From assembly GCA_964291235.2 (NCBI GenBank), contig OZ219815.1, positions 352,001-416,000 of the forward strand: 64,000 nucleotides of DNA, read 5' to 3'. Origin of the DNA: Vicinamibacteria bacterium (GTDB lineage: Bacteria > Acidobacteriota > Vicinamibacteria > Marinacidobacterales > Marinacidobacteraceae). Made by a program: the position numbers and the translations under genes. Below the pieces are notes generated by a model. That model was not told the origin of the DNA, did not search any database, and saw only the letters and a program-made list of their open reading frames with translations. Of this stretch, positions 1-64,000 are shown one piece after another (the first letter of the stretch is position 1; each line of letters opens with the position of its first letter).

Positions 1-1
1 C

Positions 2-871
2 CAGTCCGGCGACGAGATCCTCACCACCACCCAGGACTACGGGCGGATGCTCACCACCATCCGCCAGCGGGTGCGGCGCGAGGGCATCGATCTCAAGTTC
101 ATTCAGATCCCGACCCCGGCGGAGACCGACGAGGAGGTCGTGGAGGGGTTCAAGAACGCCATCAACGACCGCACCCGGATCATCCTGATGTCCCACCAGA
201 TCAACCTCACCGGGCAGATTCTGCCGGTGAAGGCGGTCTGCGACGTGGCCCGCGAGCGGGGCGTCGAGGTCATGGTGGACGGCGCGCACTCCTTCGCCCA
301 GTTCGACTTCAAGCAGGAGGACATCGGCTGCGACTACTTCGGCACGAGCCTCCACAAGTGGCTCCTCGCGCCCAAGGGAACCGGGATGCTCTACGTGAAG
401 AAGGACAAGATCCCCAAGATCTGGCCCATGATGCCGGCCCCCGAGCGGATGGACGCAGACATCCGCAAGTTCGAGGAGATCGGAACCCATCCCGCGGCCA
501 ACTTCGTGGCGGTCGGCGAAGCGATCACCTTCCACAACACGGTGGGCGCCAAGAACAAGGAGGCGCGGCTCCGCTATCTCAAAGACACCTGGGCGGACCG
601 CCTCTCGGCGCTTCCGAATACGGAACTCCACACCTCACGGAACCCCCAGTTGAGCTGCGCGATCGGCAACATCAACCTGACGACCATCGAGGCGCCCCGG
701 CTCCGCGATTATTTCTGGGAGAAGCACCACATCATCGTCACCCCCATCATGCACGAGGAGTTCCAGGGGCTCCGGATCACGCCGAACCTCTACACGACGA
801 TGGCCGAATTGGATTACTTCTGCAACGTGTACGAGGACGTCGCCCGGAACGGCCTCCCGAAGTCTGCCTGA
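2..871 (+). CDS. Class V PLP aminotransferase (isopenicillin-N epimerase/cysteine desulfurase-like), 5'-truncated by window
   Basis: VDGAHS and TSLHKWL (PLP lysine) motifs; frame open from the window edge. Confidence 0.85.
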   Translation, partial: QSGDEILTTTQDYGRMLTTIRQRVRREGIDLKFIQIPTPAETDEEVVEGFKNAINDRTRIILMSHQINLTGQILPVKAVCDVARERGVEVMVDGAHSFAQFDFKQEDIGCDYFGTSLHKWLLAPKGTGMLYVKKDKIPKIWPMMPAPERMDADIRKFEEIGTHPAANFVAVGEAITFHNTVGAKNKEARLRYLKDTWADRLSALPNTELHTSRNPQLSCAIGNINLTTIEAPRLRDYFWEKHHIIVTPIMHEEFQGLRITPNLYTTMAELDYFCNVYEDVARNGLPKSA

Positions 872-931
872 TCCCAGGATGAACGTCGGTCCCGACCCGG
901 CGCGCCGGAGGCAACAGCGGTTGTCCCGATA

Positions 932-2431
932 ATGCGTACCGCCGTCCCCCCCATCGCTGCCCCGGCGTTCCGTCAGTACGACCATAACCCGACGTTTTAC
1001 GACGAAATGTTCGAGACCGACGGGTCTCCGCGGGAGCACTGCGCCGATTTCTTCGAGACCATCCGGGAGACCCCGCCGGACGATCTCCGGCAGATTCAGG
1101 AACGGGTGACCCGCTCGTTCCTCCACGAAGGAATCACCTTCACCGTTTACGGTGACGAGCAGACCATCGAGCGTGTCTTCCCGATTGACTGCCTCCCGCG
1201 GATCGTGCGCGGCGACGCCTGGGATGCGGTGGCTCGCGGGCTCGAACAGCGGCTCCGGGCGCTGAACCTCTTCCTCCACGACATCTACCACCGGGGTCTC
1301 ATCATCAGGGACGGAGTGATTCCCGCCGAGCTGGTCTACGGCAACAAGCACTACCGGATCGAGATGCGGGGCGTGGAGGTGCCGCACGGGGCCTATGTCT
1401 CCGTCTGCGGCACCGACCTGGTGCGCACCCACGACGGATTCGCGGTCCTTGAAGACAACCTGCGGGTGCCGTCCGGCGTCAGCTACATGCTCGCCTGCCG
1501 GGACGCCATCAAACGCAGCATGCCGCGGCTCTTCCGGCGCTCGCGGGTCCGCGACGTGGAGCAGTACAGCCGTCTGCTGCTCGCCACCCTCCGGTCGCTG
1601 GCGCCGTCCCAGGTAAGCGACCCCAGCATCGTGTTGCTCACCCCCGGCGTTTACAACTCGGCGTACTACGAGCACGCGTTCCTGGCCCGGCAGATGGGGA
1701 TCGAACTCGTGGAGGGACGCGATCTGCTGGTGCACAACCGGCGGGTTTTCATGCGGACCACCGCCGGGCTGCGGCAGGTGGACGTGATCTACCGCCGCAT
1801 CGACGACGACTTCATCGACCCGCTCACGTTCCGCGAGGACTCGGTGCTGGGGGTGCCGGGACTGTTCCACGCCTTCCGCGCGGGCCGGGTAGTGATCGCG
1901 AACGCCCCGGGGACCGGGGTGGCGGACGACAAAGCGGTCTACGCGTACGTCCCTCGCATCATCAAGTACTACCTGGGCGAGGAACCGCTCCTCGACTCCA
2001 TCCCGACCACCCTCTGCCGCGAGCCCGAAGGGCTTTCGTACACCCTCGCCAATCTGGACAAACTGGTCGTGAAGATGGTGGGAGAGTCCGGCGGCTACGG
2101 GATGCTGGTCGGGCCCCACGCGTCGGGCGCGGAGCAGAAGGAATTCGCCGCGGCGCTCCGGGAGAACCCGACGAACTACATCTCCCAACCGACGCTCGCC
2201 CTGTCACGGGCGCCCTGTCTCGTCGGAGCGCATGTCGAGCCCCGCCACGTGGACCTGAGGCCTTTCATTCTCCAGGCGGATCAGACCCGGATCGTCCCGG
2301 GAGGACTCTGCCGCGTCGCGCTCAAGAAGGGAAGCCTGGTGGTGAACTCCAGCCAGGGCGGCGGCTCCAAGGACGCCTGGATCGTGGATGCCCCCGAAAC
2401 GAATCGGAAACCCGCCTCCACCGACACCTGA
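932..2431 (+). CDS. Circularly permuted ATP-grasp type 2 protein (DUF404/407)
   Basis: EDNLRVPSGVSY, NAPGTGVADDKA, VVNSSQGGGSKD motifs. Confidence 0.93.
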   Translation: MRTAVPPIAAPAFRQYDHNPTFYDEMFETDGSPREHCADFFETIRETPPDDLRQIQERVTRSFLHEGITFTVYGDEQTIERVFPIDCLPRIVRGDAWDAVARGLEQRLRALNLFLHDIYHRGLIIRDGVIPAELVYGNKHYRIEMRGVEVPHGAYVSVCGTDLVRTHDGFAVLEDNLRVPSGVSYMLACRDAIKRSMPRLFRRSRVRDVEQYSRLLLATLRSLAPSQVSDPSIVLLTPGVYNSAYYEHAFLARQMGIELVEGRDLLVHNRRVFMRTTAGLRQVDVIYRRIDDDFIDPLTFREDSVLGVPGLFHAFRAGRVVIANAPGTGVADDKAVYAYVPRIIKYYLGEEPLLDSIPTTLCREPEGLSYTLANLDKLVVKMVGESGGYGMLVGPHASGAEQKEFAAALRENPTNYISQPTLALSRAPCLVGAHVEPRHVDLRPFILQADQTRIVPGGLCRVALKKGSLVVNSSQGGGSKDAWIVDAPETNRKPASTDT

Positions 2432-2433
2432 TC

Positions 2434-3414
2434 ATGCTCGCCCGGGTCGCCGACAACCTCTACTGGATGAGCCGCTACCTCGAGCGGGCGGACCAGACCA
2501 TCCGGCTCCTCGGAGTCCAGGTCCGTTCGGTAACCGACAACACCTCCGCCCAGGTCGCGGCCGGCTGGACCCGCCTGTTCCGCAGCCTGCAGGTGACGCC
2601 GCCAGGCGGGGACCCGCTCTACAGCGACCAGCTCGAAGACACCTTCCTCCTCGCCGACGCCTACACGCTCGCGGATTTCATGAGCTTCGAGAGCGACAAC
2701 CCCGGCTCGATGGTGTCGCTCTGGGGCATGTCGCGGGAGAACGCCCGGCAGGCGCGGCAGGAGATCACCCAGGAGATGTGGGGACAGCTCAATCGAACCT
2801 ACCTCTCCCTCCGGGAAACGCAACTCCACTATTTCTGGACCAAGGAGCCCGAGACCTTCTACAAGGACACCTCGGCCCAGATCTATCTCTTCCGCGGGGT
2901 AACCGACAACGGCCTCCGGCACGGGCTCGCCTGGGATTTCATCCGGCTCGGCCGTTTCATGGAACGCATCCAGGTGACCACCAGGATCCTCGACAGCTAC
3001 CGCCCCGCTCTCGACGATCAGGAGACGGACCTGGACTGGTCGTTGCTCCTCCGGAACTGCGCGAGCTTTGAGCCCTACTGCCGGCACTACACGCCAGCCA
3101 TCGATCCCTGGAAGGTGATGACCTTCCTCATCCACGAACCGGAGTCGCCCCATACGCTCCGCTTCGCCGCCGAGGAGATCAGAAACGGCCTCGGCCGGAT
3201 CGATCCGGCGGGTGGCGCCCGCCACCCGCTACAGTCGGCGCACCGAATCGCCGGGCAACTCCGGGCGCTGCTCGCCTACGGATCCCAGGAACGGGAGGAC
3301 CTGGCCACCACGCTCGCCGAGGTGCGCCGGCTTTCCCGCGACCTCCACAACGAGATCTACCGCCGCTACATCTTCTATCCGGCAGACCAGGCGCTGACGG
3401 GAAGGCGGACGTAG
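2434..3414 (+). CDS. Alpha-E domain protein (DUF403)
   Basis: MLARVADNLYWMSRYLERA and LGRFMER (two ER motifs); follows the ATP-grasp gene. Confidence 0.92.
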   Translation: MLARVADNLYWMSRYLERADQTIRLLGVQVRSVTDNTSAQVAAGWTRLFRSLQVTPPGGDPLYSDQLEDTFLLADAYTLADFMSFESDNPGSMVSLWGMSRENARQARQEITQEMWGQLNRTYLSLRETQLHYFWTKEPETFYKDTSAQIYLFRGVTDNGLRHGLAWDFIRLGRFMERIQVTTRILDSYRPALDDQETDLDWSLLLRNCASFEPYCRHYTPAIDPWKVMTFLIHEPESPHTLRFAAEEIRNGLGRIDPAGGARHPLQSAHRIAGQLRALLAYGSQEREDLATTLAEVRRLSRDLHNEIYRRYIFYPADQALTGRRT

Positions 3415-3421
3415 ACAGCCG

Positions 3422-4354
3422 ATGGCCCCCGAATCCACCCTTTACCGCGTCGAGCACGTCACCCGGTTCCGGTACTCCGAACCGATCCGCGAATCCGTCG
3501 TCACCCTCTACCTGGAACCGCGGAGCGACTCGGCCCAACACCTTGAGTCCTTCCAGATCCTCACGGATCCGGGGGCCGAACTCGGCAGTTATGAGGACTG
3601 CTTCGGGAACGCGGTCCATTTCTTCGACGTACCCGGCGAACACGACCAATTGACGGTTACCGCGCGGTCGCTCGTAGCTCTGCACGCGAACGACCCCGAT
3701 GACGCGGCCACCGTCGGGGCGGGGTGGGACTCCATGGGTGCGTTGGAGACTCCTTCCACGTGGCACCTGCTCCACCCCACCTCGCTGACTCGGCCGACTC
3801 CCGCCCTCGCCAGCTTCGCTGCCCGTCACGGGATCGAGCGCCGCGAAACACCCCTGGCCTCGATCCGGGACTTGACGGCCCGTATTCATGACGCCCTCGC
3901 CTTCGAGCGGGGGCGGACCCGCGTGGATTCGCCGATCGACGACGCGCTGGCCGCCGAGAGCGGTGTGTGCCAGGACTTCTCCCACATCATGCTCGCCATC
4001 GTGCGAGGCTGGGGAATCCCCGCCCAATACGTTTCCGGCTATCTCTTTCCGGTCCGGGGGGAGAGGGAACAGGCGCTGGCGGAGGCCAGCCACGCATGGA
4101 TCGAGTGCCTGCTGCCCGGAGTGGGCTGGGTGGGGGCGGATCCCACGAACAACACCGTTGCTCCCGGGCATCACATCCGGGTCGCGAGGGGTCGCGACTA
4201 TCGCGACGTGCCCCCCACGCGGGGCACTTTTCGGGGCGGCGCTCAGCAACAACTCGAGGTGTGCGTCAACATCGCCGCCGTGGAGACGGAACCCTCCGGC
4301 GGTCCCACCCGGCTGGAGGGCGCGACACTCAAAAGCCCACTAGCGATAGAGTAG
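3422..4354 (+). CDS. Transglutaminase family protein
   Basis: GVCQDFSH, SHAW and DPTNN catalytic triad motifs; RGRDYRDVPP. Confidence 0.92.
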   Translation: MAPESTLYRVEHVTRFRYSEPIRESVVTLYLEPRSDSAQHLESFQILTDPGAELGSYEDCFGNAVHFFDVPGEHDQLTVTARSLVALHANDPDDAATVGAGWDSMGALETPSTWHLLHPTSLTRPTPALASFAARHGIERRETPLASIRDLTARIHDALAFERGRTRVDSPIDDALAAESGVCQDFSHIMLAIVRGWGIPAQYVSGYLFPVRGEREQALAEASHAWIECLLPGVGWVGADPTNNTVAPGHHIRVARGRDYRDVPPTRGTFRGGAQQQLEVCVNIAAVETEPSGGPTRLEGATLKSPLAIE

Positions 4355-4362
4355 CCCCCCCG

Positions 4363-4839
4363 ATGGCACGCAGGCGCGGCTCCGGCGGAAGGACGGGCGC
4401 TCCGGCTTTCTCCTTCAAGCTGGAGAAGGATCTGGCCGAGCTCAGTCAGATGCTCGTGGCTCTTGAGGAGTTCGCGGGCACGCATGGTGTGGCGCCACTC
4501 CAAACCCAGCGAATCACCCTCTCGGTTGACGAGTTGGTCACCAACATCATCAAGTATGGAACGAGGAACCTCGAAGACGCCCACATCCACCTGTGGGCCA
4601 CGATCGCGGACAAGACCTTCCACATCGAGATCGAAGATCACGGGATACCATTCGACCCGTTTCACGAGGCGCCGGTCCCCGACACGACTCTCCCCCTTGA
4701 GGAGAGGCCAATCGGTGGACTCGGTGTTTTTCTCGTTCAGTCCTTGATGACGACTACCCATTACGAACGGATCAAGGATCGAAACCGGATCACACTGACC
4801 CGGTCGCTTTCAGCCGGCGACCAGGAGGAAAACTCATGA
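4363..4839 (+). CDS. Anti-sigma factor / RsbW-like ATP-binding protein
   Basis: DELVTNIIKYG, DHGIPFDP, GGLGVFLV (HATPase_c_2); ATG at 4363 chosen within ORF 3967-4839. Confidence 0.85.
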   Translation: MARRRGSGGRTGAPAFSFKLEKDLAELSQMLVALEEFAGTHGVAPLQTQRITLSVDELVTNIIKYGTRNLEDAHIHLWATIADKTFHIEIEDHGIPFDPFHEAPVPDTTLPLEERPIGGLGVFLVQSLMTTTHYERIKDRNRITLTRSLSAGDQEENS

Positions 4840-5174
4840 ATCTGACGGATGAAACGAAGAACGGAGTGCTCGTGCTGTCGCCCGAGGGGCGTATCGACAC
4901 CCGCACGAGCAGCGAGTTCGAGCAGGCGGTGATGGCGCACGCGGTCGGGCCGGAGGGCGCCACCCAGGTGGTGATGAATTTCGGCCGGTTGGACTACATC
5001 AACTCGACGGGGATGCGCGTCCTGCTGATCCTCGCCAAGCGGTTGGCCGGCGTGAAGGGAAGGCTGGTGCTCTGCGAGATGAAGGAGCACATCCTCGAAG
5101 TCTTCAAGATCAGCGGTTTCAACCAGATCCTGACGATTACCGATTCCGAAGACGAAGCGCTCAAGCGCTTCTAG
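4836..5174 (+). CDS. STAS domain anti-sigma factor antagonist (RsbV-like)
   Basis: GRID...LDYINSTGMRVL with phosphoacceptor Ser; SD AGGAGG; 4-bp overlap with upstream gene. Confidence 0.9.
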   Translation: MNLTDETKNGVLVLSPEGRIDTRTSSEFEQAVMAHAVGPEGATQVVMNFGRLDYINSTGMRVLLILAKRLAGVKGRLVLCEMKEHILEVFKISGFNQILTITDSEDEALKRF

Positions 5175-5368
5175 CGGCAGCCCGATTCCGGGGCAGGCTG
5201 CGCCGGCGTTGGGGGCCGGGAACGACGCCCCCGCCGGACCCCGGAATCGAGATTACAGAGTGACGTGACACGCGGTACACCTGCGCGGGAAACAACACCC
5301 GCGCCGGACACCCGAGTTCGTGGGTACACCGCGACGCCGACGATCCGGAGCCGGACCGGCAGCTCCCG

Positions 5369-5629
5369 CTACCGCGCGGGCGGCGCTTCGTCGTTCGGGT
5401 CGGGGCCGGACGCCACCACCCGGACGGCGCGGGCGCGGTAACCCCCCGGGATCTTGAGCAGCTCGAACTCCACTACCTGACCCTCGATCAGGAAGCCCGG
5501 TTGCGAGTCCAACAGCGCGTTGCTTGGCACGTGCACGTCCGGTCCTTCGAAGCGCTGGATGAAACCCTCACCCCGGCGGCGGTCGTACCACTTCACGACT
5601 CCTTCGGCCATGGCCGTGGATTCTGACAC
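5369..5629 (-). CDS. Cold-shock domain protein (divergent)
   Basis: GVVKWYD..RGEGFI...DVHV, EGQVVEF; alternative ATG at 5611. Confidence 0.8.
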   Translation of the reverse strand: MSESTAMAEGVVKWYDRRRGEGFIQRFEGPDVHVPSNALLDSQPGFLIEGQVVEFELLKIPGGYRARAVRVVASGPDPNDEAPPAR

Positions 5630-5641
5630 GGCCGAGAGCGG

Positions 5642-6631
5642 TCAGGAGGACGATTCGACGGGCTTGCCCCAATCCGTGTGCGGAGCCCGATTCCGGCCAA
5701 ACCACTGCCAGAGGAGCCTTCCGTAGCTGGTGGGACGGGCTCCGATCTCGTCGAAGAAGGGCCGCAACAGGAAGTGCAGCGCCCGGAGGTTGTAAAACGG
5801 CACCCGCGGGAAGTAGTGGTGTTCGAGGTGGTAGCCGGACCACAGGAAGGCCATGTCCCAGAACCGTGACGGGCGCAGCAGGCTCCCCCAGCGCGCCGGA
5901 TCTTCCGGCACGATGTCGTAGTGCTGGCCCAACCGGTTCACGGTGAAGGCGACGGGAAAGACCAGAAACACCGGAACGAGGTAGGCCTTCAACGCCGCGA
6001 AGAAGCCGCCGGCCGCGATCAGTCCCGCGATGATCGCCAGATGCCCCGCGACCGTGAGCGTCCGCTCCCGGGAGATGGCGCGCCGGATGTCCTCCGGGTA
6101 GCCGGCCGACTCCCGCCGGGCGGCGCGGAAATAGATCGGGATGAGCGCCGGGGTCAGGTAGAGGGCCTTGAACCAGCGGGCGTTTCGCTTTGGGGACAAC
6201 CAGTGCCGTTTCGGATCCGCCTCGGCGTCCCCGAGCTGGGCGTGATGATCGAGATGCCAGCGGGTGAACTGGGTTGCCGAGATTCCGCTCGGAAACGCGT
6301 ACAGGTGGCGGAGCACCCGGTGGCCGGCATGTCCGCCGGCCTCGAAGACGAGTTCGTGCACGACTTCGTGCAGCATCACCGTGAAGTTGAAGACCGTAAA
6401 CCCGACGACCAGAGCGGCCGGGATCCAGATCCACCAATCGGGAGCGAGCCAGGCGACCGCGCCCGCGCCGAAGAGCAGCAGGAACTGCCACCCCAGCACC
6501 AGGAAATGCAGGAGCGGCCGCCGCCGGTGCAGCCGGCGCAACTCCTCCGCGGGCACCGCCGCGGCCAGCCGGGCGCGAAGCTCACCCGTCCGATCGGCCC
6601 AGTACGAACGTCTTCTGGCTACGGGTTCCAT
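5642..6631 (-). CDS. Membrane fatty acid desaturase family protein
   Basis: His boxes HEVVH, HLDHH, HLEHH; ATG at 6631 has SD GGAGG. Confidence 0.88.
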   Translation of the reverse strand: MEPVARRRSYWADRTGELRARLAAAVPAEELRRLHRRRPLLHFLVLGWQFLLLFGAGAVAWLAPDWWIWIPAALVVGFTVFNFTVMLHEVVHELVFEAGGHAGHRVLRHLYAFPSGISATQFTRWHLDHHAQLGDAEADPKRHWLSPKRNARWFKALYLTPALIPIYFRAARRESAGYPEDIRRAISRERTLTVAGHLAIIAGLIAAGGFFAALKAYLVPVFLVFPVAFTVNRLGQHYDIVPEDPARWGSLLRPSRFWDMAFLWSGYHLEHHYFPRVPFYNLRALHFLLRPFFDEIGARPTSYGRLLWQWFGRNRAPHTDWGKPVESSS

Positions 6632-6726
6632 GCCCTCCGGGCATGGTACTTCCGGGGCCGCCGCCCCGGCGTCCGCGGTGGGGCGCACTATGATCGTTTT
6701 CGGCCAGCCAACCCGGGAGGAACCTC

Positions 6727-8526
6727 ATCACCGCGCACCGCGCCCGTTCGTTCCCGCCCAGCCGGGCGCGCAGAGCAGCACCCGGGAGCGGCTCCGATCT
6801 GGCCGGCGCCTGCGGCCGCCTCGATGGGCGCGGATACCCGGCCTACCGGGATCTCGAGGGGGAATGGCGGCTCGGCGACGGGATCACGATGTTCGTGGAC
6901 CGGGTGGCCCGCGATCCCTTCGCACCCCCCTCGCGCATTCGGATTCGGATGGACGGGGCGGTTGCCGGCCTTTGCCCCGCCTTGTTCTCGAACCGGATCC
7001 GGCGGGTGGCCCTGGCCGATTTCCTGGCCCGCCAATTCCGCGCGGCGGTTCCCCGGTCCGGTAGTCCGACGGGTTCCGGCCACAGCGGGCAGATCCGCAT
7101 CGACGCGGGCGGCCAGGAGGCACTGGAACGCACCGCGGTCCGCGTTTCGGGGGATGCGGCCGGCCTGGACTTCGTCGAAGCCCGCATCGAGGTCGGCCTG
7201 CCGGCGGCCGGACGCCGCATCCTCGGGCGCCGGGCCGCGGACCTGCTGACCGGGGAACTCCCGAGGGTGGCCCGGAAGGCGCTCACCCGCGGGAGCCTCC
7301 CCGCGGGGGCGGCGGAGTCCTTTGTGGACACCATCGAAGAGCAGGAGCACCTGCGCGCCGAACTCAGCAGCCGGAAGCTCGTCGCGTTCGTGGCCGACGG
7401 GGCGCTTCTCCCCCGGGCGCACGGCGCGAGCGAACAACCGCTCCGGGGCGACGGGGTCGTCCCCTTCGAGAGCCCGGCCTCGCTGCGAACGAGCCTTCCC
7501 CTGCTCCATCCTGGAAGCGGTCCTCGCGAGATCTCCGGCATGGGCATTCCCGAGGGCGTGACCCTGATCGTGGGCGGCGGCTTCCACGGCAAGTCAACCC
7601 TGCTCCAGGCGCTTTCCCGCTCGGTGGCGCCGCACGTGCCGGGAGACGGACGGGAACGGGTCGCAACGCGCGGCGACGCGGTCACCATTCGCGCCGAGGA
7701 GGGGCGGGCGGTTGCTGCGGTGGACGTGAGTCCCTTCATCCGCGAACTGCCCGGAGGCCGGCCGACCGCCGCCTTCACCACCGAAAACGCCAGTGGCAGT
7801 ACCAGCCAGGCGGCCTCCATCGTCGAAGCGCTGGAGGCGGGTTCCCGACTCCTGCTCATGGACGAGGACACCTCCGCCACCAACCTGATGATTCGGGATG
7901 CCCGGATGCAGGCGCTGGTGGCGCGCGACGCGGAGCCCATCGTCGCCCTCCTCGATCGCGTGCGGGAACTCTTCGAAGACCACGGGGTCTCCACCATCCT
8001 GGTCATGGGGGGCTCCGGGGACTACTTCGACGCCGCCGACACCGTGATCCAGTTGGCGGACTACCACCCGCGCGAAGTCACCGCCCGGGCGCGCGACGTC
8101 GCCGCGCAGTTCCCGACCCGCCGGTCAGCAGAGGCCGGCGCCGCCGGATTCTGCCGGCAGGCCCGGTGTCCTGATCCGCGGAGCTTCGATCCCGCCGGGC
8201 GCAAGGGGAGCCCGCGAATCCGGGCGACCCGCCGTGATCTCCTGCTCTACGGAGCGGAGGAAGTGGACCTCAGGGCGGTGGAACAGTTGTTCGACGAGAG
8301 CCAGACGCGGGCCGCCGGGTACGCTTTGGCCACCGCCGCGGGAGATCTCGCCGGCCGCTCGGTGGGCGGACTGCTCGACGCCCTCGAAGCCCGGCTCGAC
8401 GAGGCGGGGCTCGAATCCCTCACCCCCGAGGGCCGCGCGGGCGCGCATCCCGGCCGCCTTGCCCGTCCCCGGCGCTACGAAATCGCCGCCGCGCTGAACC
8501 GGCTGCGGCGGGGCCGTTTCACGTGA
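6727..8526 (+). CDS. ABC-class ATPase domain protein (ABC_ATPase family); start probably non-canonical ATC at 6727, first ATG at 6889
   Basis: GGGFHGKST Walker A, NASGSTSQA, LLMDEDTSATN; family-like LDGRGYPAYRDL lies upstream of the first ATG. Confidence 0.8.
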   Translation: MTAHRARSFPPSRARRAAPGSGSDLAGACGRLDGRGYPAYRDLEGEWRLGDGITMFVDRVARDPFAPPSRIRIRMDGAVAGLCPALFSNRIRRVALADFLARQFRAAVPRSGSPTGSGHSGQIRIDAGGQEALERTAVRVSGDAAGLDFVEARIEVGLPAAGRRILGRRAADLLTGELPRVARKALTRGSLPAGAAESFVDTIEEQEHLRAELSSRKLVAFVADGALLPRAHGASEQPLRGDGVVPFESPASLRTSLPLLHPGSGPREISGMGIPEGVTLIVGGGFHGKSTLLQALSRSVAPHVPGDGRERVATRGDAVTIRAEEGRAVAAVDVSPFIRELPGGRPTAAFTTENASGSTSQAASIVEALEAGSRLLLMDEDTSATNLMIRDARMQALVARDAEPIVALLDRVRELFEDHGVSTILVMGGSGDYFDAADTVIQLADYHPREVTARARDVAAQFPTRRSAEAGAAGFCRQARCPDPRSFDPAGRKGSPRIRATRRDLLLYGAEEVDLRAVEQLFDESQTRAAGYALATAAGDLAGRSVGGLLDALEARLDEAGLESLTPEGRAGAHPGRLARPRRYEIAAALNRLRRGRFT

Positions 8527-8572
8527 GCCAGCCGGCTCGCAACCAGCCAATCGCTCCCCAGGAGGAATCGAC

Positions 8573-9511
8573 ATGTCCAGGAAAACCCTCGCCCTTGCCG
8601 TCATCGGAGCCATCCTCGGCGCGCTCTTGACGGCGGGTCCCCTCAGCGCCCAGACGAACCCGCTCCGGGGCGAAGCGAAGATCAAGAACTACCTGCCGCA
8701 CATGAGCTGGACGGAGGTGGAGGATCTCCTCACCCGCACCGACATGGTGCTCATGCCGGTGGGTTCCCTCGAGCAGCACGGGCCGCACCTCCCGATCGGC
8801 ACCGACTTCCTGAACGGTATGGAGCGCGCCAAGCTCGTGGCCCAGCGCACCGACGTGCTGGTGGCCCCGATCCTCTTCGTGGGCAACGCGCCCTATCACC
8901 TGGGCTTTCCGGGAACGGTCAGCCTGCCGGCCGAAACGATCCAGCAGGTCTATTTCGAGGCCGCGCAGAGCCTGATGCGGCACGGCTTCCGGCGGTTCCT
9001 GATCCTGAACTCGCACGGGGGCAATCGCGTCATCTCTCAGTACATCGCCGACCGCATCAACCACGAGACGGAGGGGATCGCCGTCGAACTCGGGGCGGCG
9101 TCAGGACCGTTTCGCGAGGAGACCCCTTCGGAGTCCCCTTCCGAGGAGACCGTTTTCGATCGACACGGAGGCGTGGGCGAGACGTCCAGCTCGCTCTACC
9201 TCATCCCCGATCTCGTGGATCTGGCAAGGGCGCGGACCGCGACCCTCACCATGCCGGAGCACCTCGAACGGATGGTTCCCGAGGTGGTCGCGGGCGATCC
9301 CACCGCGCTGAGGGTGTTTCTTGCCGAGAACCTGAAGGCCGAGGAGACCGGCAAGGGCACGTCCGCCCGGGAAGTCACCGATACCGGTGTCTGGAGCGTG
9401 CGCGATCTGGAGGCATCGAGCGTGGAGCGCGGGCGGCGGGAGGCCGAAGCGTTCATCGATGCCGCGGTCGCGTTCATCGAACGCTGGAAGGAACTGAGGC
9501 CGCGGGAGTGA
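8573..9511 (+). CDS. Creatininase/creatinine amidohydrolase family protein with signal peptide
   Basis: PVGSLEQHGPHLPIGTD, NSHGGN, HGGVGETS motifs; hydrophobic N-terminus. Confidence 0.9.
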   Translation: MSRKTLALAVIGAILGALLTAGPLSAQTNPLRGEAKIKNYLPHMSWTEVEDLLTRTDMVLMPVGSLEQHGPHLPIGTDFLNGMERAKLVAQRTDVLVAPILFVGNAPYHLGFPGTVSLPAETIQQVYFEAAQSLMRHGFRRFLILNSHGGNRVISQYIADRINHETEGIAVELGAASGPFREETPSESPSEETVFDRHGGVGETSSSLYLIPDLVDLARARTATLTMPEHLERMVPEVVAGDPTALRVFLAENLKAEETGKGTSAREVTDTGVWSVRDLEASSVERGRREAEAFIDAAVAFIERWKELRPRE

Positions 9512-9571
9512 TCGCTTCCGAGGCGTGAGCCCACAGGCTGCTAGCTTTCCCACCCTCCGAAGGACGACCCC

Positions 9572-10993
9572 ATGACCCCCATCCCCACCCACGGCCTGCT
9601 CCTGGCCGTCCCGCTGGCTGGCGCCGCGTGCTCCGGTGCCGAGGCGCCCGTCGCGCAGCCGGCCGAGCGCCTGCTGATCGACGGGGGCACGGTCGTGGTC
9701 ATGGACGAGACCGGGACGATCCTGGAAGGCGGCGCGGTCCTGATCGAGGGAGACCGGATCGTGGGTCTATTCGACCGGGCGGCGCCCCGGCCGGCCGGAA
9801 TCCCCACGCTCGATGCGACCGGCCAACTGGTCATTCCCGGCCTCATCAACACCCACGGGCACGCCGCCATGTCGCTGCTCCGGGGGCTCGCCGACGACCT
9901 GCCGCTGATGGACTGGCTGGAGCAGAACATCTTCCCGGCCGAAGCTGCACTGGTCGCCCCCGATTTCGTCTATTGGGGGACGCTCCTCTCCTCCATCGAG
10001 ATGCTGAAGAGCGGGACCACCACCTTCGCCGACATGTACTACTTCCGGGACGAGGTGGCGCGCGCCACCATCGAGGCGGGGATCCGGGCGGTGGTCGGCC
10101 CGCACGTGATCGGTTTTCCCACCCCCGATTTCGCGACTCCCGAGGCATCGCTCGCCGAGGCGGACGCGTTCTTCGAGAAATACGCGGGCCATCCGCTCCT
10201 CATTCCGGGATCCGCGGCCCACGCCCTCTACACCACCCCGCTGGAACCCACGAAGGCGGCCTTCGACGTTGCCGAGCGCCACGGCGCCCCCTTCCAGATC
10301 CATGCCGTGGAAGCGCGGGACGAAGACGAGCGGATCCAGGCGGCGATCGGCATGCGCACCATCGAGGCCCTTGAATCGATCGGGGCACTGCGGCCGGGCA
10401 CCGTGCTGGCCCACGGGACCTACCTCTCGGACGAGGACATCCAGCGGGTCGCGGCGTCCGGCGCCGGTGTCGCCCATAACCCGGAGAGCAACATGAAGCT
10501 CGGAGCGGACCGGGCGGCGCCCGTCGAGGCGCTCCTCGCCGCCGGGGTTCCGGTGGGACTCGGCACCGACGGGCCGGCGAGCAACAACGATCTCGACATG
10601 TTCGGGGAAATGGACACCGCCGCCAAGCTCCACAAGTTCGCGACCGGCGACCCGACGTCGCTACCCGCCGAAACGGTGTTCCGGATGGCCACCACGGGCG
10701 GCGCCCGGGTGCTCAACCAGCAGAACGAGATCGGGTCGCTCGAAGTCGGCAAGCGCGCCGACATCGTGCTGGTGGAGACCCGGCGCGCCGGGATGACGCC
10801 GCTCTACCGTCCCTACTCCCACCTCGTGTACGTCACCCGGGGAAGCGACGTCCGCACCGTGCTGGTGAACGGGAAAATCGTGGTGCGGGACGGCGAGATC
10901 ACCACGGTGGACGAGGATGCGGTGATGGAGAAGGCCCGGGGCTTCGCCGATCAGGTGCGCGAGGCGGTGGCCGAAGTCAAATCGGCGCGGTAG
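9572..10993 (+). CDS. Amidohydrolase (MTA/SAH deaminase-like), putative lipoprotein
   Basis: PGLINTHGH, HNPESNMKL, GTDGPASNN; N-terminal GAAC lipobox-like. Confidence 0.85.
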   Translation: MTPIPTHGLLLAVPLAGAACSGAEAPVAQPAERLLIDGGTVVVMDETGTILEGGAVLIEGDRIVGLFDRAAPRPAGIPTLDATGQLVIPGLINTHGHAAMSLLRGLADDLPLMDWLEQNIFPAEAALVAPDFVYWGTLLSSIEMLKSGTTTFADMYYFRDEVARATIEAGIRAVVGPHVIGFPTPDFATPEASLAEADAFFEKYAGHPLLIPGSAAHALYTTPLEPTKAAFDVAERHGAPFQIHAVEARDEDERIQAAIGMRTIEALESIGALRPGTVLAHGTYLSDEDIQRVAASGAGVAHNPESNMKLGADRAAPVEALLAAGVPVGLGTDGPASNNDLDMFGEMDTAAKLHKFATGDPTSLPAETVFRMATTGGARVLNQQNEIGSLEVGKRADIVLVETRRAGMTPLYRPYSHLVYVTRGSDVRTVLVNGKIVVRDGEITTVDEDAVMEKARGFADQVREAVAEVKSAR

Positions 10994-11016
10994 CGCCAGC
11001 ATTGAGGAGACAGCGA

Positions 11017-12090
11017 ATGACCCAGCGGAACCTGCGGTGGGCGCACCTGGCGGCGGCCGTGCTGTTCGGTGGCTACGGAGCGGGAGCTCTGGCGGGCTGC
11101 GCCACCGGTGACGGCGACGAGACGGAGCCGGGAGCCGGCGACGAGCGGGCGGACGCGGGGACCGCGCTCTCCTTCCCGGCCGAGCCCCCGGACGGGCCGA
11201 TGCCGGAGATCGGACCGGCGCCCGAGGACTACGTCCCGACGGCCGCCGGGGCGCCCGCCACCGACATCTGGCTGGGAACCCTCGTCTCGGACGGCGGCGC
11301 GCTCTCGATCTCCGACCTGGAGCCGGCGACCGACCGCGACGGCTACGACAACCAGCCCAGCTTCCTCCTCGACGGCTCGGCCATCCTCCACACGGCGGCG
11401 CTGGACCGGCGCCAGACCGAAATCATGCGCCTTGGGATGACCTCCCGAACGGGATCCGGCGCCGGCCCCGGAGCCTCCGAGCAGGTGACACACACGGAGG
11501 GGGCCAGCGAGTTCTCGGCGATCCAGATCCCGGGACAGGAGGCCTTTTCCGCGATCCACGAAATCCGCGGCAAGCAGTACCTGTGGCGCTACGACCTCTC
11601 CGGTGAAGCGGTGGGGCCGATCTTCGCCACCGCCGAGCCGGTCGGGTACCACGCGTGGGCCAACGAACACATCGTCGCGATGTTCATCCTCGGCGATCCG
11701 GCCACCCTCCAGGTCGGGGACGCGCTGAGCGGGGAGATCCGGATCGTCGCCGAGCGTCCGGGCCGGTCCATTCACCGGATTCCGGGGACGGAGGAGGTCT
11801 CCTTCGTCCGCAAGGTCTCGGACGAGGAGTGGTGGATCGAACGCCTCGACCCCGCCACCGGAACCGCGATGCGGATCACGCGAACGCTGCCGGGCCGTGA
11901 GGACTACGCGTGGACGCCCGCGGGCGAAATCCTGATGGGCGACGACTCGCGCCTGTTCGCCTGGTCGGAGGGTTCGGACTGGGCGGAGATCGCCGACTTC
12001 TCGGCCCTCGGCGTCGAGGGCATTACCCGTCTCGCGGTGAGCCCGGACGGCACCCGGGTCGCGATCGTCGCCAACCGCCCGGGCGGCTGA
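11017..12090 (+). CDS. TolB-like beta-propeller lipoprotein
   Basis: LAGC lipobox, GYDNQPSF, AVSPDG; SD GAGGAG. Confidence 0.7.
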   Translation: MTQRNLRWAHLAAAVLFGGYGAGALAGCATGDGDETEPGAGDERADAGTALSFPAEPPDGPMPEIGPAPEDYVPTAAGAPATDIWLGTLVSDGGALSISDLEPATDRDGYDNQPSFLLDGSAILHTAALDRRQTEIMRLGMTSRTGSGAGPGASEQVTHTEGASEFSAIQIPGQEAFSAIHEIRGKQYLWRYDLSGEAVGPIFATAEPVGYHAWANEHIVAMFILGDPATLQVGDALSGEIRIVAERPGRSIHRIPGTEEVSFVRKVSDEEWWIERLDPATGTAMRITRTLPGREDYAWTPAGEILMGDDSRLFAWSEGSDWAEIADFSALGVEGITRLAVSPDGTRVAIVANRPGG

Positions 12091-12166
12091 GCCGTTCCCG
12101 CGGGAACGCGGCGACGCCGGCCGGAAGGCCGCCGGCGCGTGTTACCCGGCCTGTCGCCCCGGCCGG

Positions 12167-12946
12167 CTACTTGCCTCTGACTTCGGCGAGGAGTTCCAGC
12201 ACCTCGTCGTGGAGGGCGCCGTTCGTGCTCAGCGCGTTTGGGCCGTGGATCGTGCGGTTGCCGTCCCAGTCGGTGAACCGGCCCCCCGCCTCCTCGAGGA
12301 TCGGCAGGAAGGGGCTCGAGTCCCAGGCCTTCATCTCCGGATCGAGGCCGATTTCAGAACGTCCGGTGCAGACCAGTGCGTGCCCGAAGGCGTCGCCCCA
12401 GGTCCGCCGGACCGCGCCCTTCGCGCCCACCGCGTCCCAGATGGGGCCGATGGTCGCGGGATCGGTGGTGGTGGCAAGCGCGTTCACGATCTCGGTCACT
12501 TGAGAGACCCGCGCCGGCCGGCCGTTCCAAAACGCCCCCTCTCCCCTGGCGCCGGTGACCATTTCGCCGAGCCCGGCGATGTTGCAGACGCCCACTACCG
12601 CCTCGCCCGCGATCTCGAGGCCGATCAGCATCCCGAACAGCGGCACCCCGTGAATGAACGAGGTCGTGCCGTCGATCGGATCGAGAATCCAGCGATGGGT
12701 CGGGTCCGATCCCGATTCGCCGTCCTCTTCTCCGAGGATGCGGTGCCCCGGGAACCGGGCCTCGATCCGCTTCCGCAGGAGCCTTTCGCCGGCGATGTCC
12801 GCCTCGGTGACCGGGGTGCGGTCCGGCTTCGTGGTAACGCCTACCCCGACCTGAAAGTGGCGCATGATGAGGCGCCCGGCCTCCCAGCCGATCTCGGTAG
12901 CGAAATCAAGCAACTCGCGGGTGCTGGCCGGGGATCTGTGGTTCAT
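12167..12946 (-). CDS. Inositol monophosphatase family (HisN-like histidinol phosphatase)
   Basis: TPVTEAD, ILGEE, WILDPIDGT, WD motifs. Confidence 0.88.
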   Translation of the reverse strand: MNHRSPASTRELLDFATEIGWEAGRLIMRHFQVGVGVTTKPDRTPVTEADIAGERLLRKRIEARFPGHRILGEEDGESGSDPTHRWILDPIDGTTSFIHGVPLFGMLIGLEIAGEAVVGVCNIAGLGEMVTGARGEGAFWNGRPARVSQVTEIVNALATTTDPATIGPIWDAVGAKGAVRRTWGDAFGHALVCTGRSEIGLDPEMKAWDSSPFLPILEEAGGRFTDWDGNRTIHGPNALSTNGALHDEVLELLAEVRGK

Positions 12947-13127
12947 GGGCTCGGGAATCTCCTCTCGCGCGGCGCGAACTATGTCACGGCAAGCCTGCCG
13001 GAACGGTCCGGCGCGGCGCCTTGAACCGCGATGTGCCCCCCCTTTCATCGGCCTCTTTCCGGCGGTTCACGAACGCGCCCCATCCAAGGATGCGCCGAAG
13101 GCTCCGGCGAAGTAAATTTGACCGGTT

Positions 13128-15383
13128 ATGCGCTCCCCGGCTATCCCCCTGTTCGTCCTCGGCGCCCTGCCCCTCGCGGCCGGGTTCGGCCTGGGCGCTG
13201 AAGAAGAAACCGCCAGCGGCGTCCGGATCGGACGGGCCGCGCCAACCATCGAGGCGCCGGCGATCGACGGCCGTCTCGACGAGGACGTCTGGGCGGCCGC
13301 CGAACCGCTGACCGACTTCGTACAGGCCGACCCTTTTGAAGGAGAGCCGGCCAGCGAGCGCACCGAAGTCCGGATCCTCTTCGATGAGGAGGCCGTCTAC
13401 ATCGGCGCCATGCTCTACGACAGCGACCCGTCGGGAATCATCGCCAGCGACGCGCGCCGCGACTCCGGGATGGACGATACAGACTCCTTCCGGGTCGTTT
13501 TCGACACCTACCACGACCTGCAGAACGGCTTCGTCTTCGGGACCACCCCGGCGGGGCTCGAGTACGACGGCCAATTGAGCAACGCCGGCGGCGGAGGCGG
13601 CGGGGGGGGCGGTGGTCCCCAGATGCGGCGTGCCGGCACCGGCTCCGGGGGCGGCTTCAACGTGAACTGGGACGCGAGCTGGACGGTGGCAACGGCGATT
13701 ACCGATGAGGGCTGGTCCGCCGAATTCGCGATCCCGCTGCGCACCCTGCGCTACGGCTCGAGTCCCCAGACCTGGGGGATCAACTTCCACCGCAACATCC
13801 GCCGGAAACGTGAGGACGACTATTGGTCTCCGGTTTCCCGGATCTACAACCTCTACCGGCTTTCGTCGGCAGGCGAACTCCACGGGCTCGAACTGCAAAG
13901 CCCCCGGAACTTCAAGGTCACGCCGTACGCGCTGGGCGCCGCCGGGCGCGACTACGCCGTGGAAGTGGAAGGCCAGACGAACACCGACTTCGGAGTGGAC
14001 GCCAAGGTCGGCATCACCCCGGCCCTCAACGTGGACCTCACCTACAACACCGACTTCGCCCAGGTGGAGGTGGACGACCAGCAGATCAACCTGTCCCGCT
14101 TCAACCTCTTCTTCCCGGAGAAGCGTCCCTTCTTCCTCGAAAACGCCGGCAACTTCTCGATGGGCCAGGGGAGTTCGGTGGATCTGTTCTTCAGCCGCCG
14201 GATCGGAATCGGACCCGGGGGCGCGCCGGTGCCGATCCTTGGGGGCGCCCGGCTGTCAGGCAAGGCCGGCGACTACAACCTGGGTTTCCTGAACATGCAG
14301 ACCCAGGAGGTCGCCGGGGTGGTCGCCGCCAACAACTTCTCGGTGATGAGCCTGAGCCGGGAGTTCGGCGAGCGTTCCTCGCTCGGCGCCATGTTCGTAA
14401 ACCGGATGGGCACGAGCGGCATCGACTCCGAGAACGACTGGAACCGGACCTGGGGTGTGGACGGCCGGCTCGGCATCGGCGAAACCCTCACCTTCACGGG
14501 CTTCGCGGCGCGGACGGAGACCCCGGGCTACGAACTCCTCGACGGCGGAGAGTACGCCTACATGGGGCGCGGCGAGTATTTCCGCCGGGATCTCCGGCTC
14601 TGGTTCGGCATGAGCGAGGTCGCCGCCAACTTCAACCCCGAAGTGGGGTTCCTCCGCCGCCAGGCCTACCGCAGTTACGACTACGGCTACTTCGGCTACT
14701 ACCGGCCGGCGTTTCTCCAGGAACTGCCGATGCCCATCCGGGAACTGCGGCCGCACATCACCTACTCGGGCTTCCAGACACTGGAAGGCTTCCTCGAGAC
14801 GAGCCGGCTGCACGTGGACAGCCACGTCGACTTCGAGAACGGCGCTCACCTCAGCCCGGCGATGAACCGCATCGTGGAGGGGCTCCAGGAGCCCTTCGAG
14901 ATTCGCGAGGGCATCGTGATCCCGCCCGGCACCTACGAGCACTGGCAGCTCGGCTGGCGGTGGAACACGAACCGCGCCGCCCCGTTCTCCTACAGCGGCG
15001 GGCTCGACTACGGCGGATTCCTCTCCGGAGAGCAACGCACCCTGGACACCACCATCAACTACCGCTGGGGTACCCGGCTCATCACCGCCGCCGCGTGGCT
15101 CTACAACGACATCGAGCTCGCCGAAGGGAGCTTCGTGGCGAACCTCGGCCAGTTCCGGGTGGCTTACAACTTCACCCCGCTGATCTACCTGCAGGCGCTC
15201 GTCCAGTACAACGACGACGCCGACATCTGGTCCTCGAACGTCCGTTTCAGCTGGCTGAACACCGCCGGCACGGGCCTCTTTCTCGTTTACAACGACACCG
15301 AGGGACTCGGCGACGTGCTGATCGGACCCCAGAACCGCAGCCTGACGGTCAAGTACACCCGCCAGTTCGACATCTTCCGGTGA
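13128..15383 (+). CDS. CBM9-like + DUF5916 outer-membrane protein
   Basis: IDGRLDE..W, NTDFAQVEVD, LFFPEKRPFFLE, LFFSRRIG; signal peptide. Confidence 0.88.
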   Translation: MRSPAIPLFVLGALPLAAGFGLGAEEETASGVRIGRAAPTIEAPAIDGRLDEDVWAAAEPLTDFVQADPFEGEPASERTEVRILFDEEAVYIGAMLYDSDPSGIIASDARRDSGMDDTDSFRVVFDTYHDLQNGFVFGTTPAGLEYDGQLSNAGGGGGGGGGGPQMRRAGTGSGGGFNVNWDASWTVATAITDEGWSAEFAIPLRTLRYGSSPQTWGINFHRNIRRKREDDYWSPVSRIYNLYRLSSAGELHGLELQSPRNFKVTPYALGAAGRDYAVEVEGQTNTDFGVDAKVGITPALNVDLTYNTDFAQVEVDDQQINLSRFNLFFPEKRPFFLENAGNFSMGQGSSVDLFFSRRIGIGPGGAPVPILGGARLSGKAGDYNLGFLNMQTQEVAGVVAANNFSVMSLSREFGERSSLGAMFVNRMGTSGIDSENDWNRTWGVDGRLGIGETLTFTGFAARTETPGYELLDGGEYAYMGRGEYFRRDLRLWFGMSEVAANFNPEVGFLRRQAYRSYDYGYFGYYRPAFLQELPMPIRELRPHITYSGFQTLEGFLETSRLHVDSHVDFENGAHLSPAMNRIVEGLQEPFEIREGIVIPPGTYEHWQLGWRWNTNRAAPFSYSGGLDYGGFLSGEQRTLDTTINYRWGTRLITAAAWLYNDIELAEGSFVANLGQFRVAYNFTPLIYLQALVQYNDDADIWSSNVRFSWLNTAGTGLFLVYNDTEGLGDVLIGPQNRSLTVKYTRQFDIFR

Positions 15384-15426
15384 CCCCGGAAGGGCTCCCG
15401 GAAACGATCGAAGCCGGTAGCCGGCG

Positions 15427-16230
15427 ATGAGCGCGGGCATTTTGGGCGGGTTCCTGGTATCCGCGCTCTCCGGGCTCTACACCTCGTTCTGGGGCGGGTT
15501 CAAGGACTCGCCGTGGGAAGGCTTCAAACCGCGCACCTTCCCGCGCAGCATCCTGTTCTCGGTCGCCATCTTCGCGTTCCTGCTCGCGGTTCCCGCCCTC
15601 CGGGAGCGGATCGCGGGGCTCGGACTCGTCCAGCTTTTCTTCCTGGTGATGGGGCTCGAAAGGTTCCTGACCGAGCTTCACAAGGGCTGCTTCCGGGAGG
15701 AGCCGCAGGAGAAGTACTTCGTCCCCTCGGCCCTCACGATTCTCGGGCGTCCGGTCAGGAGCCGCGCGCTCCGAATCGCGGCGGGCGTGGTGCTCGTTTC
15801 GGGAGTCATCGCCGTTCTCTTCCTCGGGGCCCCGGTGACCGGGTTTTGGTCCTACCTGGTCGTCGCCTACCTCACCGGGCTCCTGGTTTCCGGCGGCGGC
15901 GCCTGGAAGGACGCTCCCTTCGAGGGATTCCAGACGCTGAAGTTCTTCCGGTCCGGGCTCACCCTGGCGATCGCCTCCCCGATCTTCTATTGGCTCCAGA
16001 CACCCGGAGAACCGGTCGCGCTCGGGATCCTCATCTACATGAACGGCGGTCTCGAGCGGTTCCTGGTCGAGTACTACAAGACCTACATCCAGCGGAACAT
16101 GTCCGGCAAGTTCCGGCCCGATCTGCCGCGGGTGGAGTCCTTCCGCCGTGAGGCATTTCACTACGGGGCCTGGGTGCTGATCCTCGCGGTCGCCGCGACC
16201 GCCTTCCTCGAAGCCGGCGCCTCCGGCTAA
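15427..16230 (+). CDS. Hypothetical multi-pass membrane protein with internal duplication
   Basis: Two copies of GG.(F/W)KD.P(W/F)EGF...F.RS and GLERFL.E..K; about 8 hydrophobic segments. Confidence 0.75.
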   Translation: MSAGILGGFLVSALSGLYTSFWGGFKDSPWEGFKPRTFPRSILFSVAIFAFLLAVPALRERIAGLGLVQLFFLVMGLERFLTELHKGCFREEPQEKYFVPSALTILGRPVRSRALRIAAGVVLVSGVIAVLFLGAPVTGFWSYLVVAYLTGLLVSGGGAWKDAPFEGFQTLKFFRSGLTLAIASPIFYWLQTPGEPVALGILIYMNGGLERFLVEYYKTYIQRNMSGKFRPDLPRVESFRREAFHYGAWVLILAVAATAFLEAGASG

Positions 16231-16246
16231 CGGACGCCATCGGGCC

Positions 16247-17788
16247 ATGTCCCGCTCGGAGGACCACCAGTTCTCCCGGCGGGCGCCCGGCTGGGACGTC
16301 GTCGTCATCGGTTCGGGGCTCGGCGGAGCGCTCGCCGGCCACCGGCTTACCGAGGCCGGGGCCCGGGTGCTCGTGCTGGAGCGCGGCCGCTGGCCGCACC
16401 GGGACGAAGGGGACTGGGACCCCCAGGCGATCCTCACCGACCTCCGCTACCGCGGACCGGTATCGCTCTCCGTCCGCCAGCGCGGGGACCGGCAGTTCCG
16501 TCCGCTCCCGATGAATGAGACCGTGGGCGGAATGTCGGCGTTCTACGGAGGCGCGTCGCTCCGACTCCGGCCCGCCGACTTCGCTCGCTGGCCATTCGAC
16601 TACGACGATCTCGAGCCCTTCTACGACCGGGCGGAGCGGCTCCTGGGCGTTCACGGCCGAGCGGGCGCCGACCCTTCCGAGCCGCCGCGCTCGGGCGCCT
16701 ATCCCTTCGCTCCCATCCCCTACTCGGCGCCGGCGGAGCGGATCCGGGGAGCGGGAGAGTCGCTGGGGCTGCGGCCGTTTCCCATCCCGCTGGCCATCAA
16801 CTTCTCCGGGAGCGGCGGCCCGCGTTGCGTGCGGTGTAACACCTGCGACGGCTTCCCGTGCGCCATCGAGGCCAAGAACGACGCGGCCGGCATCCTCCGC
16901 CACGCCGAACGCCAGGGGTTGACCGTCCGCCCCGGGGTCGTGGTGCGCACCCTGGAGATCGCCGGAGGAAGAGTGGCTCGCGCGCACTGCGGCGACCAGG
17001 AGTCCGGGGAGGCGTTCTCCATCGAGGCGCCGCTCTTCGTGCTCGCGGCAGGTGCGCTCGGGAGCCCGGCGGTCCTCCTCCGGTCCGGCCTGGCCGCCCG
17101 CGACGGGAGCGGACCGCTACCGATCGGACGCTTTCTCATGCGCCACTGCAACGCGGTGGTCGCCGGCTTCTTCCCCTTCCGGACGAACCCGGAAGCGGTC
17201 TTTCACAAGCAGGTCTGTTTCACCGATTTCTACGAGGACCGGCGGACCCGGGACGGCCTTGCGGTCGGAATCATCCAGGACATCTACACCCCCGACGTCG
17301 GCGTCGTCCGACGCGCCGCCGGAAGGCTCGCCGGCGCCTTCCTGGCAGAAGCGCTGGTGCACCGGCTTCAGAATCTCCTCTGCGTCGCCGAGGACGCTCC
17401 GGACCCGGACAACCGGGTTTTCCTGGCCGACGAAACGGATCCTTTCGGCCTGCCGAGGACCCAGGTGGAACACCGTTACCGGAACGCCGACGAGGAGCGC
17501 TTGCGACTGCTCGTCCGGAAGGCTCGCAAGATCCTCCGCGCGGCGGGAGCGCTCGCGACCCACGTCTGGCCGATTTCGTCGTTCTCCCACGCCGTGGGAA
17601 CGCTGCGGATGGGAGAGCGGGCAGACGAGGCGCCCCTCGACCCGGCCGGCCGGGTGCGGGGACTCGACAACCTGTTCGTAACCGACGGGAGCGCCTTTCC
17701 CGCCTCCGGAGGGGTGAACCCCAGCCTCACCATCGCGGCGGGGGCTCTCCGGGTAGCGGAGGGAATCGTGCATCGGAAACCATCATGA
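16247..17788 (+). CDS. GMC family oxidoreductase
   Basis: VIGSGLGG FAD motif, CVRCNTCDGFPC, HAVGTLRMG, GVNPSLTI. Confidence 0.9.
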   Translation: MSRSEDHQFSRRAPGWDVVVIGSGLGGALAGHRLTEAGARVLVLERGRWPHRDEGDWDPQAILTDLRYRGPVSLSVRQRGDRQFRPLPMNETVGGMSAFYGGASLRLRPADFARWPFDYDDLEPFYDRAERLLGVHGRAGADPSEPPRSGAYPFAPIPYSAPAERIRGAGESLGLRPFPIPLAINFSGSGGPRCVRCNTCDGFPCAIEAKNDAAGILRHAERQGLTVRPGVVVRTLEIAGGRVARAHCGDQESGEAFSIEAPLFVLAAGALGSPAVLLRSGLAARDGSGPLPIGRFLMRHCNAVVAGFFPFRTNPEAVFHKQVCFTDFYEDRRTRDGLAVGIIQDIYTPDVGVVRRAAGRLAGAFLAEALVHRLQNLLCVAEDAPDPDNRVFLADETDPFGLPRTQVEHRYRNADEERLRLLVRKARKILRAAGALATHVWPISSFSHAVGTLRMGERADEAPLDPAGRVRGLDNLFVTDGSAFPASGGVNPSLTIAAGALRVAEGIVHRKPS

Positions 17789-18750
17789 CGAGGAAACCCG
17801 GCGCCGCGCCCGTGGACCGGCCGCGGATCGCCATTGTCGGTTGCGGACGGATCGCCGGGGTGCACGCCGGCAACCTCTCCCGAGACGCCCGGCTCGCGTT
17901 CACGAGCCGGAACCCCGAGTCGGCGCGGGCGTTCGCGGCGCGCTTCTCCGGCGAACCGCTGGCCGGCTTTGACGAGGCTCTCGAGCGGAAGGACATCGCC
18001 GCGGTCGCGATCTGTTCTCCGCTCGAGCACCACGGCGCCCAGGCCGTCGCGGCGCTCGAAGCCGGCAAGACCGTCCTCGTGGAAAAGCCGCTGGCGCAGT
18101 CGCCGGGCGAAGTGGAAGCCATCGGCCGCGCACTCGCCGGCCGGCCCCCCGGCTCGCTGATGGTCGCCGAGAACTACCTGTACAAGCCTTCCCTCGACGT
18201 GCTCCGGGCGTGGCTCCCGGCGATCGGCCCCCTGCGGCGAGTCCGGATCTCCAAGCTGACCCGACAGGAACCCGCCGGCTGGCGCACCCGACACGGCGCC
18301 CTTCTCGAAGGCGGCATCCACTTCGTAGCGCTGCTCGGTGCACTTGTAGGAGAAACGCCCAGCTCGGTAAAGGCCGCTTTCCCGGGCGCAACCGAACCGG
18401 AGCGCTCTTCGCTGGTGGAACTCGAGTACCCGTCGGGAGCCCGCGGCGAGGTGCGCTACGCGTGGAACGTCCGCTCGCTTCCCGGCGGCATCCTCCAGCA
18501 TTCCCGGATCGAGGGCGCGCACGGCCGCATCGTCTTCGAGAGCAACGGGCTTTACGCCGGAGTGGTTGGCTACCAGGGACGCCGGGGGTTACGGCTCCGC
18601 CTCGGGCCGGTGACCGACCTCTTGGGGTTTCGCGCGATGGCGCAGGATTTTCTACGCTCGGTCCAAGATCCGGAACACCGTCCGCGGTCCGATTTCGAGA
18701 CCGCCCGCCGCGATCTGGAAATTGTCTTCCGGGCTTATGACACTCGGTAA
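17785..18750 (+). CDS. Gfo/Idh/MocA family oxidoreductase
   Basis: IVGCGRIA, VLVEKP, GALLEGGIH; ATG at 17785 overlaps GMC stop. Confidence 0.85.
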   Translation: MTRKPGAAPVDRPRIAIVGCGRIAGVHAGNLSRDARLAFTSRNPESARAFAARFSGEPLAGFDEALERKDIAAVAICSPLEHHGAQAVAALEAGKTVLVEKPLAQSPGEVEAIGRALAGRPPGSLMVAENYLYKPSLDVLRAWLPAIGPLRRVRISKLTRQEPAGWRTRHGALLEGGIHFVALLGALVGETPSSVKAAFPGATEPERSSLVELEYPSGARGEVRYAWNVRSLPGGILQHSRIEGAHGRIVFESNGLYAGVVGYQGRRGLRLRLGPVTDLLGFRAMAQDFLRSVQDPEHRPRSDFETARRDLEIVFRAYDTR

Positions 18751-18791
18751 TTCAGTAGTTTATGGGGCCCGAGTTGTGGTATATTTCCATT

Positions 18792-18914
18792 GCGCTGGAA
18801 AGTTCACCTCCTTACATCCGGCGTCCGGCTCGGCCGGGGGCTGTCGCGCGAAGACCCACCCATCCCCAAGCGGCAGCCCGAAGGGGGTTGCGCCGGCGCT
18901 CCGGCGCTTTTTTT
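18792..18914 (+). ncRNA. Candidate small RNA with anti-Shine-Dalgarno motif
   Basis: Extended -10 TGgTATATT (18777-18785), TCACCTCCTTA (18804-18814), intrinsic terminator at the end. Confidence 0.5.
18890..18914 (+). terminator. Rho-independent terminator
   Basis: GCGCCGG-cgct-CCGGCGC followed by T7. Confidence 0.8.
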
Positions 18915-18943
18915 GTGTACGGCGCTTCCCCACGCCCCGGATG

Positions 18944-20122
18944 TCAGGAGCTTCCGAAGCGGGCGAGCCGGTAGTCCCCGAGCAGGGCGACCTCGACGTC
19001 GTCGAGGATCTCCATGGCGGCGAACATCCCCATGATGGGCGCCATGGTCACCCCACTGTGCATTGAGGCGAAGTAGATGCCGGGAGCCGCGGGATCGAAA
19101 CCGACGATCGGGTGTCCGTCCCTGGGAAGCACCCGGTAGCCGAGGGTGACCTCGTCCACCTCCAACCCGCTCGCCGCGGGAAGGACCTTGGCGGTCTCTC
19201 GGAAGATCTCCTCACCCACGGCGCGGGAGTGGTCCGTGGCGCCCGCACCCGCGAAGCCGACGCCGGCGACCACCTTCCCCTCCGCCGCCTGCTTCACGTG
19301 GATGCTCGGCGCCAGCACGATCCGGTTTACCACGGACTTCGCGGGGGTCGAATGGGCCAGGATGCCAGGGGACTCCACGAGCGGGACCTCGACGCCGGCC
19401 TGCCGGGCGAGTTCGGGCGCCTGCACGCCGGCGGCAAGCACCAGGGTGTCGAGTTCGTGGTCTCCGGCTGAGGTCCGGACACCGCGCAGGACGCCGTAAC
19501 CGATATCCAACGACTGGACCTCGGCAATCAGAAACCTGGCGCCGGCGGACTCGGCCGCGGCCCAGAGCGCGCGGGTCGCCGAGCGAGGTTCGATGTGCCC
19601 TTCGGCGCTCGCCCAGATCGCAGCGAGAACCGGCGCCTCGGGAGTCAGTCCCGGCTCCAGCTCGTGAAACCTCGCTTCGTCCACCTGGTGGACGGGATAC
19701 CCCCAACGTTGGGCCCGGGCGAGCTGTTCATGGAGCACCCGGACGCGGTCCGCTTCAATGCGGTACTCCAGAGTGCCCCCCCAACTCACCTGAAGGGCGC
19801 CCTCGAGCTCGGCCTCGAGCCGGCGCCAGCCCTGCATGCCGCGCCAGTTCAGCTCGTGATAGGAATGCGGCCGCTTGGAGAAATTGGCGTTCATCCAGGC
19901 GAAGGAGTTCCCGGTGGCGCCCGCCGCCGGACCTTCGCGCTCGAAAACGGTGACTTCAGCGCCCCGCCGGGCGAGGTGCAGCGCGATGGAACACCCGAGA
20001 ATGCCCCCGCCGACCACCCCGATCCGGCCGTTCAGGCGCTGGGCGGCCGAAACGCCGCGGTAGCCCGAGGTCACCGCGACGCCCGCGACCGAAGTCAGGA
20101 ACCGACGCCGTCGCATGATCAC
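18944..20122 (-). CDS. FAD-dependent oxidoreductase (DAO family), Tat signal
   Basis: RRRFL Tat motif, VVGGGILG, HSGVTMAP. Confidence 0.88.
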   Translation of the reverse strand: MIMRRRRFLTSVAGVAVTSGYRGVSAAQRLNGRIGVVGGGILGCSIALHLARRGAEVTVFEREGPAAGATGNSFAWMNANFSKRPHSYHELNWRGMQGWRRLEAELEGALQVSWGGTLEYRIEADRVRVLHEQLARAQRWGYPVHQVDEARFHELEPGLTPEAPVLAAIWASAEGHIEPRSATRALWAAAESAGARFLIAEVQSLDIGYGVLRGVRTSAGDHELDTLVLAAGVQAPELARQAGVEVPLVESPGILAHSTPAKSVVNRIVLAPSIHVKQAAEGKVVAGVGFAGAGATDHSRAVGEEIFRETAKVLPAASGLEVDEVTLGYRVLPRDGHPIVGFDPAAPGIYFASMHSGVTMAPIMGMFAAMEILDDVEVALLGDYRLARFGSS

Positions 20123-20384
20123 CAGCCCCTGACCCGCAACGGGAGGCCCGTCGCGGCCATAAGCGGGGAGAGGACCCCGGGCGTGGCGCGCCGCGATGGG
20201 GAAGTGTGCATGGGGGAGCCTCCGGAAGCTAGCGGGAGAGCCAATTTACCGGACGGGCCGCGGGGCGGCGAGTCGGCCCCCCGCGGTTCTTCCGGTGGGG
20301 GCCGGCCGGGATACATCGCCGCTTGAACCCCGCGGGGGTTTGCTACAGGCTCTTAGCAGCGAGATGGCCAGGAATCGGAACACC

Positions 20385-22304
20385 ATGGATTCCAGCGGCG
20401 GAAGCCGGAAGCGGGACCGCGACCTCGGGATGCGGCGGGAAATCAGCCGGCGGGACTTCCTCAACGGGATTCCGCTGGGCCTTGGGGCCCTCACCCTCCC
20501 GGGTGCTTCCGGGTGGCTGCTCGGCGCCTGCACGGCGCCGGAACCGGGCGGTCCCTATCCGCCGGCGCTCACCGGGTTGCGGGGCAGCCACCCGGGTTCC
20601 TTCGAGGTCGCGCATGAGATGCGGGACCGCTTCGAGCGAACCGGCCCGTGGGACGACTCGGGCGCGGCCGACGGGGGGACCTTCGATCTGGTGGTGGTCG
20701 GCGGCGGCATCAGCGGCCTGAGCGCCGCCTGGTTCTACCGCAAGGCCTTCCCGGAGGCGCGGATTCTGGTTCTCGACAACCACGACGACTTCGGCGGACA
20801 TGCGAAACGGAACGAGTTCACCCACGAGGGCCGCACCGTGCTCGCCTACGGTGGAACCCAGTCCCTCGATTCGCCGTCGACGTTCAGCTCGGCGGTTCAC
20901 GGCCTGCTGGAGGATCTCGGAGTCGATCTGGACCTCTTCTTCACCGCTTTCGACCGTGACCTCTACCGGTCCCGCGGATTGCAGAACGCGGTCTTCTTCG
21001 GCGAGGAGGACTTTGACGAGGACCGGCTGGTCACCGGCATGGGGCGGCGTCCGGCAGCGGAGTTCGCCACCGCCGCGCCCCTGAGCCAGACCGGACGGTC
21101 CGACTTCATCCGCCTCTCAGAGTCACCGGGGGATCCCTGGCCCGAGCTCGACGAATCGGCCAAGAAGGAAAAACTGGCGGCCACCAGCTACCAGGCGTTC
21201 CTCGAGACCCTCGGGATGGGCGCCGAAATCCAGGCGCTCTACCGCCAGCGCACCCACGGATTGTTCGGGATGGGACCGGACGGGGTTCCGGCCCTCGACC
21301 TCTGGGGGCTTGGGTATCCGGGTTTCTCGGACCTGGGCCTCACCACCGGCGACCATCCCCGACTCAGCCTCACCGCGAAGCCGAACGAGAATCCCGATCC
21401 CTACATCTTCCACTTTCCGGACGGGAACGCCACCATCGCCCGTCTCCTGGTCCGCAAGCTGGTGCCCACGGCCGCCGCCGGAAACACCGGCGAAGACATT
21501 GTGCTGGCTCGGCTGGCCTACGGCGCACTGGACCGGCCGGACTCCGGGTGCCGCATCCGGCTGAACAGCACCGCGGTGCGGGTGCGGGAAGGCGGGGACG
21601 GCGAGGGCAGCGTGACCTATGTGCAGGACGGAAACGAAGTCCGGGTCCGCGCCCGGCAGATCGTGCTTGCCTGTTACAACCGGGTGATTCCCTACCTGGT
21701 GCCCGAACTGCCGCGAGAACAGCGGGAGGCGCTGGCCTACCCGCCCAAGGTGCCGCTCGTCTATTCGAACGTTCTCATCCGCAACTGGACCTCCTTCGTC
21801 TCGCTCGGCGCCTCGGGGATCTACTTCCCGGCAGGATTCCACGCCAGCGTCTCGCTCGATTTTCCGGTGAGCATCGGGGGCTACGACTTCTCGAGCGGCC
21901 CCGAGGATCTCGTCGTGCTGCACGCGGTGCGCACGCCCTGTCTCCCGGGCGCGAGCGCCCGGGTCCAGCATCAGGCCGGCCAAAACGATCTGCTGCAGAT
22001 GAGTTTCGAGACGTTCGAGCGCGAGACCCGCTCCCAGCTCGCCCGGGCCCTGGGGCCCGGAGGCTTCGATCCGGCTCGCGACATTCTCGGACTCACCGTG
22101 AACCGCTGGCCGCACGGGTACTCGTTCGAATACAACTCGCTTTGGGATCCGCCCTTCGCCCCCGGCGAAGCTCCGAACGAGATTGGCCGGAAGGCCTTCG
22201 GCAAGGTCCACATCGCGAACTCCGACGCCGCGGCGTACGCCTACACCCACGCGGCCATCGACGAGGCCCACCGCGCGGTCAGCGAGATCGTGAACGGCGG
22301 GTAG
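20385..22304 (+). CDS. Spermidine dehydrogenase-like FAD oxidoreductase, Tat signal
   Basis: ISRRDFLNG, YPPALTGLRGSHPGSFE, LDNHDDFGGHAKRNEF, VNRWPHGY. Confidence 0.85.
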   Translation: MDSSGGSRKRDRDLGMRREISRRDFLNGIPLGLGALTLPGASGWLLGACTAPEPGGPYPPALTGLRGSHPGSFEVAHEMRDRFERTGPWDDSGAADGGTFDLVVVGGGISGLSAAWFYRKAFPEARILVLDNHDDFGGHAKRNEFTHEGRTVLAYGGTQSLDSPSTFSSAVHGLLEDLGVDLDLFFTAFDRDLYRSRGLQNAVFFGEEDFDEDRLVTGMGRRPAAEFATAAPLSQTGRSDFIRLSESPGDPWPELDESAKKEKLAATSYQAFLETLGMGAEIQALYRQRTHGLFGMGPDGVPALDLWGLGYPGFSDLGLTTGDHPRLSLTAKPNENPDPYIFHFPDGNATIARLLVRKLVPTAAAGNTGEDIVLARLAYGALDRPDSGCRIRLNSTAVRVREGGDGEGSVTYVQDGNEVRVRARQIVLACYNRVIPYLVPELPREQREALAYPPKVPLVYSNVLIRNWTSFVSLGASGIYFPAGFHASVSLDFPVSIGGYDFSSGPEDLVVLHAVRTPCLPGASARVQHQAGQNDLLQMSFETFERETRSQLARALGPGGFDPARDILGLTVNRWPHGYSFEYNSLWDPPFAPGEAPNEIGRKAFGKVHIANSDAAAYAYTHAAIDEAHRAVSEIVNGG

Positions 22305-22318
22305 CGGGCCCCCGCCCA

Positions 22319-23143
22319 GTGCCCGAGCTGCCGGAGGCCGAAGCCAACCGGGAAAACCTGACCTCCTGGCTGGCCGGCGAACGCCTGCAGGTGGTCAGCG
22401 TTCCGGACCCGCTGACGCGGCGGGGTCAAGAGGAAAGGGCGATCCGGGCGGCCGCGGAAGGCCTGACCGTCGCCGCGGTCCGGCGGCGCGGCAAGTTCCT
22501 GCGTCTCGAGTTGAAAGGATGCGGCCCGGCGCTCCTCAGCCACCTCGGCATGAGCGGCAAGTGGGCCTTGCGACACACCGGGGAAGCGGACCCGCCCGCG
22601 GTACGCGCCGCGCTTGGCATCGCCGGCGGGCGCCGGGTGGTCTTTTCGGACAAACGGCGTTTCGGCCACTTTTCGATCTGCCTGCCGGCCGATGAGGAAA
22701 GACTCGCCCGCCTCGGACCGGAGCCGCTGGGGCCCGCCTTCACGGGCAAGGGACTCGCCGCCCTGCTCCGCGCCAGCCGCCGACCCGTCAAATCGCTCCT
22801 GATGGACCAGGACCGGATTGCGGGGATCGGCAACATCCAGGCGGCCGAGGCGCTCTGGCGCGCGGGAATCCACCCCGCCCGGAGTTCCACCCACGTCGGA
22901 AATCGGGAGGCGGCAAAACTCCATCGGGCAATCCGCTGGACGTTGCGCCGGTCCATCCGCAGCACCCGGACTCCGGAAATTCTCTACCTGAGCGACGGCG
23001 AGGCGGGACGCCAGAGCACCTCCGCCCGGTTCTTCGTTTACGGCCGGGAAGGAACGGCCTGTCCCCGCTGCCGGCGGGGCATCATCGCCCGCATACCGAT
23101 TGCCGGACGGTCCTCCTTCTATTGCCCGCGCTGCCAGATTTGA
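22319..23143 (+). CDS. mutM: Formamidopyrimidine-DNA glycosylase (Fpg)
   Basis: N-terminal PELPE (GTG start), RRGK, HLGMSG, GIGN H2TH, C-terminal CPRC...CPRCQ zinc finger. Confidence 0.92.
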   Translation: MPELPEAEANRENLTSWLAGERLQVVSVPDPLTRRGQEERAIRAAAEGLTVAAVRRRGKFLRLELKGCGPALLSHLGMSGKWALRHTGEADPPAVRAALGIAGGRRVVFSDKRRFGHFSICLPADEERLARLGPEPLGPAFTGKGLAALLRASRRPVKSLLMDQDRIAGIGNIQAAEALWRAGIHPARSSTHVGNREAAKLHRAIRWTLRRSIRSTRTPEILYLSDGEAGRQSTSARFFVYGREGTACPRCRRGIIARIPIAGRSSFYCPRCQI

Positions 23144-23360
23144 CGCTCGACCTTCGCGGCATGTTAGGCTTCGGGAACAGCAGTCGGGGCCAGTGCCCGC
23201 GTTTCTAACGTTCTTCGACCTGCTCCTTTCGCCGGCGATTCAGCGCCGCTGAGTCGCCCCGGGCACTCCGATTGACTGACGTGTCGCGCACCCGTTGCGC
23301 GGCTGCTCCGGATGGCCCACCGGGCCATCCCTCGTTTCAAACGTAGATCTTTCTTCCCGA

Positions 23361-23807
23361 ATGAAGTACCGCCGCCGCGGACAGCGCAAACGCCGCGATA
23401 CGGAAGAGCAACGCCGTTTCCAGCGCGAGGTCAACGAGCGACTCGCCGACCTCGGAAACACGGAACAACTTCGTACGTTGCGGCTCGCCGGGGACCGGCG
23501 CGCCACGATCGTGACCCGCTGCGCGCGCTGCGGCTATCAGTGGCCTACGGGCGAAGTGTCCATCGTCGTCGGTTCAACGTGCCCCACCTGCAACACCCCG
23601 CTGAGGTCGTGCCGCCACTGCGCGCTCTTCGATCCGAAAGAACGGTTCGAGTGCCGGGCCGACATCGCCGAACGCATCGTGAACAAGTGGGCCGGCAATG
23701 AGTGCCTCTCCTTCCGTCCTACGGAAGTTCTCGACGTGACTGGTCGGAAGCTCGACACCGCGCGGGACGCCAAGGCCGCCTTCGACAGCCTCTTCGAGAG
23801 CAGTTGA
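23361..23807 (+). CDS. Hypothetical Cys-rich (zinc-binding) protein
   Basis: CARC, CPTC, CRHC..F..ECR..GNEC..F; ends AKAAFDSLF. Confidence 0.7.
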   Translation: MKYRRRGQRKRRDTEEQRRFQREVNERLADLGNTEQLRTLRLAGDRRATIVTRCARCGYQWPTGEVSIVVGSTCPTCNTPLRSCRHCALFDPKERFECRADIAERIVNKWAGNECLSFRPTEVLDVTGRKLDTARDAKAAFDSLFESS

Positions 23808-24508
23808 ACCTTCTTGCCGGCACGTCCGGCTACGGCTTTCGGGAGTGGGTGGGAGCTTTCTACCCGGCGAAAACAAAACCCGCCGAGTTCCTTGGGTACT
23901 ACGCGTCGGTTTTCCGCAGCGTCGAGGTGAATCACACCTTCCGGCGCTTCCCGAAGCCGGAACTCGCAGCTTCCTGGGCCGCGAGCACCCCGGACTCCTT
24001 CCGGTTCGCCGTCAAGGCGCACCAGGGGATCACCCACCGGGCCCGACTCGCAGACACCGAAGAGTCGGTAGCGTCCTTTCTCAAGGCGCTCGAGCCGCTG
24101 GGGGAACGGCTCGGGCCGGTCCTCTTCCAGTGCCCTCCCTGGTTTCGCCGGGACGACGACCGGCTCGAGCGTTTTCTCGGAAGCCTCCCGAAAGGAGGCC
24201 GTTTCGCCCTCGAGTTTCGGCACGATTCATGGCAGTGCGACGCCGTCCGGGCGGCATGCCGGGCCGCCGGAGCGACACTAGTCGCCGGTGTCACGGATCT
24301 CGACCGGGATCCGGAAATCTCCATCACCGCGGACTTCGCCTACGTCCGCCTCCGCCGCGACCCGCCCTATAGCCCGGAGGAGCGGCAGGTGATTTCCCGG
24401 ATGCTGGACCGGCTACGCGACCAGGTCGAAACTCTCTACCTCTACGTCAAGCACGACGGGCCCGGGTTGGCCCCCGAAGCGGTGTCCTGGATCCAGCGGC
24501 TGGGCTAG
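23804..24508 (+). CDS. DUF72 (YecE/YunF-like) protein
   Basis: GTSGY, VEVNHTF, FAVKAH, LEFRHDSW, YVRLR; TTG start overlaps upstream stop. Confidence 0.88.
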   Translation: MNLLAGTSGYGFREWVGAFYPAKTKPAEFLGYYASVFRSVEVNHTFRRFPKPELAASWAASTPDSFRFAVKAHQGITHRARLADTEESVASFLKALEPLGERLGPVLFQCPPWFRRDDDRLERFLGSLPKGGRFALEFRHDSWQCDAVRAACRAAGATLVAGVTDLDRDPEISITADFAYVRLRRDPPYSPEERQVISRMLDRLRDQVETLYLYVKHDGPGLAPEAVSWIQRLG

Positions 24509-24569
24509 GAGAGGGCGGACCTTCTCACCCGGCCGATGGAAGCCGCGAGTTGTCAGAGCGGGGAGTCGT

Positions 24570-24947
24570 CTACCGATTACCGGGCGGACGCCAGCGGCGG
24601 ATGAGTTCCTTCGCACGTTCCTTGCGCCGAGCCCCCTCCCGAATCTGCTGGCAGAAGTAACACAGGTCGTCGTGCGCCACGAATGGCCCCTGCTCGCCCT
24701 GGTCCTGAAAATGCTCGGTCAGTTCCTCCCGCATGTTCTCGGCCTCCCCGATGTAAAGGACCCCTCCGGTCCGCCCGAAAACTACATAGACCCCGGGTGA
24801 TGGCGGAGCACCGTTCACCCCGCGAGCGCTGAATTCGTAGTTGTTCTTGCGTGTCAACAGCAGCTCTCCCGAAATCGGTTCCGGCGTTTGAAGTCGAACG
24901 TCCCCAACCTCCCGCGACAGGACAACACAGAAGCCTTCAAGCGCCAT
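24570..24947 (-). CDS. Stand-alone GIY-YIG-like domain protein (start may be TTG at 24857)
   Basis: PPSPGVYVVF....VLYIGEAENMR resembles the UvrC N-terminus. Confidence 0.6.
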   Translation of the reverse strand: MALEGFCVVLSREVGDVRLQTPEPISGELLLTRKNNYEFSARGVNGAPPSPGVYVVFGRTGGVLYIGEAENMREELTEHFQDQGEQGPFVAHDDLCYFCQQIREGARRKERAKELIRRWRPPGNR

Positions 24948-25211
24948 TGTAATTCCACATTTCGCGACAAATTCACGACAAAAATCAGTTTGTGAGCGAT
25001 GATCCTGACTCTTGCCGTCCGGACACCATGCCGGGCCGCCCGAGCGAACGTTACGCCGACATAGAGTCGGAGCGCCGGCCTCTGGCCGGCATCGCTCCCC
25101 CGCAGGGGAGCGAAACCGCACATCGGTGCCCAGCCGCACGGTGCGCAGGCACACGGGCGTTACGTCGTCCCCGTTCGGCTGTGTGCTGTGCGGCGGATGG
25201 AATTCGTGAGT

Positions 25212-25688
25212 TGGCAGCGAACGTGTTCGCTGCCCGCGAGTTTCGGGGGGAATGTGTGAAAGGGGGCACTCCCCCTTTCACAAAAAAGTAACGACGAACC
25301 GGAACTCGCCGAAGCGCGCGCCAGCGCGCGAGGGAGTTGCGGTTCGCGGCACGAAGTGCCGGGCGGTGTCGGGGCGGGGCGCACAGCCCGCCCGCCTTGC
25401 GGCAAATTCTGTTTCCGGGGCACACGCCCCGCCCCGACCGAACGATGGCATGAACTGATGGCAGCGAACGTGTTCGCTGCCCGCGAGTTCGGGGGGAATG
25501 CGTGAAAGGGGGCACTCCCCCTTTCACAAAAAAGTAACGACGAACCGGAACTCGCCGAAGCGCGCCTCAGCGCGCGAGGGAGTTGCGGTTCGCGGCACGA
25601 AGTGCCGGGCGGTGTCGGGGCGGGGCGCACGGCCCCTCGCCGTGCGGCGGATCCGGCTCCCGGGGCACACGCCCCGCCCCGACACCGC
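25212..25688. repeat. Two ~247-bp tandem palindrome-rich (REP/BIME-like) units
   Basis: Copies start at 25212 and 25459; hairpins GGCAGCGAAC..GTTCGCTGCC, GTGAAAGGGG..CCCCTTTCAC, GTCGGGGCGGGGCG..CGCCCCGCCCCGAC. Confidence 0.85.
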
Positions 25689-25694
25689 TCGAGA

Positions 25695-28600
25695 CTAGAA
25701 GGGCCAGCCCATCCAGAAGTCGAACTTCCAGCCGTCGAGGGTGGTCGCGAAATCGGTGCGCTTGGACCAGGCGAAGTTCAGCGGGAGCCCCAGGAAATAG
25801 ACGCGGGCGTTGAAGCCGTAGGAGGCGACGAAATCGTCGAGGCCGGCGCCTTCGGAAATGCAGACGACGTTCTGCCGCGGACCGCACAGGTTCCCCAGTC
25901 TCGACTCCCGGCGCTCGGACGAATAGATGTTCAAATCGTCGCCGGCATACGCAGCGCCGCCGGCATCGACGAAGAAGCTGCCGCGCAGCGGACCGATGAG
26001 GCCGAGCGGCGTGATGGCGGCATCGATGATCGGAAAGCGGAATTCGACGGTGGCGTGGCCGCCCCGGTTCCCGACGAACGAGTAGAGCGGGTAACCGCGG
26101 AGCTCGCCGTTCCCGCCGAACCAGAAAAAGCCCGGCGCGTCACCGGCGCTGTGGAACCACTTGACGCGCGCCGCCAGCACGCTGGCGGTGGTGAGCTGGA
26201 AGTACTTCCGGGCGTCAAGGTTGAACGTGGTGCGGGAAAGGAAGGCGCCCCCCGGGGACCACTCGATGCCCGCATACACCGTGCTTCCCGCCTGCGGGAA
26301 CACCGCCGGGCCAAGCTGACGGAAGCGGATGGTGTCCTGCACGAAGGCGGCGCGCGCCGGCAGGAGGTGCCCGCTCGGGAAGATCCGCGTGTAGAAGTCG
26401 TCGTACTGATCGATGAAGTCGCTGGGAAACAGCGGATCCTCGCCCGGCTGAAGATAGATGTTCTCAAAGCCGGAACTCTGGTAGTCGTAGCCGATTCCCA
26501 TCTCGAACCGGCGGAAACGGCTGAGTGGATAGAGCGCCCGGGCGGAAGCGCCGGAGGAACGAATCGTGCCGATGCTGTCGGAGCGCGACCAGAAATTCGA
26601 GATGTAGTAAGGAAGGTACGGGTAGAAGAACGAGGTCTGGTCGTGCGCCTCCACCGCGTACTGGAGCCGCCCGGCAAGGTTCGCGTACTGGGCGTTGTAG
26701 ATGCGGTAAGAACGGACCGAATACGCGGTGAACGAAAGGCGATCATCGCCCAGCACGTCCGAGAGTGAGATCGCCGTGCCGCCGAGGAAATCGAAGTCGC
26801 TCGTGAACCCGGCGGTGATGGGCGGCGGCCCATCCAGGAACAGCTTCTCGAAGCGGCCCTTCTCGCGCTTGTTCTCGCTGATGACCTGATGGTTCACGGT
26901 GGGAACGAAGTCGATGACCGGGCCCGGGGTGCGAACGATGGTGTCAGCGAAGATCTCCTTGACGGGTTCGTCCATACCGAGCGTGTGGAGCCCCCAGTTC
27001 CCCTTGTAGTAGCTCGTGAAGAGGAGAGTCTCCTCCCCCGTCTCGGGGTCCCTGATGACGCTCGGGGCGAAGTTTCCGCCGAGAACGTCCGTGTACTGGA
27101 GAATGTCGCCGGTTTCAGTGTCCAGCGAGCGGATGTTGAAGATCCCGTCGTCTTCATTCGAGGAATAGACGAGATCCCGCCCGTTGGGCGCGAAGATCGG
27201 AGCGATGTCGTTGAAGGTGCCGAAGGTGACTTGTTCCTTCTCACCGGTCTCGATTCGAAGCCGGTAGAGCTTGTCGTAGCCACTGATCCGCCGGCTGTAA
27301 TAGGCCCATTCCCCGTCCGGGCTCACCGTCGGGAACTTGTCGTGGAAGTCGTCCTGCGTGAGGTTTTGGATCTCCTCGGTGGCGATGTTCACGCGATACA
27401 GATCAGAGATCGCGTTGTTGAGCGCGGTGAAGTAAACCCACTGGCCATCCGGCCCGACGTGCGGGAACTTGGCGCGGTCGAGCGGCATCTCGATCCGTCG
27501 GACAATCCTCGATTCCACCACGTCGGCGAAGAGCAGCGCCCGGCGCTTCTGGAACCGCCCGAAAAAGGCGACCTGCGACCCGTCCGGGGTCCAGCTCAGG
27601 TTCCGGCCGATGAGCTGGTCCTCACCGGTCAACCCCACCACGTTGATGAATTCGCCCGCGTACCCGGGGGTCAGGTTGCGGATGACCTCGCCGTCCCGGG
27701 CGGAGAGCAGCACGACATCGTATTCCGTCTCCCGGCGGTTCCCCGCGAGCACCGCGATGACCTCGCCGGACGGTGACTGCGCCGCCGAGATCGCCCCGAC
27801 GTAGCGCCCCTCCCGGGGCGACAGGTCCACGCTGTAGTCCTCGGGAATCTCCTTGTCGCGGTAGGGCTTGAAGCGCTCCTTCATCCACCGCTTGTATTCG
27901 CGGTAGAACTCCTCCGAGGGCATCCGGAACGCCTGCTCGAACACCTCCTCGCTGACTCCCCCAGTCACCGCCCGGCGCAGCGAGAACACGAACTGGCGGA
28001 CGCCCTCTTTGCCGAAACGCTCCTCCATGAAGTTGAAGATGGAAGCCCCGAAGGAGTAGGGAGCGCGGGCGAAGGCCTGATTCAGGGCTTCGAAAGTGGG
28101 AATCTCATCGGCGACGGCAGCGTCGCGAATCACCATCAGGTCGAGCGGGTCCCACTCGTCTTCCATGTAGGTGGCGAGGCCCTCGTCGATCCAGAGCGGC
28201 ACCGTCTGGCGGAAGAGCGACCGGGGAACGATGTCGAACTCGAAGATGTGGGTCAGCTCGTGGAGGAAGAGCTCCTGGAGTTCGTCCGGGGGGTTGTCGA
28301 TCGGGATGACCATCCGGTCGCGCGCGGATTCCGCGAACGCCCCGACGCCTTCCGGAATCTCGGACGGGGACAGGTTCGTCTGCGCGAATTCGGAGAACGT
28401 CTTGTAGAGGATCAGCGGAATGGCGAACGGAATCTCGTGCTTCAGTTCGTCGGAGATGGTTTCGTAGGCGCTCTCCGCATAACTCACCAGCCGACCCAGT
28501 TCCTCTTCCATCTCGGGGTAGTAGTAAACGTCGAAGTGCGGCGACCGGTACACCTGCCAGTCGTGTTTGTCGTACTTGACCTTGTTCTTCCCGAAGAACG

Positions 28601-28712
28601 GGATGAAGTACTGCGCCGGAGCCACGCTGGCCATTCCGAGCGCCGCCAGGAGGACGGTGAGAACGAGGTGCTTCCGGAGCCGGAAGCCGGACTTCGAAGA
28701 GTCACGAGTCAC
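25695..28712 (-). CDS. Peptidase MA-like + PD40 repeats + BamA/TamA-type beta-barrel outer-membrane protein
   Basis: FGKNKVKY, HELTH..PLWIDEGLA, SPDG repeats, LRGY barrel motif, C-terminal F; GTG at 28712 with SD AAGGAG. Confidence 0.85.
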   Translation of the reverse strand: MTRDSSKSGFRLRKHLVLTVLLAALGMASVAPAQYFIPFFGKNKVKYDKHDWQVYRSPHFDVYYYPEMEEELGRLVSYAESAYETISDELKHEIPFAIPLILYKTFSEFAQTNLSPSEIPEGVGAFAESARDRMVIPIDNPPDELQELFLHELTHIFEFDIVPRSLFRQTVPLWIDEGLATYMEDEWDPLDLMVIRDAAVADEIPTFEALNQAFARAPYSFGASIFNFMEERFGKEGVRQFVFSLRRAVTGGVSEEVFEQAFRMPSEEFYREYKRWMKERFKPYRDKEIPEDYSVDLSPREGRYVGAISAAQSPSGEVIAVLAGNRRETEYDVVLLSARDGEVIRNLTPGYAGEFINVVGLTGEDQLIGRNLSWTPDGSQVAFFGRFQKRRALLFADVVESRIVRRIEMPLDRAKFPHVGPDGQWVYFTALNNAISDLYRVNIATEEIQNLTQDDFHDKFPTVSPDGEWAYYSRRISGYDKLYRLRIETGEKEQVTFGTFNDIAPIFAPNGRDLVYSSNEDDGIFNIRSLDTETGDILQYTDVLGGNFAPSVIRDPETGEETLLFTSYYKGNWGLHTLGMDEPVKEIFADTIVRTPGPVIDFVPTVNHQVISENKREKGRFEKLFLDGPPPITAGFTSDFDFLGGTAISLSDVLGDDRLSFTAYSVRSYRIYNAQYANLAGRLQYAVEAHDQTSFFYPYLPYYISNFWSRSDSIGTIRSSGASARALYPLSRFRRFEMGIGYDYQSSGFENIYLQPGEDPLFPSDFIDQYDDFYTRIFPSGHLLPARAAFVQDTIRFRQLGPAVFPQAGSTVYAGIEWSPGGAFLSRTTFNLDARKYFQLTTASVLAARVKWFHSAGDAPGFFWFGGNGELRGYPLYSFVGNRGGHATVEFRFPIIDAAITPLGLIGPLRGSFFVDAGGAAYAGDDLNIYSSERRESRLGNLCGPRQNVVCISEGAGLDDFVASYGFNARVYFLGLPLNFAWSKRTDFATTLDGWKFDFWMGWPF

Positions 28713-28725
28713 GAGACTTCTCCTT

Positions 28726-28850
28726 TGGCAGCCTGGGATGAAACCCATGTGAGCACCGAGGCCCCCACCGGGAGAACCGGGGTGAGGCCCAGTTCTCCCG
28801 GTGGGGGCCAGCCGGGATGCATCGCTCGTCGGGTTTGCCACAGGCTGTTA
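28726..28850. mobile_element. MITE-like element, copy 1
   Basis: Ends GCAGCCTG..TGAAACCC and GGGTTTGCCACAGGCTG; shares GTGAGCACCGAG and CAGCCGGGATGCATCGC with 34777-34961. Confidence 0.7.
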
Positions 28851-28865
28851 TTTCCGGAAGGAAAA

Positions 28866-29687
28866 TCAACGCAGCAGAATCCGGGTGCCGCGGAAGGTCT
28901 GCGGCGTAACGACGCTCAGAAAGTTGGGAAGAACGCGGTCCATCAACTCGAAATAGGAAGACAGAGGCGAACTCTCCTCGTCCCGTCCGAAGATGACTTC
29001 CTCGGTAAAGCGCTCGCGGTGGATGGTCCGGCCGCTGGCGCCGTCGATGAAATAGAACTCGGCGGTGAGGGTGTACGCGTTTCGTTCCTGGAACTGGGTG
29101 CTGCGCACCAGTCGGGGCCGATTGAAATTGTCACGCACGTACCGGTCGCGGCGGGAGAATCCGGAGCGTTCCTCCGCCGCAAACCGGAGCCGGCCGCTGA
29201 TGATCAGGGGCTCCTCGAACTCCTCGCCGAGCTGACGCCAGTATTCCTCGTCCTCGAGCAGTTTGTCCTGTTCGAGGTCGATCCACTCCTGGCGCGATAT
29301 TTCGCCGTCGCCGATGGCGACCGCCTCGGCGGCCATGTCATCGAACTGCTCGGCCAACCCGCTGGCCTCAAGCGCCGCATCGGAAAAATCCCCAAGCGGC
29401 TCGACTTCGGCCTCGATGACCGCCAGCCGCGAGTTGATGCGCAACTGGTTCCGCAACAGGCGGGAGGTTTCGGAATCGAGATCCAGGTTCTCGTTGGTCT
29501 GGCTGACGAAGCTGCCCACCAGAACCCGGCCGTACTCCGAGAGGTCGAGCTTGGCGTCGATCGGAATCTCGATGGGCACTTCCACATACGCCCCGGCGGC
29601 GCAGGCGGTCAGGCCGAGGCCGGCGGTCAGGCCGAGCAGGGAAAGCGCGACTCCCGAGGCGGCCCGGCGGCAGCGAAAAGGCTTCAC
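28866..29687 (-). CDS. Hypothetical lipoprotein
   Basis: LTAC lipobox after a hydrophobic stretch; lies in the TPR-BamA-like operon. Confidence 0.7.
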   Translation of the reverse strand: MKPFRCRRAASGVALSLLGLTAGLGLTACAAGAYVEVPIEIPIDAKLDLSEYGRVLVGSFVSQTNENLDLDSETSRLLRNQLRINSRLAVIEAEVEPLGDFSDAALEASGLAEQFDDMAAEAVAIGDGEISRQEWIDLEQDKLLEDEEYWRQLGEEFEEPLIISGRLRFAAEERSGFSRRDRYVRDNFNRPRLVRSTQFQERNAYTLTAEFYFIDGASGRTIHRERFTEEVIFGRDEESSPLSSYFELMDRVLPNFLSVVTPQTFRGTRILLR

Positions 29688-29693
29688 CGGCTG

Positions 29694-30116
29694 CTAGCGC
29701 CTCTGCGAACGGGCCGCATCGCGGTCCTTCCGCTTCTTGCGTTCGAACGCCTCGCGGAACAACTCGTAGTTCTGGCGGATCTGTTCGTTGCTGGGAAGCA
29801 GCTCGAGCGCCGTTTCGTAGGCGTCGAGCGCTTCCTCAAACCTCCCCGAGCGCTCGTAGGCAACCCCGAGATTGTTGTGGGCCCTCGGGTTCTGGGGATC
29901 GAGCTCCACCGCCTTCTCCCACCGGTAGGCCGCCTCCTTCCAAAGTCCCTTGCTGGCAACCTCGACGCCGAAGGAGTTCTCCTGGCCGGATCGCTCGCCG
30001 CCACCGCCCACCGGAGCACCCGCCGCCAGGTCGGGCTGGGCCGCGGCAAACCCAGCCAGCCCGATCGCAACCAGGAATGCCACGACGGGACGGAGGACTG
30101 CGGACGGCTGTTTCAT
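29694..30116 (-). CDS. Secreted TPR protein
   Basis: Signal peptide; AHNNLGVAYERSGRFEEALDAYETALEL TPR. Confidence 0.85.
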   Translation of the reverse strand: MKQPSAVLRPVVAFLVAIGLAGFAAAQPDLAAGAPVGGGGERSGQENSFGVEVASKGLWKEAAYRWEKAVELDPQNPRAHNNLGVAYERSGRFEEALDAYETALELLPSNEQIRQNYELFREAFERKKRKDRDAARSQRR

Positions 30117-30349
30117 CGTCGCTCTCTCTTGCAATGAACAGGCCATTTCTCGCTGGTTCCTGGGCCAACCGCCCTGATGAAGGTCCGGACAGGAAATCCG
30201 GTCGGTCTCCGATAGTAGCGCGTGCCGGTCCGTTGGGGAAAACCCCATCATGGTGAGACAAAACCGTCACGAATTTCGTCAAGGAATCTGGAGAGACTTC
30301 TACCCGCCGCCCGTGCCGGACCGGCGGAACCGCTCCGGAGAGGCTGCCG

Positions 30350-31471
30350 ATGACGAACCCACCCCCGACGCCGCGGGAGCGGCCACCAGCGGGCGCCGAA
30401 CTGGCCGCGCTCGCGATCGCGCTTGTCGAACGACCCCCGCCCCGAGAGCGCGCCCGCTGTTTCGAGAACCGCGACCTCGAAGGAGCCGTCGCGGCGTTTC
30501 GGCACAAGTTCGGGAATCTGCCCCGGGAGCGGCTCGAACAGGCGAAGCGCTGGCGCGAAACAGCGACCGCTGCCGGGCGGCGGCTCCTGATCCTGGGACA
30601 AGCCGGATACCCCGAGCGACTCGCCGAGATCGCCGTCCCGCCGGTCGCCCTCGACGCGGCCGGCGAGACCGATCTCGCTGCCGCGGCGGTAGCGGTGGTG
30701 GGATCGAGACGGGCTACCCCCTACGGGATCGCGGTGGCGGAGCGATTCGCGCGCGGCCTGGCCGAGGCTGGCCTCACCGTGGTCAGCGGACTTGCCCGCG
30801 GCGTGGATGCGGCAGCACATCGTGCCGCTCTCGAGGCTGGCGGCAGGACGGTCGCGGTCCTCGGTTCCGCGCACGACTGCCTGTATCCGCCGGAGCATCG
30901 CGAATTGGCTCGCGCGTCCGCCGCATCCGGTGCGGTGGTGACCGAATTCCCTCCCGGAACCCGTCCGCTGCCGCACCACTTTCCCCGCCGGAACCGGATC
31001 ATCGCCGGCCTTACGCTCGGCACGCTGGTGGTGGAAGCCGCGGAGCGGAGCGGGTCCCTGGCCAGCGCGCGCCACGCGGTGGATTCAGGACGGGAGGTCT
31101 TCGCGATACCGGGCCCGCTCGGGTCCGAAACGAGCGCGGGGTGCCACGCGCTGATCCGCCTGGGGGCGACCTTGACGACCAGCGTCGCGGACATTCTCGA
31201 AGAACTGGGACTCGCCCCGGCGCCCGCGGCGGCACCGGCTGGCGCGGCGGGCCACGCGGCGCCGGAGAGGTCCGGACCTCCTCCGGGCCTGAGCGAGGAG
31301 GCGACCGGCCTGCTGGAAGCGCTCGAGAAACGGCCCTCGGGGGTGGATCTGGACACCCTTCTGGACGCTACCGGCCTCGCGGTGCCGGTGGCGCTGGCCG
31401 CGATCTCGGAGCTGGAGCGGCGGAAGCTCGTACGCCGGTTTCCCGGTGACTTCCTGAGGGTGGCGAAATGA
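30350..31471 (+). CDS. dprA: DNA-processing protein DprA
   Basis: AVVGSRRAT.YG, VSGLARGVD..AH, FPRRNRII, SGSL; upstream of topA. Confidence 0.95.
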   Translation: MTNPPPTPRERPPAGAELAALAIALVERPPPRERARCFENRDLEGAVAAFRHKFGNLPRERLEQAKRWRETATAAGRRLLILGQAGYPERLAEIAVPPVALDAAGETDLAAAAVAVVGSRRATPYGIAVAERFARGLAEAGLTVVSGLARGVDAAAHRAALEAGGRTVAVLGSAHDCLYPPEHRELARASAASGAVVTEFPPGTRPLPHHFPRRNRIIAGLTLGTLVVEAAERSGSLASARHAVDSGREVFAIPGPLGSETSAGCHALIRLGATLTTSVADILEELGLAPAPAAAPAGAAGHAAPERSGPPPGLSEEATGLLEALEKRPSGVDLDTLLDATGLAVPVALAAISELERRKLVRRFPGDFLRVAK

Positions 31472-31506
31472 CCGCCGCGACCGGATCGTTACACTGATTG
31501 CAGGTC

Positions 31507-33783
31507 ATGGGAAACGCACTCGTAGTCGTCGAATCCGCCGCCAAAGCCAAAACCATCGAGCGGTTCTTGGGGAAGTCTTTCCGCGTGATGGCCTCGGGAG
31601 GCCACGTTCGCGATCTGCCGCAGCGCGGCTTGTCGGTTGATGTCGAGAACGGTTTCCGCCCGCAGTTCGAGGTCGTTCCGGACCGGGCCAAGATCCTTGA
31701 CAGTCTTAAGCGCGCGGCCCGCAAGGCTTCTCGCATCTACCTCGCCACCGACCCGGATCGGGAGGGCGAAGCGATCAGCCACGATCTCGCGGAAGAGTTC
31801 CTCGGCGTAATGGCGCCCGGAAGCCAGGTGCCGATCCAGCGAATCACCTTCCATGAGATCACCCCGCCGGCCGTCCGGCGGGCGCTCGAGGAGGCCGGGG
31901 AAGTCGATGCGAACAAGGTCAAGGCTCAGCAGACGCGCCGGGTGCTGGACCGGATCGTCGGCTACAAGATCTCTCCCCTCCTTTCGCGAAAAGTCGCGCC
32001 GCGCCTTTCCGCCGGCCGTGTCCAGTCCGTTGCGCTGCGTCTTATCTGCGCCCGGGAACGCGAGATTCGAGCCTTCAACATCGAGGAGTACTGGACGATC
32101 AACGCCCACCTCGCCACCGAGGACGGCGCGCCCTTCCGCGCCACCGCCGAGGTCCCGAAGAGCCTGCCACGGGAGCCGGCCGTCCGCGAGGAAGCCACGG
32201 CCCGGCATATCCAGCGCTGGCTCGAAGAGTGCCGGTTCCGGGTCGGCGGGGTCGAGGCCAAGGATCGCCGCGAGAAGGCTCCGCCACCCTTCATCACCAG
32301 CACCATGCAGCGCCAGGCTGCCTCTCTCTTCCGTTTTCCGGCAGCCCGGACGATGCGCGCCGCGCAGGGTCTCTACGAGGGGGTGGATCTCGGATCGGGC
32401 GACCGCGTGGGGCTGATCACCTACCTGCGTACCGACTCGACCCGCATTTCGAATCAGGCGCTCGGCGAGGTCCGAAAGTTCATCGGCGAGCAGTTCGGAG
32501 ACGATTTTCTGCCCGAGCGCCCCAACTACTTCAAGAAACTCAAGGGAGCGCAGGACGCCCACGAGGCCATCCGGCCAACATCCGTGGGAAGGACGCCCAA
32601 CCAGATGGCGGCCTTTCTCAACGAGGACCAGCGAAAGCTGTACCGCATGATCTGGGAGCGTTTCATCGCCTCCCAGATGACCGCCGCCGTCTGGCGAGAC
32701 ACCAAGGCGACGATCCTCGCGGAAGGAGCCGGCAGCGAAGGGCCACCCGAGATCCCCGGTTTCGGCAAGGCTCCCGAGCGACTGCTGGCGACCGGTTCGG
32801 TGCTGGCCGAGCGCGGGTATCGGGTGCTCTATCACGAGGCCGCGGAAGACACGGGTTCGTCGGCGGAATCCGAGGGGAAGACCGTAATCCCGCCGCTCGC
32901 CGCCGGGCAGCCGCTCGCGCTCCGGCAGATCCTCCCGGTCCAGCACTTCACGGCGCCGCCAAAGCGGTACAGCGAGGCGGGGTTGATCCGCAAGCTGGAG
33001 CAGAACGGGATCGGGAGGCCGAGCACGTACGTGCCCATCCTCCGCAAGATCAAGGACCGCGAGTACGTGCGGACCCGCCAGCGGGTCTTCGTCCCGACCG
33101 AGGTGGGCATGCTGGTGAGCGATCTGCTGGCCGGAAGCTTCGACAACCTGTTCAACGTCCGCTACACGGCGGACATGGAGGAAAACCTCGACCGGATCGA
33201 GCAGGGCGACGCGGGTTTCGAGGGCACCCTGGAGGCCTTTTACACGGACTTTGCCCGCGACCTCGACAAGGCGGTCACCGAGATGCCGCGGGTGAAAGGC
33301 CTTCCCACCGCGGAGCCCTGCGACCGATGCGGAAAGCCCCTCGTCCTGCGCTGGTCGGGTGGCGAGAAGTTCCTCGGTTGCGAGGGCTTTCCGGAATGCC
33401 GGGGAAGCCGTTCCCTCACCGAGTCGAACGAGCAGACAAGTGACGACGAGGCGCCGGTCTGCCCGGAGTGCGGTGCCCCGATGTCCGAGAAGCGGGGTCG
33501 CTTCGGGTCTTTCCTCGGGTGCACCCGGTACCCCGAGTGCAAGAAGATCATCCAGATCCGCAACGGCAGGCCGGTGGCGCGGGCTCCGGCGGTCCCCGTG
33601 GAGGGGCAGAACTGTCCGGAATGCGGGAAACAAATGGTTCGCCGGCAGAGCCGCCGCGGGCCTTTTGTCGGCTGCAGCGGTTTCCCGAAGTGTCGCTACA
33701 TCCAGCCGAGTCCTTCGAAGGGCAAAAAGAAGAAGGCCTCCAAGAAGACCGCCACGAAACGAGGCGCCCGTCCCCGGGCCTGA
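31507..33783 (+). CDS. topA: DNA topoisomerase I
   Basis: VVES..KAKTI, ATDPDREGE, SAGRVQS, LITYLRTDS, GIGRPSTY, three C4 zinc ribbons. Confidence 0.97.
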   Translation: MGNALVVVESAAKAKTIERFLGKSFRVMASGGHVRDLPQRGLSVDVENGFRPQFEVVPDRAKILDSLKRAARKASRIYLATDPDREGEAISHDLAEEFLGVMAPGSQVPIQRITFHEITPPAVRRALEEAGEVDANKVKAQQTRRVLDRIVGYKISPLLSRKVAPRLSAGRVQSVALRLICAREREIRAFNIEEYWTINAHLATEDGAPFRATAEVPKSLPREPAVREEATARHIQRWLEECRFRVGGVEAKDRREKAPPPFITSTMQRQAASLFRFPAARTMRAAQGLYEGVDLGSGDRVGLITYLRTDSTRISNQALGEVRKFIGEQFGDDFLPERPNYFKKLKGAQDAHEAIRPTSVGRTPNQMAAFLNEDQRKLYRMIWERFIASQMTAAVWRDTKATILAEGAGSEGPPEIPGFGKAPERLLATGSVLAERGYRVLYHEAAEDTGSSAESEGKTVIPPLAAGQPLALRQILPVQHFTAPPKRYSEAGLIRKLEQNGIGRPSTYVPILRKIKDREYVRTRQRVFVPTEVGMLVSDLLAGSFDNLFNVRYTADMEENLDRIEQGDAGFEGTLEAFYTDFARDLDKAVTEMPRVKGLPTAEPCDRCGKPLVLRWSGGEKFLGCEGFPECRGSRSLTESNEQTSDDEAPVCPECGAPMSEKRGRFGSFLGCTRYPECKKIIQIRNGRPVARAPAVPVEGQNCPECGKQMVRRQSRRGPFVGCSGFPKCRYIQPSPSKGKKKKASKKTATKRGARPRA

Positions 33784-33789
33784 CAGCCG

Positions 33790-34779
33790 GTGGACCAGAC
33801 CGCGCAGCCCGGTCCGTCACTGCCTCCACTACGCGCGCTGATCCGGGATTTCCTGGAGGATCTGGAGGAACGGCGGGGAGCGTCCCCGAACACGGTGCGC
33901 AGCTACGGCAGCGATCTGTCCCATTTCGCGGAGTTTCTGGAAGCCGAGGGATCTCCCGGCATGCGTCCGGGCCACGGCGGGAGCGCCGATACCGCGACCT
34001 TGCGCGCCTACCTGGGCTCCCTCCACGAACGTGGCCTCTCCAGCACGACCGTCGCGCGGAAGCTGGCCGCCCTGCGGTCGCTCTACCGGTATCTCACCCG
34101 CTCAGGAGCGGTTGAGGTGGATCCGGCGCGGGCGCTCAAGGCGCCGCGAACTTCCGGGAGACTTCCGACCCGGATGGAGATGGACGAGGTCGAGGCGCTG
34201 CTGCACGCCCCCGATCCGGCCACGGACCTTGGCTGTCGTGACCTTGCCATTCTCGAACTGCTCTACGGAACCGGACTCCGGGTCTCCGAGCTGGTCAGCC
34301 TCGACCTGGCCGATGTCAACGCCAGCAGCCGGATTCTGCGGGTCCTGGGAAAAGGCGGCAAGGAGCGGGTAGTCCCCTTCGGCGAGATCGCGGCGGATGC
34401 CCTGCGCTCCTGGCTGCGGGTGCGGGCCGGCATCCAGGGAACGGGGGGAGAACCGTCGGCCATCTTCCTGAATGCGCGCGGGGGACGCCTGTCGGATCGA
34501 TCCGTGCGCACCGTGGTCCGGCGGTATCTGGGCGAAGCCGGCCTGGTCCGGCTCGCCGGCGCGGTGTCGCCCCACACTCTGCGCCACGCCTTCGCCACCC
34601 ACCTGCTCGACCACGGGGCCGACCTCCGTTCCATCCAGGAGCTGCTCGGCCACGCGAGTCTCGCCACCACCCAGAAGTACACGCACGTCTCGACCACCAA
34701 GCTCTTCGAGGTGTACTCGAACACCCACCCGCGACGGTCCGCGCGCTCGGGAACCGGCGGCGAAAAGCCCGCGGACTAG
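33790..34779 (+). CDS. xerC: Tyrosine recombinase XerC
   Basis: LYGTGLRVSE, GKGGKER, HTLRHAFATH, LLGH, TTQKY; dprA-topA-xerC synteny. Confidence 0.88.
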   Translation: MDQTAQPGPSLPPLRALIRDFLEDLEERRGASPNTVRSYGSDLSHFAEFLEAEGSPGMRPGHGGSADTATLRAYLGSLHERGLSSTTVARKLAALRSLYRYLTRSGAVEVDPARALKAPRTSGRLPTRMEMDEVEALLHAPDPATDLGCRDLAILELLYGTGLRVSELVSLDLADVNASSRILRVLGKGGKERVVPFGEIAADALRSWLRVRAGIQGTGGEPSAIFLNARGGRLSDRSVRTVVRRYLGEAGLVRLAGAVSPHTLRHAFATHLLDHGADLRSIQELLGHASLATTQKYTHVSTTKLFEVYSNTHPRRSARSGTGGEKPAD

Positions 34780-34961
34780 CAGCCTGTGGTGAAACCCGCG
34801 TGAGCACCGAGACTGGTGAGGCGCTTGGCTGACAAGGCGCGTGAGGGAGGAATACCGGGTGTATTTCGACCGAAACGCAACGATGAGCGCCTCGTAGAGG
34901 CGCGGTTCAGCCGGGATGCATCGCCCGTCGAATGCCGCGTGGGTTTCGCCACAGGCTGCTA
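34777..34961. mobile_element. MITE-like element, copy 2
   Basis: Terminal inverted repeats TAGCAGCCTGTGGTGAAACCC / GGGTTTCGCCACAGGCTGCTA; fills the whole xerC-pncB gap. Confidence 0.75.
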
Positions 34962-36209
34962 GTACCTGGGCACCCGGAGTGTCCCCGCCGGGGCATCAAA
35001 GATCCGGCGGTAGCGGCGGATGCCGGCGCCGGTTCCGGTGCTCTTGCCGGGGTTGTCGCTGAGCTTGACGAGGGGACGCCCGCTTGCCATCACCGGCTTC
35101 ACAACCAGGGAATAGTTGGGGAGTCCGCAGTCGTTCGTCAGGTTGGTGCCCCACCCGAAAGACACCGCCATCCGCTCGCCGAAGCGAGATTGCAGATCGA
35201 GGATGTCGGGGAGTTCCAATCCGTCGCTGAACACGACGGACTTGGACCGGGGATCCACCCCGAAACCCTCGTACCAGGCGATCGCCCGCTCCGCGAACGC
35301 GGCCGGGTCGCCGGAATCCTGCCGGACCCCTCGGTATCGCCGGGCGCGCTCTTCGCCGACGCTTGCGAAGAAGAACTCCGAACCCCAGGTGTCCGTGAGA
35401 AAGAGCGACAGGGGCTCTCCGTACATCGCCCACCACGCATCCAGCATTCCGCGTTGCGAGTCACGGATGGAAGCGTCGGATCCGTTCCCGAGCACCGCGC
35501 CAACCATGAAGATCTCATGGGCGATGGTTCCGACGGGAGCCAGGCCGTGCTGGAAGGCCGACGCCACGCACGACGTCCCGACGAACTGATCGGGCAGCGC
35601 CCGGGCGAGCCCCTCTTCCAGGGCGAACTGCCAGGCCCGCGAGAAACGGCGGCGGGTGCCGAAGGAGGCGAAACGGATCTCGGGATGCTCCCGGAGGGTG
35701 GCGACCTTTTCGTCAAGCCGTTTCCGCCCGATCTCGGCGGCGGCCTCCCCGGCGCCCGCCCCCCCCGCGGCGATCGCCGCCCGCGAGAGAAGTTCGCTCA
35801 GCGCGGACAGGATGAGCGTCTCCCACAGGATCAACTCCGGCCAGGAAGCCTCCACCTCCAGCCGCAACGCGCCCTCCCTGCCCTCGAGTTCGATCGGCGG
35901 CAGCCGGAGGCCCGTCAGAAATTCCAGGTAGTCGTCCCCGAAGAGTCCCGGCGGCCCGAGACCCCGGAGGTAGGCGATCTCGGCGGGAGTGAACGACAGG
36001 TCGCGAATGGAATCGAACACCTCGTGCAAGGCGTCGGCGGGAACCAGGTCCGCGAGGCGGACGTCCGGCGTCCGGCAAAGAAGGCGGTAGCGGACGCGGA
36101 CGTCGGGGTGCCGCCGGAAGACAAACTGCCCCATCGTGAACTTGTAGAAGTCCACGTCCAGGAGGGAGGCGACCGGAGGTTCGGCCGTCAGGCGGGAAAG
36201 CCGGGCCAC
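34959..36209 (-). CDS. pncB: Nicotinate phosphoribosyltransferase
   Basis: SLLDVDFYKFTM, FGTRRRFS, GTIAHE, RQDSGDP, FSDGL, KLSDNPGK. Confidence 0.93.
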   Translation of the reverse strand: MARLSRLTAEPPVASLLDVDFYKFTMGQFVFRRHPDVRVRYRLLCRTPDVRLADLVPADALHEVFDSIRDLSFTPAEIAYLRGLGPPGLFGDDYLEFLTGLRLPPIELEGREGALRLEVEASWPELILWETLILSALSELLSRAAIAAGGAGAGEAAAEIGRKRLDEKVATLREHPEIRFASFGTRRRFSRAWQFALEEGLARALPDQFVGTSCVASAFQHGLAPVGTIAHEIFMVGAVLGNGSDASIRDSQRGMLDAWWAMYGEPLSLFLTDTWGSEFFFASVGEERARRYRGVRQDSGDPAAFAERAIAWYEGFGVDPRSKSVVFSDGLELPDILDLQSRFGERMAVSFGWGTNLTNDCGLPNYSLVVKPVMASGRPLVKLSDNPGKSTGTGAGIRRYRRIFDAPAGTLRVPRY

Positions 36210-37234
36210 TCCTCGGGCGGTTCGGTGCTCAGCACCCGAACCATTCCCGCACGCTCGAAATCAGCGTACGCCTCGTCGGCGGCGTCGGTGAAGTCGGCGC
36301 CCGGAACCACCACCGGCGAGGTGGCGTCCTCCAACAGGAAGACCCGGCGGGCGAGGCCGAGCGATCCATCGGGATCTCGTCGCTGGATTTCATCCCGGAG
36401 GTCGGAAACCGTCCACGCCACGCAGTGGCTCTTCGCCTGCCCGGCGACGATCAGGGCGTCATAGCCGAGCAGCCGGTCGAGCAGCGGCCGATTCGGTTCC
36501 GCGATGGGGTTTCCGTCGGCATCTTCGAGGACCTCCGGCCGCAGCACGGAGTAGTTCTCGGTCAGCGGATTCCTCCCCTTGGGCTCGAATACCGGCTGCG
36601 CCGAACGCGCGATGGAGTGGAAGAACACCGCTTCCTCGATCGCGGGGACGAGTGCGTGCCCGGCTCCGCCGAGCATCGCGTGATAGGGCCAGATAACCAG
36701 CACGTACTTGCCCTGCGCTTCGAGCCGGCGGCAGTAGTGGAGCGCGTGGCGGGCGAGTTCCGCCTCATCGAGGCCGGCCCCGGCGGCCGCCTCGGGATTC
36801 ACGCGGTAGCGGCCGGACTCCAGGTCCCCGGAGGTGATCTGGGTGTAGGCGGCCGGCGGATTGCCGTCTTCGTCCAGGAAGAAATGCGCGTGGAACACCT
36901 GGATGGCGGTGTGGGTGTCCAGGGTCAGGACGATTTCGCTGATCCGGCCCAGCTGCTGGTAGAGGAACTGGCAGAGGCGCCAGGAATCCTTCACCGCACC
37001 GAGTCCGGAACGGCCGGCGACAAAGAGTTCGCCGCCCGGAAGGCAGAAGGTGTTTTGGCAATCCACGAGCAGAACACCCACCCGCGGGGCGTCGCCGGCC
37101 GCAGGGCGCAACCGATGTTGCCGGGCCCATTCCCTCGCCTCGGCGGCGCGGGTTTCGTAGGGAACGCGATAGAGCTGTCCCACGCGCTCGGAGTCGAAAA
37201 AGTCGGGAATCGGAAGCCTTTCTGACATGGGCAC
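36188..37234 (-). CDS. Nicotinamidase/isochorismatase-like cysteine hydrolase
   Basis: VDCQNTF, TLDTH, WPYH, KG.NPLTENYS, AGQAKSHCV; adjacent to pncB. Confidence 0.85.
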   Translation of the reverse strand: MPMSERLPIPDFFDSERVGQLYRVPYETRAAEAREWARQHRLRPAAGDAPRVGVLLVDCQNTFCLPGGELFVAGRSGLGAVKDSWRLCQFLYQQLGRISEIVLTLDTHTAIQVFHAHFFLDEDGNPPAAYTQITSGDLESGRYRVNPEAAAGAGLDEAELARHALHYCRRLEAQGKYVLVIWPYHAMLGGAGHALVPAIEEAVFFHSIARSAQPVFEPKGRNPLTENYSVLRPEVLEDADGNPIAEPNRPLLDRLLGYDALIVAGQAKSHCVAWTVSDLRDEIQRRDPDGSLGLARRVFLLEDATSPVVVPGADFTDAADEAYADFERAGMVRVLSTEPPEEWPGFPA

Positions 37235-37276
37235 GAACCGGAAAACGCACCTCCGGCAGGTACGGGATTAGGCTAA

Positions 37277-38566
<1,290 letters not shown>

Positions 38567-38601
38567 GCGCAGAGGGCACAGAAACACCAGCCTCCAGGCA
38601 A

Positions 38602-39072
38602 GGAGCGCCAGCCTCCGGCTGGCATCGCCCGCGCAGCGGGCGTAACTCCCAGGCTCAATCAGCCCCGACAGCACCCACCTAAACGGGGACGGCGCATCGT
38701 CACACCTCCGCATAGGAGCGCCAGCCTCCGGCTGGCATCGCCCGCGCAGCGGGCGTAACTCCCAGGCTCAATCAGCCCCGACAGCACCCACCTAAACGGA
38801 AACGGCGCATCGTCACACCTCCGCATAGGAGCGCCAGCCTCCGGCTGGCATCGCCCGCGCAGCGGGCGTAACTCCCAGGCTCAATCAGCCTCGACAGCAC
38901 CCACCTAAACGGGGACGGCGCATCGTCACACCTCCGCATAGGCGGCGCTGCGCCATCCCCTGCACATTGGCAGTCTTCGCCGTCACGGATGGGGTCCGGG
39001 CCGTGGGGAACGAACAGGTTGGGGAGTTTCGCTTCGCTGCGCGAAGCGATGCCGGCCAGAGGCCGGCGCTCC
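38602..39072. repeat. REP/REPIN array: three 113-bp tandem units plus one inverted REP
   Basis: GGAGCGCCAGCCTCCGGCTGGC at 38602, 38715, 38828; inverted GCCGGCCAGAGGCCGGCGCTCC at 39051. Confidence 0.88.
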
Positions 39073-39091
39073 TGGCGCTCCTGGCGGCGCT

Positions 39092-40255
39092 TCAGACGCG
39101 GCGCATGGCGGCGAAGAAGTTGATGTTGGAGTTCACGATGTACTCCCGCGCCGCCGCATTCGGCTCGAGCGACGACTCGCCCTTCTCGCCGGTGCCGCCA
39201 AGGATGATGCCGGAACTACGCGGCTGCATGCTGAAACCGCCGACCCCCGGGGGCGCCCCGGGGGCGTTCCCGGACACCGCGTAGTTCACCTCCGTCTGGG
39301 GGACGAGCACTGTGAGCTGTCCCTTGAGCGGCATCAGTTCGGGATCGGGGAACAGATCGCCGGAGCCAAGTCCGGTGCAGTTGATCACCAGCGACTCGTC
39401 AAGCGCCAGAAACTCCCGCGCGTCGGTGAACTTGCGGATCACGATCTTCCCGCCGACCTCAAGAAAGTCGCGAACGAGCGCGTCCAGATAGGTTGCCGGC
39501 TCGATGCGCATGTAGTTGCGCCGGGTTGCGTATCGGGTGGGAAAGGGATGTTCCCCGGGCCCCAGCCGGAAGCGGCCGCTGATCAGATGCTCCGGCAGAA
39601 GTGGCTCGCGCCGCAGTCGCCTCGGGCTCGCCGAGGGATCCCGCGGCTCGATGTCGGTGGCCGTGTAGCGTTCGAGCCAGTCAACCCCGTACCCCCTTCC
39701 GACCAGCCACTGGAACTCCCGGAACGAGGTCTCGACCGCATCACGGAACTGGGCGTCGAACGCGGGGGTCCGCAGGTTGTCCTCGAGCAGCCAGGCGGCC
39801 GGCGTGAACCCCGCCCACGCCATGTTCGAGGTCGTGTTGGGCGGTACCGACAGGGCATAGATCGTGACGTCGAAGCCGCGCCGCTGGAGCTGGCGGCTGG
39901 TGGCCAGCCCGACGGCTCCGCAGCCGATCACCGCGGCCTGCCGGCTCTCGTGCTCGAGCGCCATCTCGGCCACCTGGCGTCCCGTGCCCCACGAGAGCGA
40001 GATGCCGGACCCGCCGTGGCCGTAGTTGTGGAGCACCGTGGTGCGGTCCAACCGGTCCGCCCGCACCACGAAACCCGACGGGCGATACGGCCGAAGCCCG
40101 ACCGTGGTGCGGATGATCCGATTCCACGCGACGTTGACGATCGGCAAGCGGAACGCCGGTTGCGGCCGGATGTCGGAACGCGCCGCACAGGCGCCGAGGC
40201 CGGCGCCCAGCAAACCTCCGCCACCGAGTCGTAGCAGGGTCCGTCGATCCATCAT
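39092..40255 (-). CDS. D-amino acid oxidase-like flavoprotein, Tat lipoprotein-like signal
   Basis: DRRTLL, GLRPYR, HNYGHGGSGISLSWG, VIGCGAVG, NCTGLG. Confidence 0.85.
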   Translation of the reverse strand: MMDRRTLLRLGGGGLLGAGLGACAARSDIRPQPAFRLPIVNVAWNRIIRTTVGLRPYRPSGFVVRADRLDRTTVLHNYGHGGSGISLSWGTGRQVAEMALEHESRQAAVIGCGAVGLATSRQLQRRGFDVTIYALSVPPNTTSNMAWAGFTPAAWLLEDNLRTPAFDAQFRDAVETSFREFQWLVGRGYGVDWLERYTATDIEPRDPSASPRRLRREPLLPEHLISGRFRLGPGEHPFPTRYATRRNYMRIEPATYLDALVRDFLEVGGKIVIRKFTDAREFLALDESLVINCTGLGSGDLFPDPELMPLKGQLTVLVPQTEVNYAVSGNAPGAPPGVGGFSMQPRSSGIILGGTGEKGESSLEPNAAAREYIVNSNINFFAAMRRV

Positions 40256-40480
40256 CAATGCTGCCGACAACAGCCGCGCAACAGTAGCAGGCCGGCGCCG
40301 CTCCCAGAGATTCGCAAAACCGGCGCGGGCGGGACGCCGGAGAGTCAGGTCAGCGGCCCGGCAGACCCCACGAACCCGTCTCGATTCGAAGCGAGCGGCT
40401 GAAGCCGAACGTCGTTTCAGCGGTCGGAATCCATCAGGTCCGGGCCGAATTCGCCCGCTGGAGTTGGTACTCTGGGGTAA

Positions 40481-40507
40481 GTGACATATGTAACGAACAT
40501 GTGTCAC
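40481..40507. promoter_or_regulatory. Inverted-repeat operator candidate
   Basis: GTGACATATGT-N5-ACATGTGTCAC (10/11 symmetric) between divergent genes. Confidence 0.5.
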
Positions 40508-40570
40508 CACGGATCTTCGTAGCGAGCCCCGCTACCGAAACGGGGTGCTCGTCGAGAGAAGAGCACCACC

Positions 40571-41386
40571 ATGAACCAGCTCGCCGCCGCCCTGATTGGC
40601 CTGTGTGCCCTCCTTGGTTGCGGGGGCGATGGCGCACCGGCGGCTCCGCTGCCCGTGGCGCCAGCCGCCCCTGCCGCGCCTACCCCGCCACCACCGGCGC
40701 CGCCCCCTCCGGAATCCACCGAGACTTGGCGGGGGCTGACGGTCGCGCCGGAGGAACGCTGTGCGCCGTATGACTCCGACGACTACCGCTACCCGCAATC
40801 CGTCGAGAACAGCGTCGTGCGCGAACTGGGAGGCATCTTCAGTCCCTACACCTGCGAGAGCTTCGACTCGACGCGCGAAACCGACATCGAGCACATCGTG
40901 GCCCGATCCGAAGCCCACGATTCGGGCCTTTGCGGGGCCGACTCCGAGACGCGGACCCGCTTCGCGCGGGATCTGCTCAACCTCACGCTGGCGTCACCGA
41001 CCTTGAACCGCTCACAAAAGAGTGACCGTGACGCGGCGGAATGGCTGCCGGATCAGAACCGCTGCTGGTTCGCCCAAAGGATCGTGGAGGTTCGTCTGCG
41101 ATACCGCTTGACCATCGATCAGGCCGAAGCCGATGCGCTCGACGGGATTCTCGCCGAATGCCGGTCCACTGAAGTTTCCTGCGACGTCCTTGAGCCGCCT
41201 GCAGTGACCGCACCCCCGCCAATCCAGGCCTTTCCCAATTGCAACGCCATGCGCCAGGCGGGTTGGACCCGAGGGGTACACCGCCTCGGTGGGACCTACC
41301 AGGATGCGTGGGACGAGGCGGAACGACAGACCTACGCGCTGAACACGGCCCGGGACGGCGACGGGGACGGCCACGCCTGCGAATGA
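40571..41386 (+). CDS. Lipoprotein with HNH-like (DUF1524-type) nuclease domain and C-terminal excalibur Ca-binding domain
   Basis: LLGC lipobox, Pro tether, DIEHIV..EAHDSG, NL......NRSQKSD.D..EWLP; FPNC..M...DGDGDGHACE. Confidence 0.8.
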   Translation: MNQLAAALIGLCALLGCGGDGAPAAPLPVAPAAPAAPTPPPPAPPPPESTETWRGLTVAPEERCAPYDSDDYRYPQSVENSVVRELGGIFSPYTCESFDSTRETDIEHIVARSEAHDSGLCGADSETRTRFARDLLNLTLASPTLNRSQKSDRDAAEWLPDQNRCWFAQRIVEVRLRYRLTIDQAEADALDGILAECRSTEVSCDVLEPPAVTAPPPIQAFPNCNAMRQAGWTRGVHRLGGTYQDAWDEAERQTYALNTARDGDGDGHACE

Positions 41387-41502
41387 CCCCGCTCGGCATC
41401 GCCACGCTGCTTTCCCCGCGTTTCCCCTGCTTCCGCGGCCCGGTCTCCCAGCGCCTCTACACTGGCTGCGAAGCGCCGACAATCGCACCTCAGGATACCC
41501 GC

Positions 41503-42885
41503 GTGCCTGCCTCAAGATCACTGTTCTCCCGTGTGACGATCGTGCTCGCCGCCCTCCTGGCGACCGTGTGCGGTGCCCACGACGCCGTCAGCCAGAGCAC
41601 GCACATCCTCGTGACGGGACGGCGACTGCCGTACTTGTACGCAGTCTCTCTCGATGACGCCGTCGATCCGGCGAACAACAACACACCGAATGCGATCGTC
41701 AGTCGCTCCAAGGTGGCGCTCGACCGACTGGACGGTCAGCTACTCGGTGATCCGGCCAATCTGGTCGTGAGCGAGGACGGTGGCACGGTGTATGTGGTCA
41801 ATCACCACGGCGCCATCGACAACGTGGAGTTCCGACAACACGGCGGCCGCGGACTGATCGCGATCCTGGACGTGGACGATGTCCTCGATCCAGCGAACGA
41901 CACGACGGCCAACGCCCTCCGGCAGCACCTGGACTCCGGCTCGTTCGGAGCGCTCGGCGTACTCCTGCTGCCGGACATGCTCATCGTTTCCAACGCCGAG
42001 AATCACCTGACCGAGGACGGCGGCAATCGCATCACGTTCATTGATCGACGGACGGGAAGTCTGCGTGGGACGGTGGAGTTGGCGCTCGGCTCGCCCGGGT
42101 TCGCCTGCGCGGAGTACCCGGTCCCCTACGTCTCCCCGTACGGGCCGCCCAGGAATCTGGCCGTACTTGCTCCCGGGCCCGGCCTGGGTTGTTTCCCCAA
42201 TCCGAACGGGTTGGCGCTGGGTCGCTCCAGCGATGGCAGCGCGTTCGTGTTCTCCGCCAATGGCGGCACGAACGATGTGTCGGTGATTTCTCTCGCCCGC
42301 GCGCTCGAAGGGGATCGGCTGGCGGAGATCGGCCGGGTCCCGACGCAGGTCGGCCCCTGGGGCATCACGGCTACCCCCGACGGGCGCCACATCATCGTCG
42401 CCAACGGAGGAAGCCAGCGGGAGCGCCTGTCAGGAAACACGATTTCGATCATCGATGTCGATCGGGCGAGCGCCGGCGACCCAGACGCCGAAGTCGCGCG
42501 CGTCCTGGTGGGAACAGATGATCCCCAGCAACAGACACATCCGCTCATTCTGTCCGTCACCCCGGACGGGAGGGAGGTGATCGTCCCGAATGTACGCGCG
42601 GACAACGTGTCGATCGTGAACCTCGATCTGGCGCTGGCCGGCGATCCGGGCGCCGAGGTCGCGCGCATTCCACTGGCCAGGGCGGATGGACGATCCGCCC
42701 GCCCGAAGGGCTCGGCGGTCACTTCCGACGGCCGCTACGCGGTGATCAGCGGGGGGTCAGCGGTGGAGCCGTTCTCCGAGGAGCACGGTCATGTCTATAT
42801 GATCGATCTTCGATCGCGCCGCGTCGTGGGCACGGTGACCGGAGTAGGAAACGATCCGTACAACCTGGCCCTCGTGACGAGGTAG
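41503..42885 (+). CDS. Secreted YVTN-like beta-propeller protein
   Basis: Signal peptide; NDVSVI, GPWGITATPDG, NTISIID, TPDG repeats. Confidence 0.75.
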   Translation: MPASRSLFSRVTIVLAALLATVCGAHDAVSQSTHILVTGRRLPYLYAVSLDDAVDPANNNTPNAIVSRSKVALDRLDGQLLGDPANLVVSEDGGTVYVVNHHGAIDNVEFRQHGGRGLIAILDVDDVLDPANDTTANALRQHLDSGSFGALGVLLLPDMLIVSNAENHLTEDGGNRITFIDRRTGSLRGTVELALGSPGFACAEYPVPYVSPYGPPRNLAVLAPGPGLGCFPNPNGLALGRSSDGSAFVFSANGGTNDVSVISLARALEGDRLAEIGRVPTQVGPWGITATPDGRHIIVANGGSQRERLSGNTISIIDVDRASAGDPDAEVARVLVGTDDPQQQTHPLILSVTPDGREVIVPNVRADNVSIVNLDLALAGDPGAEVARIPLARADGRSARPKGSAVTSDGRYAVISGGSAVEPFSEEHGHVYMIDLRSRRVVGTVTGVGNDPYNLALVTR

Positions 42886-42900
42886 CCCCCGCCCCTTCTG

Positions 42901-43115
42901 GGAGCGCCAGCCTCCGGCTGGCATCGCCGAGCAAAGCGAGGCGAAACTCCCAGACTCAATCAGCCCCGACAACGCCAACGCAAACGATGACGGCGCGGCG
43001 CGGTACGAGCGCGGGAGTGGCGCCGCGTCACCCTGCTGGGCTGCGGCGCCATCCTGGCAGGCGGACGATGAGAATTTCGCTCCGCGGAGCGATTCCGGCC
43101 AGAGGCCGGCGCTCC
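42901..43115. repeat. REPIN (REP doublet), same family as 38602-39072
   Basis: GGAGCGCCAGCCTCCGGCTGGC at 42901 and inverted CCGGCCAGAGGCCGGCGCTCC at 43095. Confidence 0.8.
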
Positions 43116-43263
43116 TAGCTGGCGCTCCGGCGAGGGGGAGGGAGTAGAACATGTCATCTAAGTCAATGACCCCAGGATGATTCGGTGGGGTGGGAATCGA
43201 ACACTGACCCACGTTTTGCCCCGCGGTCAGTTGAGATTTCGCCGCTGATCCTCGGGCGAGTCC

Positions 43264-44583
43264 TCAGTTCGGCTCGCAGGCTACCCCGTCCCTGTCAGGA
43301 TCAAGAGCATTCCGGTGCTCTGGCCGGATCACGTCTACCGTGACTCCTGCGGCAAAGACCGACCGCACCTGATCGCATCGGAAGTAGCCTAGGAAGCTGC
43401 CTTCAGCCTTCATCTGTTCTACCCACTCGTCAAGGCTCATGTCCTCACCGCGCTCCACGGTCCGATTGGGGCGATCCTCGTTCTCTACGCTCGCATTCGC
43501 TCGCGTAGGGAGCAGCGGCTCCTCATTTAGCTGCTTCGATGTGATCTCGGCAGCCGCGCTTGTGAGATTCAGGAACCGTTCCGCCGAAGTCGGGTGGCTC
43601 CGGGCATAGAGGATGCTGCCGGCCGACTCAATCGCCATTCGTCGCCAGAAGTTTGCGGCCTGCTCTGTGTCGATACCAGCATTCGCCAGCAGGTACAGCC
43701 CCACGTAATCGGCCTCCCGCTCGAAGTCCTGGGAGAAAGCTCTGGCCCCCATTACCGCCCCGAGTTCAGTGGCCGTGCCGTAGGTATTCACTCCGGAGGC
43801 ACCCGCCAGCGCGTCCACGACCGCTCCCAGCAGCAGACCCCCGACCACGTTCCTCTGCATCTTCCCGATGTGGTCTTCGATCGCGTGGGCTAGCTCGTGG
43901 GCAATCACCGTCTGCAACTCCAGATCCGTCTCCGTGAATCGGAGCATGCCCGTTGAGACGTTGAGGGTTTCTCCGTCCGTGAACGCGCCGATTCCCGTGT
44001 CCTCGATCAGAACGACGGAGTAGGAGCAGACGAGAACCGCCTCCATCGGGAATGGAGCAGTCTCGCCTTCCCGCTCCACATGAACGATCACCTGATGATC
44101 GAGGAGTGCCCGATCCCACAGGCGGTCCAGATCTCGCCTGGCTCTCCCAACATCGCGCTCCGTCTGAACGGGAGGGATTTCCTGGTCATCGAGGCTAACC
44201 AGGACATCCCCGACCATGAGACCTGCTCTGTCGGCGGAACTTCCCGGAGTAATGTGAGTAAGGGTGACGCGATCTGATAGGCCGAACACTTCCGCCGCGA
44301 CGGACCGAGCTTCTCTGGGAAAGTCCCACTGAGTGGCAAAGAAGACGCCTATCTGGGGCTTGACCCGGCTACCGCAGAGCGCCGTGTTGGCTTTGAGGAT
44401 CGGATACGCAGCCCCTTGGAGGCGCGTGTGCCGAGTGCTGCTGGTCTCCAAAGCAACGCGCAGCTGCTCGCGCTGCTCGATGGCAATGGCGGCCCGATCG
44501 GCGGCGGTCTGAACGGTACTGGTTCCAGCGCAACCGGCCACGGTGGCCCAGATCAAGGCCGATGCAGCAATTCTGGGTTTCAT
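43264..44583 (-). CDS. M48 metallopeptidase lipoprotein with PDZ and excalibur-like C-terminus
   Basis: VAGC lipobox, PGSSADRAGL..GD PDZ, HELAH, FSQDFEREAD, SHP; ends LDPDRDGVACE. Confidence 0.85.
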   Translation of the reverse strand: MKPRIAASALIWATVAGCAGTSTVQTAADRAAIAIEQREQLRVALETSSTRHTRLQGAAYPILKANTALCGSRVKPQIGVFFATQWDFPREARSVAAEVFGLSDRVTLTHITPGSSADRAGLMVGDVLVSLDDQEIPPVQTERDVGRARRDLDRLWDRALLDHQVIVHVEREGETAPFPMEAVLVCSYSVVLIEDTGIGAFTDGETLNVSTGMLRFTETDLELQTVIAHELAHAIEDHIGKMQRNVVGGLLLGAVVDALAGASGVNTYGTATELGAVMGARAFSQDFEREADYVGLYLLANAGIDTEQAANFWRRMAIESAGSILYARSHPTSAERFLNLTSAAAEITSKQLNEEPLLPTRANASVENEDRPNRTVERGEDMSLDEWVEQMKAEGSFLGYFRCDQVRSVFAAGVTVDVIRPEHRNALDPDRDGVACEPN

Positions 44584-44863
44584 ATAGATGTGTTCCTTCC
44601 GGAGTTCTCAAGCGCAGTCGTTCTGATCACTACCCCATCCGGGTTCTGTTGACGATTCACGATGGGGATACCCAAGGCCAGGACAAGTAGGTCGCTGGCG
44701 AGTCTCGCAACTCTCCTTTCTTTGGGCAGCGTACCCGAGATTGGCTGCTTGAACCGTCCCTTTCCCAAGATCACACACGCGCCCTCTGGGTGTCACATCG
44801 CCGCCGAACCGGCGGCTCCACTCCGGTGACTTCCCGCCCCCGTGTCCAGGCTCCAACACCGGT

Positions 44864-46147
44864 CTAGTGCCGGTGCCGGTCTCGATGCGCCTCGTGGAGC
44901 AGCCGGTTCGCTTCAATCGCTTCGGACGCCGTTGTACCGCCCGGCAGGCCCGCGGTCGCGCTGCCGATGGCGCGCCAGGTGCCGCAGTCCTCGTCGTTGC
45001 TGAACCCCACATCGCTCGCCGCGATCTCCACCAACTGCCGCCCGCCACCAGACACGAAATCGTTGGCGATGCGGTCATCAGACGTTCCGCCGAATCCGCT
45101 CAGTCGCTCCCAATAGCAACCGTCCCCCGCATCCACTTCATAGACCCCAGGGTCCACCTGTCGGCCGACCAGCCAGATCCCGGGCGGGATCGTTCCCGCA
45201 TCAGGCGGCGACACCGGGCTTTGGTCCCACGTGCCGCAGTCCTCATTCGTACTGAACGCCACGTCAGACGGATCAATGTCCACGATCACTTGAGCGGAGT
45301 CGAACGAGATGAAATCGTTGCTAATGCGGTCATCCGACGTTCCGCCAAGTCCCGATAGTCGCTCCCAATAGCATCCATCTGGCGGGTTTGTGAAGTAGCG
45401 ACCGGACTCCACCTGTCCGACTAGCCAGGTCCCCGGCGGGATCGTTCCCGAAGCAGGCGGCGACACCGGGCTTTGGTCCCACGTGCCGCAGTCCTCATTC
45501 GTACTGAACGCCACGTCAGACGGATCGATGTCCACGATCACCTGAGCGGAGTCGAACGAGATGAAATCGTTGGCAATGCGGTCGTCCGACGTTCCGCCAA
45601 GCCCCGAAAGGCGCTCCCAATAGCATCCATCTCGCGGGTTTGTGAAGTAACGACCAGGCTCGATGTCCGCGCCGACCAGCCAGGTTCCGGCCCCGAACGA
45701 AGTCCGCGACGTGGCCGGTGGTGGTGGCGGCGGCGCTGCCGTTATGCCCGCGACGTGGTCGGACCATGCGCTCGTGATCCGCCCGTCGCCGGTCCCGGAC
45801 GCGGCCCGCACCCGCAGATAGGCGCTCGTGCTGGCGGCCAGGTCCTCGCGGCGGTAGGACAGCTCCCCCTCCGCCCTGGCGATCACCTCGTCCGCATCCG
45901 TGAACTCCTCATTCGTGCTGAACTGCGCGTCGTAGCCGTTTGCCCCCTCGACCGCGTGCCAGGTCCACTCGATGAAGGCCGCGCCGCGCGCGGAGACGTG
46001 AAGGCCGGTCGGGACGCCGGGCGGGTCGGGCGTCGCTGGCGCTGGGGCGGGTGCCGGTGATGCTGGCGTCGTCGTGGGTGAGCTGTCGCCCCCACAACCA
46101 ACGGAGAAGGCCCACAGGCAGGTGGACGCGATCGCGATGCGGTACAT
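44864..46147 (-). CDS. FN3 lipoprotein with three ~84-aa GxWLVG..GCYWER repeats
   Basis: SVGC lipobox, Pro tether, FN3 (PTGL..WTW..V.GA.GY..YLRVRA..SAWS), repeats GCYWERLSG.GGTSDDRI.NDF. Confidence 0.8.
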   Translation of the reverse strand: MYRIAIASTCLWAFSVGCGGDSSPTTTPASPAPAPAPATPDPPGVPTGLHVSARGAAFIEWTWHAVEGANGYDAQFSTNEEFTDADEVIARAEGELSYRREDLAASTSAYLRVRAASGTGDGRITSAWSDHVAGITAAPPPPPPATSRTSFGAGTWLVGADIEPGRYFTNPRDGCYWERLSGLGGTSDDRIANDFISFDSAQVIVDIDPSDVAFSTNEDCGTWDQSPVSPPASGTIPPGTWLVGQVESGRYFTNPPDGCYWERLSGLGGTSDDRISNDFISFDSAQVIVDIDPSDVAFSTNEDCGTWDQSPVSPPDAGTIPPGIWLVGRQVDPGVYEVDAGDGCYWERLSGFGGTSDDRIANDFVSGGGRQLVEIAASDVGFSNDEDCGTWRAIGSATAGLPGGTTASEAIEANRLLHEAHRDRHRH

Positions 46148-46317
46148 CGCCAGAGCGTACCGCCCGACGCTTCGAGTTCGGGGGTGGGAAAAACCCCCGG
46201 CCGCTTCGGGCGGGGTGCACGCCACGGAGCGTGCGGCGAGCCGTGACTTCACTACGGGCGGCGGACGCTCCGATCCCTCTGGCCGGGCTGCGCCCTGGAC
46301 CACGAACGGGAAGACGG

Positions 46318-47058
46318 TCAGCAGGGAAACGGCAGGGAGTGGGGGCGGAGAGTCGGTAGCGATCCGCCCCCCAATCCCCCCAATATCTGGGGTAGATCTG
46401 GGGGTACGGGAAGAACCGTTGGCACTCTTGGCGATTCGAGACAGTTTTGTGCTTGCCATCGCGCAACGCGCTGGCGCACCGCCCGCCGCCTCCGCGCGTA
46501 AACCCGGCACTCCGGGCAGCGCTTCGCCTTCCCCGGCGGCAACATCCGATCACACGGTTCCTCGCGGCGCGTCACCACGTCCATCCGCATCCCCGGACAC
46601 CGTTTCGGGCGCGCCCGTCCGCGGCCCGGCGTCCCCATGTCTGCTTCCTGCAGCACCTTCCGCACGTCGCGCACGTCCAACAAGAACCCGGCAGCGATCC
46701 GGTGGGCGGACCACCCCCGCGAGCGGGCCAGCACGATGTCCCGGTCCAGGCCCAGCAGGAGCTTCGCCGGCGTCCACCGGAGCCCTCGGCGTCGCAGGGC
46801 ATCCTGTACCGCGGGCGATGTGTGCCGGCTGATGGTCGTATGGGCGCATCCCAGGCGCCGGGCCGCGTCCCGAATACTCGTCGCCCGCGACAGCGCCGCG
46901 TTGATCCGCGCCACCGAGAACTGGCGCCGGACCCTCCGGGACGGCACCTTGCGGCCGGCCGCCATGGCTCGCGCCCGTAGCTGATCCACCCGCGCGCGCG
47001 TCTGCAACCGGCGCAGCGCTGCCCTGATTGCCGCGAGCTCGCGGGTCACGTTCACCAT
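46318..47058 (-). CDS. Arg-rich HTH protein with Cys cluster, phage-like
   Basis: SIRDAARRLGCAHTTISR HTH, second GWSAHRIA HTH-like, C..C..CPEC. Confidence 0.55.
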   Translation of the reverse strand: MVNVTRELAAIRAALRRLQTRARVDQLRARAMAAGRKVPSRRVRRQFSVARINAALSRATSIRDAARRLGCAHTTISRHTSPAVQDALRRRGLRWTPAKLLLGLDRDIVLARSRGWSAHRIAAGFLLDVRDVRKVLQEADMGTPGRGRARPKRCPGMRMDVVTRREEPCDRMLPPGKAKRCPECRVYARRRRAVRQRVARWQAQNCLESPRVPTVLPVPPDLPQILGGLGGGSLPTLRPHSLPFPC

Positions 47059-47234
47059 GCGGAAGGCCTATTCGCTCGACCGCTTGGCTGGTACCAACGT
47101 GCCGCTGCTCGCGACGAGCTGGCGGAACGCAGGGGAGCTGAGGCAGGGCGTCATATAATTGATGTCCTCGGAAGTCATTGACTGTGTTGAGTTTATACGC
47201 TCCGTTTGCCAAATGTAACACGATCGGAACGCGG

Positions 47235-48431
47235 ATGAACAAGGTGGCCAGAGCCCTCGCAGCCCCGTTGCTCGCCGCCGCCTGCGGCACCGGCACCGAC
47301 GGCAAGCCCGTCACGCCGCCCACCACGCCGGAGCCGGTCCCGACCGGGCCTCCGGTTGTCCGGGCGGTCGCGGAGCTGTGGTCGCAGCCGGACAACGACG
47401 GCGGCTACTCCGAGGGCGACCGGATCCGGGTGGTGTTGGAGTTCGATCCGCTGACCACCACCGTGAAGGGCTCGCCCCGGCTCGCCATCGAGATGGGCGA
47501 CCACGTCCGCCTCGCCGACTTCTCCCCCTGGGTCGAGGACGACTGGCCCCCGGAGCGCCCGTCCTTCCTGCAACGCTTCGAGTACCGGGTCGGCTCTCTC
47601 GATGAGGACCAGGACGGCATCAGCATCCCGGCCGACGCGCTCGACTTCTCCGACGGCGCCATTCGGGGCCGGGACGGCGGCGAGATCGAGGTCGCAATCC
47701 GCGCGGTCGATCCGCAGGGGCGGGCAGGCAATCTCGTTCGCCCCGGCGAACCCCTGGACACCCATCGGGTGATCGCTTCGCCGCAGCCGAGGGTCTGCAC
47801 CGACGAGCGGCAGCGCGCTCTGAACTACGGCAACGCAATCCTTCCCCGCGAGTGGGACGGAACCCCCTTCCGGTTTGATCTGTTCGACCACTTCCCGGAA
47901 GCCGCGGGCGCCGACTACCCGAGGAGGCAACTGAGAGTGGTGCAGGAACTCGCGGACCGGATCGAGGACCAGGTCGGATACCCGATCATCGAGGCCGGGA
48001 GCCTGATTCCAGTGCCGGCGCAGCTGCCGGCAGGCTGGAACGTCCCCCCGAGTGGCCGGTCCGGCCCCCGGAACTGCGCCGCGCTGCGCGAGCCGGGCCA
48101 GATCGTCGGGATTGACCTAGCCAGCCTCCCGGACGGGCATGACGGTGGGGGAGCCCTGTCGGCGTCGCCGTGGTGTGCGCTGGTGAGCTACTACGTGGGC
48201 GACGGCCCGCTGGACGGGTACCACCGCTCATGGGCACGCTCGGCCGTCCGCCACGAACTGTTCCACCTGTTCGGCTTCAAGCATCGGGCCGACGAATACC
48301 CGGCGCACATCGGCGTCACCATGTCGCCGGAACTCCTGAACGGCGACCGCGACGGCAAGAACGCGGGGTACATGTACGTCACCTTCGAGGACGTCGACGC
48401 GCTGCGCTGCATCTTCCCCGAGGGCGAATGA
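47235..48431 (+). CDS. Array gene 1: lipoprotein, Ig-like domain + metzincin protease
   Basis: LAAACGTGTDG lipobox; Y.EGD.I.V..F...GSPRL...FEY.V...DEDQDGISI; HELFHLFGFKH; ends LRCIFPEGE. Confidence 0.8.
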   Translation: MNKVARALAAPLLAAACGTGTDGKPVTPPTTPEPVPTGPPVVRAVAELWSQPDNDGGYSEGDRIRVVLEFDPLTTTVKGSPRLAIEMGDHVRLADFSPWVEDDWPPERPSFLQRFEYRVGSLDEDQDGISIPADALDFSDGAIRGRDGGEIEVAIRAVDPQGRAGNLVRPGEPLDTHRVIASPQPRVCTDERQRALNYGNAILPREWDGTPFRFDLFDHFPEAAGADYPRRQLRVVQELADRIEDQVGYPIIEAGSLIPVPAQLPAGWNVPPSGRSGPRNCAALREPGQIVGIDLASLPDGHDGGGALSASPWCALVSYYVGDGPLDGYHRSWARSAVRHELFHLFGFKHRADEYPAHIGVTMSPELLNGDRDGKNAGYMYVTFEDVDALRCIFPEGE

Positions 48432-49456
48432 TGCGCTCCGCCCTGCTCGCGGCCCTGCTGCTCGCCGCCGCCTGCGGCACCGGGACGGACGGCGAGCCCG
48501 TCGCGCCGCCCACCACCCCGGAGCCGCCACCGGAGCCCCCGGGTCGCGTAACCGGCGTGCGGCTGGTGGCGGTCGGTCCGGACTTGATCGAGTGGGCCTG
48601 GGACCCGGTGGAGGGAGCCACCGGCTACGAGGTCGAGGTCTTCCTGGCCTTGACACCCCCCGGCCAGCGAGGCGAGCCCATCATCACCGTCGAGCCAGTG
48701 GTGCGGGCCGAGGGCCTGGAGCCGGGCACGGGATACGAGATTTACGTGCGGGCCGTCCGGGAGACCGCCGGCGGGCGCGCGGTCGGCCCGTGGTCGGCGG
48801 GTTTTGGCATCGTGCAGACGCCGCCAACCGTGCCCCCGGCCTGCACGGACGAGAGGCAGCGGGGGCTGATCCACTCCCCGTGGGTCCGGTGGTGGGACGG
48901 GACGCCGTACCGGGTGGACATCATCAGCAACTTCCCGGAGGTTGCGAGCGCAGCCGACGTGGCCGAGCTTCTCGAACCCATCGCGGCCCTGGACAAGAAG
49001 ATCGAAGAGCAGCTCGGCTACCGGATCGTGGAAATGGGCGAAGTGATCCCGGTTCCAGCAGGGGCGCCGCCGAACTGGAACACGGACGAGCAGGAGTACC
49101 GGCGCACCTGCCCGGTCAAAGCGGAACCGGGCCAGATCGTCGCTTTCTACATGGCCGACGAGAACCACGCGGCGCCGGGCACCTGGGGGCAGGCCAATTC
49201 ATCCTGCGGATCGTTCAGCTACATGCGGCCCATGATGGACAAGTGGCCGTGTTCGGGATGCAACAGAGACGGCCTGACGGTCCACGAGTTGTTTCATGTG
49301 CTCGGCTTCGTGCATGAAACCGACTACGACTTCCTCGAACGCGGTGACGGTGTCCCCATGACCGCGGTGTTGAGCTGGAAGGACGGGCCGGGCGCCTCCA
49401 CGGTCTTGTGGCAGGACATCGACTACCTGCGCTGCATCTTCCCGGAGGGCGGCTGA
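48431..49456 (+). CDS. Array gene 2: lipoprotein, FN3 + metzincin protease
   Basis: Same leader; W.WDPVEGATGY..VRAVRETAGG..GPWS; HELFHVLGFVH; LRCIFPEGG; TGATG overlap. Confidence 0.82.
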   Translation: MRSALLAALLLAAACGTGTDGEPVAPPTTPEPPPEPPGRVTGVRLVAVGPDLIEWAWDPVEGATGYEVEVFLALTPPGQRGEPIITVEPVVRAEGLEPGTGYEIYVRAVRETAGGRAVGPWSAGFGIVQTPPTVPPACTDERQRGLIHSPWVRWWDGTPYRVDIISNFPEVASAADVAELLEPIAALDKKIEEQLGYRIVEMGEVIPVPAGAPPNWNTDEQEYRRTCPVKAEPGQIVAFYMADENHAAPGTWGQANSSCGSFSYMRPMMDKWPCSGCNRDGLTVHELFHVLGFVHETDYDFLERGDGVPMTAVLSWKDGPGASTVLWQDIDYLRCIFPEGG

Positions 49457-50517
49457 TGCGCTCCGCCCGGCTCGCGGCCCTGCTGCTCGCCGCCGCCTGC
49501 GGCACCGGCACCGACGGCAAGCCGGTCACGCCGCCCACCACCCCGGAGCCGGCGCCTGCGCCCGAGGCGCCGCCCGAGCCGCCCGGCCAGCCGACCGGGA
49601 TTCGGGTGGTGGACCAGGGGCAGGACTTCATCGTGTGGGCCTGGGACCCGGTGGACAGCGCCACCGGCTACGAGGCCGGGGTCTTCCCGGCCTTCACGCC
49701 CCCGGGCGAGCGCGGCGAGCCCATCATCACCGTGGAGCCGACCGTCCGGGCGGAGGGCCTGGAGCCGGAAACGGAATACGAGATTTACGTGCGGGCCGTC
49801 CGGGAGACCGCCGGCGAGCGCGCGGTAGGGCCGTGGTCGGCGACCAGCCCCGTCGTGTTTACGCTGGAGCCGCCCGGGGAACCGCGGGTCTGCACGGACG
49901 AGCGGGAACTGGCCCTCGCCTTCCACGGTGGCCCCCTCCCGGTCAGGGAATGGGACGGGACGCCGATCCGCGTGGACATGATCCGCAACTTCCCCGGGTT
50001 GACCGAAACGGACGTTGCCGATCTGCTCGAAGCAGTCGCCCACGTAGCGCGGAAGATCGAAGGCCAACTCGGCTACCGGATCCTGGAAATGGGCGAACTG
50101 ATCCCGGTGCCCGAGGGGATGCAGCCGGGCTGGAACACGGACGCGCCGCGGCACCGGCGCACCTGCCCGCTTCCGCGGAACCCGGGGCAGATCTTGGGCT
50201 TTTGCATGGACGGCACGAACGACAACGCATCATCCGGGGCGGGCGCGCAGGCGAATTCGAGCTGTGGCGACTTCTGCTTCCTGCGGCCGATGTTGGGGGA
50301 TTTGCAGGCAGGGGAGAACCTTGATCGCGTGACTCTGCACGAGATATTCCATCTGCTCGGCTTCGACCATGACCCGACACTTGACCCAGCTACGGTGGAC
50401 CGGGTGGGCGGAGTCATCATGTCCTACACGCTCACCCGCGCAATCGGCCCTGACGCCTCCGTAGTGCAGTGGAACGACATAGACCTGCTGCGCTGCATCT
50501 TCCCCGAGGGCGGCTGA
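49456..50517 (+). CDS. Array gene 3: lipoprotein, FN3 + metzincin protease
   Basis: Same leader and FN3; HEIFHLLGFDH; LRCIFPEGG; TGATG overlap. Confidence 0.82.
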   Translation: MRSARLAALLLAAACGTGTDGKPVTPPTTPEPAPAPEAPPEPPGQPTGIRVVDQGQDFIVWAWDPVDSATGYEAGVFPAFTPPGERGEPIITVEPTVRAEGLEPETEYEIYVRAVRETAGERAVGPWSATSPVVFTLEPPGEPRVCTDERELALAFHGGPLPVREWDGTPIRVDMIRNFPGLTETDVADLLEAVAHVARKIEGQLGYRILEMGELIPVPEGMQPGWNTDAPRHRRTCPLPRNPGQILGFCMDGTNDNASSGAGAQANSSCGDFCFLRPMLGDLQAGENLDRVTLHEIFHLLGFDHDPTLDPATVDRVGGVIMSYTLTRAIGPDASVVQWNDIDLLRCIFPEGG

Positions 50518-51566
50518 TGACGCGCTACCTGCTCGCGGCCCTGCTGCTCGCCGCCGCCTGCGGCACCGGGACGGACGGCAAGCCCGTCGCGCCCCCCACC
50601 ACCCCGGAGCCGGCACCGGCGCCCGCGCCGCCCGGCATCCCGATCGTACGGCTCGCGGAGCGCGGCCCGGGCTTCCTCGTGTGGGAATGGGACCCGGTGG
50701 AGGGTGCCACCGGCTATCAGGTGGTGGTGTCGCTCGACGACACTCCGGCGTCTGAACGGCCGCCTGCCGAATTCACCGAGGACACAACCTTCCGGGTCGG
50801 CGGGATCGAAGCCGGTGTCCCAATGCGGATCTATGTCCGAGCGATCCGGGAAACTGCCGGAGGACAAGCGGAAGGGTCGTGGTCGCAATACGTTGTTTCC
50901 TGGACCAACGACGACCTCCGCCCATTGATGGCCTGCACCGACCAGAGGGAGCGCGCCCTGATTTTCCGGAGTGGCGAGCCCCAGGTGGTCCGTGAGTGGC
51001 AACCCGACCGCCCGATCCGCTTCCGGGTCGATGCCGGACCCATCATTGAGGGCGGGCTGCGGATTGTCCGTCCCAACTTTCTCGAAGAGGAAATCCTGGG
51101 GCCGCTCCGCGACATGGCCCGGCGCCTCGAAGAACGCTTGGGCTACCCGGTGATGGACCCTGACGCGCTGCCGGGTGGGAACGACTACACGGTGACGGTC
51201 CGCTGGCGGGACCACGTCTGGAGCCCCGGGTGGGGAGAACCGCAATGTCCCGGGCACGTCGGGAGCCCGTGGAACGCGCAGGCGAGCCCGCCAGCGACAT
51301 TTATGAACCGCTATTTCTTCGACCCGGAGATCACCTGTGGCGGTTATGTCGGTCACCGCGATTCCGAAACCATCATCCACGAGTTGGGGCACGTCTTCGG
51401 AATGGACCACGACCCGCGTGTGGACGAACACACCCCCCCGGGGAGCCTCGCCATGAGCGACCCCCTGACTCGGATCATCGGCGGGGATAGCGATGCGTTC
51501 CTGCTGGTCGAGGACCTGGACAACATCGGGTGCGTGTTCCCGCACCCGGACTTCCCGAGGCAGTGA
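50517..51566 (+). CDS. Array gene 4: lipoprotein, FN3 + metzincin protease
   Basis: Same leader and FN3; HELGHVFGMDH; IGCVFP; TGATG overlap. Confidence 0.82.
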   Translation: MTRYLLAALLLAAACGTGTDGKPVAPPTTPEPAPAPAPPGIPIVRLAERGPGFLVWEWDPVEGATGYQVVVSLDDTPASERPPAEFTEDTTFRVGGIEAGVPMRIYVRAIRETAGGQAEGSWSQYVVSWTNDDLRPLMACTDQRERALIFRSGEPQVVREWQPDRPIRFRVDAGPIIEGGLRIVRPNFLEEEILGPLRDMARRLEERLGYPVMDPDALPGGNDYTVTVRWRDHVWSPGWGEPQCPGHVGSPWNAQASPPATFMNRYFFDPEITCGGYVGHRDSETIIHELGHVFGMDHDPRVDEHTPPGSLAMSDPLTRIIGGDSDAFLLVEDLDNIGCVFPHPDFPRQ

Positions 51567-52684
51567 TGCGCTCCGCCGTGCTCGCGGCCCTGCTGCTCGC
51601 CGCCGGCTGCGGCACCGGCACCGACGGCAAGCCCGTCGCGCCCCCCACCACGCCGGAGCCGGCCCCGGCGCCCCCTCCGCCGCCCGAGCCTCCGGGCAAG
51701 CCGACCGGCATCCGGGTCGCGGAGGCCGGCCCCGGCTTCATCCTATGGACCTGGGACCCCGTGGAAGGAGCCACCAGCTACTTGGTGTCGGCATTCCCGG
51801 CTGGCGAAGGTTACCGCCCGGCGGATGCAATCGAGGTGGAGGCACCATTCTTCCGGTTCGACGCACTGGAGCTGGGGTGGTACTGGATCTACCTGCGCGC
51901 CGTCCGGGAGACGGCCGGCGGGCGGGCGGTGGGGCCGTGGTCCGACCGGGGAACGGGCGCAACGGTGCGGAATCCGCTCCCTCCCCATCCGCTCTTCCAG
52001 GACCGGCGCTTCGACCGAACGCTCTGGCAAGAACTGGTGTTCGGGTGGTGGAAATGCCACGACGATCCATCGCGCTGCTCGCCCCCGCTCGAAGCGCGGT
52101 GGACCCTCACTCTCGAACAGCAGCCCAGCGTCTACATCCGAACCCACGACGACGAGGGGCGCCGCACCTTCTCCGATTCCGAGATCGAAACCATCCGCCG
52201 GACAGTCCGCGAAGCCGTCGTAGCTCTGACCGGAAGGCCCTTCCGGGGCGAAGTCCTTTGGGGCGACGCTCCCTTTTCCGAAGAGGGCTGGATTGCGGTC
52301 GTGCAATATCCCGTCAACGAGCATTTCTGTGGGTGGGCCAAGCTGGGCGCGACAGCCGGGTTGGTCCGAGTGGTCGAGACCGTTGGTACTGATGACGGAA
52401 GTGGCTGCGGAAGCTTGTCCTTCCGCGCTCTGGTCCGCCACGAGATCGGACACGCGCTCGGCTTTTCCCACGTCACGGAGACCAGCCACCTTATGAATCC
52501 GAGCCTGGAGGTTTCCAATTTCTCGGCCCCCGAGCGATTGCATGCCCGGCTCGCCTACCAGCTCGGGCGGTGGCATCCCTACGTCGACGACCGGAGCAGC
52601 GTCACCACCACCCGGGAAGTGGCGCCAGACGACTTCGAGCCCGCGGACCCCCAAATCGTCGTCTGTCGGCCCGGGGACTTCTAG
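51566..52684 (+). CDS. Array gene 5: lipoprotein, FN3 + matrixin-like protease
   Basis: Same leader and FN3; HEIGHALGFSH..LMNP Met-turn; TGATG overlap. Confidence 0.82.
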   Translation: MRSAVLAALLLAAGCGTGTDGKPVAPPTTPEPAPAPPPPPEPPGKPTGIRVAEAGPGFILWTWDPVEGATSYLVSAFPAGEGYRPADAIEVEAPFFRFDALELGWYWIYLRAVRETAGGRAVGPWSDRGTGATVRNPLPPHPLFQDRRFDRTLWQELVFGWWKCHDDPSRCSPPLEARWTLTLEQQPSVYIRTHDDEGRRTFSDSEIETIRRTVREAVVALTGRPFRGEVLWGDAPFSEEGWIAVVQYPVNEHFCGWAKLGATAGLVRVVETVGTDDGSGCGSLSFRALVRHEIGHALGFSHVTETSHLMNPSLEVSNFSAPERLHARLAYQLGRWHPYVDDRSSVTTTREVAPDDFEPADPQIVVCRPGDF

Positions 52685-52734
52685 CGCCCCACCCAAAAGC
52701 CCTGCTCCGGCCCTGACGGGCCGCAGGGAGCCTC

Positions 52735-53085
52735 CTACGCGGCCCTGACGCCCTCCCGCGCGGCACCCAGGGCCAGCCGCGCGGCCATCCGGGTCGTCGC
52801 GGTGCCGCAGCATGATCTCCTGGGCCTCGGCGGCGGTGCGGTGCGGCGCTCCCACCAGGCCGGCGCCGGCATCCGGGAAGAAGCGCCGAACATCCGGTCC
52901 AGCTCCGCCGGCCCGCACTCCCTGAATTCCACCCGGTAGTCCACCCGGCCGGGGCGGACCAGCGCCGCGTCCAGGCGCTCGGGGTGGTTCGTGGTCATTA
53001 TCAGCAGCCGCCCGTCGTCGGCGCTGGCGAGCCCGTCGATGGCGTTCAGGAAGGCGCTCATGGTGAGGTCCTTCCTGTCCTTCCC
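52735..53085 (-). pseudogene. C-terminal fragment of a BCS1-like AAA+ ATPase
   Basis: TMSAFLNAIDG, IMTTNHPERLDAALVRPGRVD; no Walker A/B; apparent frameshifts near 52887 and 52789. Confidence 0.7.
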
Positions 53086-53160
53086 CCTAAGTTCCCTGTT
53101 ATAGGCCATTTACAGGGCACTCACGGGAACACCCGACAACGCAAGGGAACCCCAGAAACG

Positions 53161-53245
53161 CGGAGGGGGAGGGATTCGAACCCCCGGACCCTTTCGGGTC
53201 AATGGTTTTCAAGACCACCGCCTTAAGCCGCTCGGCCACCCCTCC
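53161..53245 (-). tRNA. tRNA-Ser(TGA)
   Basis: GGAGGGG acceptor stem, anticodon loop CT-TGA-AA, long variable arm, GGTTCGAATC. Confidence 0.95.
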
Positions 53246-53302
53246 GGTGACGGGATGCCGCCGCCGGGCCCCCACCGGGGAACGGGCGGGGCGGCGCCCT
53301 GC

Positions 53303-54229
53303 TTACTCCGGCTTCGGCAGGGCGTCCAGCATCGCCTGGGCCTGGGCGGCGGCGGCACTGTCCGGCTCGACTTCGATCGCCATCTCGAACTGCTCGGCAG
53401 CCGCTGGGAAATCGCCCATGTTCAGATAGACGATGCCGATCTGGACATACGGTTCCGCCCAGTCGGCCCGGCGATCGGCGGCGATCAGGTAGTACTCGAT
53501 CGCCTTGTCCGTTTCGCCGTTCTGGAATGAGATCTGCGCGACGTTGTAGGGGATGACTTCATCCTCGGTGGAGTCCACCGCCTGCTCCCAATAGCCAAGC
53601 GCTCCGTTCATGTCCGAATCGGCCATCTCCATCTCGCCGAGTGACACCAGGGCCGCCGCATTCTGGGGTTCCTGGTCCAGCACCATCTGGTAGGCCGCCC
53701 GGGCTTCGTCCGGCCGGCTCAGTTCGCGGAGCACCGCCGCGCGGTTGAGGTTGATCTGGTACACGGTCGGGTCGGCCGCCAGGAGTTCGTCGTACTTGAC
53801 GAGCGCCTCGTCGAAGCGGCCTGCCTGATGGAGTTCTTGCGCCTCCGCCAGGATGCCGCCTCCAGTCCCCGCGGAACTGCCCATCTGGGCGCGCTCGAGG
53901 ATCAGATCCATGTCGGGGTTCTTCCCCGCCTGCCGCATCGGGGCCTGGTAGTTGTAGGGCATGAACCCGGACGCCTGAGCCGAGAAGTCGTAGGCGCGAG
54001 ACCGGAACCCAAGGATCGCCCAGCGGCCACGACTGTCCGTGGTCGCCTCGAGAACGCGTCCCGAGTCCCCTGCCTGGGCGGTTACGGTCGCACCCTCGAT
54101 CGGGTTTCCGTCCTGATCCTTGACGGTTCCGGCTACACGACCGGTGCCCATCTGAGCGAGCGCCAACTGGGTGACGAACAGCAAACCGGTCGCAACGAGT
54201 ACGGCCTTGAAAGCGGTGTTTTTTCTCAT
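53303..54229 (-). CDS. Carboxypeptidase-regulatory-like domain + TPR protein, secreted
   Basis: Signal peptide, [16 protein letters not shown], several TPRs; SD AAGGAG. Confidence 0.85.
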
Positions 54230-54297
54230 CGGAGATCTCCTTCGCCTCCGGGCTCGGGGCCTCCTTCGGACCGGCGCCCCTTCCGCCCAAATCCGGC

Positions 54298-54371
54298 TGG
54301 CTGGGAAGCAGGGACTCGAACCCCGATTCCACGGTCCAGAGCCGTGTGTCCTGCCATTGGACGACTTCCCA
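54298..54371 (-). tRNA. tRNA-Gln(CTG)
   Basis: TGGGAAG acceptor stem, CT-CTG-GA loop, GGTTCGAGTCC, encoded CCA. Confidence 0.95.
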
Positions 54372-54563
54372 GTGTTGCGGGAACACATGAGGATAGCACT
54401 CCGGGTCGAGCGGTTCGTGACCGGGGCGTTCGATCCCGCAGGCGGCCACAACCCATCGGAAGCGGGCCGGGGCAAGACCCCGATCACGAACCACCGGGCC
54501 AACCGGCGGGCGGCAAGATACGATCCCCTGCCCGGCGGCGAAACTTTGCCTGAAGCGGGCGCT

Positions 54564-54653
54564 GGAGAGGTGCTGGAGTGGCTGAACAGGGCTGCCTGCT
54601 AAGCAGTTGCGCGGGATTCCGCGCCGAGGGTTCGAATCCCTCCCTCTCCGCCA
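54564..54653 (+). tRNA. tRNA-Ser(GCT)
   Basis: GGAGAGG acceptor stem, CT-GCT-AA loop, long variable arm, GGTTCGAATCC, encoded CCA. Confidence 0.95.
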
Positions 54654-57517
54654 CGCCGCCGGACCGTCGCCTCCGGTTCGCGGCGGCCGCGTTCGCCGCG
54701 TGGATCGCCGCGTCGCCCGTTCCTGGAGCCGCGCAACCGACCGGCGGGGTGGATGGCGTCGTACTCGACGCTACGGGCGGGGTCCTTCCGGGCGCCCGGG
54801 TGTCCCTGGTGCTGGTCGGACGGGGGATCCGGCGCGAACAGGCGGCCGGACCGTCGGGGCGGTTCGGCTTTGCCGGACTTCAGCCCGGCGCCTGGAGCAT
54901 CACCGCCGCGCATCCCGGATTTCAGGACTCACCGCCCGCCGAGATCGTGGTGGACGCCGGGTCGGTCGTCGAAGTCCGGCTGCAGCTCGCGCTCTCCGGA
55001 ATCACCGAAAGCGTCGCCGCCGTCTCACGCCGGGCCCTTGATCCGAGGAGCAGCGGCGTCCGGGAGACGGTGGATCGGCCCGTCCTCGAGGATCTGCCCA
55101 ACACCCGTGACATCTGGACCGTCCTGGAGCAGACCCCCGGAATCATGATGTCCAAGATCAACGTGGGCGGCGCCGAGAGCGGCCAGCAGTCCCTCTTCTC
55201 GGCCGCGGGTTCCGCCTGGACGCAGAATCAGTACTACCTGAACGGCGTGAACGTCACGGATCCCGCCGCGATGGGAGCCAGCATTGCCTACTACTCGTTT
55301 GACAGCTTCGCGGAGGTGGAGGTTTCGACGGCGGGGCACCGCGCTGAAATCCAGACCCCGGGCGTCTTCTTGAACATCATCACCCGGAGGGGCACGAACC
55401 GGTTCGCGGGCAGCGGCAGCTTCTTCTATGAACACGAGCGCTTCCAGGCCCAGAATCTCGACGACGCCCTTCGCGCCCGGGGGGTCGGCCAGGCCAACCG
55501 CCTCAAGGCGCTGTTCGACGGGAGCGCGGAACTCGGCGGTCCTCTGCAGCGCGACCGCGCCTGGTTCTATCTCAACTATTCGCGCTTCCGCGTAGAACCC
55601 TTCCTCCCGGGATTCTTCTTCGAAGATGGCCAGCCCGGCGTGGACCTCACCGAACTCGAGAACCTCCTCGGAAGAGCAAGCCTCAAGGTGGCCGAGGGTC
55701 ACGAAATCGGAGTGTTCTTCTACCGCAACGGCAAGTACCGGCCGTACCGCGGGGCGAGCCTTTTCCGGCCTCGACCGGAGACGACGTTCCACCAGGACTC
55801 GGTAGCGGCGCTCGGGCAGATCTCCTGGTCCGGTGTGTTTGGAGAATCGCTGCTCGTGGAGGCCCGCACCAGCCGCCTCGATCTCTACTTTCCCTACGGG
55901 CAACAGCCCGATCGGGCACCCGACGTCTCACGGTGGGAGCTCAACACCGGCATCTGGTACGGGGGCTCGGGCACGAACACGATCTACGAGCGCGACCGGT
56001 GGCAGGGAAACGCCACCGCCACGCTCTTCCGGGACGGACTCTTCGGCGGGACGAACGAATTCAAGGTGGGCCTCGAAACCACCCTCAACCCGAGCCGCAC
56101 GACCCATGATCTGCACGGCGGAATCGTCTATATCCACGACCGCGTGCGGCCCATCGAGGTCACCGTCTATAACGACCCCGTCGCGGTCCGGAATTTCACC
56201 CGGAACATCGGCCTGTTCGTTCAGGACAGCCTGGTCCGCGGACCGCTGGTGCTGGAGATCGGCCTTCGCGCCGACTGGTGGGGAGCCGGCTACCCGGATC
56301 AGGAGAACCCCCCGGGCGCCTGGGAACAGGCGTTCGAACGCTTCGGGATCCCCCGGCAGACGGCCGGCGACGGGACCCTCGTGTCCTGGCTGGGCATCGC
56401 CCCGCGCTTCGGCGTCAACTACCGCCTCACGGCCGACGGCCGGACGCAGGTCCGGTTCAGCGCCGGGCGCTACCTCCACCAAATGGGTCTGAACGTACCC
56501 GGTTACGGGAATCCCAATGCTCGGGCGTCCGCCAGGTTCCGCTTCGATGACCGCAACTTCAATGCCGTCGTGGATGACGGTGAAGTGGACTTTTCCGAAC
56601 CGCTCAGGGTGTTCATTCCGGTGAGGAACGAGGTCGATCCGGACCTGCGCCAACCGGTTACGGACGAGCTGACCCTCGGGCTCCACCGCGAGATCCCCTA
56701 CGGGATCACGGTCGGCCTCACGGGCATTCTCCGGCGCGAGCGAAATCTCCTCGAAGACACCGACATCGGCGTCCCCGAAAGCGCCTGGCGGCCGGCGCCT
56801 CATCTCGATCCGGGCCGGGACTTCGTCCGGGGCAGCGGGGACGATGTCCCCGTCACCCTCTGGCTCCAGGACCCGGGGACCCTGGGGCACAGCCGCTACC
56901 GGCTGTACAACCCGGGCATCGGGTCCAGCTATCAGGGACTCATCCTGGAAGCCCGGAAGCGCTATGCGGGCGGCTGGCAGCTCCTGGCCTCGGTCACCGT
57001 GAGCCGTTCGATCGGCTGGCTGCCGGGTCCGGGCGACCAGATCGACGAGGGCGCCGGATTCCCCGGCCCGCTCCTCGACAACCCGAACCACCAGGAGCTG
57101 CACGAGGGCCCGACGTTCTGGGATCGGCCCTTCATCGCCCGGTTATCGGGGAGCTACCGCCTCCCCTGGGGCTTTGCCGCGGCAGGTTCTCTCCGCGCCC
57201 ATTCCGGCTGGCCCAACTACCGGTCCGTCATCTTCACCGAAACGCTGGAGGGGGAGCCGCTTCCCCAGGGCAGCACCGAGGTCATCGTCGAACCGCCGGG
57301 TGCGGCGCGGTCGCCGGCGGTGCCCCTGCTGGATCTGCGTCTCGACCACCGTCTCGACCTGCCGGGAGACGGCGAGCTCTCGACGTATCTGGACGTGTTC
57401 AACGCGCTCAACCTGAACAACGTGGTGGGCGAGGGCTCCCGGGACGATTCCTTCGGCGCCGTGGTCGGCATCCTGCCGCCCCGGGTGGCGCGGGTGGGTG
57501 TCCGGTTGCGTTTCTGA
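54653..57517 (+). CDS. TonB-dependent receptor (Oar-like) with carboxypeptidase-like N-domain; start uncertain
   Basis: G.V.D..G.VLPGA.V, plug-like region, PRFG..Y, PRVARVGVRLRF C-terminus. Confidence 0.85.
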   Translation, partial: TPPDRRLRFAAAAFAAWIAASPVPGAAQPTGGVDGVVLDATGGVLPGARVSLVLVGRGIRREQAAGPSGRFGFAGLQPGAWSITAAHPGFQDSPPAEIVVDAGSVVEVRLQLALSGITESVAAVSRRALDPRSSGVRETVDRPVLEDLPNTRDIWTVLEQTPGIMMSKINVGGAESGQQSLFSAAGSAWTQNQYYLNGVNVTDPAAMGASIAYYSFDSFAEVEVSTAGHRAEIQTPGVFLNIITRRGTNRFAGSGSFFYEHERFQAQNLDDALRARGVGQANRLKALFDGSAELGGPLQRDRAWFYLNYSRFRVEPFLPGFFFEDGQPGVDLTELENLLGRASLKVAEGHEIGVFFYRNGKYRPYRGASLFRPRPETTFHQDSVAALGQISWSGVFGESLLVEARTSRLDLYFPYGQQPDRAPDVSRWELNTGIWYGGSGTNTIYERDRWQGNATATLFRDGLFGGTNEFKVGLETTLNPSRTTHDLHGGIVYIHDRVRPIEVTVYNDPVAVRNFTRNIGLFVQDSLVRGPLVLEIGLRADWWGAGYPDQENPPGAWEQAFERFGIPRQTAGDGTLVSWLGIAPRFGVNYRLTADGRTQVRFSAGRYLHQMGLNVPGYGNPNARASARFRFDDRNFNAVVDDGEVDFSEPLRVFIPVRNEVDPDLRQPVTDELTLGLHREIPYGITVGLTGILRRERNLLEDTDIGVPESAWRPAPHLDPGRDFVRGSGDDVPVTLWLQDPGTLGHSRYRLYNPGIGSSYQGLILEARKRYAGGWQLLASVTVSRSIGWLPGPGDQIDEGAGFPGPLLDNPNHQELHEGPTFWDRPFIARLSGSYRLPWGFAAAGSLRAHSGWPNYRSVIFTETLEGEPLPQGSTEVIVEPPGAARSPAVPLLDLRLDHRLDLPGDGELSTYLDVFNALNLNNVVGEGSRDDSFGAVVGILPPRVARVGVRLRF

Positions 57518-57577
57518 GGCCGGCCGGGCCGGCGGCGCCAAACGGCCCGGTGAAAGCGCGTCACCGCGCCCGGATCG

Positions 57578-59713
57578 TCAGTTGCGCTGCGGGGAGCCCG
57601 CGCTGATCTCCGCGAGACGTTCCCGGAGGGCCGGCTGCTCGGGGTTCAACTCGAGCGAACGCTGGAGCATGGTGCGCGCCTCGTCGAGACGTCCGAGTTG
57701 GGCGTAGGCGTCACCGAGGACGTTCAGAAACCCGAACCCCGGGGTGCGGAGCCCGATGGCCCGTTCCAATTCGGTCACGCTCTCCTCGTATCGCCCCTGG
57801 AAGTAGCGGACGAAGCCCATCCCGCTGGCTACCTCGAAGACTTCGGGGAACTCCTCGACCATGGGCTCGAGCAGGGCCGCGGCTTCGGCGATCCGACTCG
57901 TCTGCACATAGCCGTGAGCAAGCTTCCAGCGGGCTGCCACCAACTGCGGATTCCCGGAGGCGACGGCGAGCTCGTACTCGCGAAGCGCTTCCTCGAAGCG
58001 GGAGAGCGTCAGGAATTGATCTCCCCGGACGAGCGACAGGAGCCCCGGCGTTTCCGGGTTGAAACCCCGTCGATACACGAACCCGGACCGGGGAACCCCG
58101 GTGCGGGGGGAGACCTGGATTCGCCGGTCTCGCTGATCCAGCAAGGTTCCGCCGGCGTCTTCCAGCCGGGCGCGCAACCAGTAGCTCCCGCCGACCCCGA
58201 GGTCCAGCGGCAACCGGCCCAGGACCGCCCCCACTTCCGGAACCGCCACGGTCAGTTCGCCCACCGGTGCTCCGTCCGGGCTGCCGGAAACATCGGCGAG
58301 CAGTTGGAAGCGCAGTTGCTGCCCCTCCTCGGGATCGAGCACGTGCCCGAGCGCGAAGAGCGTGTTCCCCAGGGCAAAAAGGCCGTCCGCCGCCGGCTGG
58401 ATGCGGACGCTACCGACCTGAAACGTCCGGATGGCGTCGGGAGTCGGCGTCTGGGCCAGATCCGTGCCGTCGAAACCGGCGATGATGCCAGCGATCCGGG
58501 ATGACCCCGCCTCGGCGCCCAGGCGCGTCGTGTCGATCGTCGTCTCCGCCACGGTGAACTGCTGGGCGGCGCGGTTGCGCACGATCACGCTCAGGTCGTA
58601 CTTGCCGGGCAACAGCGGCACGCTGTCCTGATAGGCGAACGGCGACGCCTGCACCTCCTCGACCTGGGCTCGCGTGAGTTCCAGGTAGGCGGGGCGGTCC
58701 AGCGCCAGCACGGTGACCTCGTCCTCGTTCACCGCTTCGACGGAAATGTCGAGGGTCGTGTAGAACTTCGTCTGGTCCTCGTCGGTCTCGAGGGTGAAGT
58801 TCTGCGGATCGATCTCGACGCTGTAGTGGATGAAGGGAGTCCCCAGAGGTCCCCCCGTGATTCCGAACACCCCTCGGCTCGGGACGAAGTTGAAGGAGTA
58901 GTCGGCCGAGACCCGATCGCGGTAGCGAAGCCAGGCATCGGCGTAGTCGGTGCGGATGGCGCGCCGGGGCGAGTCCTCGACCCGCGCGATCAGGAGGTCG
59001 CTCGACAGCGAAGCCCTGCCCGTGTTCCAGTCCCCTGGTTCCGAGGGATCGAGCGAGAGCGAGGCATTTGCGAGTTCCGCGTCGATACGCTGCAGGGTCT
59101 GGTAGGCCTGGACGCTGCCCTCGGGGCCGGGGCCCTGCGTGTACTGCCCCCGCACCAGGGACTGGGGACCGTCCACCACCGGGTGGTAGAGCCGGTACTC
59201 CCCGATGTCGTGACGCTTGAAGAAGACCAGATAGAAGAACGACGGCAGACCCTTCGACACATCGCCCTGGTAGAACCAGAGTTCGCTCGAGACCACCTCG
59301 TTGTAGCCGTCGAAAGAGTGCCGCTCGCGAGGCTCACCGAGGAGGATGTAGTAGCGGCCCCGGTCCGTCCGCCAGCCCGCGCGGAAGGTGTCCCGGCCGA
59401 GGAACTTGTTGGCGTACTCGATCCGGCTGTAGTGCTCGTCCTTGAACTCGTTCTCGAGCGTCGCCGGATACGGATCGCGCTTGTCCCAGAAGACCTCGAT
59501 GAAGCGGTTTCGTTCCTCGAGGGTCTCGAGGCTGAGAAACACGTCCTCCTCGCGGTCGGTGATGATGTACACCACCTCTTCCTCGAGCCAGGTGCGGTGG
59601 TCCTCCCGCAGACGCTCGATCCTCTCGCCGCGGCTGAGTTCCTCCTGCGCCGCCGCACCCATCACGGGAAGACCCGCGAGCAGCAGGGCCAGCGGGAGAC
59701 TTCGTTTTGCCAT
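57578..59713 (-). CDS. GWxTD domain protein with C-terminal TPRs
   Basis: V.YIIT..E, FW..RDP, GWRTDRGRYYILLG.P; TPR C-terminus. Confidence 0.9.
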   Translation of the reverse strand: MAKRSLPLALLLAGLPVMGAAAQEELSRGERIERLREDHRTWLEEEVVYIITDREEDVFLSLETLEERNRFIEVFWDKRDPYPATLENEFKDEHYSRIEYANKFLGRDTFRAGWRTDRGRYYILLGEPRERHSFDGYNEVVSSELWFYQGDVSKGLPSFFYLVFFKRHDIGEYRLYHPVVDGPQSLVRGQYTQGPGPEGSVQAYQTLQRIDAELANASLSLDPSEPGDWNTGRASLSSDLLIARVEDSPRRAIRTDYADAWLRYRDRVSADYSFNFVPSRGVFGITGGPLGTPFIHYSVEIDPQNFTLETDEDQTKFYTTLDISVEAVNEDEVTVLALDRPAYLELTRAQVEEVQASPFAYQDSVPLLPGKYDLSVIVRNRAAQQFTVAETTIDTTRLGAEAGSSRIAGIIAGFDGTDLAQTPTPDAIRTFQVGSVRIQPAADGLFALGNTLFALGHVLDPEEGQQLRFQLLADVSGSPDGAPVGELTVAVPEVGAVLGRLPLDLGVGGSYWLRARLEDAGGTLLDQRDRRIQVSPRTGVPRSGFVYRRGFNPETPGLLSLVRGDQFLTLSRFEEALREYELAVASGNPQLVAARWKLAHGYVQTSRIAEAAALLEPMVEEFPEVFEVASGMGFVRYFQGRYEESVTELERAIGLRTPGFGFLNVLGDAYAQLGRLDEARTMLQRSLELNPEQPALRERLAEISAGSPQRN

Positions 59714-59726
59714 CGGGAACACGTTC

Positions 59727-61154
59727 CTAAACCTCGCGCAGGGCAGACCCGAACGCCTCCGGCGCGCGCCGGCTGAACCGAATGCCGTGGCGTTTGAGCA
59801 TTTCGTTGAGCGTGGTGGGCTTCAGTCCGAGGACTTCGGCAGCCCGCTTCTGAATTCCGCCGACCCGGTCGAGCGTCTCGAGAAGGAGCTGCCGTTCCAC
59901 CTCGGAAATGTACTCGCGCAGCGTCACTCCGTCTTCCAGCGGCGGAACCGAGGAAACGGAGGCCCGCGACATCCGGCTTCTGACGGCGTCCGGAAGGAGC
60001 GAGGCGTCGATCTCGTTGCCGGGCGTCAACACGACGGCGCGTTCCACGGCGTTTTCCAGTTGGCGCACATTTCCCGGCCACGGGCAGTCAAGCAGCACCT
60101 GCATGGCGTTGGCGGAGAAGGAGAGTTCGGTCTTCCCGTTCTCTTCACCGTACTTCTTGAGGAAGTGCTGCGCGAGCGTCGGGATGTCTTCCCGGCGATC
60201 CCGGAGCGGCGGGAGGTGGATGTTGATGACGTCGAGCCGGAAATAGAGATCCTCGCGGAACTTGCCCTGCTCGGCGAGGCGCTTGAGGTCGGTGTTGGTG
60301 GCGGCGATGACCCGTACGTCCACCCTGATGGTCTCGACCCCCCCGAGGTTCATGAACTCTTTTTCCTGGATCACCCGGAGCAGTTTCGCCTGGGTGTCCA
60401 CGTGGACGGTGCCGATCTCGTCGAAGAAAATGCTTCCCCCGTCCGCAATCTCGAAGAGACCCTTCTTGGGCGCCACCGCGCCGGTGAAGGCGCCCTTGAG
60501 GTGGCCGAAGAGGTTGCTCTCGAGGAGCTCGGGGGGAAGGCTTCCGGAGTGGACGGTGACGAAAGGCCGCTTCTTGCGGGGGCTGAGACGATGGATGGCC
60601 TTCGCGACCAGTTCCTTTCCGGTCCCGCTCTCGCCGGTCACCAGGACGTTCGCCCGCGACCCGGCCACCTGCTCGACGAGCGCGTACACCTCCTGCATGC
60701 GCGGTGACTTGCCGACCAGTTCGTCGAAACGCTCGCGCCGGACCAACTGCTCCCGGAGCGAACGATTCTCGCGGGACAACCGCCGCTGGCGGATCCCGTT
60801 GCCGACCAGGTTGAGCACCTCGTCGTTCTTGAAGGGCTTCGTCAGGTAGTCGAAAGCGCCGCACTTGATCGCGGCCACCGCGGTCTCCACGGAAGCGAAG
60901 GCGGTGAGCATCACCACCGCGATCTCCGGGTCGATCTCCCGGACACGCTGCAGCACCTTCAATCCGGAAATGTCCGGGAGCATCACGTCCACGACAGCGA
61001 GATCGATCGGCTCCCGATCCACCACCCGGATGCCCTGCTCGCCGTTCTCCGCGAGCCGCACCGAGTACCCGGCCTGGCGCAGGAGCGCTTCAAGAATCTC
61101 CCGCATCACCTGCTCGTCGTCCACCACGAGCACGGTGCCCCGGTTTCGACTCAT
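59727..61154 (-). CDS. Sigma-54-dependent (NtrC-family) response regulator
   Basis: REC (VVDDE, DVMLP), GESGTGKE, GAFTGA, FREDLYFRL, WPGNVRQL, Fis-type HTH. Confidence 0.95.
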   Translation of the reverse strand: MSRNRGTVLVVDDEQVMREILEALLRQAGYSVRLAENGEQGIRVVDREPIDLAVVDVMLPDISGLKVLQRVREIDPEIAVVMLTAFASVETAVAAIKCGAFDYLTKPFKNDEVLNLVGNGIRQRRLSRENRSLREQLVRRERFDELVGKSPRMQEVYALVEQVAGSRANVLVTGESGTGKELVAKAIHRLSPRKKRPFVTVHSGSLPPELLESNLFGHLKGAFTGAVAPKKGLFEIADGGSIFFDEIGTVHVDTQAKLLRVIQEKEFMNLGGVETIRVDVRVIAATNTDLKRLAEQGKFREDLYFRLDVINIHLPPLRDRREDIPTLAQHFLKKYGEENGKTELSFSANAMQVLLDCPWPGNVRQLENAVERAVVLTPGNEIDASLLPDAVRSRMSRASVSSVPPLEDGVTLREYISEVERQLLLETLDRVGGIQKRAAEVLGLKPTTLNEMLKRHGIRFSRRAPEAFGSALREV

Positions 61155-64000
61155 CGGCTCGTCTCCACTCCCCGGGAACCGGCAGCCTTCGGCACGGCCA
61201 CGGGCGGCGGCCGGGGGACCGGACGTTCGGACGAGGAATCCGCCGCCGGGAATCGGATCAGGAAGCGGGTTCCGCTGCTGACGTCACTCTCGACCTCCAT
61301 GACGCCGCCGTGTTCCTGGACGATGCCGTAGCTGATCGAGAGGCCGAGGCCGTTCCCGCCGCTCTTCTTCCTGGTCGAAAAGAACGGATCGTAGATCCGC
61401 CGGATGTCTTCGGGGGCGATGCCTTCTCCGGTGTCGGCCACCTCGGCGATCACCTGCCCTCCCTCGCTCCGGGTGGTGATCGTCAGCCAACCCCCTGCCG
61501 GCATGGCGTCGAAAGCGTTCACCGCCAGGTTCACAAAGACCTGTTGCAGCTTGTTTGCGTCCCCGCGTAGCGGTGGGAGCGCCGCGTCCAGTTCCTTGCG
61601 GATGCGGATGTGTGAACTCTTCAACTGATGGTCCAGGAGTGATAGCACGTCGGCGAGGACGCGGTTCAGGTTCACGATCTGAAAATCGGTTTGCCCGTGC
61701 CGCGCGAAGTTGAGCAGGCCGTTGACGATCTTGGAGGCGCGCTCCGTCTGCTTTTCGATCTTGCTCAGCAGCGGGCGGCGCGGGTCGCTCTGTGCGGTCT
61801 GGTCCTGAAGCATCTGGGTGAAGCTGGAGATGCCGGTCAGGGGCGTGTTCACCTCGTGCGCGACGCCGGCGGCCAGGACGCCGAGGGAACTCATCTTTTC
61901 CCGCAGTTGCATTTCGTTCTCCATGCCGACCCGCTCCGTGACGTCCTCGAAGATGAGGAGCGCGCCGTGGCGCTGCCCGCCTCCCGACATGAACGGCGCC
62001 GCCTTCACGTTCACCACCCGGTCCCGGCCGTCGGCATTCTTCAGGTTGAGGCGCGAAATCCCGCCGCCGTCACTCCGGGACAGCCAGCCCTCCCCGAGCC
62101 CGGCGTCGAGCGCCTGCCGGAGACTCCTCGGAAAGACCGCCGCGTAGGAGGAGTGCGCCACCTCGTGGCGGCTGCGCCCGTAGAGGACCTCCATGGACCG
62201 GTTCCAACGGATGACACGGCCCTTGAGATCGAGCACCACCACGCCGGCGGCGAGCGATTCGATGGTGTCTTCGCTTTGCTCCCGGAGGGCGACCACCTCT
62301 TCGTGCTTGGCCTGGAGCGAGCTGTAGAGGCGGGCATTCACGAGCGCGGTGGCCGCCTGCGCCGACACCGTGCGGAGTAGATCCAGGTCCTCCGAGGACA
62401 GGTCCTCGCCGTCCACGGTGACCCCCAGCAAGAAGGCGCCCACGACTTCGCCCCGCGCGAAACAGGGAACGGCGTTCAGGACCCACACCCCCTCGCGAAC
62501 CGGAGCCGGCATCTGGCTGGTGCGCGCGATGGCGCCGGCGCTCAGGCGCTTTCGGACCGAGGCGGAGGCGATGAAGCGCTCGGCTTCCGCGATTTCCGCC
62601 TCGTCGAGACCGTGCGCGGCCATCACCTTCAATTCGGGAACGGCCGTGTCGTGGACGGCGGTGAGCAGCGCTACCCGCTGCATCCGGAAGGTTTCCGAAA
62701 CGCGCTCCACCAACCGGTTCGCCAGCGGCACCAGGTCGAGCTGGGAATTCATCTCGCCGGCCAGCCGGGCCAGGGCCCGCCGGAAGTCGTAGTGCTCGCG
62801 ATAGAAGAGGCGATCGATGAGGCGCTCGGTCCGGGTCCGGAACGCGGGGACCGCAAGGGCCGCGACGATGGCCGAGAGGACAGCGATGATCAGCGAGTGT
62901 TCGTCGCCGCCGAGCCAGGCGGTGCCGAGGAAGAAGGCCGCCAGGAAGATCGCGGCGATGCCCACCATCAGCGAGGCGAGCAGGATGCCCCGCTTGAAGA
63001 GGACCTCCACGTCCATCAGCCGGTACTTGACGATGGCGTAGGCGAAAGACAGCGGGACCAGGACCACCGGGACGAGCGACAGCTCCATTTCCGGGGTGGC
63101 GGGAAAACCGCTCAGGTAAGGAACCGCATAGATCAGCGCGAACGGCAGCATGCCCGCCCCGGTGCCCCAGACGATCCATTTGAGCTGCTTGGAAACCGTG
63201 ACGCTCTCGGCGTTGCGATAGGCGTCCACGAAGGCGGCGAACGCCGCGAGGGAATACAGCGCCCAAAGCACCGGCTCGAGCCGGTCCACGACAAACTCGC
63301 TGCCGGTGATTACCCCGCCCCCCGGACTGAACGGGGAGAAATAGAGGATGCGGGAGCCGACCGAAAGCCCCAGCAGGGCGAAGGACGGCCCGTAGATCCC
63401 CTGGAGCAGCCGGGGCCATTTCTCGACGAACCGGCTGCGGCCCGGGAAGGTGAGGGCGAAGTGGAGGAAGACCGGCGGAAAGAACAGCACCCCGATCCGG
63501 TCCAGCCAGAAGTAGAGGTGATCGAAGAAATCCAGCTCGCCGGTGAACGAGAAAGAGAAGGCGAGCAGCCAGAGCAGGCAGAGCCCGTAGAAATGGGCCG
63601 AGGCGGAGGCGCCGCGGCGGAACGCGTACACGAAAGTTCCCACGCCGCCGGCGAAGAAGCCGACCACCGCCAGGAACAGGTAGAGGGAGATATTTCCGGT
63701 GGGCAGCGGCACCACGGAGAGCGTCATGCCGCGGCGTTCGCCCTCCCGGATGAGCACGTAGCGCAGTTGCGAGCCCGGCGAAGCGTCGTCAAGCACCGTG
63801 TCCACGTCAAGCGCGCTGTCCACTTCGACCGTGGTTCCGCTGCCCCGGTCCGTGATGACCTGGAGTGCGTCGCCTACTTCGATGCCGGCCTGGTCGCCCG
63901 CTCCCCCTTCTTCCACGCGCATGGCGACGACGCGGCCGAGTTCGTCGCCCCACAGGACGCCGTCGTCCATGACCCCGGACACCACCTGGCGCGCCACGTT
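61151..64000 (-). CDS. Membrane sensor histidine kinase (PDZ, TM, GAF, PAS, HisKA), 5'-truncated by window
   Basis: AGVAHEVNTPL, NLAVNA.DAM, DTGEGI, GNGLGL; 4-bp overlap with the regulator. Confidence 0.92.
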   Translation of the reverse strand, partial: NVARQVVSGVMDDGVLWGDELGRVVAMRVEEGGAGDQAGIEVGDALQVITDRGSGTTVEVDSALDVDTVLDDASPGSQLRYVLIREGERRGMTLSVVPLPTGNISLYLFLAVVGFFAGGVGTFVYAFRRGASASAHFYGLCLLWLLAFSFSFTGELDFFDHLYFWLDRIGVLFFPPVFLHFALTFPGRSRFVEKWPRLLQGIYGPSFALLGLSVGSRILYFSPFSPGGGVITGSEFVVDRLEPVLWALYSLAAFAAFVDAYRNAESVTVSKQLKWIVWGTGAGMLPFALIYAVPYLSGFPATPEMELSLVPVVLVPLSFAYAIVKYRLMDVEVLFKRGILLASLMVGIAAIFLAAFFLGTAWLGGDEHSLIIAVLSAIVAALAVPAFRTRTERLIDRLFYREHYDFRRALARLAGEMNSQLDLVPLANRLVERVSETFRMQRVALLTAVHDTAVPELKVMAAHGLDEAEIAEAERFIASASVRKRLSAGAIARTSQMPAPVREGVWVLNAVPCFARGEVVGAFLLGVTVDGEDLSSEDLDLLRTVSAQAATALVNARLYSSLQAKHEEVVALREQSEDTIESLAAGVVVLDLKGRVIRWNRSMEVLYGRSRHEVAHSSYAAVFPRSLRQALDAGLGEGWLSRSDGGGISRLNLKNADGRDRVVNVKAAPFMSGGGQRHGALLIFEDVTERVGMENEMQLREKMSSLGVLAAGVAHEVNTPLTGISSFTQMLQDQTAQSDPRRPLLSKIEKQTERASKIVNGLLNFARHGQTDFQIVNLNRVLADVLSLLDHQLKSSHIRIRKELDAALPPLRGDANKLQQVFVNLAVNAFDAMPAGGWLTITTRSEGGQVIAEVADTGEGIAPEDIRRIYDPFFSTRKKSGGNGLGLSISYGIVQEHGGVMEVESDVSSGTRFLIRFPAADSSSERPVPRPPPVAVPKAAGSRGVETSR

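Follow-up and report, generated by a model that had tools for sequence, protein, structure and literature searches.

Which kind of system is encoded by the five co-oriented open reading frames (ORFs) that lie back to back on the forward strand at 47235-52684 of the window, i.e. the whole stretch of 64,000 nucleotides analysed here? The original prediction had read them as lipoprotein metzincin proteases, in which a constant delivery module carries variable catalytic heads in a manner resembling polymorphic effector loci.

Layout of the array and its leaders

The five genes and their junctions are as follows (all junctions read from the sequence).

47235-48431, forward strand: gene 1, 398 aa; leader, unclassified N-domain, type A catalytic domain
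48431-49456, forward strand: gene 2, 341 aa; leader, FN3 (residues 38-125), type A catalytic domain
49456-50517, forward strand: gene 3, 353 aa; leader, FN3 (residues 44-132), type A catalytic domain
50517-51566, forward strand: gene 4, 349 aa; leader, FN3 (residues 43-130), divergent type A catalytic domain
51566-52684, forward strand: gene 5, 372 aa; leader, FN3 (residues 44-133), matrixin-like catalytic domain of another family
48429-48433, forward strand: TGATG stop/start overlap of genes 1 and 2
49454-49458, forward strand: TGATG overlap of genes 2 and 3
50515-50519, forward strand: TGATG overlap of genes 3 and 4
51564-51568, forward strand: TGATG overlap of genes 4 and 5

The predicted head-to-tail arrangement was confirmed, with the TGATG overlap at all four junctions; gene 2 has an additional in-frame ATG at 48428, one codon upstream. 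By reading, all four internal ATGs are preceded, at a distance of 5-6 nt, by a Shine-Dalgarno-like word, GAGG(G), within the C-terminal codons of the preceding gene. Since all four overlaps consist of one base, there is no intervening ORF in the array; the statement that immunity genes are not interspersed was also correct. The 175 homologues found and two structure models with mean pLDDT values of 90.8 and 94.2 mean that the five ORFs are real genes and not chance frames in high-GC DNA.

The near-identical leader LLAA(A/G)CGTGTDG(K/E)PV(A/T)PPTTPEP is present in all five genes, as had been noticed. A six-frame translation of the 3.45 Mb genome contains the exact string CGTGTDG at six places only, in the five array genes and at C1:1112682; looser forms of the leader are found on many other lipoproteins of the same genome. 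All five N-termini have a basic n-region and a hydrophobic core, and end in ...LLLAAAC or ...LLLAAGC at residue 15-17. The residue at position -3 of the lipobox is Ala, not Leu, Val or Ile.

47283-47285, forward strand: lipobox Cys17 codon, gene 1
48473-48475, forward strand: lipobox Cys15 codon, gene 2
49498-49500, forward strand: lipobox Cys15 codon, gene 3
50559-50561, forward strand: lipobox Cys15 codon, gene 4
51608-51610, forward strand: lipobox Cys15 codon, gene 5

The array products are predicted lipoproteins with a type II signal peptide and a lipobox Cys, an assignment that is a reading of the sequence and not the output of a dedicated predictor. The genome also codes for the processing enzymes LspA (E 8.4e-40) and Lgt (E 7.5e-50).

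Catalytic and N-terminal domains

The zinc-binding motif HExxHxxGxxH, in which D may take the place of the last H in the metzincin clan, and the downstream Met, a candidate Met-turn residue, were found in all five genes, as predicted, the Met being 8-17 residues past the motif.

48252-48284, forward strand: zinc motif HELFHLFGFKH, gene 1; Met363 at 48321-48323
49283-49315, forward strand: zinc motif HELFHVLGFVH, gene 2; Met310
50338-50370, forward strand: zinc motif HEIFHLLGFDH, gene 3; Met322
51378-51410, forward strand: zinc motif HELGHVFGMDH, gene 4; Met313
52439-52471, forward strand: zinc motif HEIGHALGFSH, gene 5; Met310 in SHLMNPS
49873-50514, forward strand: type A catalytic domain of gene 3, residues 140-353

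Genes 1-4 share the type A domain, the HMM of which matches gene 4 with E 1.3e-45. Each of the residues H, E, H, G, H and Met is retained by at least 90% of 108 homologues; of 210 full-length catalytic domains, 199 keep the whole motif. The other 11 have lost the zinc site, among them a paralogue 10 kb outside the window in which the motif is replaced by QRLFFLLGFDY. Because some members have lost this site, not every copy of the family is an enzyme.

Metzincin catalytic domains consist of an upper subdomain of sheet and helices, the active-site helix and a lower subdomain with a C-terminal helix. For gene 3 residues 140-353, a model with a pLDDT of 94.2 and a pTM of 0.92 was obtained. The 50 matches listed by Foldseek are all metzincins (TM 0.43-0.59 on target): 47 are MMPs (best E 1.3e-4), and the remainder comprises karilysin, profragilysin-3 and ADAM17. 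In an all-against-all structure search the top 35 rows are likewise all metzincins, with Z values of 6.8-9.5 over 121-178 residues (ADAMTS5, 9.5 over 170 residues; ADAM17, 9.3; MMP-9, 9.2; snapalysin, 8.6; archaemetzincin, 8.5; ulilysin, 7.8; fragilysin, 7.7; serralysin, 7.3; astacin, 7.1), where values of 7-9.5 are moderate and, according to the search tool, a Z under 8 can reflect a common arrangement. Since all top structure matches are metzincins and the motif is conserved, the type A domain is assigned to the metzincin clan, but it belongs to no catalogued family. That the heads fold as metzincins, as originally proposed, agrees with the high-confidence type A model and with both searches.

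None of the 108 type A members reached a Pfam gathering score on the catalytic domain; at E≤0.01, five matched Astacin, two the Reprolysin families and one Peptidase_M10. NCBIfam gave nothing close to its cut-offs for this domain. Astacin (M12A, PF01400) was rejected as an assignment: its best match, gene 2, scored 18.8 bits against a cut-off of 22.5 and covered 23 residues only. The type A domain shares with the clan the HExxHxxGxxH motif, a conserved Met downstream of it and a predicted fold whose best matches in both structure searches are all clan members. In contrast to the metzincin families, however, the residue past the third His is variable (K in gene 1, V in gene 2, D in genes 3 and 4), and the domain is fused to a lipoprotein leader. 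It has conserved features of its own, namely an N-terminal C-T-D-E-R motif, the C-terminal RCIFPEGG and two near-invariant Cys residues. Most secreted metzincins carry a propeptide or latency device; none was identified in the array proteins.

It should be mentioned that the catalytic family of gene 5 differs from that of genes 1-4, a point missed in the original prediction. A whole-genome search with the type A HMM did not pick up gene 5 at E≤1e-3. Its score against Pfam Peptidase_M10 (PF00413) was 24.2 bits (cut-off 24), with only residues 284-316 (33 residues) aligned. The nearest homologue, P0122 (81% identity), has PF00413 (25.7 bits) and fn3, and the top Atlas clusters all carry PF00413 (score 0.95). 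In a profile search of the PDB, astacin (1.7e-4) and stromelysin-3 (2.1e-4) tied. A likeness to the matrixin signature, in gene 5 only, is seen in its zinc site HEIGHALGFSH and the SHLMNP that comes after it. The cysteine-switch propeptide motif of matrixins is PRCGxPD; by reading, it is absent from the gene 5 translation, in which FN3 directly precedes the catalytic domain. Gene 5 differs from bacterial Peptidase_M10 proteins in being lipoprotein-anchored with FN3 and having no such propeptide. On a stem in common with the other genes, it seems to carry a distant matrixin-like (M10) catalytic domain.

The FN3 domains predicted in genes 2-5 were supported by both profiles and structures. The family profile matched solved FN3 chains with E 1.7e-8, the family FN3 HMM matched genes 2-5 with E values of 1e-30 to 1e-43, and residues ~40-140 of the gene 3 model superposed on FN3 chains with a Z of 14.1 and an rmsd of 1.6 Å over 93 residues. 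The Ig-like domain predicted in gene 1, on the other hand, was not confirmed: its N-domain of ~150 residues (residues ~40-185) had Pfam matches in none of 32 homologues and gave no match among solved structures. An Atlas score of 0.80 for this domain was inside the noise range.

Distribution, module shuffling and the tRNA-Ser island

Among 1.84 billion cluster representatives, 150 matched the type A domain at E≤1e-3. The domain was found in 20 of the 27 other genomes of the taxonomic family and in 15 of 15 of the genus, with 1-7 matches per family genome against eight here. Of 300 genomes from the rest of the phylum, one had it, in the form of a stop-containing fragment. The domain is essentially confined to one acidobacterial family.

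The domain architectures bear out the modular build, with its constant leader and variable N- and catalytic domains. Among the 210 catalytic domains (heads), 71 are in an FN3-head architecture, 64 follow a gene-1-type N-domain and 51 are a head alone, and several are in doubled or mixed architectures. On a FastTree tree of 152 catalytic domains, which has some long branches, the N-domain type changes 25 times, compared with 51 for shuffled labels, and well-supported branches force at least 17 of these changes. The gene 3 catalytic domain pairs with that of a gene-1-type protein (67% identity, 98% support). In two other arrays of this genome, the same stems carry DUF3472 domains. Comparison with relatives also agreed with the expectation that array content and position differ across related genomes.

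The array is located in an insert at the 3' end of a tRNA gene, which was missed in the original prediction.

43132..53181, no strand: insert of ~10 kb, degraded genomic island, at the 3' end of tRNA-Ser(UGA)
43132..43150, forward strand: left att-like direct repeat GAGGGGGAGGGAGTAGAAC, 17/19 match to the tRNA-Ser 3' end
43264..44583, reverse strand: lipoprotein with Peptidase_M48, PDZ and Excalibur (Pfam; M48 E 9.7e-19)
44864..46147, reverse strand: lipoprotein with related FN3 and three tandem repeats of ~80 aa (translation)
46318..47058, reverse strand: ORF with weak HTH signal (HTH_50 and HTH_38 below cut-off)
52735..53109, reverse strand: AAA ATPase C-terminal fragment, island remnant (Pfam AAA positions 77-130 of 131)
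53160..53245, reverse strand: tRNA-Ser (anticodon tga; ARAGORN)
53163-53181: right repeat, inside the tRNA-Ser 3' end and facing the island

The flanking backbone is conserved in five congeners (84-92% amino-acid identity), with Xer, SerRS, DAO, GmrSD-like and beta-propeller genes on one side and tRNA-Ser, TPR/CarboxypepD_reg and TonB-dependent receptor genes on the opposite side. The same tRNA-Ser is at the same position in all five (G004, G008, G009, G013 and G014). The gap between the two sides ranges from ~70 bp (G014) through 0.9 kb (G009), 3.1 kb (G013), 5.6 kb (G008) and 7.6 kb (G004) to 10.3 kb in this genome; in one congener the insertion site is empty. The repeat pattern, which was defined post hoc with the sequence already in view, gave no match in 100 shuffles of the window and occurs at only these two places genome-wide on both strands. 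Short-read contigs cross both island ends with zero differences (X1 record 2, 42936-45231; record 6, 51608-53184).

The cargo consists of seven predicted lipoprotein genes, six of them for metallopeptidases. The M48/PDZ/Excalibur lipoprotein was found in one of five congeners searched, at another locus. The leader and FN3 of the 44864..46147 product match gene 3 (E 2.5e-16); no Pfam family was found at E≤1e-3, and its tandem repeats fit no known family. The ORF at 46318..47058 is divergent from gene 1 across a 176-bp spacer, has relatives in none of the 15 other genomes of the genus and may not be a real gene. The AAA ATPase fragment adjoins the tRNA.

The insert resembles tRNA-linked islands in its tRNA 3' end location, its imperfect flanking repeat, the empty site in one congener, and the integrase remnants that adjoin the same tRNA in three others (G008, G013 and G004). 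It differs from them in cargo, which is nearly all lipoprotein peptidases, and in that no integrase or mobility gene was found between 43132 and 53160 (ORFs, Pfam). The array is cargo of a tRNA-Ser(UGA) island, as seen from the insertion, the repeat and the absence in relatives, but not from an integrase.

Proposed role and alternatives

No matching named system was found, in line with the original prediction, which recognised none. According to PMC4404884 and PMC9890683, the KLIKK proteases of the KLIKK/potempin system of Tannerella forsythia share a C-terminal T9SS domain, differ in catalytic class and each have a profragment; every protease gene is preceded by a small gene for a lipoprotein inhibitor. 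The likeness lies in clustered protease genes, different catalytic domains on one near-identical sorting module, and a cluster absent from a close relative. In the array, by contrast, the common module is an N-terminal lipoprotein leader plus tether, all catalytic domains are metzincins, no profragment is seen, and the copies have no genes between them. No C-terminal sorting domain was found by Pfam, the C-termini being RCIFPEGG, or PGDF in gene 5; small inhibitor-type ORFs upstream of the array genes, as in KLIKK, were absent at the junctions.

We consider the following a likely explanation: a coupled operon of lipid-anchored zinc endopeptidases that arose by duplication and shuffling and is borne on an island. 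The five genes would form one translationally coupled operon. Each product would consist of a short type II signal peptide to the lipobox Cys, a tether of ~25 residues rich in Pro, Thr and Ala, one spacer domain (FN3, or the unclassified 150-residue domain of gene 1) and a C-terminal metzincin domain with intact zinc site and Met. Tandem duplication, with recombination re-assorting N-domains and catalytic domains, would have produced the array, and the set would have been brought in, or kept, as cargo of the ~10 kb island, which now has no integrase. The enzymes would be active on or outside the outer membrane and may cleave extracellular proteins with differing specificities, for peptide scavenging or remodelling of the cell surroundings. 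The well-modelled type A domain seems to add to the metzincin clan an uncatalogued catalytic family with its own terminal motifs and lipoprotein anchoring. The locus would be a clear example of expanded, module-shuffled, island-borne accessory extracellular proteases in an uncultured acidobacterial lineage, and bears on how such bacteria might tune protein degradation or surface interactions.

Alternatively, the array might be a surface protease battery directed at eukaryotic host proteins, with FN3 as a matrix-binding module; the original prediction had pointed to host or extracellular-matrix substrates. The catalytic folds nearest to it are MMPs, ADAMs and ADAMTS enzymes, FN3 is present, immunity genes are absent, the locus shows the variability and island location typical of accessory traits, and the KLIKK enzymes show that clustered proteases on one common sorting module can have such a role (PMC4404884). 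However, the fold likeness is at clan level only (Z 7-9.5) and is silent on substrate, and the same stems bear non-protease DUF3472 domains elsewhere in the genome. FN3 is, moreover, a common spacer in bacterial extracellular enzymes. On balance this role seems rather unlikely.

The lipoprotein anchor is also compatible with the periplasmic face, where the peptidases would trim or degrade the cell's own envelope proteins. The M48 lipoprotein metalloproteases of E. coli are thought to do so, and an M48+PDZ lipoprotein is on the same island. Such housekeeping, however, fits poorly with confinement to one family, a copy number of 1-8, an island location and five diverged paralogues in one operon, and the long Pro-rich tethers and FN3 spacers suggest reach beyond the membrane; we regard it as very improbable.

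The suggested resemblance to polymorphic effector loci was not borne out. According to PMC3482391, polymorphic toxin systems are defined by adjacent immunity genes, their key distinguishing feature, and by toxin cassettes that recombine onto a trafficking stem. The array has, as that source describes for polymorphic toxins, a constant N-terminal part, variable C-terminal domains and recombination between modules, but it contains no immunity genes, silent cassettes or dedicated secretion stem, and the supposed delivery module amounts to no more than a lipoprotein signal followed by a Pro-rich tether and a spacer domain. An interbacterial weapon, with exchangeable toxic protease domains on a trafficking stem, is scarcely credible in spite of the frequent re-assortment and the content that differs among species, as the one-base overlaps are accompanied by no small adjacent immunity gene, each copy has its own start and leader in place of promoter-less C-terminal cassettes, and Pfam shows no T5/T6/T7/RHS/filamentous stem domains.

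Returning to the operon of lipid-anchored endopeptidases, we give a low probability to a further possibility, that the arrays are a cassette system diversifying surface enzymes via conserved junctions of ~150 nt. Every gene would then be one cassette, with such a junction as its boundary; each junction would comprise the C-terminal ...RCIFPEGG codons, in which the ribosome-binding site lies, followed by the TGATG overlap and the near-identical leader. Recombination there would expand, contract and re-assort cassettes, including the DUF3472 domains besides protease domains, within as well as between the three arrays of this genome, and between the islands of related species. If so, each lineage would possess a shifting repertoire of lipid-anchored hydrolases specific to it, with an uncatalogued metzincin family as their base, and junction-mediated exchange would be a simple way of diversifying surface enzymes that needs no immunity genes.

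Over all 10 gene pairs, the synonymous divergence was 0.07-0.37 in the leader, based on 32-33 codons per pair, against 0.38-1.2 for N-domains and 0.7-1.9 for catalytic domains. The leaders appear to be homogenised at synonymous sites, i.e. kept alike at the DNA level. This low divergence could be caused by mRNA or translation-initiation constraint instead of gene conversion.

Gene layout and protein domains

The five lipoprotein genes lie head to tail in a window of high G+C content (0.63-0.71):
47235-48431, + strand, gene 1, 398 aa
48431-49456, + strand, gene 2, 341 aa
49456-50517, + strand, gene 3, 353 aa
50517-51566, + strand, gene 4, 349 aa
51566-52684, + strand, gene 5, 372 aa

All four junctions consist of TGATG, in which the A of the stop codon is also the A of the next ATG, and GAGG(G) is located 5-6 nt upstream of every internal ATG, within the final codons of the preceding gene. 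Judged from the sequence, this is the usual layout for translational coupling. The one-base overlaps leave no room for a gene at any junction; the absence of interspersed immunity genes noted in the original prediction was therefore confirmed. Each leader comprises a basic n-region, a hydrophobic core, AAAC or AAGC, and then GTGTDG(K/E)PV(A/T)PPTTPEP. The HExxHxxGxxH motif is present in all five products, with a Met 8-17 residues downstream in each. As the ORFs, the overlaps, the leader and the zinc motif with its Met were all found, the sequence details first reported for this array are correct. No propeptide was recognised in the array proteins. A scan of 46900-53300 gave no promoter-like site and three terminator-like sites against 2.8 expected, which is uninformative; the hairpin 3' of the gene 5 stop (-25 kcal/mol, z -0.82 versus shuffles) is at chance level. 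No RNA run was listed as containing the locus, and the contigs of X5 and X6 gave short pieces only, partly diverged and at low depth.

Since the fold-search listings for the full-length gene 3 model were taken up by FN3 chains, the catalytic domain (residues 140-353) was folded alone, with a pLDDT of 94.2 and a pTM of 0.92. In Foldseek, all 50 listed rows were metzincins, 47 of them MMPs, with a best E value of 1.3e-4. A second structure search, independent of Foldseek, was run with the same catalytic model.

Matches to the gene 3 catalytic domain in the Foldseek-independent search
ADAMTS5, Z 9.5 (170 residues)
ADAM17, Z 9.3
MMP-9, Z 9.2
Snapalysin, Z 8.6
Archaemetzincins, Z 8.5
Ulilysin, Z 7.8
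Fragilysin, Z 7.7
Serralysin, Z 7.3
Astacin, Z 7.1

The Z values are moderate and no family is prominent; the predicted fold is that of a metzincin at the clan level only. The gene 3 model, and the zinc motif in all five genes, agree with the assignment of these domains to the metzincins.

The catalytic domain family of genes 1-4, termed type A, reached no cut-off in Pfam or NCBIfam. Among 108 type A members, matches at E<=0.01 were to Astacin (five), Peptidase_M10 (one) and Reprolysin (two). Its hallmarks are C-T-D-E-R near the N-terminus, RCIFPEGG at the C-terminus, and two near-invariant Cys residues, one at either end. A Cys146-Cys347 bridge (gene 3 numbering) is proposed. The type A HMM matched genes 1-4 at E values of 1e-45 to 1e-90 and did not match gene 5, the catalytic domain of which is different from that of genes 1-4. 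Against Pfam Peptidase_M10, gene 5 scored 24.2 bits (cut-off 24) in an alignment covering the zinc site only. Its closest homologue (P0122, 81% identity) is annotated with PF00413 and fn3, and its Atlas neighbours all carry PF00413 (score 0.95). The zinc-site motif is missing from 11 of the 210 catalytic domains that are complete. Genes 1-4 thereby add a new variant, at family level, to the well-known metzincin clan, in an arrangement that is unusual yet has precedent.

The spacer (N-domain) between leader and catalytic domain is FN3 in genes 2-5, as had been proposed. A profile of 108 homologues matched FN3 domains of solved structures at E 1.7e-8, and a family FN3 HMM matched genes 2-5 at 1e-30 to 1e-43. 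In the full-length AlphaFold model of gene 3 (mean pLDDT 90.8), residues ~40-140 form a β-sandwich that superposes on FN3 chains with Z 14.1 and an rmsd of 1.6 Å over 93 residues. In gene 1, the position of FN3 is occupied by a domain of ~150 residues (40-185), which many members of the family share and of which homologues have one to three tandem copies. This domain had been called Ig-like, a reasonable guess for which no usable match was obtained: Pfam matched none of 32 homologues, a PDB profile search found no solved chain, and Atlas gave a score of 0.80 only.

Exchange of modules and distribution of the family

Among genes 1-5, the leader is the part most alike in DNA, with 80-94% nucleotide identity, ahead of the N-domain (46-80%) and the catalytic domain (40-67%). 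By synonymous divergence, the three parts rank likewise in each of the ten pairs, with 0.07-0.37 for the leader (32-33 codons per pair only), 0.38-1.2 for the N-domain and 0.7-1.9 for the catalytic domain. This means that the leaders are kept alike in DNA, beyond the protein level. Gene conversion would explain this most simply; alternatively, the leader may be constrained by translation initiation.

Architectures of the 210 homologues in which the catalytic domain is complete
FN3 and catalytic domain, 71
Gene-1-type domain and catalytic domain, 64
Catalytic domain straight on the leader, or fragments, 51
Gene-1-type domain doubled, 9
FN3 doubled, 5
Mixed, 6

When N-domain types are placed on a tree built from 152 catalytic domains, 25 switches are counted, against 51 with labels shuffled, and at least 17 switches are forced by branches of >=95% support; these counts are approximate, because the tree was made with FastTree and has some long branches. 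The gene 3 catalytic domain groups as sister with one from a gene-1-type protein (67% identity, 98% support), and the gene 1 catalytic domain sits among FN3-type proteins. Even so, stems and catalytic domains have clearly been re-assorted. Both the gradient of identity and these swaps bear out the modularity described in the original prediction. A more speculative possibility is that recombination takes place at the conserved junctions, so that the array would be one of cassettes.

A search of 1.84 billion entries with the gene 3 catalytic domain returned 150 cluster representatives at E<=1e-3, 19 of them at E<=1e-30. A word-indexed search gave 175 hits, which, where named, are "hypothetical protein" or "fibronectin type III domain-containing protein" from "Acidobacteria bacterium". 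A single-protein scan for related loci yielded no confirmed relative, and a genome-wide search was used instead. Outside the window's own genome, which has eight matches, the highest count seen, the type A domain occurs in 15 of 15 genomes from the genus and in 20 of 27 from the taxonomic family, with one to seven matches each. In the rest of the phylum, one of 300 genomes drawn had a match, a fragment with two stops.

Two more arrays are found in the own genome (G000), at C1:1109825-1114348 and C2:900799-905213, where a similar leader stands on DUF3472 domains beside type A domains and TGATG junctions occur at two places. One DUF3472 copy (C2:903280-904316) is split across two frames. A solitary type A paralogue, ~10.5 kb past the window end (C1:426563-427783, - strand), has the sequence QRLFFLLGFDY at its zinc site and is likely a pseudo-protease with a decayed zinc site.

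Comparison of array length and order showed that the array is not invariant: arrays of relatives are in other locations, with two or three genes each and different content. None of the window's flanking genes was beside the arrays of nine related genomes (12 loci). In L033 (G020), L034 (G014) and G001:C4:17041-18216, open frames 1005-1073 residues long have the type A domain as their last part; far longer N-terminal stems therefore occur in some relatives.

Predicted role and comparison with known systems

The products of genes 1-5 would be made from one message, exported, lipidated at the Cys and held by the lipid on a membrane; LspA and Lgt are encoded in the genome. Each protease would be projected away from the membrane by its Pro-rich tether plus a single spacer domain, and the five diverged catalytic domains might cleave different extracellular proteins. 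Peptide scavenging and remodelling of the surroundings would be the plainest uses of the predicted proteases. Action against a host matrix is a less likely possibility.

The nearest concept is the KLIKK set of Tannerella forsythia. This is a cluster of genes for six secreted proteases that belong to different families, with a nearly identical sorting domain, a C-terminal T9SS domain, in all, and the cluster is absent in a close relative (PMC4404884). Each KLIKK gene is preceded by a gene for a potempin, a small lipoprotein inhibitor (PMC9890683). Neither of these features, the shared C-terminal T9SS domain and the inhibitor gene upstream of each protease, is present in our array. By definition (PMC3482391), a polymorphic toxin system has immunity genes alongside and toxin cassettes that can be exchanged, and the array has neither. 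The modular proteins and metzincin domains of the original prediction stand, whereas its likening of the locus to a polymorphic effector system does not. Searches of the main text of published papers turned up no account of the type A family or of the array.

The insert at the tRNA-Ser site

The array is carried by a ~10 kb segment, 43132-53181, at the 3' end of tRNA-Ser(tga). The backbone on one side consists of a Xer-type recombinase, two unknown genes, seryl-tRNA synthetase, a DAO oxidoreductase, a GmrSD-like gene and a β-propeller gene, and on the other side of tRNA-Ser(tga), a TPR/CarboxypepD_reg protein, tRNA-Gln, tRNA-Ser(gct) and a TonB-dependent receptor. It is kept in order in five congeners at 84-92% amino-acid identity.

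Gap from the propeller gene to the 3' end of tRNA-Ser(tga)
G014, about 70 bp
G009, 0.9 kb
G013, 3.1 kb, integrase fragment
G008, 5.6 kb, split integrase adjoining the tRNA
G004, 7.6 kb, IS110 transposase, integrase-like fragment, BCCT transporter, different Big_2-metzincin lipoprotein
Own genome, 10.3 kb

The lipoprotein at the G004 site (L036, G004:C1:1567000-1586999, 2233-9837) has 345 aa and shares 32% identity with the catalytic domain of gene 5. This locus lacks the GmrSD-like and propeller genes at its tRNA-Ser site.

Alignment of the empty site of G014 to both junctions revealed a 19-nt copy of the tRNA-Ser 3' end at 43132-43150 (17/19 identical). In the whole genome, on both strands, the pattern, which was defined after the sequence had been seen, is confined to this place and the tRNA itself. 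A search for att repeats by exact 13-mers and by a 26-mer with up to three mismatches gave the second tRNA-Ser only. The repeat of the tRNA end and the variable gap in congeners mean that 43132-53181 bears the marks of a tRNA-Ser-integrated element. The segment no longer has an integrase; all that adjoins the tRNA-Ser is an AAA ATPase reduced to its C-terminal stump. Short-read contigs of a public run, which may be the source sample, span both ends of the segment without difference, so that the junctions are not assembly artefacts.

Other cargo of the segment is as follows:
43264-44583, - strand, M48+PDZ+Excalibur lipoprotein
44864-46147, - strand, lipoprotein with FN3 and then three near-identical ~80-residue repeats of no Pfam family
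a doubtful HTH ORF

The repeats of the second protein read GTWLVG..GRYFTNP.DGCYWERLSG.GGTSDDRI.NDF...., with two Cys in each. The HTH ORF was rejected as a regulator of the family, having no paralogue in its own genome and no relative in any of the 15 congeners.

Between the propeller gene and the left repeat, 42901-43128 is a multi-copy repeat of ~230 bp. BLASTN of the two junction segments against the own genome gave 211 matches; the 45 listed are all from this stretch, with identities of 72-98% and frequently clustered in tandem, and contig depth there is ~10-fold above that of adjacent regions. On the other side, tRNA-Ser(tga), tRNA-Gln(ctg) and tRNA-Ser(gct) lie within 1.5 kb. Taken as its longest ORF, the TPR/CarboxypepD_reg gene (53303-54502, - strand) overruns tRNA-Gln(ctg) at 54298-54371; its true start must therefore be downstream, near 54199. 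An Excalibur calcium-binding domain ends two unrelated secreted proteins, the GmrSD_C nuclease-like protein at 40571-41386 (+ strand) and the M48+PDZ peptidase at 43264-44583.
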